Shown here: positions 1 through 64,000 of the stretch, piece by piece | Layout: each line of letters opens with the position of its first letter | Numbering within the stretch: the stretch's first letter is position 1 | Assembly: GCF_039555335.1 (NCBI RefSeq) | Contig: NC_092633.1 | Location: 21,228,334-21,292,333 of the forward strand | Source: Amphiura filiformis | Taxonomy: Eukaryota | Reading direction: 5' to 3' | Length of the DNA stretch: 64,000 bases | The notes under the pieces: generated by a model | The model's input: only the letters and a program-made list of their open reading frames with translations | Database searches by the model: none | Told to the model about the DNA's origin: nothing | Position numbers and translations under genes: made by a program

Positions 1-245
1 AGTATATCTGTGATATTTAGATTCTTCTTCAAGCTCGCTATGAATTGAGCAATTCAATTTTTGCCAAAGCTCAATACCATTCGCAAGATGTTGTGAACTA
101 CCAAATCGCAACAGTTTAAAGTTGTTGCTAACCTTAAGAATGTTATTGAACTATTTAATTTTACCTTATACAGATATCGGTTAAACTTTGACGCACAACA
201 AAAAATAGGTAGTTCACTAAACCGACTCACCATGTGACCCAGCTC
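1..245. repeat. Dispersed repeat copy of the same family as 7340-7580, with segments partly in inverted order
   Basis: 'agtatatctgtgatattt' and 'accattcgcaagatg(t/c)tgtgaactaccaaatcgcaacag' recur at 7340-7460. 205-232 'agttcactaaaccgactcaccatgtg' is the reverse complement of 7540-7565. Confidence 0.5.
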
Positions 246-835
246 TTTATGACTACCTTTGTAAAAAAAAAAGTGACACAATGAGTCAGGTGTCATTATG
301 GTCATAACACACAATTCTCGCTATTCACAATAAGGGCGCCGCCAGCGGTTTGCGATGTAATCGTGATGTATCATGGGAAAAGGTCGACATCCAAGTCTGC
401 GCAATACGAATATTACCATGCTATTACATAGGAACACGTGACAATATTTTTTAGTTTATTACACGCAAATCGATAGAGAAAAAATTAATTGTGCACATTT
501 CAAATCACATTATTAAGTATTATTGAGTATCGATTCGCGTGTAACACCTTTATTTTGACAAACTATAAAAATATTGTCACCTGTTCCTATGTAATAGGAA
601 CTTTCCAGGTTCTTGTATGTTCAATGAAATTTTTATTTCACATAGCCAAACGACTTTTACTTCCCTGTGCTCAATCGGAGAAAAGACGTACAGATTTACC
701 AAACATCGAAAAACATTACATGTTCAATGAAACATGATGATAAAAAAAAATAGATATTTGCATTTTATTTCAATTTCAGGGGCTGTAGAATAATTATCTC
801 CTGGGGAGGGTAACATTTCCAAACGGCGTGCCAAA

Positions 836-1072
836 ATGCTCCCCTCCCCTTGGTCTGCCAAAAATCCCATCTCGGCCTGCCAACATCATGCCAAATTTTT
901 GGATTCTAATTTGCAAACCTTAAATGGTCTAAATATATATTGTCAGCGCATCGAGAGCGTTTTTGAATGTGTGCAAAAAATCGCTCCCACTCGGCTTGCC
1001 AAAAATCACTTGCCTCCCCCCCCCTTGTTGGCCCCTTCCAATTTGACCCTCCCCAGGGATCCTAGTGCCTAG
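836..1072. repeat. Degenerate tandem repeat of the 'GCCAAAAAT..CTTGCC(C)n' family
   Basis: Iterated 'ctgccaaaaatcc', 'cttgccaaaaatcacttgcctccccccccc'. Related arrays at 4150-4500, 8150-8400, 48950-49100 and in inverted orientation at 28290-28400. Confidence 0.45.
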
Positions 1073-1600
1073 TGATTGCACAGCCCCCCTGCAGACCTGG
1101 GATCAATGTCAGCCTTTCGTGCTGTTTAACAAATAATTCCATGCCATGCAATTTGATGGCCTTTTAATCCTTTAAGGGGCTGTCATTTTCTTCGGAAGGA
1201 TTTCATGAATATACCGCGCCTTCTTTACACACACGATCAAATTTTAATGCACTCCGCACACTTTCTTCGCTCTAAAGTTTTGGTGCGCTCCTCGCCTTTG
1301 TACCGGCAATGAATAATTTGTCTTGAGTCTGTGCAGGCGGAAGGGTGGGGTGGGGGGGGGTGGTCATACAAATTTTCGACCCAAGATAGGGGGTAGTAAA
1401 AAAATTTGCCCACAAAAAATTTACTCCGGTCACCGACATACAGGCCGTATCAAAATGTTTGGTACCCAACGTTTTTAGTGTTTATTGACAACCCTGTTTC
1501 TTCAATATCCTATATTGGATCCTCTCGAAATGCCCAGGATTTATAGTTTTATGATCTTTTATAACATTTATCTGTAAATAAAGTAGCTCATATGTTGCAT

Positions 1601-1640
1601 TTTGTTACCTAGCTGGGGGGTTTACAACCCCCAGCTAGGT
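1601..1640. repeat. Near-perfect palindrome 'acctagctgggggg tttacaa cccccagctaggt'
   Basis: Direct reading. The 'ttacctagctgggg' motif also bounds other elements at 4051 and 4527. Confidence 0.55.
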
Positions 1641-2096
1641 ATTGTAATCGTTTTGTTCTTCCGCTGGAAACAAACCACTGTAATCTCCCGTTTTCTTCCG
1701 CTGGCAACAAAGTTAGTACGAGGAACCCATACCGTAGTAGCTCTGCACAATAGGTAGATAGATAGGGCATACCGATAAATGATGTGTCTGTTTTGCCCGT
1801 TATTTAAGTTTGTGTTGCGAACTACAACAAAGTGAAATTGCACATGTTATTTTTGCTCATCTATCAGGGCACAGTTCTTGAACCCCAATATATTTGTATA
1901 TTCATTGAATAACCTTTGACAATAATGGGTACAAAAACTCATACCCTGTTCTCAAAATGCAATTATCATCTGTTCGTCATCCAAGCCCAGGGAATGTGTG
2001 TATGAGAGGATTGATGGCTAATATGATTTTGGAAGGGCTCAGTGGGAATTGAAAAGTTATTGCAAAAAACTTGAATAATAGTGACAGTGATTGGTG

Positions 2097-3142
2097 TACA
2101 CTCTAAATTAGAAAGACTTGAAATATTAGTTGAGACTTGTAAATTTTTAAGTCTTTAAGATTTATTTTACGCGGGGTTGGATTTAAATTTTACTTTTGGG
2201 ATCGGGAAATGAAAATCTATTTTTAAATCTTTCGAAAGACTTAAACATTAAACCAATCACAACGCGATGGTGCGTGCACGTGATCAAATCGAAACGTTTT
2301 CCTGGACTGCTCAGCCGCCATCTTTCTTTTGCGATTTTGTGTGGTGGCGAGCGAATGAATGAAGTGATATGGACGAATTTGTTTTGCAGAATGGCATCCC
2401 AAATGCTGTAATTGCCAATGTCAGTGACTATATCTTCCATGAAAAAGCTTACATTGTTGTGCACGAAGGGCCAATGTGAACATTATCTTCAATCGCCAAG
2501 GTAGTAGTCTGTGCTTCTGCTGTATAAGCTTACCTATACACATATATAATTTATAAATGGGTTATGGGTAAGCTTATTTCCATGAAGGATCACACTCGGC
2601 CACTGCAGTGACACTGGAATTATCATGGCTCTGCAGACTATTGCTTGAACTTTATGAAAGAAGTAGTCCGGACTTGGTATTACTTCTGTGAATAGACGTA
2701 TTACTTGATAAGAAGTCACACAGACTTGTAATTAATATCGATATTTAAATCCCCATAAAGATTTATATTATTTTGAAATAAATCCCAGATATGCTTAAAA
2801 GTAAATCTTAAAGGACTTGAATATTAAATCCAATGGACTTGCTGTTACTTAGTCTTATTTTTTAATCCAAAGGTTTTGTCACTGATTACAGTCCGCCTTG
2901 GATTTAAAAATTAAATCTTTTAAACTTGAAAATAAGTCTTTGAAGTATTAACATTTGCTCTTTGTAAATTTAAACTTTTAATCTGAAAGTTTTATTTTTT
3001 AAATCCCTGTGGGACTAAAATTGATAAAACTTTGTAAAGACTTATTTTAATCCTATATTGATTGGTCCTAACTACAGTCTTTGAAAGTTTTGTAAGTAAG
3101 TCTTTTGGATTTGAATTCAAATCCCTGTAATTTAGAGTGTAT
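2097..3142. mobile_element. Non-autonomous TIR element (~1 kb) with 14-bp terminal inverted repeats
   Basis: 2097-2110 'tacactctaaatta' versus 3129-3142 'taatttagagtgta'. Interior is AT-rich degenerate 'aaatcc/aagtcttt' repeats with no ORF. Confidence 0.4.
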
Positions 3143-4138
3143 AGTAAGCAATAGTTAAAATAATGGCAGGTGAAAGCAAAGCTACCAGAGTGTCCTATTT
3201 TACATCTCTGTACAGAAAATATGTCAGTTTACAACCATTATTATAATAAATTATACCAGATATAGTACACTCTTAGGGGCATATACCAGTTCATCGACCC
3301 ATTATGCCTTCAGTGGGTCACTACTGCTCTGAGCGAAGACAATAAATAAAAAAAAAGGAACATTTCTGACCAAATTTATGGTCCCCAAGAATTGTCTGGT
3401 CAATTATCCTTTTTATGATTGAAAGAAAAACACCACATTTTATAAACTCTTGTGATAAGAACAGGGTCACCAGTGAAATTGGTTTTGAAATAGAAACCAG
3501 ATTTTGAACCATATAAGAGAGTGAGATTATTGGGATCACATCCACACCAACACTCTCGTTTCAGTACCATACCATCTGCACAAGACCAGTTTTAGTTCTG
3601 CTGTATTCTGTTCAAGTATCAGTATAGATGTAATCCCAAATCTGAAATGTTTTGAGTATAAGGGGTTCACGATCTTTGAGCATTTGCTATTATAACTGTT
3701 TACATATTTAGTTGATGTAAACTTATTTGTATTTTCTGTGTTTTGTCATCTTGAATGAGCAACAAATAAGGTAAGAAAATTATATCGATTTCATTGTATT
3801 AATTTTGTAATTCTAATATTGGGTGGATGACTTAAATTTAGATTTGATCAATACGTGTCGATATTCATAAATATGTCAATTCAACAATTTAAAATGAGTG
3901 CTGTAAGTCCAACCATCATAATGTGTGCATCTTTTTACATTTTGTGGTTTAGATATAAAAAATGTTTTAATTAATGCAGCTCCATTTCATATTCTGCTGT
4001 ATGTATTGTACTGTAATTATTTCAACATTGCTCTGTACACTTAGGTTTTTACCTAGCTGGGGGTTAACAACCCCCAAGGCCAAGTTAGGGCCTGTTTTTC
4101 TATCCGATCCTTTCTTTCTTTCTTTCTTTCTTTCTTTA

Positions 4139-4525
4139 GGGGTGGTGCAATAATTATGTGTACGGGGGGGGAATTCTCAAAATGTTCTGCCAAAAATCGC
4201 TTGCCCCCCCTTTGGCCGTGCCAAAAACCTTTGCCCCCCTTTCGACGTGCCAAAAACCTTTGGCCCCCCTTTTGATATGCCCAAAAATGAAATTTTGCAT
4301 ATTTGAACGTGTTCGTAACGTTTTCCTACGCCTTTTTAGGGCGTAATATAGAAACGGTGCCCAAAATATCTGTGCCAAAAATTGCTTGTCCCCCCCTTTC
4401 GACCTGCCAAAATCGCTTGACCCCCCTTTCGACCTGCCAAAAATGCTTGCCCCCCCTTTTGGCCTGCCAAAAATCTTTGCCCCCCTATAATTCAGCCCCG
4501 GGGTACACACAATTATTGCACCACC
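4139..4525. mobile_element. MITE-like element with 25-bp TIRs enclosing ~8 tandem 28-bp units
   Basis: 'ggggtggtgcaataattatgtgtac' at 4139 and 'gtacacacaattattgcaccacccc' at ~4501 (one mismatch). Interior units 'ctgccaaaaa(t/c)cgcttg(c/a)ccccccttt(c/g)ga'. Confidence 0.6.
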
Positions 4526-4664
4526 CCTTACCTAGCTGGGGTATTCTAATGCTATCCGATTCTGCTTTCTTCTTCTGGCAACAAAAACTAGGAAATTTCA
4601 AAATGCTTCTCCTTCAGGTTACACCCTACAATTACGTATCTTGCACATATGTATCAGCTATATC

Positions 4665-4900
4665 CAGTGCCCATAAGGTGCAAACAGAATTGGGGTCAAA
4701 GGTCATTAAGGGGGCATTTCTGGTATATAACCAAATACCTTCGAAATGCTCCTTCTGCCACATATTACATAGCACAATGACGTCACTTACACATGTGCAT
4801 CGGCTTTACCCAGTGTCCATAACTTGCACACGGAATTGGGGTCAAAGGTCATTAAAGACCCATTCATGGATCCCAGCGAAAGTGTACAAATTTAAAATTG
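4665..4900. repeat. Two units of the 'GGTCAAAGGTCATTAAGG' satellite family, same family as 26690-27545
   Basis: 'ggggtcaaaggtcattaagggggcatttctggtatataaccaaatacc' and 'ggggtcaaaggtcattaaagaccc' with shared unit body. Confidence 0.5.
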
Positions 4901-4939
4901 TTCATAAATTGCTTAAAAGGGAAGGATAAGTTATTCAAA

Positions 4940-5480
4940 TTCAGGGGTCAGGTCAAAGGTCATACAGAGGTCAAATTTTAGAAATGCTTTTCCTGGACAA
5001 CTTTAAGGGGTACGGGCTCAAACTTGGTGACAACAAACTTAATGATCAAAGGAACATTTGAAACACTTTGCAGGGGTCAGGTCAAAGGTTAACTGGGGTC
5101 AAATCTTATAATTTCATTTTCTGGATATCTGTAAGGGGTACGGGGCTCAAACTCAGTGACAACAAATCTCATGACCATGGGGAACATTTTGCAATGGTCA
5201 GGTCAAAGGTCATGCAGAGGTCAAATTTATTTTTGAAATGCATTTTCTTGACATCTGTAAGGGGTTTTGGGGCTCAAACTATGTGACAACAAACTTACTG
5301 ACCAGGGGAACACTTTGGAACACTGTGTAGGGATCAGGTCAAAGGTTATCTGGGGTCAAATCTTAGAATTATATTTTCTGGACATTTGTACGGAGTACAA
5401 GACTCAAACTCGTGACAACAAACCTCATGACCAGGGGAACATTTTTGGAACATCTTTCAGGGGTCAGATAGATACCTCCA
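4940..5480. repeat. Satellite of ~131-bp units x4, each unit containing a perfect AGGTCAAAGGTCA direct repeat
   Basis: 'ggggtcaggtcaaaggt(c/t)a..' recurs at ~4944, 5075, 5199, 5332, followed by a conserved 'ggggctcaaact..gtgacaacaaac..atgacca.ggggaacatttt' body. Confidence 0.65.
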
Positions 5481-5660
5481 AAATACTAACATGCCCCAGC
5501 TAGGTTTGTGGTCTATGACCACCATTTGCCTCTAGTTGTTGTTGTTGCGTACATAATAACTGGAAACTGATGGGTACCAATCATTTTGATACACCCTGTA
5601 TTCATGACCCCCTCCCTGCTGAAGACAATTACATCCCCCTTAAAATGTATTAATTACCTG

Positions 5661-6356
5661 CCCAGCAAACACAAAAACGTTTTAAAAACGTTTTAAATAA
5701 GTTATATTTTGGCTTTTGGTTTAGGTAAAAACATTTTTATAACATTAAAATGTCGGGTTATAAAGGTCATGATAACGTTTTGAAACGTTTTGTATGAAAA
5801 CACACTACAACAATATTTTTAAATGTTTTCAAAAAATGTTATTGCAAACTATTTTGGCAAACATTTTTGCCAAACATTTTGTCAATACTTAAATAACATT
5901 ATGTTAAAATATTTGAACCCAGCAAGCACAGAAATGTTCTTAAAATGTTTTTTTCAAAACCTTTTAATAACATTTAAATGTCGGGTTATATAAAGGTCAT
6001 GGAAACGTTTTTAAAACGTTATTGAAAATATTTTGGGCAAACATTTTTCGCAAAATATTTTTTCAACCAAAATAACATTCTGTTTAGAATGTTTTGTATC
6101 AAGTTTTCAAGAATGTTTTTGGAGTGTTATTAAAACGTTTTTATACCCTTTATATAACCCGACATTTAAACGTTTTCTGTAAAACATTTTTGTTTGCTGA
6201 GCAGTAGATTATCAAAACATGTTTTTTAAGGTTATGAAAACGTTTTATTCTCTTAATATACCCTTTATATAACCCGACATTTAAACGTTTTCTGACAACC
6301 TTTTATAACCTTTTGCGAATGATGTCGAAAACGTTTTGTGTTTGCTGGGTGGCAAT
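5661..6356. mobile_element. Foldback-type element with inverted termini and internal inverted sub-repeats
   Basis: 'cccagcaaacacaaaaacgtttt' at 5661 versus 'aaaacgttttgtgtttgctggg' at ~6334. Internal 'aacatttaaatgtcgggttatataaaggt' (5970) occurs inverted as 'ccctttatataacccgacatttaaacgtt' (6140, 6260). Confidence 0.5.
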
Positions 6357-7339
6357 GTAAGTATGCCCTACGCGCAAATATGTTACATTTTTGTGATTAT
6401 TGTTTGTTGTTTGTTTACCCAGGTTGGTCCGTGAGGAACACATGCTAATCCATGGAAAACCATGGACCGTTCCAAGCTCATACAAATGCACAAGCCTGGA
6501 TAGCCAGTGTAGGCTAATATATGCATGCTGGCCTAGATAGCTTTGATAAACAAAGCAAGAAATGGAAGAAAATAGCTAGGAAAAGAGAAAAGAGAAGGCC
6601 ACTCCCAAACACAATTGTACAATTTTACTCTTAGCCCTTACTTCGTGAGAAAGGAAACTGGAATTCCAATCTCAGGCCCTGATGCAAAGACCCAGATGTT
6701 TAATTTGACATGTTTTTAGTGAATTTGGAGCATTTTTAATTTTTGCCCCCTATATGAACATGTCGGGAGCTGGGGCATTTTTTAGGGTCACGTGGTTCCA
6801 ATATACCTTGGCAGACAAAATATTTGAATTCAGCATACCCGAATTAACCAAAATAATTTGGTTGCCGACTTTTACGCGAACTTGCCGCTAGATAATAGGT
6901 TCCACGCCGAGTTGAATCAGATTATTTTTTATTTTTTGTTTATTGTTTGCTAGATTCAACTTTTTTTGGGAGTGAGTTTTTCACTCTATTACATTTAGAG
7001 TGTACACTATAGGCCTACTCTTAAATATGCAAGAAGACATCAAACATGTCAAAAGGTGTTCTTCATTGCGTGCAAGAACACTCACTAAATTTACCACTCT
7101 TAGAAATTGGGTAACTCCTATAAAGCAACACCCTGTAGTAACAATATATTTTCCCGGTACATACTTTTTATTTGACGTGTAATACTTTTTGACGTCACGA
7201 AAAGTATTAGACATCAAATATTATACGTAACATACGAAGTTTACTGATTTATTGTTGTTAATGAGTTATGTACGTTTTACAAAGGTGATGTGGTTTCAGC
7301 CCTCTTTACAACATAACTCATGAACCACAGGACCTACAA

Positions 7340-7580
7340 AAGTATATCTGTGATATTTGAATCCTTCTATACGCACGATCATGACATGATCAATCCACTT
7401 TTTACCGAAGCTCACTACCATTCGCAAGATGCTGTGAACTACCAAATCGCAACAGTGCTAACCTTAAAGAGTACTTTGTCTACCCTAACCTGTATAATAG
7501 GTGACCTTTGTGGTCAGATCAAATTTGTGGTCACAACTCACATGGTGAGTCAGTTTAGTGAACTTTTTTTGCGCATATAA
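7340..7580. repeat. Dispersed repeat, second copy of the family seen at 1-245
   Basis: Shared blocks with window start, some reverse-complemented. Confidence 0.5.
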
Positions 7581-7724
7581 TTAACATGTCTGTATATCTT
7601 CTTCTTCTTCTTCTTCGGTTGAGTCGGCATACTCAGACTAATTGCTGTATGTTCGCCAACTTTGCAAAGGTTTCAGAGGAATTGGACTGTCAGAGATACA
7701 CGATTCTTACTAGATGTTTGTTCT

Positions 7725-8030
7725 GTTTTCGGAGTCTTCACTTTTCTTGGTTGCTTTGGTTTCAGTTTGGTTTGTCTTGGTTATTTCAGTTTCTTTGGTT
7801 TCTTCTTTGTTTGTTACTTCAGTTGCTTTGGTTTCTTTGCTTGTCTTGGTTACTTCAGTTGCTTTGGTTTCTTCTTTGCTTGTTACTTCATATAAATTCA
7901 GTTGCTTTGGTTTCTTTACTTGTCTTGGTTACTTCAGTTGTTTTGGTTTCTTCTTTGCTTGTTACTTCAGTTGCTTTGGTTTCTTTGCTTGTCTTGGTTA
8001 CTTCAGTTTCTTTGGTTTCTTCTTTGCTTG
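7725..8030. repeat. Minisatellite (~21/42-bp periodicity) in the copy-A upstream flank
   Basis: 'ttacttcagttgctttggtttc(ttc)tttgcttgtcttgg' iterated. It translates as L-rich (+) or ETK-rich (-) low-complexity ORFs and ends at the duplication boundary (8037). Confidence 0.6.
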
Positions 8031-8595
8031 AAATTAATAATTCGAAGCATTTATCTAAGAGTGTAAAGAATGCCATTTTTCCATCCAAACCGATTAAATC
8101 GGGATCTTGCATACATCTGGACGGACTAGCACACCCAGGCCCGTAACCAAGGGGGCTGGGGCGGATGACCCCCTCCCAAAATGCCCAAAAAGTCCCCCTT
8201 TTGACCAAAAAAGTCCCATTTGCGAGCGTAGCGAGTGAAAAAATTGGGGTTCTCTATGCCTTTTTGGTCAAATAAGGTCCACATTTTGGGGAAAAAAGTC
8301 CACTTTTTCAAAATCCGCCCCTCCCCCCTAGCCCAAAAAGGTCAATTTTTTTTTTAAAGTCAAATTTTTCAAAATCAGCCCCCCCAAATAAATCCTGATT
8401 ACGGGCCTGAGCACACCTTACATATTTCATAGTGTGCGCCCAATAATTTCGGTTTGCAGCAAGAAATTACACTGAACATTCCAAAGACAAAGTGCAGTGA
8501 TTGCAATGTTAGTCATTTTACAATGTTCGTCATTATTAACCTATCCCTATACCATTAACATATACTTTTTTTTAAATTTCAATGTATATCATTAG

Positions 8596-9666
8596 ATCCA
8601 TTCGAATCTTCAATTACGACGGTTTTACCAACAACAACAGCTTTGGAAACAACTACGTCTATTCCAACAACTACACCGATTCCGACAACTACACCGGTTC
8701 CAACAACTACGCCTGTTCCAACAACTACCCCTGTTCCAACAACTACGCCTGTTCCAACAACTACCCCTGTTCCAACAACTACGCCTGTTCCAACAACTAC
8801 GCCGATTCCGACAACTACGACTATTCCGACAACTACTCCTGTTCCAACAACTACGCCTGTTCCAACAACTACGCCTGTTCCAACAACTACGCCGATTCCG
8901 ACAACTACGACTATTCCAACAACTACGCCTGTTCCAACAACAACTACACTGGCTCCGACAAATACGCCAGTTCTAATAACTACACTCGTTCCAACAACTA
9001 CTTCGGTTCCGACAACAACGCCGGTCCAAACAACAACTCCGGTCCAAACAACAACGCCGGTCCTAACAACAACCTTGGACAAAACAACTATGCCAATCCA
9101 GACAACAACATCTGCCCCAACCACTATGACAAACCAAAGAACAACTCTACAGCAAACAATATCATCATCAGCTGCAATGTCAATAATAACAACAGAAGTA
9201 GCGGCAACAACACCAATTGAAACGACATTTTCATCACACGTTCCGACGACAGAAGGAATGCATACCGTCGAAAACCCGTCAGTGCCTCCGACAACATCGC
9301 AAATAACACTAACGTCAAAAGGAGCAACAACTGCCTTAGTTGAAACCACTTCGGTAATTCAACAGACACCATCAGCAACTACGTCGGCAGCAGCATCGAC
9401 GCAACATGAAACGACATCACACGGAATAACATCAGAAATTATAACAAGAGACACAGATAAACCTTCTACAGCAGGTTCAACTGAACGCTCAACTGAAGGT
9501 TCAAATGAAGGTTCAAACGAAGGTTCAACTGAACGTTCAACTGAAGGTCCAAATGACGGTTCAAACGAAGGTTCAACTGAAGGTCCAAATGAAGGTTCAA
9601 ATGAAGACTCAAATGCAGGGTCAACTGAAGGTTCAACTGAAGGTCCAAATGAAGGATCAAGTGAAG
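8596..9666 (+). CDS. Mucin-like TM gene copy A, PTS-domain exon with (TTTPVP)x~25, S/T-rich spacer and (STEGSN)x~14; phase 1-1
   Basis: Open frame 0 encodes '[12 protein letters not shown]...[11 protein letters not shown]'. Candidate acceptor 'tcattag|AT' at 8594-8595 and donor 'gtgaag|gtaatt' at 9667. No ATG or signal peptide, so 5' exon(s) are not identified. Confidence 0.7.
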
Positions 9667-10527
9667 GTAATTATAAAGCATTGGTACTGTATTATGTCGT
9701 CGTTATCATTTTCTTCTCCTTCTACCTCTTAGCAAGTTTTATGTATGGATGTATGTGGGCATATGGATGTATGTGTGTAAAAATGCTTCGTCAGTTTGAT
9801 CCAAATCTCGCCAAATGCACACGGGTGGTCGAGGAATAATACGAGGAGTAGGGCCTATTTGAAACTACATTTGGGTGAAATTGGTAAACAATTGATCAAA
9901 ATCAAAATCGGTGAAAATGTGAGTTTGTACCCCCACACAGTGTAACTTGATGTATGATATCATCTCTACATTTGAGGACATACAGTATTTAACTTCAGTG
10001 TGGTCAACAAGTTAGGACACATGTGGCAACTAGCCAAATCAGTAGGTGAAATAAATTTCTGGTTATTATGTTACACTGGAAAGAGTTAAATGTTAGTAGG
10101 ACCCAGTGATTTTGTTTTTATTTATTAAAGATCTTCTGAACTGCACCTGAATCCTTTAACACAAAATCAGAGCAAGTTTAATTTTCAACCCCTGTTAACA
10201 TGAAATTTGACCTTGGGCACATTGAGCCTCAAAACTTGGTAATTACTCTCACAAGTGTTACATTTTGAGATCCTTGGGGCCAGGCGAATAATTTGCAATT
10301 TTTTTAAGTATTTAATTTTTGGGCCCGTATAATCAGGGGCATTTTGGAGGTCCTACTGCATATACCACACCAGTTAAAACCAAATAGAGAGAAATAAAAA
10401 ATGGCTTATCATTTAGCCCATTGCGACAACAGGTTTGCTAACTGAAATGATAAAATAGTATTAGAAGATAATGTTCTGGTATTGTAGCTGACCTTTCAAC
10501 AAGCTATTTTATGCGTTTTTGCCATAG

Positions 10528-10655
10528 ATGACACTAATGGTGTAGAAAAACACTTTGAAGTCAGTATTCATGTTGATTCTTTCAACTATGAACCGGCGAG
10601 CTTTGACATGCCACAGGGACTTCTAAACGAAGTAATTGATACCACAATTGATACG
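10528..10655 (+). CDS. Mucin-like gene copy A, SEA domain N-terminal exon
   Basis: Acceptor 'gccatag|atgac' and donor 'gatacg|gtaagc'. In phase with the previous exon it encodes 'DDTNGVEKHFEVSIHVDSFNYEPASFDMPQGLLNEVIDTTIDT'. Confidence 0.75.
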
Positions 10656-10773
10656 GTAAGCACACAACACTCTTCTTGTATTGTACAGTGTAGTTCAAAC
10701 CTCTCCCCATGCATTTTTATCCCCCTGACTTTACCCAATATAACTTTTGTGATATTCATTTTACCTTTCTCAG

Positions 10774-10993
10774 ATGGAAAAAGAGTGGCGTAAAAAGACC
10801 GACAAGAAAACTAAAGTGATATTGAAGGGTACCCGTGAAGGCAGTGTTATCGTGGATATGTTAGTCAATTTTTCTTCCGGTGAAAACCTTACTGTAGACA
10901 ATGTCTTGCAACCGATGTGTGATTTCCTGACTGAAGATAATTACCTTGGAGCTTCCACGCTGAAAATAAACCCAGACCGAACAACTGTCAGAG
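10774..10993 (+). CDS. Mucin-like gene copy A, SEA domain exon containing the G|SVIV autoproteolysis motif
   Basis: Acceptor 'tttctcag|ATG'. Encodes 'MEKEWRKKTDKKTKVILKGTREGSVIVDMLVNFSSGENLTVDNVLQPMCDFLTEDNYLGASTLKINPDRTTVR'. Donor 'gtcagag|gtaaac' is phase 1. Confidence 0.8.
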
Positions 10994-11995
10994 GTAAACA
11001 CATACCACAAAGTAATTACCCCCACTAATTAATGACCATTATTTCAACACTGTTTATCGTGTGCCAAATTTGGTATAAGCAGTTGAAACAGAATTTATTT
11101 CTGCGCATTATGACACCTCATTTGTTGCAATGCTGGTCCCAATATTAATGCAGAAGCGTGAACCGTATTCCAAGATTTGAAAGTTGCAGCACTTGAAAAT
11201 TTTTATCATTGTTGTTAGTATTGTCATAATTGTAGTTGTAGTTGCTATTGATGTTATTACTATATAGCAGTATCATTATCAGTTTGAAGAATGAAGAAAC
11301 GGTCACAATTTAACGATTCTGCAATGACCTTGGTCACTAAAGTAGCTGTAAGTATAAGCTTAGGAAATACAGTCAACTATTTAGCTGTAAGGGCTATAAA
11401 TATGCCTATATCGTGTTGTCATGAGGATTCAAACCAGTCATCTTCTGCAGAAGCAGCATTTTTTTGGCGGCATTTTTTTTTCAATGTTAAGAGTTGGGGG
11501 AGGGGGAAATTCTGACTCATCAGTGAGGCGAATTTTTTTTTCGTCTCACTAGTGGGCAATTTTTTTTTTTTCGTGGTACTGGTAGGTTTTTTTTCAAAAA
11601 ACTCTTATGCTTCCCCTCTGGAAATCAAATGGTGCGTCCCTAATGGACTTGAGAGCTAGTTTTCCTATTATATGATTTGACTGACAAAGGTTGTTACCAA
11701 TACCTTCAGCCCTCGCCCTCAGCAACCACATGGCCTTGATGGAACCTTCATGGGGGGAGGACGGCACTCAACATTCATTTGTAGGGTTTTTTGGGTCTTG
11801 TAAAAATTGTACGTATTCTGGGTTGTAGAGCTATCTCCAAACTGGGAGTTTTTGGAACTGCCAGAGAGCCTAAAATGGGCCACTTGACCGCCGCACATAA
11901 TACCTGTTCCCGTACCCAAAGGTTATTTGCAGTATGGATGCAAATAGTAAGACATGGTCATCTAACTACGTCGATTTCGCTCATTTCTCTTTCAG

Positions 11996-12071
11996 AATTA
12001 TGTGCGGAAGGTTTCTGTTTCACTAATGGCGTTTGTAATTACGATGCAGGTCTTGATTCAGAGACATGTTT
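11996..12071 (+). CDS. Mucin-like gene copy A, EGF-like domain exon (first part)
   Basis: Acceptor 'tctctttcag|aa'. Encodes 'ELCAEGFCFTNGVCNYDAGLDSETC'. Donor 'tgttt|gtaagt'. Confidence 0.8.
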
Positions 12072-12095
12072 GTAAGTTGTAGACCTACATATCTA

Positions 12096-14113
12096 AACTA
12101 CGCAAAAAAAGTTTCTTTATGGTTAGGAAATTTACCCACTATTAAAATCTAGCGACCAATTTTGTACGTTTGCTACATAATCGCATGCGGGGGATTGTCC
12201 TGCGCATTTTGACACCTCAATCACTGCCCTAAGATTTGAATGTTTAAGTACCAAGAGATCGACAGATAAAAAATGGCAAAGAAGCCTATTCAATGGTTTT
12301 AGAGCTGATTCACTGATCCAAGACAGTTTCATTATTCGCGCCTTTTCAATTTGAATTTAAAGCATTTTCCTTGACATGGGTTTGGAAAAGGAATTCAAAA
12401 CAGGTCATGATTACAGCAATTCGGAATTGAGACACTTGAGTGGTCCTCCAGAAGCCCTAATCTTAACCCCTTGGAGAACCTTTGGGATCAGCTCAAGAGA
12501 AGATTCAACAAGAAGATAAAGGCAGATACAACTCTGGTGGGATTGCGTCGCATTGTTATCAACGAGTGGAACGGGATTTAGCAAGGTAACATTCGACGCC
12601 TCATTAGAAGCATGAGATGCCGCGTGGCTGCTGTAAGGGAAACCAACGGTGGACACACAAAGTACTGAAAAACTGGTAAAGAAAGACTAATCGCAAGTTA
12701 AGTTGGAAGCGGCAGTTTGATGCCTGGAATGTACTCAGAAAGTAAACAAAAAATGTTATCTGCATGTTTGTTGTTTTTTGTGTTCTTTTATGCTGAAAAC
12801 TTGAATAGGCCTTTTTGCAATTTTTTGACCTCGTGTTACTTAAACATAAATCATATCTTTTCTCAGGAGTATCATAAGGTAGTGATTAAGTACGTGTCAA
12901 AATGCGCAGGATAATCATCCGTACAAAATTAGTTGCTAGATTTTAATAGCGGGTAAATTTCAATTAGTTGCTAGATTTTAATAGCGGGTACATTTCCTAA
13001 CCATACAGAAACTTTTTTTGCGTAGTGTACAGGGTGTTACCGGGCGAATGAATTTGGGCGTAAGTCGAGAAATAAACATCAAAATCCCAAAATCTAAACA
13101 TCAGCGTGTAGCCAATCTTATTCTGCATCGTATACGCCAATATTACTGGAATCGGTTGCCTGATTGCGAAGAAATGAGCGATTACATAACGCATGCATCA
13201 ATTCACTTCATTCCAAGTTTGAAAGAAAGATCATTCAACACAATGCACACTAGTTGACTGTCAATATGTTGTTCAGTGAACTCCTTTTCATTCTTTTTTA
13301 AACAATCTGTTTTTTGCAAAACATTTATTAGGTTTTCTTCAAATTTGAAAACCTACACGTTGTTGAAAATGAAAGCTTGCATGTAAGATGACGCTCGATT
13401 GCTCGGTATTTGTAAATATCTTTTTGCGTTAATGTTGATATAAATATTGCATACATAACTATTGCATAAAGAATTCCAGCTGGCTTAAAACATTCTCACA
13501 CACATTAATGTTTTTGGAATATTTCCAAGAAATTGTAATGCAAAGTTTATTTAAATCTTTAAAACTTCAACATTAATGTTGCATGCTATCAAAAATCACA
13601 CGTAAAGCTGTAAGCACTTGATCATTGTCATTCCTGGCTCAAATGTTCTTCGGAAAGTTAAAATATAACATATTTGTACAACCTAAGGAATTAAAGATGG
13701 AAAGCTTCCAATTACAGAAATCAAAGTTTTCTCGGTCAAACTGATATTCATCTTCAGTGAAAGCATGAATAACATAACATTGTTGGATTATAAAATAGAC
13801 AATGTGGACTAAATTTAATGAGATACACAAACTTTAGGAAGCGGTGAGCGAGTATGAAAAAGCCCTTTTGATCAAACTTGGAATGAACTGCATTAATGCA
13901 CGCACTATACAATCGTTAATTTCTTCGCAACCAGTCAACCGAATCAAATAAAATTTTTGTATGTGATGCACAATAAAATAGGCTATGCGTTACATTTTAA
14001 ATGTTTGGAATCTGATGTATATTTCTCGACTTTTGTTCAATTTTATCTGAGACGAATATAGGTATATTCGTCTCAGATTTTATTCACTCGGTAATTTTTT
14101 ATGGAACACCCTG
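12096..14113. mobile_element. Nested Tc1/mariner-type insertion (~2 kb) in intron 4 of copy A, absent from copy B
   Basis: Element 1 (12098-13025) has ~75-bp TIRs 'ctacgcaaaaaaagtttctttatggttaggaaatttaccc..' and 'gggtacatttcctaaccatacagaaactttttttgcgtag'. Element 2 (13030-14113) has termini 'cagggtgtt..' and '..aacaccctg'. The composite is flanked by TA..TA, and copy B at 54460 shows the empty site 'atcTAttttca'. Confidence 0.6.
12411..12660 (+). pseudogene. Tc1-family transposase C-terminal remnant with an internal stop
   Basis: Plus-strand translation '..NLNPLENLWDQLKRRFNKKIKADTTLVGLRRIVINEWNGI*QGNIRRLIRSMRCRVAAVRETNGGHTKY*' matches the conserved Tc1 transposase tail (DLNPIENLW..MPRR..AVI.A.GG.TKY). 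Confidence 0.65.
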
Positions 14114-14221
14114 TATTTCATTTGTATCTTATAGTGAAGTTAAATCTGATTACATAAATCTTTTTAATACTCAATATTTATTCCTGCTGAAAATTCTTTA
14201 ACAAATCTCTGTATTCGATAG

Positions 14222-14388
14222 GAGTTTCACTGGATACTCTGGCAGTAACTGTCAACAACCTGATGTATCAAAGACGACGGAAAAACCACATACACCGGCA
14301 CATACATCAAATAAGCCTGGTGTAACCAGAATCGTTCCTGTGGTGATAAATGGCAACCCCGCACCGGTCGTCTACTCGTCTAATAACG
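14222..14388 (+). CDS. Mucin-like gene copy A, exon completing the EGF-like domain plus juxtamembrane S/T/P linker
   Basis: Acceptor 'attcgatag|g'. Encodes 'LSFTGYSGSNCQQPDVSKTTEKPHTPAHTSNKPGVTRIVPVVINGNPAPVVYSSNN'. Donor 'aataacg|gtaagt'. Confidence 0.75.
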
Positions 14389-14831
14389 GTAAGTGTGTAC
14401 AGGATATAGTCCCAAATTTATCAAGGGGTGTAGTACCACCTTAACAGAAAGTAATATAGGAGTATTTAAAAATCCCACAACGGAACTTAAGGTGGCACTA
14501 CACCCCTTGATGAATTTGTGATTATTTTTGCATTTTTCTCAAAAATAAATACACACGGGTAACAAAAGTTATGTATATATTATAGGGTCAAGGAATCCAG
14601 TAGCGGTACGTTAGTTATGATAAGAAAAGAGGTACCACTAGAATGTGCCTCGTTTCTTAATATAGACACATATATAATGAACCACTTGTCTTGTATCCTG
14701 AAATTTCAGTGAAATAATTGGATTCCTTGCCCCTATAATATACATAACTTTTGTTATCAGTGTGTAGTTATTTTTTAGAAAAATACAAAATTAGTCACAA
14801 AATTTATCATGGGGGTGTATTATCACCTATA

Positions 14832-15320
14832 GGTTAAATACCACTAATTATGTATTACACGTGTTTCAATGGGAAAATGCCTAATTTCGGGTGGAATTTT
14901 CTCATATTCAGAACTCTCACAGTTCAATGTCACCAATATCAGGTGAAACTATATGATTTAGATGCCAAATGATCAAAAATTCAACATAGGTTGACCTAAG
15001 ACTTTTCTTGTTTTAACGCACTGAACCGTAAACACCTTAAAATGACAATGCGCCCTCGAAGCTGAAAGTTACAATATGATAGGCCGACTATTTTCTAAAA
15101 ACCGAAGCCGTGCGTATGAATTTTGGTACTATTACATCAAAAATGTCATATAATGAGAGAAAATGTACCATTTTGAAGCATCAAACTCTAAAAAGTACTT
15201 TTGGCTATATAACTTGATCAATTTCTGCGATTTTAATGCAGTCTTTTCGAATGCCATGAAAACAAATAGTTCCTCGTCGTATTTCAATGTATCGCCCAGG
15301 CCTATTGGTGGTCTTTAACC
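14832..15320. mobile_element. ~490-bp MITE in intron 5 of copy A, same family as 51020-51505 in copy B
   Basis: Termini 'ggttaaatacc' and 'ggtctttaacc'. Copy B intron 5 (55190-55215) shows the uninterrupted sequence 'atcaccttaacagaacgaaatag'. Confidence 0.6.
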
Positions 15321-15766
15321 TTAACAGAATGAAATAGTGTATGCGATAGCGTGATAAGGCAGCTACCACATTTTGCTTTTAATTTTGAAAATTGATCCTT
15401 CCGTTGTCATCGTAAGTCTTGTATTTTAAGAACAAAGACATACAAAGCGGTCAATGGGGTTCAAAATTCCCAAAGTTCAACATTCCAAAAGTGCATGAAA
15501 GTTGTCTTATTGTACAATTGCATAGATTATTCTATCTTGTTTCGCTAGGGTGCACCCTCGAAAATTAACTTCTAATGAACTCCTCTTTCGTCTTGTTTAA
15601 TTTGCAACAAAATGTGCCCAGAAGCTGCGGGACATTTATTAAAGAGAATGAACTGATTCACAAACTCGCCCTCCCAATCGCCCTTCATTGCTATACCATC
15701 TGTACTGATTTGATTCATTTGTTATTATTTAAATGAATAAGAACCGTAGAGTTTATTTCTCAACAG

Positions 15767-15863
15767 ACACGTGGTTGTTCGTCGGCATTCTTGGTGGGAT
15801 TGCCATGGCTTTGATGATATTTCTCGCCCTTATGGTGGCGCTGATCTACTGGTTACAGAAAAA
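15767..15863 (+). CDS. Mucin-like gene copy A, transmembrane exon
   Basis: Acceptor 'tctcaacag|ac'. Encodes 'DTWLFVGILGGIAMALMIFLALMVALIYWLQK'. Donor 'aaaaa|gtacgt' is phase 2. Confidence 0.8.
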
Positions 15864-16319
15864 GTACGTATCATTACTATAGCTATATATGACATAAAAA
15901 ACACGAGCAGAATTGATCAACTACTGGCATATCCATAATACTTGTAAATGAAAATAAGAAATAAGTCACGCAACCCGTTATTAGTTTGGTCTTATGGGTG
16001 GCTCTATTGACCTTTGTCTCAAAAGAGTCAGGCGAATCCGTTGATAACCTAACTCTAAACCGAGCAATAAAGTCATTTTATTCTCTTCTCTTATTTAAGG
16101 AACCGGATAGCGATATTTTCACGTATTTTTTGTGGGATCTGAGAGCAGAGCACATCAGACACACCAAATTGCATTTTGAATGCGAGGAATGTCCTTATAA
16201 TAGTAAATAATTTTGATTTATAAAAATTCGCGATATAACACAAATTTTATGGTAAAGTATTACAAATTGACATTTAACGGTCCTCGAAGTAAATTGTATC
16301 AATTTAATAATAATGTATA

Positions 16320-16515
16320 TATTTAAAGTCTATGTAGCTGAAAGGAAAAGCCGTCCATCATATGAAAATACTAACCTTTTGAATTTGAAAATATACATTT
16401 TCCCCCAAAATTACCTAAAACTTTTAGGTCTTTGGGGGAAAACTGTTTATAATGCGAAAGGTTAAAATTTTCATATGATGGACGGCTCTTCCTCCAGCTA
16501 CATAGACTTTAAAGA
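16320..16515. repeat. Hairpin (foldback MITE) in intron 6, nested inside a second inverted-repeat pair
   Basis: 'aaagtctatgtagctgaaaggaaaagccgtccatcatatgaaaat' versus 'attttcatatgatggacggctcttcctccagctacatagacttt'. Outer pair at 16130-16200 and 16630-16695. Same arrangement in copy B at 56370-56560. Confidence 0.5.
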
Positions 16516-16781
16516 CTGTTAAATATTAATTATTAAGAATTTTAATTTTTGATAATTTGCCATAAAATTTGTATAATATCGCAAATGCCAAAAATCTAAA
16601 TTATTTGGCATTAGAAGGCCATTCCTCGTATTCAGATCAATTTGGTGTGTCTGATGTGCTCTCAGGCCCCACAAAAATACTGTGAAAAGGTGGTGACCGA
16701 CCCTTAAATTAACTTCCAACTTTGCATGCATTTTTAAACAATAGCTACAAGACACGTCTATATCTTTCTTTGACACATCAG

Positions 16782-17352
16782 GGCTTTCCGCCACTTGTAC
16801 AAAGTGGGTGACATAGAGGCACGTCTAAGCAACAACCAACCACTTGATGACTCTCCAAGATCCAATTTACAATCTACAATATCAGAAAGTGACGAGATTG
16901 TTCCTGTGGATATAAGATTGGATCAGAATTTCTTCTTGCGATCTCTGCCACCTGCTTCCAGCGATTCTCCAGAATATGCCACGACAGGAAAATCACGTGT
17001 TTCCGAAAGCGTTGAGACGGGAGACACGGATGATCAAGGAAGTGAACCAGCTCATGAGGCTAAAGAACAGTTAGATGTGGGTGAAAGTCCCAATCAGGAA
17101 ACTCAACGCAACAAAAAGGAAAACGCCACTTACCAGGAATCCTCTGACCTATCTCCCTCATTGCGACCACCTTTACCAGAACCAGCAGCAGAAGAGCCAA
17201 AGAAAAAGAAGCGTAAATGGCCAGCACATCAGCGTGTTCGTAGCTTGGTTTATAATCCAATACGTGAGGTTTACCATGTTCAACTTGCACAAGCAAATCC
17301 TTCACAGGAACCCTCTAACTTCCACTATACCGCATCATATTGGCCCAAATAA
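16782..17352 (+). CDS. Mucin-like gene copy A, terminal exon with ~190-aa acidic, S/P-rich cytoplasmic tail and stop at 17350-17352
   Basis: Acceptor 'acatcag|g' is phase 2. Encodes 'KAFRHLYKVGDIEARLSNNQPLDDSPRS..EPKKKKRKWPAHQRVRSLVYNPIREVYHVQLAQANPSQEPSNFHYTASYWPK*'. AATAAA overlaps the stop codon. Confidence 0.75.
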
Positions 17353-19194
17353 AAAAAACGTTATAAAATGACTGTAGCAAATGGCCCATTCTTATGATTC
17401 CTAATATTATTACTACAGCTCTTTGTCAATTATATGCATTTCATCGGCCAAAAGTTTGATTCAGCTCTTTGGAAATTGTAAATACTATAGAAAAAAATAT
17501 TCCCACATTACATAGCCTTTCGCGCTTTAAGGGGTTAGGGCATATTATAAAACACATACCATATTTATACACTTTTGCGCTTAATGGTCAGGTCTATTGT
17601 AAAAACAAGTTTATCTCTATTCGAAGAGAATAATTATTACATTACCAGTTGACACTCGTTGCAATTTTTTTATGCGTATTTCTCTTGTAAAAAGAGAAAT
17701 TGAGTTGGTAAATTCGGGCTCGTACGTGTTCTTCCCCCGTTTGAATGGAAATTAATTTCAAGGCAGCGGGCTATGACGTAAGTAAATGAAGCTTAGCGGA
17801 CACTATATCATGCTCTCATTTACTTGTGTGACAAGTTTGACATTAGCAACAATGAGTTGTACTATATACAATGCTGCATAACAATATGCAGACTATACTT
17901 GTTCTCATTTCAGAAACAAAGCCCAGACAGTATTGTTACTATGCGTTTGCTTTGTAATATTTCATCCAACTGAATATCGCACAGTGAAATCAGATACGTG
18001 AGTTTGTGGACTTAACACGGTTTATATGCTAGTCTCAGATCGAACACGATGAAATTCTAAGCTCAAATTATTTATTTATTTTTAGGCCTAATATTTCTCA
18101 TGATATTGATATTCATATATTATGAATTGTAATATCACAATTTACTAATATATATTTAAAAAAAGGTTAGCTTGTTGTTGCTCACTGTTCGGGTGAGCAA
18201 GCCTGTCAGGACTCCTACATAGGAGAAACCGTCCAACCTCTTCATAATCGCATGCTACATCTACATCTGAAAGTCAGTTAACTATACAATTTAATAAGCA
18301 TGTTTTGATAGCTGAATGCAATAACAACAACAACACTACCGTACTCCTACTGTGCATATTTTATGCATGAATACTGAAGAGAATTTCTTAACAGAAACCA
18401 ATGAACCTTTGTCAAGACTCTGTGATTGAACCATATCATACCATTGTATCAAGTTTCTTGAAGGTATACACACACCAGTGATACAAAGAAGAAAACGCAT
18501 ATTTAGCATCAAGTGCCTGAACGTTTACATTATGCCAAATATGTAAATAGCAATAAGCATGATAAGTGAGGAAATGGGTGAACAGATTTTATGAAAAATA
18601 TGCCGGGGAAATGTTTATTTATAACACACAGATAAAAAAAAAATGCTGTGTAAAATTGGTTTTCTATACATTAGATGGTTTGTTTCAGAACCAGTTCATC
18701 TATATTAACTAAGGTATATGTACTATATTTTTCATATCTTAAGAGAATATATTAAAATAATATATTGTGCAGCGCCTAGAGACCCTTTGTTTTGTGCGCT
18801 TTATAAATGTCCATTATTATTATTAATATTAATATATAATATATTGTATATTCAATTAGGTGTATTGTGAAGTGGTTTTTTTTCCTTTGAATTCAAACAG
18901 GTACCAATAAGTGTACTAGAATGATTTTATAATAGAGCATATAATTATTTCAGATATTTGAAGAAAAAAATCATGTGTTTATTACGTGTATTTTGTATAA
19001 TGTCCATTATATCATGTAAAATCATGTTATAGCTTGTATATCAAGAGATCATAAGTATGATCACAATTATCCTTTATTTGTGAAAATATTCTTGTACAGA
19101 TCAGGTATGGTGTACCGACATCCCGATATATTCCTGCAGTTGCAGGTAGAATAGTTACTTAAAATGTCTTTCATTTGTCTTAAAGATAGTTATA

Positions 19195-19695
19195 AACATA
19201 TTTAAAAAAGTAACTAACCCCCCTTAAATAATGACCATTATTCAAAAACGGGTGATTGTATTTCAAATCTGCAAAATGCGTTGGAAGCAGAATTTATTTC
19301 TGCACATTTTGACACCTCATTTGCAGCAATTGACTAAATATTGACGTCACAGCGTACATTTAAATCAATATAACCCAAAATTTGAAAGTTGCAGTAAATT
19401 GTATTGATTTTGCATTCAATGTAATGGAAGGAAATCTGTGTAATGATATCTGAGTGTTTTTGTATTGTAAAAATGTGTATGTAAGTGCAACATTCAAATC
19501 TGGGCCTCAATACATTAAATTGACCGGTGTTTTATTGTTTTCTGGGCTATCGTATCAAATGAGGTGTCAAAATGTGCAGAAATACATTCTGCGTCCAACG
19601 CATTTTACAGATTTGTAATACAACAGCCCCTTTGTGAATAATGGCCATTATATAAGGGGGGTTAGTTACTTTTTTTGAGATGTTTATATTTTCTG
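19195..19695. mobile_element. Foldback / long-TIR MITE (~500 bp, arms ~130 bp)
   Basis: 'agtaactaaccccccttaaataatgaccattattcaaaaacgggtgattgtatttcaaatctgcaaaatgcgttgg..' is the reverse complement of 19560-19690. Same family fragments at 11020-11110, 52620-52760 and 53950-54070. Confidence 0.5.
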
Positions 19696-20665
19696 TTAAA
19701 AAGTAAGGAAATATTGGCTTGCTTTGAAAAAAAAAGTTTTCAAAATACAAGAATTATAAACAGATCATGTACTCAAAAACGTTACCAAATACTCTAGTTA
19801 CTCTGTATATCTAGCGTTTTTCCAAATTTTGTGATTAAAAGTAATCCAACAAAATTATGTCAATATAAATTATATAGTTATATGTCACATACTTGGAGAT
19901 ATGTAAGCCTCCTGGTCACGAGAGAGGCACTGTATTGATCAGATTGTATGAAATAAAATTGTCAATGGAACACACAAAGTGGAAATGGTACAAGAAGTTA
20001 CTATTTTCTGACTCCTCTTCACCTATAAATCACATTCGCAGGCATGAGAATTTTCGGTTTTATAATTACTTTTTGCCCAATTTTATACGCATTTTATACG
20101 CATTTTCAGGGTTTTTTTTGGAAAGTCTCATGCAGTATTCGGAGTGGGGGCAATTACTCCACATTCCAGAAACATATAGCACTAAATAATTGTTATAAAA
20201 AATATCCTGATTTGCCAAATGAAACATGGCTAAATCCAAATTCTTTAGTTAGTTCTAACTGGCAATGAAAGTCAAATTTTATTAATTTGGTTTGTTTTTG
20301 GATATAATGGCTAAAAACATGTGTTTTAGGGTGAATTTTGTATGATGTTACAATCAAACCCAAAGACTTGTACAACTAGTTTAGGTTATGCATTCTAATT
20401 TTTTGAAAACACATTTTCAAATCAATTATCAAAATTAACATCAAATATTAAGAATATGAGATTTTGAATGCTTAGATTTGTTCCAAGTCTTTGAATTTTG
20501 TGACTGCAGTTGTAAGAAAAGATTCATTTGCACGTTTTAGTCCATTTCCTTCATATTGCAAGGATTATAATTTAGCTATGTTTCATCTGGATAATCTGGA
20601 TCAGGATAATGTTTTTTTATTTTTTTGGAATTAGGAGTAGTTAAGCAGTATGCAGACTCCAAGTA

Positions 20666-21613
20666 TTAGACGTACAATATTTGGCGGGTTATGTCATCGA
20701 CGAGTTGATGAAACCCAAAAGAATCACTGATCTCAGCGAGCCTGGTTACAAATTTACTGTTTAAATTTGATGGCAATTGATCAACATTAAAGTCACCCAT
20801 CAAGAGTGTGCCGTCATATCGCTCTGTATGAAGATTGGATAAAGTTTGTTCCAAGCAGTCAAGTGATTCCATATCCGCTCTGCGGGGACGGTAGAAAACC
20901 CCACACAGCCATCTTTTCTTACCAATGATGATGGATGCCCACAATGACTGCGAGTCCGTTTTGGGAAAGTTGTGGTGATGTTCAACATGAATAGGTTGAA
21001 GTTCTGGGGAAATAGCAAGTAACACCCCACCCCCTTGTGTGTTTCGATCATTCCTAAGTATAACCTTGTCCTGGAGAACACAGCTACTAGGGATATGATC
21101 GGCAAGCCAGGTTTCTGCAACACCGATTATTTTAAAGTCATAGCTGAATACATATGCTTGGAAGTCAAGCAGTTTGTTTTTGATACTGCGTGCATTTACA
21201 AACAAACATGGCATACCATGATTAATGGTACTAATACTATTACTAGATTGATTGAAAGGACTACTCCCTGATGTATTGTCACTATGGTTTGGAGTGGGAG
21301 ACATCCCATTGTGTGTAGTATCAAGTGAGTGTCTAGTTGGTGACACAATTGGGCCAGGGTTTTGTTCGACGTCACCTGCGAGTATGATAGTGTTTACAAC
21401 AGGTACCACGGCCACAGGTTGGAAACATGAAGTATGATTTGCATAATGTGAGACCGGTCCAAGGAATTTACGCTTGAGTGAAGTTGGTCCACCACATTCA
21501 GTTCTAAACACTGTTGTTTCGTGCAGACAACCATAGTCGCTTAGGAGGAGAATCAGTAGTAGGCACTCGTACGTGTACATCTTCATAATTATAAAAATAA
21601 AGAAAGATCCCAC
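20666..21613 (-). mobile_element. Non-LTR retrotransposon (LINE) 5' fragment with hydrophobic leader, 2A-like peptide and AP-endonuclease (EEP) domain
   Basis: 315-aa ORF '..NTIILAGDVEQNPGP..LFVNARSIKNKLLDFQAYVFSYDFKIIGVAETWL..GGGVLLA..FYRPRRADMESLDCLEQ..LLMGDFNV..' carries EEP/APE hallmarks (ETWL, GGGV, YRP, GDFN). Confidence 0.7.
21350..21373 (-). other. 2A-like ribosome-skipping motif D-V-E-Q-N-P-G-P inside the LINE ORF
   Basis: Reverse complement of 21350-21373 is 'gac gtc gaa caa aac cct ggc cca'. It is preceded by 'TIILAG', matching the FMDV-type consensus LxGDVExNPGP. Confidence 0.6.
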
Positions 21614-22479
21614 CTTTAATCTAGATGAAAAACGTGCTTTTTGTTCACATAAAGGAACACTGCATGAAGGTAGTTCAACTCAGCATTGGGTACTTCTGCA
21701 TTGGCTCTGCACAGAGCAGAATTCTGCACCATTTCCCATGCACTACTGGAACTGCTGGTCTAAGTATGGCAGCAAAGTTGGTCAGTGTGCAGCCAGATTG
21801 AAGCAAAATATCACTACCTCAAACACTTTATTTGGTTTAGGGTACCATAATATGCAGACTGATGAAAGATATAAACTTCAGAGCTTTTTATTATGAGCAA
21901 AATATTGGATTTACTCAGAGCACAACTTGGGCATGTCCAACATGCTTGGCGGCCATTTTCATTGTATGTAACATATTGACGTATGACGTAAAATCGATGA
22001 TATGTTACGAATAATATCTGGTAGAAATATATTATCGATTTTACGTCATCAAACATTCGTTAGAACTTAAACATTACTCGAAATAGAAAGGCAATAGATC
22101 AAATAACGTAGATATGTTACATACAATATTGTACGTCTAATAAAAAGTCTGCATACTGCTTTATTGGACAGTAGTATCAACTTGGCCTAACAGGAGGTTC
22201 CGAATATAAAAGGCTCAATAATTTAGAAGGTTAGTCATTTCAAATCATATTTTACAAAGATTTTATGTAAAAATTATTTTCACTTTTTTCAAAGACTCAC
22301 AATTCGGAATATCAACTAGTCCTTAGGCCTACCTGGTTTCTTGAGTGAAATCGGGTTGATTAATTTGAAGTTTTGAGAAACCTGGTTGAGTGTTTTGTTG
22401 GTCGACAAGCCATGTAATCTAATATAGTCAAGTATGCTTGACAAATGATTCCACTTGGTATAAGCCTACCTGGATTATT

Positions 22480-22760
22480 TAAAAGCATTTGATTCAGTTT
22501 CACACAGACGAATACTATACAGGGACTCATGGGAATGTGTGTTCATGGATCTGCGACTTCCTCATTGTAAAAATACAGAAGAAACGGACGTTAGTGGGGT
22601 GCCCCAGGATTGATCCTTGGACCACTCTTGTTATCTATATCAACGATCGACTTGCCGCGAAGTTGAGTCAAAGGGAAATATATTTGCCGACGATACCTAT
22701 ACTGCAGGCATGTGGTCAGTGACAACGGTCGCACTAGAATGAAGGAAGACCTAAAAGCTC
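22480..22760 (+). mobile_element. LINE reverse-transcriptase fragment
   Basis: ORF '..YYTGTHGNVCSWICDFLIVKIQKKRTLVGCPRIDPWTTLVIYINDRLAAKL..' resembles the RT palm motif region (GVPQGS.LGPLLF.IYINDL). Confidence 0.5.
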
Positions 22761-25300
22761 TTTAAAGTAGTCCGATTATAATAGAACTTATCTTAAACAG
22801 AAAACCTGTTATGTTTGGGATATGGCCAGCGTGTGTATTGTCGCTAATGCTTATAATATTTTGAAAAAATGATCTGTATTTCGCAAGAATCATTTCCAAG
22901 TTAATATTTTCTGGTGTAGTTACGCCTGTAAAGGCTGTAATTAGTGAATATAATTGATAGTTGCTCAGCAGGAGAAGACAAACATTGATGTTGGAATTGA
23001 CGTCTGTGGAGTCTGCATAATTGTTGTGAAGAACACGGGGTTCCTTTACTGTAATTAAATCTTTTTAAAAAAATTGTCCGCATGATTTAATAGTTTCAAA
23101 AGAATCGGTTAGTCTATCAGGTAAACACCTATCAGACAACTGTACATGTATATCATCGTTCTGACAACAACGACATCGAACAGACATTTTTGCGGACGTC
23201 TTGGCCTATGATGTAACTTTCAGACCTTATATTTGAAACGCAGGTAAGACCTAGGCCTATTTTATTTCATATTCGTAATTGGTTTTTGTTGTTTTTAATT
23301 TTTTGATGACTGCCTCTTTTGGCCATATTACAAAGTCAAATCGGCGTTATGGGCATTTTTATCCGGTTTTCTCCCGATAATTCATTTTCCTCGCATCTTG
23401 CATCTAAACCGGGGCCGGGCGAAAGGGCACCCAGGCAGACACCCTTTTGACAAGATAATAATTTGTTTGCATTTCTTAGGAGCCAGGAAAATTACTGGCT
23501 TATTTTGGGTGTCCATTCGATCCGATATAGCCTACTTTAATCTCCCTCATTATCCCTCTTCCCTAGCCCCCCTGGATACGCCCCTAAGGCCTAAAAAATG
23601 TTTGATTGGCGTAACCCGACCTACTCTAAAATTAGGCCCAACAATAAATAAATAAAAAACGAAGAAAAAAGTAAAAAAATCCCTGTCTACCTTAGTATCC
23701 TAATTTTTATGTTACGCCAATCAAACAATTATTTTAGGCATAACAGTGATCGAAAACCATCGAAGGAACGGAATCAAAAGTTGCATTTTAATGTTCTAAT
23801 CAATGGAAAGCACGGCGAGAGTTGTTTGAGAACGCGTTGTTTGTGACCGATTTCAACGAATGAGTTCTCAACCCGAGTTAAAAATGCAGATTTGCTGCTG
23901 GTTATAAATTATGACATATCTGTCTTGGGGTAGGATATACAGGGATAAAAATAAATCGTACCTTATTTTTTTTGCTGGTTGTATTTAGGTTGAAAATGAA
24001 TTTTTAAACATATTTTTTTTAGTTTAGACCTCCTTATAAGAGGAGTGAGCAAACTTGTCCGGTCTGGGGCAATGACGTCCCAGAAACACAATGAAGGCTG
24101 ACAACAATTGAAGGCTGACAACAATTGAGCACAAATACCATTACATCGTTGCACTAGAAAATTTCGGCGCCGGAATTTTGAATATCGCGCGTTGAGAACA
24201 TCCTTTAAATATTGCTCAAAGAATATTTAAATTTTACGTAATGTTCAGGTCGTTGGTGTATTGCAAATGATAAAAAAAATATGGTTACGAGACTACTTTG
24301 TAAGGAGGGAGAAGATCATTGGGAAGGAAACACAGAGAAAGGAATTAATGAATGCTGGGTTGCATTGAAGGAAAAGGTAACAAATAATATTGACTACAAG
24401 AAGGGCAAAGTAACGGAGAAACCATTGGTGACTCAGCCAATGCTACATAAATTTATGCGCATTATAAAGAAGAATGAAAAGAAACAGGCTTAAGAAACAG
24501 CAAAGACTATGATCATGAATTGGAATTAGATCTAGAGAGAAAAGAAAGATTCGAGTAATAGTATGCCAAAGTGAGAGAACAGAACGAACTTACAGACGGA
24601 TCGCGTAACGAGGAATGCAGAAGCCAGTGCAATTTAATCAAATGCCATCGTCGAGAGTAAGTTATTGATTGACCCGCAGAAGATTATTGAAAAATATAGG
24701 AATATATACAATTATATAACGGCAGAGTTGGTATTGGAAGAAGAAAGCACAGTTACTAAGTGATGACAGCAAATGTCCAGATATCCTAAATAGAGAGATA
24801 ACAGCAAAAGAGACAAGGACTATGCGGAAGGAATCTGCAAGCAAAATTACACATCAGTCTAGTCAGATGAATTCGCGAAAGCACTGATTCCATCCATAGG
24901 GCAAAGGGACAAAAACTACCATTTCTTGTAGAATCAAAGGCTAAATCTGTTATTGGAATAACACAGTTTTGCTTTTTAGGCAAGACCGTAGAGACCGTGG
25001 TACCAGAGAAGCAATTGAAGTGAAAAGGATGCACATTGTTTACATTGTATGCTTTGAGAATGCATGTGATAGAGTTAGCTGGTTTATACATTCAATAGAG
25101 GATTAGATATGACTGGAGAGACGAAGTTCGATATTTAAAGCCAACTATACACGGGGCAAGTGGCAGAGGTGAGAGTGGCAGATGGAGTTTCAAGTTTTAG
25201 TTGGGAGAAGAGTGTGTCAATGATATATACTGTCAGCGCTGCTCTTCTCCATATGCAGAGATGATAGAGGCAATGGAAAGAATAGAAAAGGGTATACCTG

Positions 25301-25579
25301 ATGGAGGGTCCAGATGACCAAGCAATGGTGGTGGTAAGCACCAAATCAGGTCTACAAAGTTTGTTGGACAGCTTAAATATGTTAAATGCAAGATCAAAAG
25401 AATATTACATGAAAATGCAAGTAAAGAAAACCAAAATGATCAAGAATTTAAACATCACCACAGATGGACGAAAAGTGAAACGGGTCAAGCAGTTCAACTA
25501 CCTGGGTAGTCTACTTGTAGAGGATGGGAGAACTCGGACAGAGATAAGGTCAAGGATTGACATTGCAAAGGTGGCGTAA
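25301..25579 (+). mobile_element. LINE RT C-terminal fragment
   Basis: '..KMQVKKTKMIKNLNITTDGRKVKRVKQFNYLGSLLVEDGRTRTEIRSRIDIAKVA' resembles the conserved RT thumb/tail (KTKVM..IEQV..FKYLG..G..EI..RI..A). Confidence 0.5.
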
Positions 25580-26689
25580 TTGCATTTAATTAAAAGAAAG
25601 TTCTGCCTCCGAGTTCTGCTTACCAAAAGTCTAAACAAGGACACTGCAGAGAGATGATGTGAGGATACTGTGGGTGTGGAGACAAAAAGACAAATGACGA
25701 AGTGTTGAATGCTGTGGGACAAGATATGTCAATTATTACAAGTTCACATATAAAGGACTTTCTGACTTATGAGAGACGTGATAGCACGGACGCGAAGCCA
25801 CCACGTGAAAGAAGAAAAGCGGGAATGCTTGATGATAGTCGGTCGTTTGTGCAGCTAAAGAGCTGAAGGCACAAGGCAGTGGAGAATGGTGTAGAATGGA
25901 AGCCGCGATCTGCGATTAAAGCGAAACAAGCACACAGCAAGCACTTACGGCCCATAATTCGCGAGAAATTACACGGCTTCATTGACTTGTGTGTACCACC
26001 GGCAATACGGGAGTTACTCGTGAAAACAGTCTGGCATTGAAATATGCTAACCAGTGTTTCCAAGAAGTAGTAGTAGTTGTGCGTGCAATCACGCACAACG
26101 GAGAGGAAACGGGGAATTTATGTCGCCCAAATACATCTTCAAACTCGCGTGTGTGGTAATAGCTAATAACATTGATTCCATTCATTCGCTTAACAATATT
26201 TCGATTGGTAATCATTCTAGGCAAATTGCTTCTACCGGGGGTGATTCTTCTCATAAGACCTTGGTCAATAGTCCTATTTTGGGTTTTTTTCATATCAAAA
26301 TCTCCAGAAGGTATGACCCCGGTGATGTCAAATGATAGAGAAGAAAGTACAGAATATTATAATGAAATTGTATTCCCCACCGGGGGTGACACTCCTCATC
26401 AGACCTCATGTCAGAAAGATGTAACATATTACAATATTCTCCCAAAGCTCTATGGTTCAGCTGTGGTCCGGTAACCGCTCTAGTTTTATGGCGCGTCCCT
26501 AAAAGTACGTCGTATAGGTCCTCCAATCTCGAAACAGAAACAATATTTACACAGCCGGGACGTTAGTGTCTTTTTTCTTACAGGATCTTCTTCTTTCTTC
26601 TTTCTTCTTCTTCTGCCGACCATTACATTTGCTCTAGCATTTACATGCATTCATTGATTTTGACCTAACTTGGTCACTATCATCACTGA

Positions 26690-27545
26690 CCAGGCCCCTA
26701 CATGTCACATGAATTTCGTGGGGTCAAAGGTCACGTAGGGGTCACAGGGGTCAAAAACGTGCTACTTCTCCCACAAATTTCGTAGGACAGTAACGCCACT
26801 TGCATACATGCATTGTTATTACCCAGTGTCTATAAATCATACACGGATTTGAGGTCAAAGGTCATTAAGGGGTCACTTCCGGTAAAAAAACCAAATTCCT
26901 TCAAATATTTTTATTAGCTAAGAAAAACATAGGAGAGTGACGGTTAAAGGTCATTAAGGGTTCACTTCCGGTATAAAACGAAATACCTTCAAAATGCTAC
27001 TTCTCCCACAAATTACATAGGACGGTGACGCAACTTGCACACATGCATTGCTATTACCCAGTGGCTATGAATCATACACAGATTTGAGGTCAAAGGTCAT
27101 TAAGGGGTCACTTCCGGTATAAAACCAAATTCTTTCAAAAAAATTTATAAGCTAAGAAAAACATAGGAGAATGACGGTATGTGCACACATGAATTATGTT
27201 TACCTTATGTATATATGGGTTTTTTTTGAGGTCAAAGGTCATTAAGGGGTCACTTCCGGTATAAAACGAAAACCTTCAACATTTTTTATTTGCTAAGAAA
27301 AACATAGGACAGTAACGGTATGTTCACACATGAATTGTGGTTACCCAATTCATATGTGGTACTTTTTTATTTGGGGTCAAATGTCATTAAGGGGTCACTT
27401 CCGGTCTGAGACGAAAAACCTCCAACATTCCCCTTCTGCCACAAGTAACATAGCAAAGTGGTGCCACGTGCACCCATGCATTGACATTAGCCAATGTCTA
27501 TGGGCGTTTTCATATATTTTGGGGTCAAAGGTCATATAGGGGTTA
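26690..27545. repeat. Satellite array (~140-bp units x~6) of the 'GGTCAAAGGTCATTAAGGGGTCACTTCCGGTATAAAAC' family
   Basis: Unit starts near 26850, 26945, 27090, 27230, 27375, 27515. Each unit contains an AGGTCAAAGGTCA-like direct repeat. Confidence 0.65.
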
Positions 27546-27779
27546 TAACACGGTTGTGTTCGTGGGTTAGACCACAGCTAAGTCTAGTTGTTACTTGTTC
27601 TAATAATATTTTTTACAGATTTGGCGTTACATATATGAGCAGCTACAATGGCTACAGTACGTTCACTATCAGTGATTGTAATAATCTATCTGAACATTTC
27701 TCTGTTGCAATTTACACGTGCTCAATTTTATTGTAAGTATTTTTTTGTTTCAAAAAATATTTGTATTTCCTACCCTTAC

Positions 27780-28200
27780 GAAAATGCAAGCAATGAAAAA
27801 TGTGTGCGGAAGCATGCAGCACGCGTGCGGCAGTGTGCAGCACACGTGCAGATGTGTGCAGCATGCAAGCAAGGCCTGCTGGTTGCGTGTTCATGTGTGC
27901 GAACCAGCTGTGTGCATGCAGGCACCACACACAAATATCCACCGCGCACACAATTTGCTTGCAGAACCTGCGTGCAGACTACCAATCTGTACGCAAATTA
28001 CGTGCAGACTACACTTGTGTGCGGACTGTAGGACTGCATGCAAATTGCACGCATCTTGCATGCAGCACGCATATTGCTGCATGCATGCAGGATTTCCAGA
28101 TCACAAAGTTAGAATGCTGCACGCATACAGGGTTTCCAGAAGCAGTAAAGGTAAAATGCTGCATGCATGCAGGATTTTCAATGACTAATTCACCTTTACA
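27780..28200. repeat. GCATGC/TGCAGCAC-rich minisatellite block, with a partner block at 29105-29350
   Basis: Iterated 'gcatgcagcacgcgtgcggcagtgtgcagcacacgtgcag..'. The overlapping Cys/His-rich ORFs on both strands are low-complexity artefacts. Confidence 0.5.
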
Positions 28201-28404
28201 CAACTGACATCAAGTCACAATTTGGCAATGATCTAGAAGTGAAAATATTTAAATGTTTACAATGAATAAATAAGTTAGCCTTCGGACCAAAATTTTCTAA
28301 GTATTTAACCTTCAGACCAAGATTTTTTGGCAGACCAAGAGGGGTGCAAGCAATTTTGGCAGGCCAACAGGGAGGGGGCAAGCATTTTTGGCAGGTCTAG
28401 AGGG

Positions 28405-28725
28405 AGGGCAAGCAAATTCTTGTTTCGATAGTTGGCATTTCAACTTTGGGCCAATGTTGGAATGCCATTCCTGTTTTGATAGTTGGCATTGAAACACTGG
28501 GCCAATGTTGGAATGCCATTCCTGTTTCGATAGTTGGCATTGCAACATTAGGCCGATGTTGGAATGTCATTCCTGTTTCGAAAGTTGATATTGCAACATT
28601 GGGCCAATGTTGGAATTCCATTCCTGTTTCAATAGTAGGCATTGCATCATTGGCCCAATGTTGGAATGCCATTTCTTTTCGATAGTTGGCATTGCAATAT
28701 TGGGCCAATGTTGGTATGCCATTCA
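28405..28725. repeat. Tandem array of ~57-bp units (x5.5), each unit a near-palindrome
   Basis: 'gatagttggcattgcaacattgggccaatgttggaatgccattcctgtttc'. The core 'gttggcattgcaacattgggccaatgttggaatgccat' is self-complementary. Confidence 0.65.
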
Positions 28726-28904
28726 TGAATCAACAGTTAATTGGCACTGCAAAAAATCAAAACAAAATTCAACATTTTTATAGTGAATGTTATCAATATT
28801 CACAGTAAATTTGATCAATATATTCATAAAATGATGCATTTGGCCGGTTTAGTCATCAAAATATTGCTTATATTAACTTAAAACACTTAATCAAATGTGT
28901 ATAC

Positions 28905-28985
28905 CCCAATAGCTCAAATGGTAAAGCATCAGACTCCCATGCAGAAGGTCCCAGGTTCAAAATCAGGTAGGTTAAGTTAGATAAG
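28905..28985 (+). mobile_element. tRNA-derived SINE-like head carrying Pol III box A and box B, not a functional tRNA
   Basis: 'atagctcaaatggtaaagcatcagactcccatgcagaaggtcccaggttcaaaatc' has box A-like 'tagctcaaatgg' and box B-like 'ggttcaaaatc', but the acceptor, anticodon and T stems do not pair. Confidence 0.3.
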
Positions 28986-29104
28986 TGACTTGTATAAAAT
29001 TAAGCTAGGCAATTTTGGTTCATTGTGAAATGGATAGCCAGGTTATGTAAGACTAATTGTAAGGACAGTATACACTGTTAACCATTATTTTGATTTTTTT
29101 TCAT

Positions 29105-29350
29105 GATTTTGTCTCGCATATATATGGCCAGTACGTGCTGCACGCATGCAGTGCACGCTAATGGATTTGCATGCTGCATGCAAACTGCACACGCTCATGA
29201 CCTGCACGCATGCAGCAAGCATCTGCACGCTTCCCTGCATGCGTGCCTCGTTCCAAATATACGCATCCGCACGCTACCAACTGCACGCGTGCTGCATGCG
29301 GTGCGGCACGCGTGCTGCTTGCATGCTGCATGCGTTCAAAAACTGCGTGC
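29105..29350. repeat. GCATGC/CTGCACGC-rich minisatellite block, partner of 27780-28200
   Basis: 'gtgctgcacgcatgcagtgcacgc..ctgcatgcgtgcc..'. Confidence 0.5.
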
Positions 29351-29409
29351 CATTTTCGTAAGGGTACATAAACATGATAAAAGATAGGCTAGTGTGTCAT
29401 GTATGTGCA

Positions 29410-29510
29410 AGTGGTCGTTTGTTTTTGTTTTTTGTTTTTTGGGTTTTTTTGTTTCTTATTTGTTTGTTGTTGTTGTTGTTTGTTTTTTTGTTGTTTTTGG
29501 TTTGTTTTTT
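29410..29510. repeat. GT-rich microsatellite (gtttt/gttg)n
   Basis: 'gtttgtttttgttttttgttttttgggtttttttgtttcttatttgtttgttgttgttgttgtttg'. Confidence 0.6.
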
Positions 29511-30810
29511 CTGATAACCGGGGACATTGGCCCGTTTTACACATTGTTTCGCAATATCCGTACAAAGAGCGACTGATCTCGAGAAATACAATGTTTAGTC
29601 TTGTCAAGCAGCAACAGCCGTAGCTCGAAACTTAGTATCGGAATCGTTTATCATCCACCAGTTCCAAACTTATCCTTTCCAAAATTGTCATCAACACATA
29701 TTGTAGTATACCTACTAATTACATTAATTCCAGGAATTTACAATAATTGACCTTGGTCCTGTTAATAGGTTTTTTGACGGCGGAATACGCTGAACCTGAC
29801 CCTTTTTAAAATATACTTCACATTTAAAACAAACCGCGGTAACGTAAATGATGGTTACGAAATGATAGCACCAAAATGTTTGAGCCATGTTGTAACATTT
29901 CATTATAAATCGATTTGTATTTCTTTTCCACAGAGGGTTAGTTTTTACTGTCAAATATGTCCATTTTCAATTTTGACCCTATGTAGCTAGGAAGTGGTCG
30001 GGTCAACCAATTCATCTCAATCCAAGTATATGTGCTTCAGGAATGCGAGTCGATTTGGACGATTGTCATTGAGTTATCATCAATTCCATAGAGACTGTGT
30101 AAATACAAGCTTATTGTCCGACATTCAACAATAGAATAATCAGTTTTGCCTGGATATTTTGAAAGACAACTCATACAGCTGAATTAGTTACATCGCTGAG
30201 CTAACTATAGCGATTAGTTTTTAGCCAATGAGATACCAATACCAATCGCTTAACTCGCGCGGAGTTATTTTGTGACCCTCGGCAGCTGGCGGAGCATTTA
30301 TAGACCGGTTCGTTTCACTGCCTGTACAAAATAATTATTTACTTGGTGTAGACGATGTGTGGTGGATGATAAACAGTGCGTAAGGTCTTTGCAAACTATT
30401 TAACCATGGTAACCTGACTTTCATGTTATAGAGTTATTGCATCATGTATTATTATAATACCTCGTACAGAGGAGGCTCAAATACATCCTCAATGCACTAT
30501 GATTGGGAAATGTGATCAACATAATCTAATTTTAAAGGCAATGGTAATTTTAAAATTGCAGCCAATTTTTTATAGAAAACATTCATATTGTCCCACTGCA
30601 TTATTTTTTATTCATAAGTCTCAATGTTATGAATGTTGAATAAAAGAATGAAAACACCAGATATTTGCACACAATCCCAATGCAAGGTATGGTCAACTGT
30701 GCCACGAGTGTACAAAAGGCAGACATACCAAGGTCAGAAACCCCGTTGGGTTATGGGAATGTATTTAAACATCATCTGATTATAATAGTTCCCGCTGTCT
30801 TTAATTCCAG

Positions 30811-30981
30811 CAAACATTGCTAACGTTCCACAGGAATGGATAGACTACTTTGGTTATTCTTATATTGAAAGATTAATTGAATATTATCACGGTGGGAATA
30901 ATGGCGGTGGGAATAATGGCGGCAGCAGTTATGACGGCGGCAACGATTTTTACTATTATTATCAAGATTACTACTACGATG
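30811..30981 (+). CDS. Candidate phase 1-1 exon encoding a Gly/Tyr/Asn-rich low-complexity segment; speculative, possibly upstream exon of the kringle gene
   Basis: Acceptor 'ctttaattccag|ca' and donor 'gatg|gtaagtat'. Open frame 'NIANVPQEWIDYFGYSYIERLIEYYHGGNNGGGNNGGSSYDGGNDFYYYYQDYYYD'. Confidence 0.3.
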
Positions 30982-32769
30982 GTAAGTATACTTATTTGTG
31001 TAACTAGGAAAGAAGAGGCCGCTTGTCTAAAGCTTGATTTAATATAAGTGGTGGATGTAGAAAATGTACATAATTATCGCGAAGCGGCAATCGCGACGAT
31101 CTTCTGGGGGGATGAGGGGGGATGTAGAAGTGAGAAACTTTTGCAAAACGAAGGCTCAATTGAAGCCATAAGTGGGCCATTTTGGTATTATTATTGTGTA
31201 CAATTTTAGTTTGAAAAAGCCGAAAATTTGTTAAATAAAAGCCGTAAATTATTGCTCTTAGACATTAAGCGTAGGGTGACTTGCATGTACACGTTGGAGG
31301 CGTCTGAGGGGATGTTCCCCCTGAGAAGTGAGACTACTTTTGCCCAAGTTGGCCCAATGTTGTAGGCCCCACGTTGGAAAAAAACAGTGCAAATTTTAAT
31401 CTTTACTGCTCTGGGTAAAGATTAAAATGTGTTCATCCTATCAACCCAGAGAACTAAGTATATAATTCTCATCGGATGTGACTTTATATACAGTTCTGAT
31501 GCCTTCCGATAGGAATGCGACGGGCATATCATTGGATCCTGACACCTGTAGATTAAGATCTTCCGCTCTTCTCCAATGTGCCTCTGTGGTTTATTTGGTT
31601 AGAGCGTCGTGCTAGTAATACGAAGGTCGCCGCGGCGGTTCAAATCCGGCCAGATGCACTGGTTGTTTTATTAACGTCTATGTGCGCTGGCTGCTCTGCA
31701 CAGCCCTGCACTTCTAAGATTGCCTTGATAAGAGTTCGAAGCCCTGTCATTAACAGAGGGCAGTAAACCCGAGGTAAAGAATATCCCATATCGCGCTTAT
31801 GAGCTGGTCAGTAACCATAGAAAAAGCTCGTTTCCGGCAAAATTTGACAAGTAACTTGCACACAATTCTAGTTACAGTTACTATAAGGTCGTGCGATGTA
31901 TACAAACCGTTTTTAGCCATTTCTTTCTTTATGTAGCAATTATTATTTATCATGAATATTATTGTCATACTGATGACATCATAGTTACAAGCATTTTGTT
32001 CATTTTTTCATTTTTAAATTTTAACACATTTAACGCTTTAACGTTTCCTTGCCAAGATTCTAGCATCAGACCATTCGCTTTCTCAAGATACAGCTTTTAT
32101 AAGTGCTATAGGTCACTTCTGTATAATTCTCATAATTTGTATTATGTATTAAAATAGCGATGCACGTTCTTGTTGAGTTTTTGATAGTTTTTCAAGTCCG
32201 ATTTTAACGATAAAACATTATTCCCTACAGAAAAACGAAATAGCAAAACATACAACAGTTTGTAATATTCTTGACCATCTATGTTTGGATTGTGATGTAA
32301 TTAACGTATGTAATGAGATTCCCTCTTTCTGAATCTGACTTGTAAAATATCATTTTTCATCACAATTTTATACATTGGTCAGTGGAGTGAGCCAGGGGAT
32401 TCCAAGTGTGTATTTATTGATTGCCAAGTGACATATTTGGGCATAAGTGCAGCCAATTATTCAATGTGGAGGATGGACTAGACTTTATCGATTGATTTTG
32501 CTGGAGTAATTTCCTGTAAACCAGGTTTAAGTATTGCAAAGGTCGAATCATGTTTGCTGTGCAGCATAACTGCACTATGCTCTCGATGGAAATTGCCTGA
32601 CATCAAGAGTAATATATCAAACGACAGTCATAAGAGTAGACAAAGCAGCCTTAAAGAAGAAACCTATATTGGGCTAACTGAGAGCCAATTTAAAACTGTA
32701 TTATTTCATAATAGTCCATTTAACAGTAGTTTGGCGGCCATTTTGAAAAACGTCCCCTGCCGGTCTATT

Positions 32770-33110
32770 CGTGACGTAATAATCGGATTAACTGCCATAG
32801 CAATAGATGAATAGAATGTTTGAATATATCGCCCTGCACTACAACGTTTACGCGGTACCTATGCATTGAACCATATCATGCTGATCACTCGCACCTGTCA
32901 GATTAGTATCTTTGAAAAGAGCAATATTGTATTCAATCTATGATTGCAGACATACACAGGTGATGAATGCATCCTGCTTGTAGTGCAGGGCGATATAGTC
33001 AAAATTGTATTCATCTATTGCTATGGTAGTTAATCCGATTCATTGCGTTACTTCTACAGCGAATGCGCTGGCGAAGTGATGTAATAATCGGATTAACTAC
33101 CATAGCACGT
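32770..33110. repeat. Foldback inverted repeat
   Basis: 'gtaataatcggattaactgccatagcaatagatgaatag' (32775) versus 'ctattgctatggtagttaatccgatt' (33010) and 'gtaataatcggattaactaccatagc' (33085). Confidence 0.4.
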
Positions 33111-34430
33111 TACTTGGAGATATTGGAGTGAAGAGATAATTCATTCCTAGCTAATAATAAGCCGACAAGTGCCTCATTTGGATAAGTTGTACACACCTGT
33201 ACATTACGCGTGTGACAGGAGACATGATACTTGTAGATCATGATCATATAGGCCTAGAAATATATTGTTTCTTTTGATCAATACATGAACACATTTTCAT
33301 TATAGGGAAAGGCCCCAGGACTGCGTTAGCATGACCATTCACGTTGTTGTACTATCTAGTGAGTTCTTTCCAGCTGGACTATGGAAATTGGGCTATTATG
33401 GCGTAGGGAAGAGTGTTTTAAATCCGAAGATATTGCACCTTTGTTTCAGATGGACATTTTATTGTGAAAGGACCTATATGTCTTTGCACAAACAATACAA
33501 TAAAAAAATCCATATAGCTCCCAAATGAAAAGTATTTATGCCTAATTATCTTTGTAATCACTCAAAAAGCATTCTGTGTGAATTTTACATCCGAACTAAA
33601 GTGCTGTTCAATTTTTATAGGCCTTTTTTATTTTACATGTAAAGTCTATGGTGACGATTAGAAATGGACGGCAATATTTAGACACTAAAATGGCCATACA
33701 AAAAGAAAAGCAACTTTAGTTCGGATGTAAAATTCACACACAATGCTACCTGAGTGAGTAAAAACATAATTAAATACATATCATTCGGGGCTATAGCAAA
33801 AAACAAAAAATGTCTTACACCTTAATGGTTATGGAACAAAGGTGATTGGGAGGTCGATTGTTGATTCGCCACGCCTTTGTGGCATGCTTTATATAAGGCA
33901 TCGGCAATGGGTTCAATTCAGGTTTCATTGCGAGATCAGACGTGGCGGGGTCGCATTCAATTACTACAACTCCTGCACAAGAATTTTTATTTCAGCACAG
34001 ACAACAGTTGTGGAGTTACAGTCAAAAATTAGGGAAAACCAATATTTGATCAATAAATCAATAACTACTTACCTTGAGTTGCTGAATTTCCAGTGCAGTA
34101 GTTGTAGTCCTTGCTCCTATAATATACATATCTTACTTGTCACCAATTCATCAGTTATGATTTTTGAGAAAAATGTCAAAATAGGCACAAAATTGGGCAG
34201 GGGTGTAGTACCCCCTTAACCTTATATACCAAGTATAGACTACATAGGAAAACAGTAATTTCTGCATGAATTCCTAAATCAATTATGAGTCCTATGGTTT
34301 ATACGTACATGTAGGTTCAGTACCCCCTTAAGTAATCATTTTGTCATATTTAAAAAAATATCCGAGGAAACCGCTCGTTTCTGGGATTTTGAACAGGAAA
34401 CTAAATGTTGGCCAATCCCGGTGGGCACAG

Positions 34431-37400
34431 GTTATGATTTTGGTATCAACGTCGGTGTGTCCGCTGGGTTTACTTTGTTGGTAATTTTCCCAATTTCCCG
34501 AAATCACATTATTATGTCATAACGACGTCATATGGGGATGTTTCTCTTCGTCTTTCCTTGTTTATATTAGGCTGGTGGGTAAGCATAATTAATTTATCTC
34601 GTACACTGGTGTGTTATGTGTTGTTTGTACTACTCATATCCATAAATACCAGACTTGAGCCTTGTTTGTCTTGAGCAGTCTATGTAGCTAAATGATTAGC
34701 GAATGTGTCCAAATTTGCTCGCACATTTTGATGCAACTTGTGTTTGCACTTGTACCTCTTTTGGTAATTGTCCAAATTGCAGGCAAATGTAGCTTAACCT
34801 ACATTTTCCCCCTCTAATTTATTTTTCCCTTCCCGTCTTTATTCGGATATGGTGAGACGGTCTTAGAAGTGCTTGGCTCCTGTTCGCTCCAGCCTTTCAC
34901 CATTTTGCAATTCCGACTACCAATGTTGTCAAAATTCCACTTCTCTTTAAAGATAGAACATGTAGAAAGGGTTCCAAATTCCAAACCAATTGTTCGTAAA
35001 TATGTACAAAAATGGGAAGAAAAGCTTAAAGCTACATTTGATCCTTCTAGATGGCCTGTTATTTTTAATACACCCTTCAAATGTACAATAAGTACTAAAC
35101 TCAGGTTCAGAATAATTCACAGAATCCTTGGTATAAACGCATTTTTATTCAAAATTGGGATAAAAGATTCCAGTCTGTGTACATTCTGTCTGGAAGAGAG
35201 TGAAACTTTGATTCATATGTTTTGCCATTGTCATGTGGTTAACAAATTTTGAGATGATGTGAAAAAGTGGATCGAGAACAAAGTTAATATAAATCTCTCT
35301 TGGAAAAATATTAATTTGCTTTTTGGCGTTAGTCCTAACTATATTGTTTTGGATTTGATTTTAATTTTATGCAGATTTCATATAAAATGAAAATGAAAGA
35401 AAACAACCCTTCAATCCACATTTTCAAGAAAGAACTGCAAAATCATTATAAATTAGAAAAACATATTTACATATGTAATAATAGTATTGGTTTATTTTAT
35501 CAAAGATGGGATATTTTCCAATTCACTTTGTAGAGAATAAGATCTAGGCCCTGAAACAGACGGAGAGGTTTCTATATGGGGGTGTGTAGGGATAAAACCT
35601 CGTAATGTGAGGTTATGTACTCATTGTACTTGTAGAGCGTTGTGTGAGAGTTTCTCTGTGTATATAAAATTATATTTCATAATGTGTATCATGTTTATCA
35701 TTGTGTATCACGTGTATAATTAATGATTACCTCTGTTTAAACTTAAACTTGAATAAATGGGTTTTTTTTCTGAAAAAAGGGGACATTTTTTTGGTCAAAA
35801 TCAACTCGCGAATGTACCATGTATGGATGATTTTGCAAGCCACATAGAAATATCGATTAGTTCTGCTGGGTATATTAGAAATGAAGTACTAAGTTGGACA
35901 TTTTGGCAGTCGCAAGTGAAAAAAAGGTGAAATATTCGGATATTCTGACAAAACTATAATACTATAAACTATAAACCCACACGATGTGCCTTACAGAGGT
36001 TGGAAATATCTTTCTTTAGCAAACTATATTATATAGTTTGAAACGCTAAAAAATGAATTCCAAAAAAAGCTCGCGGCCGAAGCTAAGGCCTATTAAAAAT
36101 GAAAAATCTTACACTAAAAGACACAATTTCATGCCTAGTGTGTCCGCTGGGTTTACTTTGTTGGTAATTTTCCCAATTTCCCGAAATCACATTATTATGT
36201 CATAACGACGTCATATGGGGATGTTTCTCTTCGTCTTTCCTTGTTTATATTAGGCTGGTGGGTAAGCATCATTAATTTATCTCGTACACTGGTGTGTTAT
36301 GTGTTGTTTGTACTACTCATATCCATAAATACCAGACTTGAGCCTTGTTTGTCTTGAGCAGTCTATGTAGCTAAATGATTAGCGAATTTGTCCAAATTTG
36401 CTCGCACATTTTGATGCAACTTGTGTTTGCACTTGTACCTCTTTTGGTAATTGTCCAAATTGCAGGCAAATGTAGCTTAACCTACATTTTCCCCCTCTAA
36501 TTTATTTTTCCATTCCCGTCTTTATTCGGATATGGTGAGACGGTCTTAGAAGTGCTTGGCTCCTGTTCGCTCCAGCCTTTCACCATTTTGCAATTCCGAC
36601 TACCAATGTTGTCAAAATTCCACTTCTCTTTAAAGATAGAACATGTAGAAAGGGTTCCAAATTCCAAACCAATTGTTCGTAAATATGTACAAAAATGGGA
36701 AGAAAAGCTTGAAGCTACATTTGATCCTTCTAGATGGCCTGTTATTTTTAATACACCCTTCAAATGTACAATAAGTACTAAACTCAGGTTCAGAATAATT
36801 CACAGAATCCTTGGTATAAACGCATTTTTATTCAAAATTGGGATAAAAGATTCCAGTCTGTGTACATTCTGTCTGGAAGAGAGTGAAACTTTGATTCATA
36901 TGTTTTGCCATTGTCATGTGGTTAACAAATTTTGAGATGATGTGAAAAAGTGGATCGAGAACAAAGTTAATATAAATCTCTCTTGGAAAAATATTAATTT
37001 GCTTTTTGGCGTTAGTCCTAACTATATTGTTTTGGATTTGATTTTAATTTTATGCAGATTTCATATAAAATGAAAATGAAAGAAAACAACCCTTCAATCC
37101 ACATTTTCAAGAAAGAACTGCAAAATCATTATAAATTAGAAAAACATATTTACATATGTAATAATAGTATTGGTTTATTTTATCAAAGATGGGATATTTT
37201 CCAATTCACTTTGTAGAGAATAAGATCTAGGCCCTGAAACAGACGGAGAGGTTTCTATATGGGGTGTGTAGGATAAAACCTCGTAATGTGAGGTTATGTA
37301 CTCATTGTACTTGTAGAGCGTTGTGTGAGAGTTTCTCTGTGTATATAAAATTATATTTCATAATGTGTATCATGTTTATCATTGTGTATCACGTGTATAA

Positions 37401-38100
37401 TTAATGATTACCTCTGTTTAAACTTAAACTTGAATAAATGGGTTTTTTCCTCTGAAAAAAGGGGACTTTTTTTGGTCAAAATCAACTCGCGAATGTACCA
37501 TGTATGGATGATTTTGCAAGCCACATAGAAATATCGATTAGTTCTGCTGGGTATATTAGAAATGAAGTACTAAGTTGGACATTTTGGCAGTCGCAAGTGA
37601 AAAAAAGGTGAAATATTCGGATATTCTGACAAAACTATAATACTATAAACTATAAACCCACACGATGTGCCTTACAGAGGTTGGAAATATCTTTCTTTAG
37701 CAAACTATATTATATAGTTTGAAACGCTAAAAAATGAATTCCAAAAAAGCTCGCGGCCGAAGCTAAGGCCTATTAAAAATGAAAAATCTTACACTAAAAG
37801 ACACAATTTCATGCCTAGTGTGTCCGCTGGGTTTACTTTGTTGGTAATTTTCCCAATTTCCCGAAATCACATTATTATGTCATAACGACGTCATATGGGG
37901 ATGTTTCTCTTCGTCTTTCCTTGTTTATATTAGGCTGGTGGGTAAGCATCATTAATTTATCTCGTACACTGGTGTGTTATGTGTTGTTTGTACTACTCAT
38001 ATCCATAAATACCAGACTTGAGCCTTGTTTGTCTTGAGCAGTCTATGTAGCTAAATGATTAGCGAATTTGTCCAAATTTGCTCGCACATTTTGATGCAAC
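34431..38100 (+). repeat. Tandem array (2.2 copies) of a ~1.69-kb unit, each unit a 5'-truncated L1/Tx1-like LINE tail (ORF2 C-terminus plus 3' UTR)
   Basis: Unit starts 'gtgtccgctgggtttactttgttggtaattttcccaatttcccgaaatcac' at 34431, 36137 and 37822. The third copy stops 22 bp before kringle exon 1. Confidence 0.65.
34869..35252 (+). mobile_element. LINE ORF2 C-terminal fragment with CCHC-like tail, copy 1 (identical copy at 36552-36935)
   Basis: '..KCTISTKLRFRIIHRILGINAFLFKIGIKDSSLCTFCLEESETLIHMFCHCHVV' resembles the conserved tail of L1/Tx1-clade ORF2 proteins. Confidence 0.55.
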
Positions 38101-38121
38101 ATTGATGTTTCTTTACCTTAG

Positions 38122-38400
38122 GACTGTTTAAAGCAGACTTCGAGTGCTTCCTTAGCCCTGCTGGTATTGATTATCGTGGTACCAAGTCGACGGACATTGA
38201 CGGTGCAGAATGCCTAATATGGGATGAAACGTCGCCACAATTTAATTCACTCAATTTTCCTAAAGCCGGGATTGGCTTTCACAACTATTGCCGCAATCCG
38301 GATCAAGACCCTACTGGACCGTGGTGCCTCGCAGCAAATGAAGATGGATACCAATATTGCGATATTGGTACCCCGACTGAGACTTTTTGCGACTGGTTAG
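38122..38400 (+). CDS. Kringle domain exon (complete kringle on one phase 1-1 exon)
   Basis: Acceptor 'ctttaccttag|ga' and donor 'gactggttag|gtaagatc'. Encodes 'ECFLSPAGIDYRGTKSTDIDGAECLIWDETSPQFNSLNFPKAGIGFHNYCRNPDQDPTGPWCLAANEDGYQYCDIGTPTETFCDW' with 6 Cys, DYRG, NYCRNPD, PWC and YCDI. Confidence 0.8.
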
Positions 38401-39811
38401 GTAAGATCGAATTTGCTTATTAATTTTTTTCATTGCGCATTTTTGCCCCGGGAATTTTACATTGGTCCGAGCTATAGAACTTCATCCTGGGGGCATGCAC
38501 TGAAAACTGAATGTGCGATCGTGCGGGCACTGCGCATTAACCTCTCTTTGTACTCTTTGAACGCCCAATCATCTTGATTCCCCTTTAAGTTAAAAAGAAT
38601 GTCATTCAAGTGAAAGAAACCTAGATTTCGTCATTGTCAATGCGCACAGCATCAATCCGTACTCTCGACAAATTACCGATTCGGAATTACCAAGATTAAC
38701 AATCGGAAAGTGTTCTCATCATTATTAGTCCCACAATATCAATTCAGAGGATGGCAGGTCATCAGTTCTTATCACCTGCTTCTTAATTATTCATTCAACC
38801 TTATGATTTCAACAAATGTATTAAGACGTACCTCAAATTTTCAGTCAGAACTTCATCAGGAGACTGATATTAAACCCAAGTTCGGAATCAGTGACCTTGG
38901 ACACTTGACCCCAAAACTTATCGGTTTTCCCTTTTCTTTCTTCTTGGTTTTGCCTTAGTTGAGACAAGTAACTGCCTCAGAGTTTGATGGTTTAAAACAA
39001 CCTCTGGTTCCATAACCGCCGAAAATTCTTCGTAGGGCTTGTGCCCGGGGCTTGTGCCCGCCAGATCTGAAGGCACTGCTACCAAAGGCATTTGTAGTCA
39101 GAAGAGCTACCCGCTCCAGCTTGTCCATGCCTTGCCACGCTCTCACAGTACCAGTTTCTAGAACCATGTCTACTGGCATGACCTTCATCCACACTGCAGT
39201 TCACCTTTGGAATAGTCAGAGACATATCTGACAACGGCGCACCACCCTTCAAGAGCAGAATACATAACCATCTTATTTTTCGTGTCTGATGGTTTACTGT
39301 ACCCTTTCATTCTTGTTGTCACTAAGCTGCTGTGAACCACTGGCATGACTGGTCCGATCACTAAGTGTGTTGCCCTGTTCCAAACGAGCTAATATAATTC
39401 TCAACGCTTTGTCAACGGGTACCGAGGTCAAAAGAACTGTGACATCTTAACATCGTAATTCTTCGTCCTCCTCAACTATTTACTTCGTGGCTAACAATTG
39501 TGTACAATAATTGTACGTGATTGTCCCGATGCTGATCACAATGCATGGTCTAAGCGGAATGTCGTTCTTGTGAACTTTGTTTTTCTTGTGCAACTCGTAA
39601 AATTTGGGTTGGTTTTCGGTGGTAGATAACAAATGTTTATAGCTGATAATACCACACTCTTTCTCGATTTCAAGAAGTACATTATGTTAATTGTTTCTTG
39701 TGCTTACTGTTTGGGTCCTTTTTACCAAAGTCCTTCTTGGTATATATTGGTGTCACTAAGAAGTTTCACACGTGTGAAGGTATTCTTTGCTATTATATTC
39801 TTTGCTAATAT

Positions 39812-40230
39812 GTGACGTCCCATGTCAAAAGCAGACACTTTTGGGCAGGTGATCAATTTTAAGGTTTTTACCTATCTTAAATATAAACATATTTTGCTCC
39901 ACAACGCCGTTTTTTCTAATGAAATCGGACATTCCTAAGCGAAGATATTGAGCTCGTAAGTTATGGTATTTTAAAATTGGAAATTGAGATATCGGCCTTT
40001 AAAAATATTATTGACAATCTTGAGAGTAGGAATTACCTTGAAAAAAATGTCTACAAAAATACAAGATGCCAGTTATATTCCGATCAGATAATATTTTAAA
40101 CATTAATAACATCACAAATTCGCAACAAACCCAAATTGTGAAAAAATCACCCCGGGCTGATTTTTGGCTATTTCTCCATTTACGATTCTGCCAAAAAGTG
40201 TCTGCTTTTGACATGGGACGTCACATATTT
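39812..40230. mobile_element. MITE-like element with ~35-bp TIRs
   Basis: 'catatgtgacgtcccatgtcaaaagcagacacttttgg' (39812) versus 'ccaaaaagtgtctgcttttgacatgggacgtcacatat' (40190). Confidence 0.45.
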
Positions 40231-40738
40231 GGATGGATGGATTTTCTGAAGCTGTTGCGAAGCTTCCCTCTCCTCCTTAGAAGGCTAGGGCGGCTTAAAA
40301 GGTTAAGTACGTTAGCTTTCAGGCTAGTCGCACCTGGTGGTAGTTTGCGACATGTTGGTTAGGAAGATATAACCATGGTAACAATGTCAACAACATGATT
40401 CCCTAACTTGGGTTGCCAGTCTCCTGATGAAGGGCAAAATTTGAGGTGCGTCTTAATTTTGTGTTGAGATCATAGTCTACCAACACAAATGAACTTCCAT
40501 AATACCATCAAATGATCATTATAATGTTATATATTTATGAATCCTGCTTAGGCTGTAGATAATAAATTTCGGATTTATATAGCGCCTTTTTCCAGATCTT
40601 TCGCTGCCGCACTTAGATTGTAACATCTACCAATTATCAATGCAGCTCCCCAAATTCCATTGGGTGAAGGAAGTTTTTTATAACCAAACAACTAATCACC
40701 GATTTTTTTTTTGACATTCAATATTTCTTAATGAACAG

Positions 40739-41002
40739 TCAGAGTAGACCCGAAGTGTTTCATAGAACCTTCAGGTTTGGATTATCGTGGTAATGTTTCT
40801 ACAACTGCAAGCGGCACACCCTGCATTGTATGGGAAGGAACTACATATAATTCAGAAACTTTTCCTAACGGGGGTCTTGGTAATCACAACTCTTGTCGCA
40901 ATCCGGATGGAGACGATACGGGACCGTGGTGCATTGCAGACGAGGGGGATGGGTGGGCTTATTGTGACATTGGTACGGCAAGCAACGAATGTGAGGTAAA
41001 AG
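40739..41002 (+). CDS. Second kringle domain exon (phase 1-1)
   Basis: Acceptor 'aatgaacag|tc' and donor 'gtaaaag|gtaagatc'. Encodes 'KCFIEPSGLDYRGNVSTTASGTPCIVWEGTTYNSETFPNGGLGNHNSCRNPDGDDTGPWCIADEGDGWAYCDIGTASNECEV'. Confidence 0.8.
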
Positions 41003-42765
41003 GTAAGATCTCAGACAAAATATGCAAGTGTATGGTTCAGTTTTAGTATTCGCCATTCGATGATCTCAATTCTTCCTGTAGTGGCGTACCTCAATGTATG
41101 AGTACTATCGGTTACAGGTCGATAGTCAAAGGGTCATTAGTCCAAAAACCCAATAAATGTAGGCCCTATTATATCCTTTCCCTAACGCTAAACTTCACTC
41201 TAACAGTATCCTATATACCTATAAAGCTAATCCTAACCCTAACCTAGTACCCACACTGTCATCGCCCCGATATCTTCATGGCAGAATTCGCCATGATGGT
41301 AGAACGAATCCACTTGTTCTTCAATAGCCACGCATGTTGTTCAGACCTGTTTAATAGTTTTGAGACGCAAAATGGGCCGAGGGACATCCGACCAAGGATT
41401 GACAATAGCCCGGTGACTGCCCTCTGTAGATCTCACAGTGAGCCTGGTACGTCATCTGCATTAGACTGCCTCCACCAGTGGTCCACATTGCGCTTGTAAC
41501 ATGATATGTTTCGTTACCCCGATTGTTTACAAATGAGGGCAGCTGTCATTTTTGTCTGTTCTGCATATATAAAATCTGAGTTTTTGACTATCATGTTCTT
41601 TCAACACATATATTCAAGTGCAAGCCTTAAAATCGGCATCTTTAGAAAGCAAATATTACGGGAGATATTCATCATTTTCTAACCCGGCATCCAAAGATTT
41701 ATCGTCTAAATATCAAATCGTGCATAGCACATACACGTGTATCGATCCCGAGTATTGATTTTAGTTTCCCTGCTGTACAATGGAGTTATTTACCAGGCGA
41801 TGTCGGTGTGCTACCTATCCTCTTCGGGCCCTGTGGCCCATAAGCCTGCAAGTCTCCTCCTCCAGCTGTCCCTGTCTCTAGCTATTGGATTGGCTTCGTT
41901 CCATGACCTCCATCCTAACCCTAAACCTGACTATAATCTTAACTCTGTCCCTAACTCAAGCTTATCCATATCCCTAAAACCTAATATTAACCATAACCCT
42001 AACCTTCACTCTACCTAACGGTACTCTACTCTACCTTAACCTAACATAAAATCATGAAAATCGTTAACTTTAAACATTTTGGGACTAATAATCCGTCGGA
42101 GTAAATGGGCTGTTCCCGTATTATTGTAAGGCGTTCCTGGAGCCTGGGATTGATTGCATATATCAGAACCGGGAATTATCCCCCTTCACCTTTAGGGAAT
42201 AGCTCTGACACTTAAGGTGCACAGGGATGACTCTTCTGTACACAGGAGCGGGAACAACAACGAGATACCTTGTATACACTACCTTACACTGTTAAGCATT
42301 GTATAGGGGTGAGAAGATTTTTCACAATATTATTATATTTTGCGCTGCTTTAACAATCAGAGAAACAAACTAATCTCACAGTAACTGGACACAATCGTAG
42401 GATTCCCGAGCAGTACCTTATAGGAACATTTTGGGAGAGGAAAAGAATTCTCGCCTAATGCAAGCCCAAGGCTCGAACTCCCGGTTCTCCCGACCGACAG
42501 CTTGGCCAACTCACCATCTCTCCCAGAAAAAATACCAATTTTTTCCTACCAAAACCATATTTAGCATGTATGTTACTTTGGATGAAATATTTCATTAGAT
42601 CCATGATGACGGCCAAAATCACAAATTTCCACTAAAATCCTTTAAAAACACATATTTAGAATGTTATTGAACTATTTGATCGGTTAATATAGACACACAA
42701 CAAATAAAAAAAAAACCTTTAAAAGTCATATATATTGCTCGGGCAACATCATATCATTGGCAAGC

Positions 42766-44340
42766 TAATATAGGTTTTCTCAGTTCATTTAACACATTTT
42801 TCGTTATATTTAATATCCCGTTAAGTTTGAATTCGTCCATAAAATTTTGAAGTGTCTATTTGTAAACTTAAATTTCGTCTTTGGTCAACTATATTCATAT
42901 TTTGATCAAACATATTCATACAATTATCATTTAGTTTCGTCCAAATGTATTTAAATTTCGTCCAATGTAGGGGTTATCAACTTAATGTGTAAATATATTT
43001 CGTCTTTGATCAAATCTTTTCATATTCGGGTCATTTAATTTCGTCTTTAACATAAAGCATGTAGAAATAGGCCTGCATATTTTCTTTTTCCTTCTGTCTT
43101 TCTCTTTTTTATTTTTTTTTATTTATCTTTCCATTTTTATATATTTCATATTTCTTTATTTTGTTTTCTTTTATTTTCGTTCTTTCTTTCTTTTCTTTTC
43201 TCTTCTTTTATTGTTTGTTTTGTTTTTTGTTTTGTGTTTTGTGTTTTAGGTTGTTTTTTGTTTGTTTGTTTTTGTTTTTTCTTTTGTTTCTTTCTAATTT
43301 TTATATCTCAAACGTGCACGTGGTTGTATGGCCCTCTTTGTCTTGCTGCCATATTATTGTGATAACTGTTATTTGGTCAGAATAAATTCAGACGCGTCTG
43401 TTCGGATTTATATCAGCAAAGTGAGAACTAGTGTCATTTCAATGCATTGAAATAGGAATTGAATTGAATTTTATTTAGGCCATTTTCATTTCAATTCAGG
43501 GAAGTGAATCGAAATGGTGTTTTTTATTTGAATTCAATTAAATTCATTTCAAATCAATGTTTTTATTCTTTCATTTCAATTCAATGCATTGAATCGAAAT
43601 GTATTTTTTGTTCATTTGAATTCAATTCATTGCATACAACATGTATTTGATTCTACCATTTCACCTGTATTGTCAGCTTATCAGTTACAATGAACTTTCT
43701 CCCGGGACTTCTTTTAGCCAAATGTCAGGTAAAATATATCAGTGTTGGAAATAAGAATTGAATTTGAATATGAATTGAATTCAAATGCTGTGAATTGGAA
43801 TTGAATTCAAATGATGTGAATTGGAATTGAAATTGGTTAGCAGTTAATTTCTATGCATTGAATTGGAATTGAATCAAAATGATTTAAAGTAGAGAAGAAT
43901 TGAATTGAAGTTGCATCAAAATGATTTTATACAATAAGAAAGAGACTCAGAATTGAATTGAAATTCATTTTCTGAATCGAAATAACATTAGTGAAAACTC
44001 AATATCAGTGGTTGAAATCTAAGATGTAATTAATAAAGGCCTACAATGCATTATGGAGGACGAATTGCTTTGATCAAAGCATGAAAATTAATGAACAAAG
44101 ACGAATTATATTTGTGCAAGTACTGTCCGTGCAGCAGGTGCGACGATTTCAATGCGCTCTAGGACGAAATCAAATGAACATTTTATGAATCTATTGGATC
44201 AAAATATGAATTTATTTGACCGAAGACGAAATTTAAGTTTACAAATAGACACTTTCAAATTTTATGAACGAATTCAAACTTAACGGGATATTAAATATAA
44301 CGAAAAATGTGTTAAATTAACTGAGAAAACCTATATTATG
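42766..44340. mobile_element. Long-TIR / foldback element (~1.6 kb, arms ~150-290 bp) containing a CT-rich microsatellite and an AATTGAATT satellite
   Basis: 42766-42900 'aatataggttttctcagttcatttaacacatttttcgttatatttaatatcccgttaagtttgaattcg..' is the reverse complement of 44190-44340. Further matching arm segments extend to ~43060 and ~44040. Confidence 0.5.
43420..43990. repeat. AATTGAATT-based satellite (units ~25-30 bp) inside the long-TIR element
   Basis: 'gaattgaattcaaatg(c/a)tgtgaattggaattgaattcaaatgatgtgaattggaattgaaattgg' with inverted half-arrays. Confidence 0.6.
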
Positions 44341-45096
44341 AGGACAATGAAAATGACTCCTTTTTTGAGAAAATAGGACGTTTAAAATTGATATTCCGCA
44401 AAAAACAACTTAAGCGGTGAGTTCCTTCGAACGAGACAGATTTGACCTAGAAAAAAGTTGACGTCATTAAATGAGATGTGCCTGCTTTGAGAGAAGGGAC
44501 TGTAAACGCTCTCAATGCACAGAACGTATACTGTTGTTGTTCTCAGAAAAAACCCTCTGAATCAAGTATTACAAATTTAATGTTTTTTAAACAAAATGGA
44601 TCAAATCAGCCACTTCTTTTTATTTCTTAAATTGTGATATTACAATTCATATGTATATCAACAACATGAGAAATATTTGGACTAAAAAATAAAAAAATAA
44701 TATTTTGAGCTTAGAATTTGAGACTAGTATATTAAGGTATACTAGTCTCAGTGATCAATATTTATACATGAATCATAGATCATCTAGATGATCTCTGCAT
44801 GATTTTGAAATCAGAGCGTCACAACAGTATGCTCCCTGCTCCAAAAAGTAAAATACACGGTAAAAACCTCAGGAATGCTCAACAACTTGACCCGCCTAGA
44901 TGCAAGAGAACTCGCTAAAAAAATCAACAATTCCTGCAGTTGTGAATCTTTTAAATTCTTAATTTGTTGTTTGTCAAAATGTGTTTTTTATAATATTTCT
45001 GTGTTTTTTGATGTATGCATTGTTAACCAGATGTCTCAGTTTTCTGACTGTATATCTGGATTTTTATACCGTAATAAATAAAAAATTAAATAAAAT

Positions 45097-46140
45097 ATGT
45101 GGCAGATGAACTTCAATGCCGACAAGTGTTTTGTTCTTAGACTCACATATGCAAAAGCCCCTAAACAACATCAATATAAATTAGGAAACAAAATCTTACA
45201 TAATACATCATCTCATTCGTATCTTGGTATCGAAATAACATCTGAACTCAAGTGGAGAATCATATCCAATCTAAAGTGGCTAAGGCCAATAGGGCCCTGG
45301 GATTCATCAGGCGTAACCTATATTCTTGTCCAAAGGACCTGAAAACTATGGCTTACCAGACCTTAGCCCGACCTCACTTGGAATACTCATCTACCATATG
45401 GGATCCCCACACCCAAGATCTGAAAGACCAACTTGAAAAGATAGAAAGTAGGAATGCGAGATTTGTTTGCAATGACTTCAGACGTAAGTGTTACAGCCAT
45501 GTTGGACGCCCTTCAATGGGATACACTTGAAAACATAAGAAATGCAGCTAGACTATCCATGTTCCTCAAAATTCATCATGGTCAGACTGCCATACCGGCA
45601 GTAAAATTCTTACAACCGGTCACACGCATATCTAGAAACAACCACATCCAAGCATATAAACTAAAGACATCAAATAAGGACTGTCATAAGTTCTCCTTCT
45701 TCCCGCAGATCATAAAAGATTTAACTCCCTACCAACAACCATAGCAATCATACAAGACAATAAGCAGTTCAAAGAAGCAACCATAACACATCTAAAGCAA
45801 GGAACAAAAGGACTAAAATACCCTAGCGCACATCAAACATTCTTCTCGCTTGGCTCTTTAAGAGCGTTGCGAATATTGTACCAGATCCAGATGGTGCCTT
45901 CGCGAAAGAAAATTTCTTAGATGATTAACTTTTCAAATGGTTTGTGTATTTGAAGGTGCAAAATTAACAATAAGGCGCCCGGTGCTGCGTGCAAAACCAC
46001 ATACCTTTGCAAAATATGATATTTTGCATATGCAAAATTACATACTTTCCAAAAGTATGTAGTTTTGCATATGCAAAACTACATACTTCGGCAAAATATG
46101 TAGTTTTGCATATGCACAATATCATACTTTACGGTCACTA
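45097..46140 (+). mobile_element. LINE 3' fragment: frameshifted RT C-terminus plus 3' UTR with 'tttgcatatgcaaaa(c/t)tacatact' tandem repeats
   Basis: ORFs in three frames: 'MNFNADKCFVL..SHSYLGIEITSELKW', 'KANRALGFIRRNL..AYQTLARPHLEYSSTIWDPH', '..LQWDTLENIRNAARLSMFLKIHHG..LQPVTRISRNNH' (the conserved LINE ORF2 tail). Repeats at 46005-46135. Confidence 0.6.
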
Positions 46141-49100
46141 TGAAAAAATACATGTTTTGCTGGGAAACCCCGTGCAGTTCGTGTTTGTGAATAAGGGCGC
46201 ATGTCACAATGATTGGTAACTTCAAATTTTAAAAGGCAAAATATAGCGGATAGTGTATGTAACAAATGAATTAGCAATATCTGTATCTGTCTCCACAATC
46301 CTAAAGTATTAGCCCGGGAGTATTAGGCTACATATAATATAAATTATTCTATGAAAGTAGAGAATATTATAATAGTGACCGTATCCATTCTGCCCCTAAA
46401 GCCGATACCGAACAACACATAAACAGCCTTGACCTGCGGTTGTCTATATTCTGAGGGATTTGCATGTTGGTCATTAGAAGATAAATAATTATACAGAGTG
46501 ACCTTCAGCTTCTCCGTGTTTGGTCAGACCTACCGTATAGGCGTAGGCTGCATGGGGTGTATCCTGCATAAATTAGTGTTCTTGTTCAAACCTGAGACTA
46601 GTATACCTCAGGCTCAAACACATGTTTCACACTTAAGTGTGCGCTGCATGACTGTATGTTTCTGTTTTCAGGGATGATTATCCGGGTTGGTACAATTTGT
46701 GACCCTACTTCTCATACCCGACTTTTCATACCCCACTTGACCCAACTTTTTATCGTTATGATAAATCATTTTAGATATTTCAATGAATACTAAATAAAGT
46801 GTAAATGAAGTCTACCGAATTGAAAAGGCTAAATCAGTGTAATTGGTGAAAAATTATGATTTAGAAATTATTATTTATAAACATCGCCCTTCCTCGTGCG
46901 CAGCCATAATCTCCAAACCAGTCGTTCATAAGTTACCTTTTCATGAGGAAGTATATCTGTCTGTCACATTAAGATCTACGCATGGTGACATTATAAACAT
47001 CAATATTGTCATTGCATGTTATTCCGCCCTTTCACTGCTACCAACATTTGAGATTAATTGAGTATTGACTTCAGTAGCTTTCAGTGTACCGCTCAGTTGC
47101 TCCAAGCAAGTTAGCATATCAAGGCTTAATTGGTCAATGTATTGTGATAAAAGCAAACACTTATTGATTGGCTTGAGCAAACTTTATAACCAGGTTTAGG
47201 AGTGTTCAGAACATGGGGGGGCTGGGCACTTGGAAATTGGAGTCAAAAGTTTTGACCCCCCCCCTCTTCTTCCTTCCTTCCATATGTGCTTACCTCAACA
47301 GTTTGAGTATCAACGCACGGGCTTTACGTACGTGCAGTTTTGCAGAGAACCTGAAACTGTTTTGACCCCCCATCTTTGGACATACAAAACATTTTAGATC
47401 AACCCTTTCCAAGAATTTAAAAAACAACTTATGATTTGTGCAGTAACGAACTCAATCCCAATTTACATTATAACAAGTATGCACTAAGTTTTAATGGTTA
47501 TACATTTTTTTAATTTATAGGCCTTTAAGCCTATTTCCTACACTGAAACATGCAAGTTTTATAGGGTGACTTGTATGAAGTTTAATTTCATTGTATGCAT
47601 TCTAATTTTTTCATGTTTCATTCTTAGAACCAATAATTAAATAAAAATAACAAATTGAGAGAAACATCTGGGCACATACTCAAGATTTTTAGTGCTTTAG
47701 ACTTGTTTATCAGGGGCGTAATTTTTCTTGGTCAGTGGAAAAATATTAATTTCGGGGCAAAGACGAAAAAAATATCGGTTGCATCATTTTGACCCGGTAT
47801 TATCAGTGGAATATATACATATACTCTTTTCTTATAGAGACTGGATAAATGTAAAGTCTTCGAGCTTCCAAAAAGAAATGTTGTATGTTCTTGTTCTTTT
47901 GGTATTTTCTTGTTAAAACTTTTTTGACACCCGCCCCCTATCAGGAGCAAAAACTTTTTGACTCCCCTTTTGAAGACATAAAACTTTTTTGACCCCTCCA
48001 TTTTGCCACCCCCCCCCAAAGTATTTCTGAACAATCCCTTAGTCCAGGCGATTAGAATTGCACAGGGCTCAAAACTCATCAATACTAATCACAATTTTGT
48101 ATCTAAATATGGCTGAACGAGGCTTTGAAATTTGAGATGAGAAAATGCTTGAAAACACTGTTCTTTATCAATAATATTAAGGAAATGTGTATGGTATTTG
48201 CTTAATATTTGATTACCAACGGAATAAACTGCGAATATCTAACAAAACTTTAAAAATAAGTCGAGTCAGGTGGGGTATGAAAAGTCGGGTATGAAAAGTA
48301 GGGTCACAAATTGTACCAACCCTGATTATCCTATAATGTCTAATAAATGATGAGGGACAGTAATTTGGTAGTATGCACCCTTACAACACACATCGCGCGG
48401 TGTTTCTTTATGCAAAATTAAAGTTATGCAAAACATGATACTTTGTAAGTATGTAGAAATGAATGCTATACCGGTTTTACCGCCGCGTTCAGCAACTCAT
48501 ATCATTACGACACTTGTAAACAACCCGTGCTCGATTTTAATTGACAGATGACGTCAGACGCAAGCTAGTCTATTTATCTCTGTCTATAATTATAGTGAAC
48601 GCATATACATGTATTAACATGTCTATATATAATTCGAAGCATTTATCTAAGACTAGAGTGTAAAGAATGCAATTTTTCCATACAAACAGATTAAAATCTG
48701 GATCTTGCATACATCTGGACGGACTAGCACATCCATGCCCGCAACCAAAGATTCCCCTTTTTTACCAAAAAAGTCCCATTTAACGAGCGAAAAAATTGGG
48801 TGTATCCTTGGTGTAAGATATTCATGAGTTAAACTACAGTTGTAAAGACTCCATTGTGGAATTAAGCAGCTTACGGAATAATGCTGTATAATCCTTCAAT
48901 AGAAGATTTGTGATAGGCTAATTCCATGCAATTTTACACGAAAGATAAACCAAAAATTGGGATTTTTTTATGCCTTTTTGGTCCAAAAAGGTCCAAATTT
49001 TGGGGAAAAATCCACTTTTTCAAAATCCGCCTCCAGTTCAAAAAGGTCCAAATTTTGAAAAAAAATCCACTTTTTCAAAATCAGCCCCCCCCCCCCAATA

Positions 49101-49317
49101 AATCCTGGTTACGGGCCTGAGCACACCTTACATATTTCATAGTGTGCGCCCAATAATTACAGTTTGTAGCAAGAAATTACACTGAACGTTCCAAAGACAA
49201 AGTGCAGTGATTGCAATGTTAGTCATTTTGCAATGTTCGTCATTATTTACCTATCCCTATACCATTAACATGATTAACATACGAGTATCCTTTTTTTATT
49301 TCAATGTATATCATTAG

Positions 49318-50442
49318 ATCCATTCGACATCATCGAATCTTCAATAAGCGAATCTTCAATTTTCGAATCTTCAATAATCGAATCTTCAATAATCGAATCT
49401 TCAATGAATTTAATTACGACGGTTTTACCAACAACAACAGCCTTGGTAACAACAACGCCGGTTCCAACAACTACGTCTATTCCAACAACTACACCGATTC
49501 CGACAACTACACCGGTTCCAACAACTACTCCTATTCCAACAACTACACCGGCTCCAACAACTACGCCTGTTCCAACAACTACGCCTGTTCCAACAACTAC
49601 GCCTGTTCCAACAACTACGCCTGTTCCAACAACTACGCCTGTTCCAACAACTACAACTGTTCCAACAACTACAACTGTTCCAACAACTACGCCGATTCCG
49701 ACGACTACGACTATTCCGACAACTACACCGGTTCCAACATCTACACTGGCTCCGACAACTACGCCAGTTCTAATAACTACACCCGTTCCGACAACTACTC
49801 CGGTTCCGACAACAACACCGGTCCAAACAACGTCGGTCCTAACAGCAACCTTCGACCAAACAACTATGCCAATCCAGACAACAACATCTGCCCCAACAAC
49901 TATGACAAACCAAACAACAACTTTACAGCAAACAATATCATCATCAGCTGCAATGTCAATAATAACAACAGAAGTAGCGGCAGCAACACCAATTGAAACG
50001 ACATTTTCATCACACATTCCGACGACAGAAGGAATGCATACCGTCGAAAACCCGTCAGTGCCTCCGACAACATCGCAAATAACACCAACGTCAAAAGGAG
50101 CAACAACTGCCTTAGTTGAAACCACTTCGGTAATTCAACAGACACCATCAGCAACTACGTCGTCAGCAGCATCGACGCAACATGAAACGACATCACACGG
50201 AATAACATCAGAAATTACAACAAAAGACACAGATAAACCTTCTACAGCAGGTTCAACTGAAGGCTCAACTGAAGGTTCAAATGAAGGTTCAAACGAAGGT
50301 TCAACTAAACGTTCAACTGAAGGTCCAAATGACGGTTCAAACGAAGGTTCAACTGAAGGTCCAAATGAAGGTTCAAATGAAGACTCAAATGCAGGGTCAA
50401 CTGAAGGTTCAACTGAAGGTCCAAATGAAGGTTCAAGTGAAG
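49318..50442 (+). CDS. Mucin-like TM gene copy B, PTS-domain exon; 78 nt longer at its 5' end than copy A via a 15-bp x5 in-frame repeat
   Basis: Same acceptor 'tcattag|AT' and donor 'gtgaag|gtaatt' as copy A. Encodes '(D)[52 protein letters not shown]...STEGSNEGS'. Confidence 0.7.
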
Positions 50443-51019
50443 GTAATTATAAAGGTACTGTATTATGTCGTCGTTATCATTTTCTTCTCCTACCTCTTAG
50501 CAAGTTTTATGTATGGATGTATGTGAGTATATGGGTGTATGTGTGTAAAAAGGGCTTCGTCAGTTTTGATCCAAATCTCGCCAAATGCACACGGGTGGTC
50601 GAGAAATAATACGAGGAGTAGGGCCTATTTGAAACTACATTTGGGTGAAATTGGTAAACAATTGGGATCAAAATCGGTGAAAATGTGAGTTTGCACCCCA
50701 CACAATGCAATGTATGACATCATTTCTAAATTTGAGGACATACGGTATTAAACGTCAGCGTGGTCAACAGGTTAGAACACATGTGGCAACTAGCCAAATC
50801 AGTAAGTGAAATAAATTTCTGGTTAGTATGTTACACAGGAAAGAGTTAACTGTTAGTAGGATTCAATGATTTTGTGTTTATTTATTAAAGATCTTCTGAA
50901 CTGCACCTGAATCCTTTGAACTTTAGTAGGAACATATTTGCCTCCATTTTAACACAAAATCAGAGCAACTTTAATTTTCAACCCCTGTTAACATGAAATT
51001 TGACCTTGGGCACGTTGAG

Positions 51020-51505
51020 GTTAAATACCACTAAAATATATTACACGGGTTTCAATGGGAAAATGGCTAATTTCGGGTGGAATTTTCTCATATTCAGAAC
51101 TCTCACAGTTAAATGCCACTAATATCAGGTGAAACTATATGATTTAGATGCCAAATGATCAAAAATTCAACATAGGTTGACCTGAGACTTTTCTTGTTTT
51201 AACGCATTGAACCGTAAACCCATTAAAATGACAGTGCGCCCTCGAAGCTGAAAGTTACAATATGGTAGGGCGAATATTTACTAAAAACCAAAGCCGTGCG
51301 TATGAATTTTGGTACTATTACAACAAAAATGTCATATAATGAGAGAAAATGTACCATTTTGAAGCATAAAACCCTAAAAAATACTTTTTTGGCTATACTT
51401 GATCAATTTCAGCGATTTTAATGCAGTCTTTTCAGACGCCATGAAAAAAAATAGTTACTCGTCGTATTTCAATGTATCGCCCAGGCCTATTAGTGGTATT
51501 TAACC
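51020..51505. mobile_element. ~490-bp MITE inserted in intron 1 of copy B, with perfect 11-bp TIRs and 5-bp TSD
   Basis: TIRs 'ggttaaatacc' (51020-51030) and 'ggtatttaacc' (51495-51505). TSD 'ttgag' at 51015-51019 and 51506-51510. Copy A at ~10215-10230 shows the empty site 'cacattgagcctcaaaac'. Confidence 0.7.
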
Positions 51506-51818
51506 TTGAGCCTCAAAACTTGGTATTTACTCTCACAAGTGTTATATTTTTGAGATCCTTGGGGCCAGGCGAATAATTTGCTATGTTTTTAAGTATTTAA
51601 TTTTTTGGCCCGTATAATCCTATATATAGGGGCATTTTGGAGGTCCTACTACATACTACACGAGTTATAACCAAATAGAGAGAAATAAAAAATGGCTTAT
51701 CATTTAGCCCATTGCGACAACAGGTTTGCTAACTGAAATGATAAAATAGTATTAGAAGATAATGTTCTGGTATTGTAGCTGACCTTTCAACAAGCTATTT
51801 TATGCGTTTTTGCCATAG

Positions 51819-51946
51819 ATGACACTAATGGTGTAGAAAAACACTTTGAAGTCAGTATTCATGTTGATTCTTTCAACTATGAACCGGCGAGCTTTGACAT
51901 GCCACAGGGACTTCTAAACGAACTAATTGATACCACAATTGATACG
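51819..51946 (+). CDS. Mucin-like gene copy B, SEA N-terminal exon
   Basis: Same splice sites as A2. Encodes '..FEVSIHVDSFNYEPASFDMPQGLLNELIDTTIDT'. Confidence 0.75.
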
Positions 51947-52377
51947 GTAAGCACATAATAATCTTTAGTCCTGTATCTACGGGAAGTTAATGATGACCCC
52001 CACAGGGCTCTACCAAACCAACCTTTTTAGCTTCCTTTTATGGTCCTATAACACATTCAAGATGTTAACAAAAAATAATTCCCGGCACTCCGGCCATATT
52101 CAAGGTTAAAGGTCAACACAGTGGTCAAATTTCAAATCTGAATAACAAGCACACCAAAGTATTTCCCTCATTCGGGATTCAGAAAAAGTATAGTTTGACC
52201 TACATGCGACATACCGTTCATGAGTTATAAAAAAAAGGTCAAATTTTGGGGGCCACACATAGGCCAAAAATTAAGAATGCTCAGATTTCAACGAAAATGG
52301 TCTCAAATTGCTTGTCATGTAAAAACAAGTCAAAGAAGGAATCGTAACTTTTGTGATATTCATTTTCTCTTTTGCAG

Positions 52378-52597
52378 ATGGAAAAAGAGTTTCGTAAAAA
52401 GACCGACAAGAAAACTAAAGTGATATTGAAGGGTTCCCGTGAAGGCAGTGTTATCGTGGATATGTTAGTCAATTTTTCTTCCGGTGAAAACGTCACTGTA
52501 GACAATGTCTTGCAACCGATGTGTGATTTCCTGACTGAAGATAACTACCTTGGAGATTCCACGCTGAAAATAAACCCAGATCGAACAACTGTGAGAG
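52378..52597 (+). CDS. Mucin-like gene copy B, SEA exon with GSVIV
   Basis: 'MEKEFRKKTDKKTKVILKGSREGSVIVDMLVNFSSGENVTVDNVLQPMCDFLTEDNYLGDSTLKINPDRTTVR'. Donor 'gtgagag|gtaaac'. Confidence 0.8.
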
Positions 52598-52989
52598 GTA
52601 AACACATACCAAAAAGTAATTACCCCCATTAATTAATGACCATTTAATAGTCAAACACGGTTGATCGTATGCCAAATTTGTTACATGCAGTCGAACCAGA
52701 ATTTATTCCTGCGCATTATGACACCTCATTTATTGCTATTGATGCCACAGTGAATATTTAAATGAACTTAACCCAAGATTTGAAAGTTGCAGCAAAATAT
52801 TGTTATCACTGTTGTTACTATTGTCATGATTGTAGCTTTAGTTGCTGCTGATGTTGTTACTATTATAGCAGTATCATTATCAGTTTGAAGAATGAAGAAA
52901 CGATTTAACAATTTAACGATTCTGCAATGACCTTGGTCACTAAAGTAGCTGTAAGTATAAGCTTAGGAAATACAGTCAAATATAAGCTG

Positions 52990-53760
52990 TATATCAGTGT
53001 TGTAGTCGAGACCGGCCTATCCGAGACCAAGACCAAGACCGAGACCAGGCAGTCCGAGACCGAGACCAAGACCGAGACCAGCTGGTCCGAGACCAAGACC
53101 AGCTGGTCCGAGACCGAGACCAAGACCGAGACCGCCAGGTCTGAGACCGAGACCGGGCATGAAAGTAATATCATTAATAAATTAATCTCGGTGACTGGTA
53201 CATGATGGGCCATACAATCTATTTTTATAGTGCTAGATTTTTAAGCAAGGATACCAAAATTCAATTATTTTTCAAAACATTTGGATCCAAAACAAGCGAA
53301 ATAATAAGGCGGTTCAAATGACCCGTTAGTAACATCAAAAGGGTAATATTCATGGGCCCAAAAGCTATAAGAAAATGCACTCATAAAGCTCAATGCGCCT
53401 TTGATCATGGTGATATAAGTTGCAGGTAGCGTTATCTGTTATCCCTCTAATGATTCAATTGATGAAAACTGTTTGAGCAAATTACTGCCAGATAACCAGA
53501 ATGGTATTATTTTGCCTGTCTCGAACCCGGTCTCGGACCGAGACCAGGAGGGCCGAGACCGAGACCAAGACCGAGACCGGCAGGTCCGAGACCGAGACCG
53601 GGCATGAAAGTAATATCATTAATAAATTAATCTCGGTGACTGGTACATGATGGGCCATACAATCTATTTTTATAGTGCTAGATAGTGCTAGGGCCGAGAC
53701 CGAGACCAAGACCAGCAGGTCCGAGACCAAGACCAGGCTTAGCTGCTTATCTTATGAAAG
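52990..53760. repeat. Copy-B-specific intron-3 insertion carrying (GAGACC/AAGACC)n hexamer microsatellites in both orientations and an internal ~100-bp segmental duplication
   Basis: 'gagaccaagaccaagaccgagaccaggcagtccgagaccgagacc..' at 53010-53160, inverted at 53520-53580. Duplicated segment 53140-53235 = 53585-53690. Absent from copy A intron 3. Confidence 0.5.
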
Positions 53761-54379
53761 TATAAGTTTCCTCAGCAGTAGGAAGGAGAAAGAGTAGAGC
53801 TAGCAACCTCAACTTACTGATTACCAGTAGCGTATCCAACTCTTCGAAACCAGTGGAGGGCACAACATTGCCAATGTACCGACGGCCTAAGGGATGTCCT
53901 CCCAACTTTCAAATCTGGACCTCACTACATTAAATTGGCCGGTTTTTCATTGTTTTCTCGGCTATCGTATCAAATGAGGTGTCAAAATGCGCAGAAATAC
54001 ATTCTGCTTCCAGTGCATTGATACAGATTTGTAATACAACAGCCCGTTTTTGAATAATGGCCATTACTTACTTGAGATGTTTAGTTTTCCTAGTATTATA
54101 TCAATTGACTGACAAAGGCTGTTACCAATGCCAAATACTTTGACCCCTCGCCCTCAGCAACCACAAGGTCTTGATGAAACCTTCATGGGGGAGGAGGGCA
54201 CTCAACATACGTATTAGGCCTATGGGGTGTAGGGGTTTTCGGAATTGCCAGAGAGCCTAAAATGGAACCCTTGACCGCCGCACATATCCATAATTCAACC
54301 GTTATAAATGTTGCAGTATGGATGCAAGTAGTAAGACATGGTCATCTAACTCCGCCATTTTCTCCTATTTCTCTTTCAG

Positions 54380-54455
54380 AATTATGTGCAGAAGGTTTCT
54401 GTTTCAATAATGGCATTTGTAATTACGATGCAGGTCTTAATTCAGAGACATGTTT
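54380..54455 (+). CDS. Mucin-like gene copy B, EGF-like exon
   Basis: 'ELCAEGFCFNNGICNYDAGLNSETC'. Same splice sites as A4. Confidence 0.8.
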
Positions 54456-54597
54456 GTAAGTAGTAGACCTGCAACATCTATTTTCAGTGTAGCTTATAAT
54501 GAAGTAATCTGATTACATGAAGATTCTGGTGAAATCTTTTTAGTACTCAATATTTATTCCTGCTGAAAATTCTTCAACAAATCTCTGTATTCGATAG

Positions 54598-54752
54598 GAG
54601 TTTCACTGGATACTCTGGCAGTAACTGTCAACAACCTGATGTATCAAAGACGACGGAAAAACCACTTACATCAAATAAACCTGGTGTAACCAGACTCGTT
54701 CCTGTGGTGATAAATGGCAACCCCGCACCGGTCGTCTACTCATCTAATAACG
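54598..54752 (+). CDS. Mucin-like gene copy B, EGF end plus linker exon; 12 nt shorter than A5 (in-frame)
   Basis: 'LSFTGYSGSNCQQPDVSKTTEKPLTSNKPGVTRLVPVVINGNPAPVVYSSNN'. Intron 4 is only 142 bp here because the Tc1 insertion is absent. Confidence 0.75.
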
Positions 54753-55765
54753 GTAAGTGTGTACAGGATATAGTCACAAATTTATCAAGGGCTGTACCAC
54801 CTTAACAGAAAGTAATTATAGGATAATTTAAAAATGCCACAACGAAACTTAAGGTGGTACTACACCCCTTGATAAATTTGTGACTATTTTTGTATTTTTC
54901 TCAAAAAATGATAACACACGGGTAACAAAAGCTATGTATATTATAGGGGCAAGGAATCCAATTAATACACTGGAATTTCAGTGACTCAAGACAAGTGGTA
55001 CGTTATTTATGATAAGAAAAGAGGTACCACTAGAATGTACCTAATTTCTTAACGTATATAATGAACCACTTGTCTTGAATCCTGAATTGGATTCCTTGCC
55101 CCTATAATATACATAACTTTTGTTCCCAGTGTGTAGTTATTTTTTGAGAAAAATGCAAAATTAGTCACAAAATTTACCAGGGGGTGTAGTATCACCTTAA
55201 CAGAACGAAATAGTGTGCGATAGCGTGATAAGGCAGCTACCACATTTTGCTTTTAATTTTGAAAATTGACCCTTCCGTTGTCATCGTAAGTCTTGTATTT
55301 CAAGAACGAAGACATACAAACATCCAAAGTTCAAAATTCCCAAAGTGCATGAAAGTTGTCTTATTGTACAATTGCATAGATTATTCTATCTTGTTTTGTT
55401 CAGGAATAAATACTAAAAACACAATTTCCGACCGCCAGAGACACCCTGTGTTCGGTTTATTAATTACTTGAGCTGGAAGAAGGGGCTAGGGTGTACCCTC
55501 GAAAATCAACTTCTAATAAACGTGTGTAGATTGGTCAATGAGTTACAGAAGTATGAACGATATCCTCTTTTGTCTTGCTTAAATTGCAACAAAATGTGCC
55601 CAGAAGATGGGGGTCGCGGGCTTTAAAATACCGACATCAATATAAAAAAAAAGGATTCACAAACTCGCCCTCCCAATCGCCCTTCATTGCTATACCATCT
55701 GTACTGATTTGATTCATTTGTTATTGTTTAAATGAATAAGAACCGTAGAGTTTATTTCTCAACAG

Positions 55766-55862
55766 ACACGTGGTTGTTCGTCGGCATTCTTAGTGGGATT
55801 GCCATGGCTTTGATGATATTTCTCGCCCTTATGGTGGCGCTGATCTACTGGGTACAGAAGAA
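55766..55862 (+). CDS. Mucin-like gene copy B, transmembrane exon
   Basis: 'DTWLFVGILSGIAMALMIFLALMVALIYWVQK'. Donor 'gaagaa|gtatgt'. Confidence 0.8.
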
Positions 55863-56837
55863 GTATGTATCATTACTATAGCTATATACATATATGACGT
55901 GAAAAAAACACGAGAAGAATTGATTACCTACTGACATAATACTTGTAAATGAAAATAAGAAACTAAGTCACGCAACCCGTTATTAGTTTGGGTGGCTCTA
56001 TTGCCCCTTTTCTTAAAAAGAGTCAGGGATAATCCTGACGAAAACTTGACAGTTTTATATACTTGTCCGACGGCTAACTCTATATAGTGAATATCCGCCA
56101 CGGCTGTAAGGCCTATCAAGTAATAAAGTCATTTTATTCTCTTCTTTAAGGAACCGGATAGCGATATTTTCACGTATTTTTTGTGGGATCTGAGAGCAGA
56201 GCACATCAGACACACCAAATTGCATTTTGAATACGAGGAATGTCCTTATGATACTAAATAATTTTGAATTTTTTTAAATTCGCGATATAACACAAATCTT
56301 ATGGCAAAGTATTACAAATTGAACGGTCCTCGAAGTAAATTGTATCAATGTAATGATAATGTACTTAAAGTCTATATAGCTGAAAGGAAAAGCTGTCCAT
56401 CATATGAAACTTTTGACCTTTCGTATTGAAAATATACATTTTCCCCCACAACTACCTAAAACCTTTTGGTCTTTGGAGGAAAAACTATTTATAATGCGAA
56501 AGGTTAAAATTTACATATGATGGACGGCTCTTCCTCCCAGCTATATAGACTATAAAGTAGAGTTTACTTCCAAGACTGTTAAATATGAAAAATATAAATT
56601 TATAATTTCCATAACATTTGTATTATATCGCAAATGTCAAAAACAAAATCAAAATTATTTGGTATCAGAAAGCCATTCCTCGTATTCAGAGCAATTTGGT
56701 GTGTCTGGTGTGCTCTCAGGCCCCACAAAAATACTGTGAAAAGGTGGGTGACCGACCCCTTAAATTAACTTCCAAGTTTGCATGCATTTTTAAACAATAG
56801 CTACAAGACACGTCTATATCTTTCTTTGACACATTAG

Positions 56838-57408
56838 GGCTTTTCGCCACTTGTACAAAGTGGGTGACATAGAGGCACGTCTAAGCAACAACCAACCACT
56901 TAAGGACTCTCCAAGATCCAATTTACAATCTGCAATATCAGAAAGTGACGAGATTGTTCCTGTGGATATAAGATTGGATCAGAATTTCTTCTTGCGATCT
57001 GTGCCACCTGCTTCCAGCGATTCTCCAGAATATGCCACGACAGGAAAATCACGTGTTTCCGAAAGCGATGAGACGGGAGATACGGATGATCAAGGAAGTG
57101 AACCAGCTCATGAGGCTAAAGAACAGTTTGATGTGGGTGAAAGTCCCAATCAGGAAACTCAACGCAACAAAAAGGAAAACGCCACTTACCAGGAATCATC
57201 TGACCTATCTCCCCCATTGCGACCACCTTTACCAGAACCAGCAGTAGAAGAGCCAAAGAAAAAGAAGCGTAAATGGCCAGCACATCAGCGTGTTCGTAGC
57301 TTGGTTTACAATCCAATACGTGAGGTTTACCATGTTCAACTTGCACAAGCAAATCCTTTACAGGAACCCTCTAACTTCCACTATACCGCATCATATTGGC
57401 CCAAATAA
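56838..57408 (+). CDS. Mucin-like gene copy B, terminal cytoplasmic-tail exon with stop at 57406-57408
   Basis: 'KAFRHLYKVGDIEARLSNNQPLKDSPRS..EPKKKKRKWPAHQRVRSLVYNPIREVYHVQLAQANPLQEPSNFHYTASYWPK*'. AATAAA overlaps or immediately follows the stop. Confidence 0.75.
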
Positions 57409-59497
57409 AATAAAAAAGTCATAATATGACTGTAGCAAATGATTCCTAATATTATTGCTGCAGCTCTTTGTAAATTATATGCATTTCTTAGCCTAAAAGT
57501 TTGAAACAAAAAGTATTCCCACATTACATATTCTTTCGCGCTTAAGGGGGTTTGGGCCATATTAAGTCACTGATATTATAAAACACAAACCATATATAAC
57601 CTTTTACTAGAACAGGGCCTAATTAATCAACATAGGACGTTTTGTTATCATCAACGTCAATCAATTTCCGAGGTCCTATACTTGTAAGTAAACACCACAC
57701 AAAAATAAAGTACACACTTCTTTGTCATAATTTTTAAACCATGAAACATTACAAATGGGAGGAAAGCGTGAAGGATTTTGTTATAGTGGTTACATTTTGT
57801 AAAATAAACGACGCGTTCGTTAAGTTTACGTAAAAGCGGCGACTACAATCCCGGTCATAAATAGTTCGAACACTTTTGTCAGAGTAGGACTGTTTGAAAC
57901 CGTATTTCTGTTATACTTGACATATTAAAATTTCGCTTTCTTTGGCGTGAAGTCTGAACCCTTCCCTACTACCACAACCCTCCCCTGCCCCACCAATCAA
58001 TGTTGGATATTTTTAGGGGTGCGTGGCCAAGAAAAAACAACATTGACCGAGGGGAGGGGGCATATTTGAAGTACCCATGTTAAAGTGTTCTAACAATTAT
58101 GACCGGGATTGTAGCTAATTTTTGATCAATCGTGTAGGTTAAATTAAAATAGACTAAGCAGTATTTTAAGACGCTCAAAAGATACCCAAATTATCCCCAC
58201 ATGATCCAATTCTAATTACGCCTTCAAACATGATCAATTATTCGTGTGGTTTCAATGGAAAATGTAAAACCTGTGCGTGTACGATTAAAACAAAAATATC
58301 CCGCCCTGCTTTGGCGTCTGCGAATAACCGTACAAGTACACGCTTATCAAGTGATATATACAAATATAATAAGAAATACATTGATAAAATTAGATATCAA
58401 AATATGTAAGGGGAGTAGGGGATACTGATCACAACGTGGTAATAGTTAATATTAATAATAACTTCTTTTATTTATTATAATACATCTTAATTCTACAATC
58501 ATATAATTCATAAATATTAACATAATCGATTATACCAACACATAATAAAAAGAACTCAGTTAATAAGTGTATATAAAACCGGATTCATATATAATGTAAC
58601 TTTCTAAAACTTGATTATTCTAAAATGCTTCTTGTAAAATAATCTAAAAGCATACTAGTGCGTTTTGATTGAAAATCTAATAGCCTAATAATGTAACAAT
58701 ATACTCTTCTAGTAATAAAAAAAATTATACCAATTGGGGTAATAAGAAAAGAGGTCGTAGAATTGTTTCATTCAAACTAACAGTTTGATAGTTCATACAA
58801 GAACATCTTCACGTACGTCACATTCACAATTATATTGCTTCACACACACACAACACACATCCACATTTTGAATACAGAAATCTTTATTCAAATGATGGCT
58901 TAGACAGATAAAACGACATTGTCCTTCATAAATACCAACTGAGCATACAGTCCATCCAGAGATACTGGAACTGTGGTCCAACACACTTACTTTGTCTAAG
59001 ACGACTATCATTCTTTTTAAATCGGGTTTTTTCCTTCCGTTCACTTTTGACATTAAACCACATATTGATCGTTCCCGCTGTAATTATATCAGCTGGTACC
59101 TTTTGTAGAAATAAATTTAGATTAATAATTTGAATCCCTTTTGTGTTACTAGATTTCAATGGCTATTCCATTTGAATCAATCTATATAACCCCTATTATG
59201 GAAGGCATGAACTTCATCTCCCACACAGGGAGTGTGAAGTTCAACTGTAATAGCCAAATTTGCCGTGGTAATTATCACATGCAGTTAATCTAACATCGGA
59301 TTCTCATATCAATGATGCAATTTAATTGAGCTCTTCTTAATTGAATAAATCAATGGTGCATTTTGAAACAAATGGAAGTTGATCATAGTCCCTTCGGAGT
59401 CCCTTAAGACTGAAATGGATTGAAAAATAAGAAAGACTCTGGTATCAAAATATAGAAAACAGGTCACGGTATTCTCATTTTTCTGGCACCCACTTAA

Positions 59498-59939
59498 AGC
59501 CATATTATAACATTTGCTGAGGAGGACGCCCTCACTGATTTTTTTAAAATTCATTTTTTTATACAATTATATCAGATACCCTGTAAAAATCAAGACTCTA
59601 GGTGCTGTAGTTTTGTCTAAATCCGAGATTTTGTATAAAACGATGGAACCGGCGTTTTATTATTACGATGGAATTATTAGTCGAACGCATACACGATGTT
59701 CATAACACACAGTACGTACACGGCGTGCGGGACGGTGATCAACACAACAAAGGGTTGTACCATAACATGACCGAAAGAGTGGTATTGGCGACATATGCGC
59801 TGGTAGTAAATTCCAATTTTCTTTGCTTTACCGTAGTTTTTCGGCTCAAAAATAAAAGGGGATATATCTGGTAAAAAAACTAACATTTTATGGCAAAGAA
59901 ATGCTAATCTATTTTGTATGAAAATGTTATAGTATGGCT
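59498..59939. mobile_element. TTAA-flanked MITE (~440 bp, ~17-bp TIRs), copy 1, in the 3' flank/UTR of the minus-strand gene
   Basis: 'TTAA|agccatattataacatt...aatgttatagtatggct|TTAA'. Confidence 0.6.
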
Positions 59940-60355
59940 TTAATAACGGACAAATTCAGTCAACATCAAATTGTAATATAAATAAATCCACATCCTATAC
60001 AGTTTTGTTAGCCCATGTTCATTTCATTAAAGTTTAAAGCTCAGATACAAGCATAAGCTCCAGGCTTCAGCAAGCTCAACAACATAGAAAAATAGACAAA
60101 AAACACATTTCTCACATTTTGCGTAATTGTGCACATAATTATAAACATTTTGCGCCTGTTCACCTGAATTATTACCACATCACTTTCAAGAAGCAAACCA
60201 AATTGTTACTTATTGAACAGATAATTTAGTGGTATATCCCTTCTCTGCTTTTTAAAAGCATTAGTTCACACGAACACAAACTTAATTTCATTTCAAATAA
60301 AATAATTTCGATGACCAAATTGCTATTATGTACATTGTCTTCAAATTGACAAATG

Positions 60356-60620
60356 CTATATTTGAGATTGTCCACTATTGTATTGAAATGTAAATGGCTC
60401 TCTATGCGAAGGATTATAAACTACTCTCATTCTGTTATATGTGCTTGGATGTTGATACCCGGGATAAGGAACCAATGCATTTGGTTGTCTGGTAGGGTGG
60501 AAGAAACTAGGGCCTCCTGGAGGTGGAGGACGGTTGCTGAAATGCGGCATATTGTCGTAATTTCGTGGTCCAGATGAAGGCAACTCGTGATCGGCATTTT
60601 CATCTTTTGATTTTTGCAAT
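60356..60620 (-). CDS. Minus-strand TM-protein gene, terminal exon with proline-rich cytoplasmic tail and stop at 60356-60358
   Basis: Minus-strand acceptor 'ccttgcag|a' is phase 2. Encodes '(R)LQKSKDENADHELPSSGPRNYDNMPHFSNRPPPPGGPSFFHPTRQPNALVPYPGYQHPSTYNRMRVVYNPSHREPFTFQYNSGQSQI*'. Confidence 0.6.
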
Positions 60621-60969
60621 CTGCAAGGTAAGAAACAGTTACACAATAAAGTTAACTGACCATCTCATATCTGTCTCCAAAACAGTTATTTGTATCTCAT
60701 CAATCACACTTCACTTTATCATAGGCATGTCACATGATTTGTTTTATTATGTTTCATTAGATAATATATTGCATCAAGATTGACAATGAAGAAACTTGTA
60801 GGTTCTGCCGACCCCATCCCGGAAACCTACTAGATGCAAAAGCAGTTTTGTAAGACCCCAGACCTCTTCGTCCTGATCTAGCAGCTCTATCATTGATACA
60901 GCTTCACTTAAACCACATGCCTACGTCTTCGTGTTATTATAAGACTTTATTGTTCTCAGATAAACATAC

Positions 60970-61072
60970 CTGTGCCATTGGTGTTGTATACAACAAACTA
61001 CAGTCACAAGAATTATCAGAAGACACGTCAATGTAACAGCTAAAGCAATCAAAATCAACTCCCATGGTGTAA
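60970..61072 (-). CDS. Minus-strand gene, transmembrane exon
   Basis: Acceptor 'ctttttag|tt' and donor 'cacag|gtatgt' on the minus strand. Encodes 'TPWELILIALAVTLTCLLIILVTVVCCIQHQWH'. The donor phase 2 matches the acceptor of the tail exon. Confidence 0.65.
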
Positions 61073-61278
61073 CTAAAAAGAATAGAAATATTTATCATGT
61101 TTATTATCTATTCATGCAGGACACGAAATTTACAATGCTACCCGAATCGTAATTTTACACTGTTTGTTATGTTTTTCTTTGCTAATTTTAACCTGTCTTT
61201 ATCATTATAATCGCCTTATAAATTATACTTTAATTAATAATTTACAATATGAATATTGCATAATACTTTATTGCTTAA

Positions 61279-61739
61279 AGCCATATTATAACATTTGCTG
61301 AGGAAGACGCCCTCACTGAATTTTTAAAATTCCTTTTTTCACACGATTAAATTGTACTTTATTAAACCAATATACCCTGCAAAAATCAAGACTCTAGGTG
61401 CTGTAGTTTTGTCAAAATCCGAGATTTTGAATAAAACGCCGGAACCGGCGTTTTATCATTACGATGGCATTATTAGTCGAACGCATACACGATGTTCATA
61501 ACACAGAGTACGTACACGGCGTGCGGGACGGTGATATACACAGCCAAGGGTCGTACCACAACATGACCGAAGGAGTGGTACGTATTGGCGACATGTGCGC
61601 TGGTAGTAAATTCCAATTTTCTTTGCTTTGCCGTAGTTGTTCGGCTCAAAAATAAAAGGGATATATCTGACAGTAAAAGCTAACATTTTGTGGCAAAGAA
61701 ATGCTAATCTATTTTGTTTGAAAATGTTATAATATGGCT
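61279..61739. mobile_element. TTAA-flanked MITE, copy 2, in the intron between the TM and stalk exons of the minus-strand gene
   Basis: 'TTAA|agccatattataacatt...aatgttataatatggct|TTAA'. ~90% identical to copy 1. Confidence 0.6.
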
Positions 61740-61792
61740 TTAAACCTCTAAAAATCATGCATATTAAATTTAAAATCCTCTCAAAGGCCCAC

Positions 61793-61852
61793 CTGTTGCT
61801 ATAGACTGGGTTACAACGGCTGGTTGAGTTGGTGCTGTTGTTGTCACGAGTT
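61793..61852 (-). CDS. Minus-strand gene, S/T/P-rich juxtamembrane stalk exon (phase 1-1)
   Basis: Acceptor 'ttttatacag|aa' and donor 'caacag|gtgggc'. Encodes 'LVTTTAPTQPAVVTQSIAT'. Confidence 0.55.
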
Positions 61853-62511
61853 CTGTATAAAACAGGATAAAAACAAATTTGACATCCATTAAGCTCGCTT
61901 TGCTAAGTCAGGGACAAAATTGTGCATTGGGTAAGCTGCGTCGATGACTGGTAAATCAGATTAAGTTGAAAGAAAGATGAAAACAAACACATTGCGGGTT
62001 CGTTTTTTTTTCTTTCATTATTACACGGGTAAAATCAGCATATATGAGAAGTTACAATACTTCCGTCTTCGAGCTTACGATCTGTGACAAAGTGACGCAA
62101 TTTATCCACTGTAGTTTGTGAAATAACTGTCCAATATGTTGAAAGTTTCAAGTACGGCTGAAGAATGCTAATGGTGACGAAACTGATTTATATAGGTATT
62201 ATAATATCCGATCCATACTCTATACAAGCACAACAACGCAAGTCTATTCCAAGGGATCTTGAATATCAATCTGCAATATGACGCACAGTACAGCTCCGTT
62301 GAAAGCTATAGTGCCAAATAATGTGACAATTAAATTATTAATTACAAGGTGACCTCTCTTACGAAAATGAAACATCTTCGTTTCATGTCCCACCTTCCAA
62401 TCCAAACTGCTGACCCAGGTAAACCCTGTTACGTGTATCCATGAAATCTCGTAATTCGTATCAAATCCCATATTCATTAAACAAAACACATAATAATGTT
62501 GGCCGACTTAC

Positions 62512-62753
62512 CCATCTCGCAATTGAGACCCTCTCTACCATCAGGGCACGTTACATACGAGACAGTGGAACTTATACCAACATTTACGTCATCCTCTATA
62601 GCACGTTTACGTCTTCCTATCGGTATAGTTACGGTGCGATACGTAATTACACGTAGTTCATACTCCTGACCAGCTTCAAGATTGTCAACCGAACCTGCTA
62701 CGGTGGATGGATCCATCTGTGTGGTGTTGGTCCAATCTTCATCATCGATTAAC
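62512..62753 (-). CDS. Minus-strand gene, exon with FN3 C-terminal half, RRKR furin-type site and Cys-containing segment
   Basis: Acceptor 'ttattttag|g' and donor 'gagatgg|gtaagt'. Encodes 'LIDDEDWTNTTQMDPSTVAGSVDNLEAGQEYELRVITYRTVTIPIGRRKRAIEDDVNVGISSTVSYVTCPDGREGLNCEM'. Confidence 0.6.
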
Positions 62754-63011
62754 CTAAAATAAATACAACCAATTATTATCACTGATGCCTTGTTTTACGT
62801 TTGTTTGAAAGATTTGCCGTTTCAGACAAAATATATGACAAATTAAATATATTTAAAGCTTCTTTAACGTAGTATATCATTACAATATTGTGTTTGCATG
62901 TTATGTTTCCTGTTGATGTTGAATGAAACCGTTATCATGATTCACGTCAGAGTCATTATCCATAATAATCATGAACATCATTTTACCATGCGCACTAGCA
63001 TGTTACCTTAC

Positions 63012-63123
63012 CTGTACTGTACCATGGTCCAGTCGGCTTGTACTGTTATGACCCAAGTTATTTCGAGAGTCGAACTAGTGGCTTGTTCAAGCACTACGTC
63101 ATACGCACCAATCTCAGTGTAAT
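63012..63123 (-). CDS. Minus-strand gene, FN3 N-terminal half exon
   Basis: Acceptor 'ttttcctacag|at' and donor 'cagtacag|gtaagg'. Encodes 'DYTEIGAYDVVLEQATSSTLEITWVITVQADWTMVQY'. The phase joins the next exon to give '..QYRLIDD..'. Confidence 0.6.
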
Positions 63124-63768
63124 CTGTAGGAAAATACATATCAAAGTATGAAACAATAAAAATAGAAACAATGGCAACAACATATCTAAATAGCTTTTCA
63201 TACTTGACTCTGTCCATTAAAACAGAACTGTTTTTAGCATTAAAAAGGCATTTCGTGATCCACAGCACCATTCTCCAGCCACTTTTCTCCAAAAAAGAGA
63301 TTTTTATACCACTAGAAACCTCTTGCTACATAATGTTTATATACAAAAAATTCTTGTAGATTAGCAAAGATATCTGAATTTTGAATTACGTTCTGGTGCA
63401 CCAGAACGAAATTACAACACATTGTTTATGAAGCAGTGTAATACGCATAATCATGACCAACTCGCCAACGCAAAATCAGAATCAACTGAAATTTTAGGAA
63501 TAAGCTTTTTTCGTGGATATCTACTGAAAAATGTCATAAAAAGAGGATGCTAGAATCACGAAATACTCTTTTAAGTTGCATAAAAACACTGATAGCAAAG
63601 GACATGCATGGATACTAAGCAACAAGGTAAACTTTTTGCAATATGTATTTGTCCGTATTTTTAAATACTGGTAAGATAACGGAGTTCAAATTTTAAGAAC
63701 ATAATTATCTGAAACACAATTTATCACATAATAACCAGAAATATTTTTTGATTGGTTTTGAAAGTTAC

Positions 63769-64000
63769 CTGTAGTACACTCGTCAATACCCGCCACACCT
63801 GTCTCGCATGTACTAGCAATGTAATTACTAGAAACTAGCGGAGAAATTGAATTCACGAAGTAGAAGATCAGACGTAGATCATAACTGGTCGCCTGATTCA
63901 AGTCGGTCAAAATAAACATATTTCTATCTCCAGAAATCTGAGTTCCATTTGTCCAGCTGTCTGTATTTGCTTGGCGAAACTGTGGTTGCACATAATCCAC
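63769..64000 (-). CDS. Minus-strand gene, exon with preceding FN3-like repeat end plus Cys-containing linker; continues beyond the window
   Basis: '..VQPQFRQANTDSWTNGTQISGDRNMFILTDLNQATSYDLRLIFYFVNSISPLVSSNYIASTCETGVAGIDECTT'. Donor 'actacag|gtaact' is phase 1 and joins 'at' of the next exon to give D. Confidence 0.5.

Follow-up and report, generated by a model that had tools for sequence, protein, structure and literature searches.

The SEA-EGF type of transmembrane mucin, to which vertebrate MUC3, MUC12, MUC13 and MUC17 belong, consists of a Pro/Thr/Ser-rich (PTS) region, a SEA module with a G|S-V/I-V/I motif, an EGF-like part, a single transmembrane segment (TM) and a cytoplasmic tail, and is not known to carry a kringle. 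All of these elements are shared by a mucin encoded in the stretch of 64,000 nucleotides of Amphiura filiformis analysed here (the window), with the difference that its EGF-like module lacks the fifth cysteine. Kringle-bearing type I membrane proteins are represented by PIK3IP1, Kremen1/2 and ROR1/2. They have an extracellular kringle on a single-pass membrane protein, as proposed here, but are not known to have a mucin stalk or a SEA module, and their WSC, CUB, Frizzled, Ig and kinase domains are absent from the window protein. Another group consists of the small kringle proteins of ambulacrarians ('plasminogen-like' or 'apolipoprotein(a)-like'), with two or three tandem kringles and in some cases short Thr-rich linkers. 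These are 157-300 residues long and nearly all kringle-only, without a long PTS region, SEA, EGF or C-terminal TM. The two Saccoglossus proteins among them possess an N-terminal membrane anchor. In a full-text search of the literature no paper describing a kringle-SEA mucin was found.

In the window, two kringle exons (K1 and K2) lie upstream of one of two mucin copies (copy B). Whether the copy B gene uses them as cassette exons, be it constitutively or alternatively, is in our opinion evenly balanced. If the kringles are joined to the mucin, kringle + PTS + SEA + EGF + TM would be an undescribed architecture, a protein-binding head on a glycosylated SEA-mucin stalk. If the two are separate genes, the locus is an ordinary one, a small kringle gene beside a duplicated lineage-restricted mucin. 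The wider impact is modest either way, since all the parts come from well-known families.

Results

Kringle exons

The sequence-only reading of this locus had described two single-exon kringles, both in phase 1-1 with a carried G, and our results agree with it (coordinates of all features are given in Table 1). The Pfam Kringle profile (PF00051, curated cut-off 34.3 bits) scores 59.2 bits on K1 (E = 5e-16) and 56.1 bits on K2 (E = 4.8e-15), which is far beyond chance, and the phase-1 translation of each exon contains six cysteines in canonical spacing together with DYRG, NYCRNPD or NSCRNPD, GPWC and YCDIG. Since both exon lengths are multiples of three, each exon is phase 1-1 and the G at its donor is carried over. 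Searched against the PDB, the K1+K2 pair matched plasminogen at E = 8e-53 and aligns column by column with plasminogen kringles; kringles of Kremen and ROR were also matched in the structure search. The canonical lysine-binding pocket of kringles is made up of two paired Asp residues, an Arg/Lys centre of positive charge and a wall of aromatic side chains; it marks a functional subclass and not the fold. At the positions that we presume to form this pocket, the window kringles retain D-x-D and the Trp in PWC. Alignment with plasminogen K1 shows Leu or Ile where that kringle has its Tyr after the Cys, and nothing that corresponds to its cationic residues (…HRPRF…, …KRY…).

Table 1. Features of the locus with the kringle and mucin exons (positions in the window)
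Feature	Position	Strand	Characteristics
Mucin copy A	8596-17352	+	same seven exons as copy B, every splice site retained
Candidate first coding exon	27648-27732	+	ACAATGG context, MATVRSLSVIVIIYLNISLLQFTRA|QFY, donor T|GTAAGT, phase 1
G/Y/N/D-rich exon	30811-30981	+	171 nt, phase 1-1, ccAG acceptor, G|GTAAGT donor
Tandem repeat	34455-38110	+	1683-bp unit, 2.17 copies, 99.4% identical; LINE zf-RVT fragment; ends 12 nt before K1 acceptor
Kringle exon K1	38122-38400	+	one complete kringle, 279 nt, phase 1-1, acceptor ...ccttAG, donor G|GTAAGATC
Kringle exon K2	40739-41002	+	one complete kringle, 264 nt, phase 1-1, acceptor ...gaacAG, donor G|GTAAGATC
K2-PTS interval	41003-49317	+	8.3 kb, intron or intergenic; TE and repeat debris
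PTS (mucin) exon, copy B	49318-50442	+	1125 nt, 375 codons, phase 1-1, PTTTP(V/I) repeats
SEA-like module, two exons	51819-51946, 52378-52597	+	G|SVIV motif; remote homology
EGF-like module and stalk, two exons	54380-54455, 54598-54752	+	without fifth Cys
Transmembrane exon	55766-55862	+	WLFVGILSGIAMALMIFLALMVALIYW, ~27 hydrophobic residues
Cytoplasmic tail exon	56838-57408	+	190 residues; stop codon TAA overlaps an AATAAA

K1 and K2 are the only kringle exons in the window; further kringle relics were sought in it and none were found. At the protein level the two are 52% identical, nearer to each other than to any listed ambulacrarian kringle protein. Their best relatives among the matches listed are from Saccoglossus, Ptychodera, Diadema and Asterias (P0002-P0019), with 33-49% identity to K1/K2. 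None of the kringle relatives among the matches listed is above 311 aa; the lengths of the matches appear confined to about 0.55-1.7 times the query, a range outside which long kringle proteins would fall. The same 9-nt donor is shared by both exons, and its preservation despite 52% identity suggests that the K2 donor is still in use and hence that a downstream phase-1 exon is required. Read-through past the K2 donor meets a stop after 15 codons, at 41044-41046 (…CEVKGKISDKICKCMVQF before the stop), with an AATAAA at 41153, about 110 nt further on.

Mucin copies

Copy B is an intact frame of 790 codons (PTS-SEA-EGF-TM-tail) which starts from a phase-1 acceptor. As in transmembrane mucins, this one continuous frame contains an extended Pro/Thr/Ser-rich region of tandem repeats, one TM and a tail. 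The PTS exon begins with AT at 49318 after cattAG, and with the G carried from K2 the junction codon would be G+AT, Asp, so that a kringle-to-PTS splice would read in frame, as stated from the letters alone. Taken by itself, this phase compatibility is weak evidence for a kringle-mucin splice: phase 1 is likewise used at five of the seven exon boundaries of the mucin.

In the spliced C-terminal part (415 residues) Pfam recognised neither SEA (PF01390), even at E = 10, nor EGF; the SEA and EGF labels are therefore given by remote homology and not by a Pfam match of the protein's own. With phmmer this part matched P0109-P0113 at E = 2e-6 to 6.5e-5, overlapping the Pfam SEA and EGF domains of those proteins, and the echinoderm SEA-EGF-TM proteins XP_022083523 (Acanthaster) and XP_072050660 (Amphiura) show remote homology to the window mucin at E = 1e-6 to 1e-4. 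The window GSVIV aligns with GSIIA, GSVVA and GSIIV of the relatives, with the Ser invariant. When compared with structures, the family profile matched Notch and EGF at E = 4e-11 and, in ADGRF1, chain residues 161-225 of the extracellular N-terminal part at E = 1.2e-4, a segment which we take to be the SEA domain of that receptor. The fifth Cys of the EGF-like module is substituted in both window copies (ETC-L-S-FTGYSGSNC). Conservation of the tail extends to P0104 and P0105, and tail relatives are found in only two other assemblies. SEA-EGF-TM relatives carry varied N-terminal modules (HYR, LDLa, F5/8C, EGF and PTS among them), and a kringle is present in none of the eight that were scanned.

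Copies A and B are 97.3% identical in non-PTS coding sequence, versus about 85-94% in the surrounding matched blocks, with dN/dS of about 0.5. Since the splice sites are kept in both and the coding sequence is better conserved than its surroundings, both copies look functional and must import 5' exons from elsewhere. For the same reasons, intact exons and splice sites and conservation above that of the matched blocks, copy A as a pseudogene was ruled out. The duplicated mucin unit was said to have no initiator ATG or signal peptide of its own, and indeed neither an ATG nor a signal-peptide exon was found in the block 8037-8595 / 48629-49317. Nor did blastn or tblastx yield a conserved 5' exon common to the upstream regions of the two copies; they returned only repeats and a 26-nt chance match. 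Two candidates were rejected. The ORF MLVILQCSSL..., which directly precedes the PTS exon in both copies, runs to the TAG of the acceptor in a different frame and lacks a usable donor. The other, MSVYLLLLLLRLSRH... at 7586 before copy A, consists of a CTT microsatellite and its donor is weak. The 8.6 kb of window sequence upstream of copy A contains neither a kringle nor a G/Y exon, in accordance with the earlier remark on missing kringles there; both kringle exons of the window are downstream of copy A.

Upstream exons and intervals

The sequence-only reading had also pointed to a G/Y-rich phase 1-1 exon upstream of K1, and its AG and GTAAGT sites are present. It probably belongs to the 5' exons of the mucin family. 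In L001, the one related contig that was found, a homologous mucin has a G/S/Y-rich phase 1-1 exon, situated 1.35 kb upstream of the PTS exon and in frame with it. Counted over all six frames, L001 and the window each have a single open segment of this type, which in the window is 30811-30981. This result is stable across thresholds, and no such segment is present in the best twelve kringle matches retrieved, which are nearly all kringle-only. The window and L001 exons are similar in composition only, with no alignment between them. As the L001 exon belongs just upstream of the PTS exon, the same relation in the window would make the kringles part of the transcription unit of copy B. Between the G/S/Y and PTS exons of L001 itself there is no kringle.

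A search for a signal-peptide exon between 17.6 and 38 kb had been suggested together with that exon. One candidate was found, at 27648-27732, at a level expected by chance (about 1.2 such candidates per 64 kb per strand). A heuristic requiring an ATG, a hydrophobic segment and a phase-1 donor gave none in 31-38.1 kb and none in 41-49.3 kb. Stop-to-stop ORFs with a minimum length of 28-30 aa were scanned with Pfam over 17.4-49.3 kb on the plus strand and 27.6-49.3 kb on the minus strand, with the later tandem-repeat copies (from 36.1 kb) left out. Throughout these ranges the scans gave no domains except the kringles and one LINE zf-RVT remnant in the tandem repeat. This repeat is intron filler. 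LINE fragments in sense orientation also lie in the K2-PTS interval, where the Pfam scan gave no confirmation of them. As an intron this interval would span 8.3 kb, versus 0.14-2.3 kb for the K1-K2 and mucin introns.

In comparisons of K1K2, of the mucin C-terminal part and of the tail with 5.8 billion proteins, the matches listed included none that was full-length and none from the same species. Scans of JGI metagenomes with K1 and with a profile of the tail gave nothing beyond the NCBI contig of 1.2 kb that was already known.

Discussion

An 11-exon model of the locus has all junctions in frame and no stop, and encodes a type I membrane protein of 1056 residues. It would be one plus-strand transcription unit from about 27.6-30.8 kb to 57.4 kb, in the order possible signal-peptide exon (27648-27732), G/Y exon (30811-30981), K1, K2, PTS, two SEA exons, two EGF-like exons, TM and tail. 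In such a protein the signal peptide would direct secretion and the ~375-residue Pro/Thr/Ser-rich stretch would presumably carry O-glycans that make it a rigid stalk. Self-cleavage of the SEA module may occur at G|SVIV, the outer part then being held non-covalently. The two kringles at the tip could serve as a protein-binding head, and the conserved tail motifs possibly act in trafficking or signalling.

Several results speak against a kringle-mucin gene. A kringle is absent from the L001 stretch, from all eight SEA-EGF relatives and from the 8.6 kb upstream of copy A; the K2-PTS intron would be 8.3 kb long, a stop and an AATAAA follow K2, and the listed kringle relatives are small; and the likeness of the G/Y exons is compositional, while the signal-peptide candidate is at chance level. 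A serious rival is that of two genes. In it, K1 and K2, together with a signal-peptide exon and perhaps the G/Y exon, form a small gene for a secreted two-kringle protein, which ends by read-through or in a short unrecognised last exon soon after 41002, and mucin copy B has its own small first exon in 41-49.3 kb, missed by the heuristic used here. Its short kringle model of 282 residues is of the same size class as the nearest listed relatives (157-300 residues, nearly all kringle-only), the read-through stop at 41044-41046 and the AATAAA at 41153 are suitably placed for its end, and the kringle count of 0/8 among SEA-EGF relatives, like the sequence without kringles available upstream of the PTS exons of L001 and copy A, also speaks for it. 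However, the size argument is weakened because none of the matches listed is above 311 aa. The heuristic found no signal-peptide-like first exon with a phase-1 donor in 41003-49317, a conserved start exon is lacking in the duplicated block, the K2 donor is the same as that of K1 over 9 nt despite 52% protein identity, and the G/Y-type exon goes with the mucin in L001 and is absent from the retrieved kringle matches. We regard two separate genes as quite possible but would not expect them. The evidence leans mildly towards the kringle-mucin gene, as no Pfam domain and no signal-peptide-like first exon was found between K2 and PTS, and as L001 has its G/S/Y exon upstream of PTS and the one such exon of the window lies upstream of the kringles.

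It is also conceivable that K1 and K2 lie inside a long first intron of mucin B and are normally skipped, as relics or rare cryptic exons, with the G/Y exon joined to PTS. This join is in frame too and corresponds to the arrangement in L001, and neither L001 nor copy A has kringles in the available sequence. On the other hand, both kringles keep six cysteines, core motifs, open frames and consensus splice sites, and intact kringles that have diverged to 52% identity indicate long maintenance under selection. Furthermore, symmetric exons with strong sites in an intron are usually included at least sometimes. Habitual skipping of the kringles is thus improbable.

With regard to the origin of a kringle-mucin gene, the kringle pair may be an old tandem exon duplication that was brought by symmetric 1-1 exon shuffling into the long intron separating the G/Y exon from the PTS exon of one paralogue. 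That one of two recently duplicated SEA-type mucin genes gained a kringle pair in its long first intron, while the sister copy and the nearest relative are without it, is to our mind a plausible history, held with slightly less than even confidence. It would be a clean natural example of a module gained by insertion of exons into an intron, for which the sister paralogue, unmodified and 40 kb away, would serve as internal control. Given the varied N-terminal modules of SEA-EGF-TM relatives, a new head module fits the pattern of these proteins.

The kringle exons

As the sequence-only reading had claimed, two kringle exons lie upstream of mucin copy B, K1 and K2 (see table), and translation with one carried base, Pfam and a PDB match agree that each encodes a complete kringle with six cysteines. 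Both contain DYRG, NYCRNPD or NSCRNPD, GPWC and YCDIG, score 59.2 (K1) and 56.1 (K2) bits with the Pfam kringle model (curated cut-off 34.3) and jointly match human plasminogen in PDB with E = 8e-53. With 52% identity K1 and K2 resemble each other more closely than they do any database protein among the matches listed (33-49%); no third kringle was found across the window. Both lengths are divisible by three, so that the exons are symmetric, phase 1-1, and both donors carry the G that had been described. Aligned with plasminogen, both kringles retain two elements of the lysine pocket, its Asp pair and its Trp, and lack the cationic centre, which makes canonical lysine binding by these kringles doubtful. 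If the K2 donor is left unused (41003-41160), the frame runs on for 15 codons as GKISDKICKCMVQF to a stop at 41044-41046, followed by AATAAA at 41153, so that a short secreted isoform with two kringles may exist.

Features of the kringle-mucin locus and relatives of the mucin tail
Feature	Position	Strand	Details
Candidate signal-peptide first exon	27648-27732		ACAATGG start; MATVRSLSVIVIIYLNISLLQFTRA/QFY; donor T/GTAAGT
K1, kringle exon	38122-38400	+	AG before; donor G/GTAAGATC
K2, kringle exon	40739-41002	+	AG before; donor G/GTAAGATC
Copy B PTS (Pro/Thr/Ser-rich) exon	49318-50442	+
Copy B SEA-like exons	51819-51946, 52378-52597	+
Copy B EGF-like and stalk exons	54380-54455, 54598-54752	+
Copy B transmembrane (TM) exon	55766-55862	+
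Copy B tail exon	56838-57408	+	with stop
Tail relative L001	213-8263		ENA ERZ25070167 contig
Tail relatives L002, L003			GCA_013332995.1

The two mucin copies and the search for a first exon

Self-comparison matched copy A (8037-17567) with copy B (48629-57598) at 85-94% identity, and further upstream the two regions have only dispersed repeats in common. Copy B, rebuilt exon by exon, is an uninterrupted 790-codon frame from a phase-1 acceptor, and its seven exons all recur in copy A, where every splice site is intact. Their non-PTS coding sequence is 97.3% identical (dS 0.045, dN/dS about 0.5) while the matched blocks around it are just about 85-94% identical, and by these signs of intact splicing and better conserved coding sequence both copies look functional. 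The common block contains no ATG or signal-peptide exon in either copy, which bears out the claim that the mucin exons need upstream exons from elsewhere.

The combination of ATG, hydrophobic segment and phase-1 donor was absent from the K2-PTS interval and from 31-38 kb. The signal-peptide exon that was to be sought further upstream has one best candidate (see table), and since about one of its kind is expected by chance per 64 kb per strand, it stays a candidate. Stop-to-stop ORFs of at least 28-30 residues were scanned with Pfam on the plus strand of 17.4-49.3 kb and the minus strand of 27.6-49.3 kb, later copies of a 1683-bp tandem repeat being excluded, and gave nothing but the two kringles and one LINE zf-RVT remnant, which sits within that repeat. 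The array (34455-38110, plus strand; 2.17 units, 99.4% identity) stops 12 nt short of the K1 acceptor, which makes part of the K1 polypyrimidine tract repeat-derived; the near-identity of the units could be an assembly issue.

Identity of the mucin modules

Pfam recognised neither SEA nor EGF in the window mucin protein. A HMMER (phmmer) search of 1.84 billion representatives, whose clusters comprise about 15 billion proteins, found 13 relatives, five of which (database proteins P0109-P0113) match via stretches overlapping the SEA and EGF domains that Pfam assigns to them; the window motif GSVIV is aligned with GSIIA, GSVVA and GSIIV. The profile of this alignment matches EGF structures and residues 161-225 of ADGRF1, which we take to be its SEA domain. 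Relatives with names are from Acanthaster and Amphiura, which suggests an echinoderm-like source for the window. For the cytoplasmic tail the same search found relatives in only two other assemblies, with DEIVP-DIRLD-NFFLRS, KKKRKWP-HQRVRSLV-NPIR and (F/Y)-Y-T-SY kept across all three, and the family appears limited to a lineage in which no genome is annotated. In both copies the EGF-like module (54380-54752; 11996-14388) lacks the fifth cysteine (ETC-L-S-FTGYSGSNC), leaving an odd count; a SEA-module cysteine in QPMCDF, absent from the aligned relatives, might compensate for it.

One gene or two

The related 19.8-kb contig L001 has the same exon series as the window mucin (PTS, SEA1, SEA2, TM, tail). 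Its PTS exon is preceded, at a distance of 1.35 kb, by a 147-nt G/S/Y/D-rich exon with consensus splice sites, phase 1-1 and in frame with the PTS exon, with no kringle between the two. By a composition scan in six frames there is exactly one G/S/Y-type segment in L001 and exactly one in the 64-kb window (30811-30981), a uniqueness stable over several thresholds, and the latter is the exon that the sequence-only reading had singled out. The two segments do not align, so the link is purely compositional. No such segment occurs among the retrieved kringle matches, which suggests that this exon type belongs with the mucin family; if so, the transcription unit of copy B would begin no further downstream than 30.8 kb and would take in the kringle exons.

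Judged from the sequence, the chances are about even that K1 and K2 are cassette exons of a chimeric mucin copy B, constitutive or alternative. A kringle-mucin mRNA is favoured by the need of copy B for an upstream phase-1 donor, by the consensus phase-1 donor that K2 retains in common with K1 although their divergence is old, by the failure to find another first exon or intervening gene, by the position of the kringles, which have a mucin-type G/Y exon on one side and the PTS exon on the other, by an 11-exon model that is in frame throughout (1056 residues), and by the SEA-EGF-TM cassette being joined to many different N-terminal modules in the relatives scanned. The kringle-to-PTS junction that had been proposed would indeed be in frame; this main argument of the sequence-only reading has little weight because most exons of the locus are phase 1. 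Against such an mRNA stand the absence of kringles from the L001 interval, from the 8.6 kb upstream of copy A (as previously read) and from all eight SEA-EGF relatives scanned, and a K2-PTS intron that would be 8.3 kb long and hold sense-oriented LINE fragments. It is also disfavoured by two observations that speak for two separate genes, a kringle gene and mucin copy B, which we regard as somewhat less probable: the read-through stop of K2 with the AATAAA after it, and the nearest kringle relatives among the matches listed, which are small proteins, nearly all kringle-only, in a list that is biased since it holds nothing above 311 aa. That the kringle exons are skipped or a relic seems improbable.

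If chimeric, the protein would be a membrane glycoprotein of type I whose O-glycosylated stalk bears two kringles at its tip. Below the stalk would follow a SEA module that possibly cleaves itself, then a degenerate EGF, the TM segment and the tail. All these modules are known and their combination would be new; with an unmodified paralogue close by, the chimera, if true, would be a neat case of exon shuffling.

Other features of the window

The copy B PTS exon opens with a 15-nt tandem repeat (49332-49400; 4.6 copies, (I/F)ESS(I/S) units) that copy A does not have, and the second EGF exon differs by a 12-nt indel (167 nt in A, 155 nt in B). The stop TAA of copy B overlaps a poly(A) signal (57400-57415; CCCAAATAAAATAAAAAAG), with a counterpart in copy A at about 17350. 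A 490-bp segment, 93% identical, lies in non-equivalent introns, following the EGF exons in A (14831-15322) and the PTS exon in B (51018-51507); it represents a mobile element or else a rearrangement. Upstream of copy A, 1-115 and 7341-7456 form a direct repeat (84% identical, 7.3 kb apart), and 7538-7564 repeats 211-237 as its reverse complement. These repeats may mark a large insertion, in which case the homology edge at 8037 is perhaps not the original duplication breakpoint. Directly upstream of the homology block lies a satellite (7750-8030, period about 72 nt) whose minus strand translates as a KETKATEVT repeat. On the minus strand, a 337-residue ORF at 20669-21679 with a 2A-like self-cleaving peptide motif (…ILAGDVEQNPGP…) and no Pfam match is probably ORF1 of a retroelement, and multiple open frames at 58.8-64 kb resembling fibronectin-III-type exons, with a weak FN3_DSCAM match alone (E = 0.0018), look like exons of a neighbouring gene extending past the window end.
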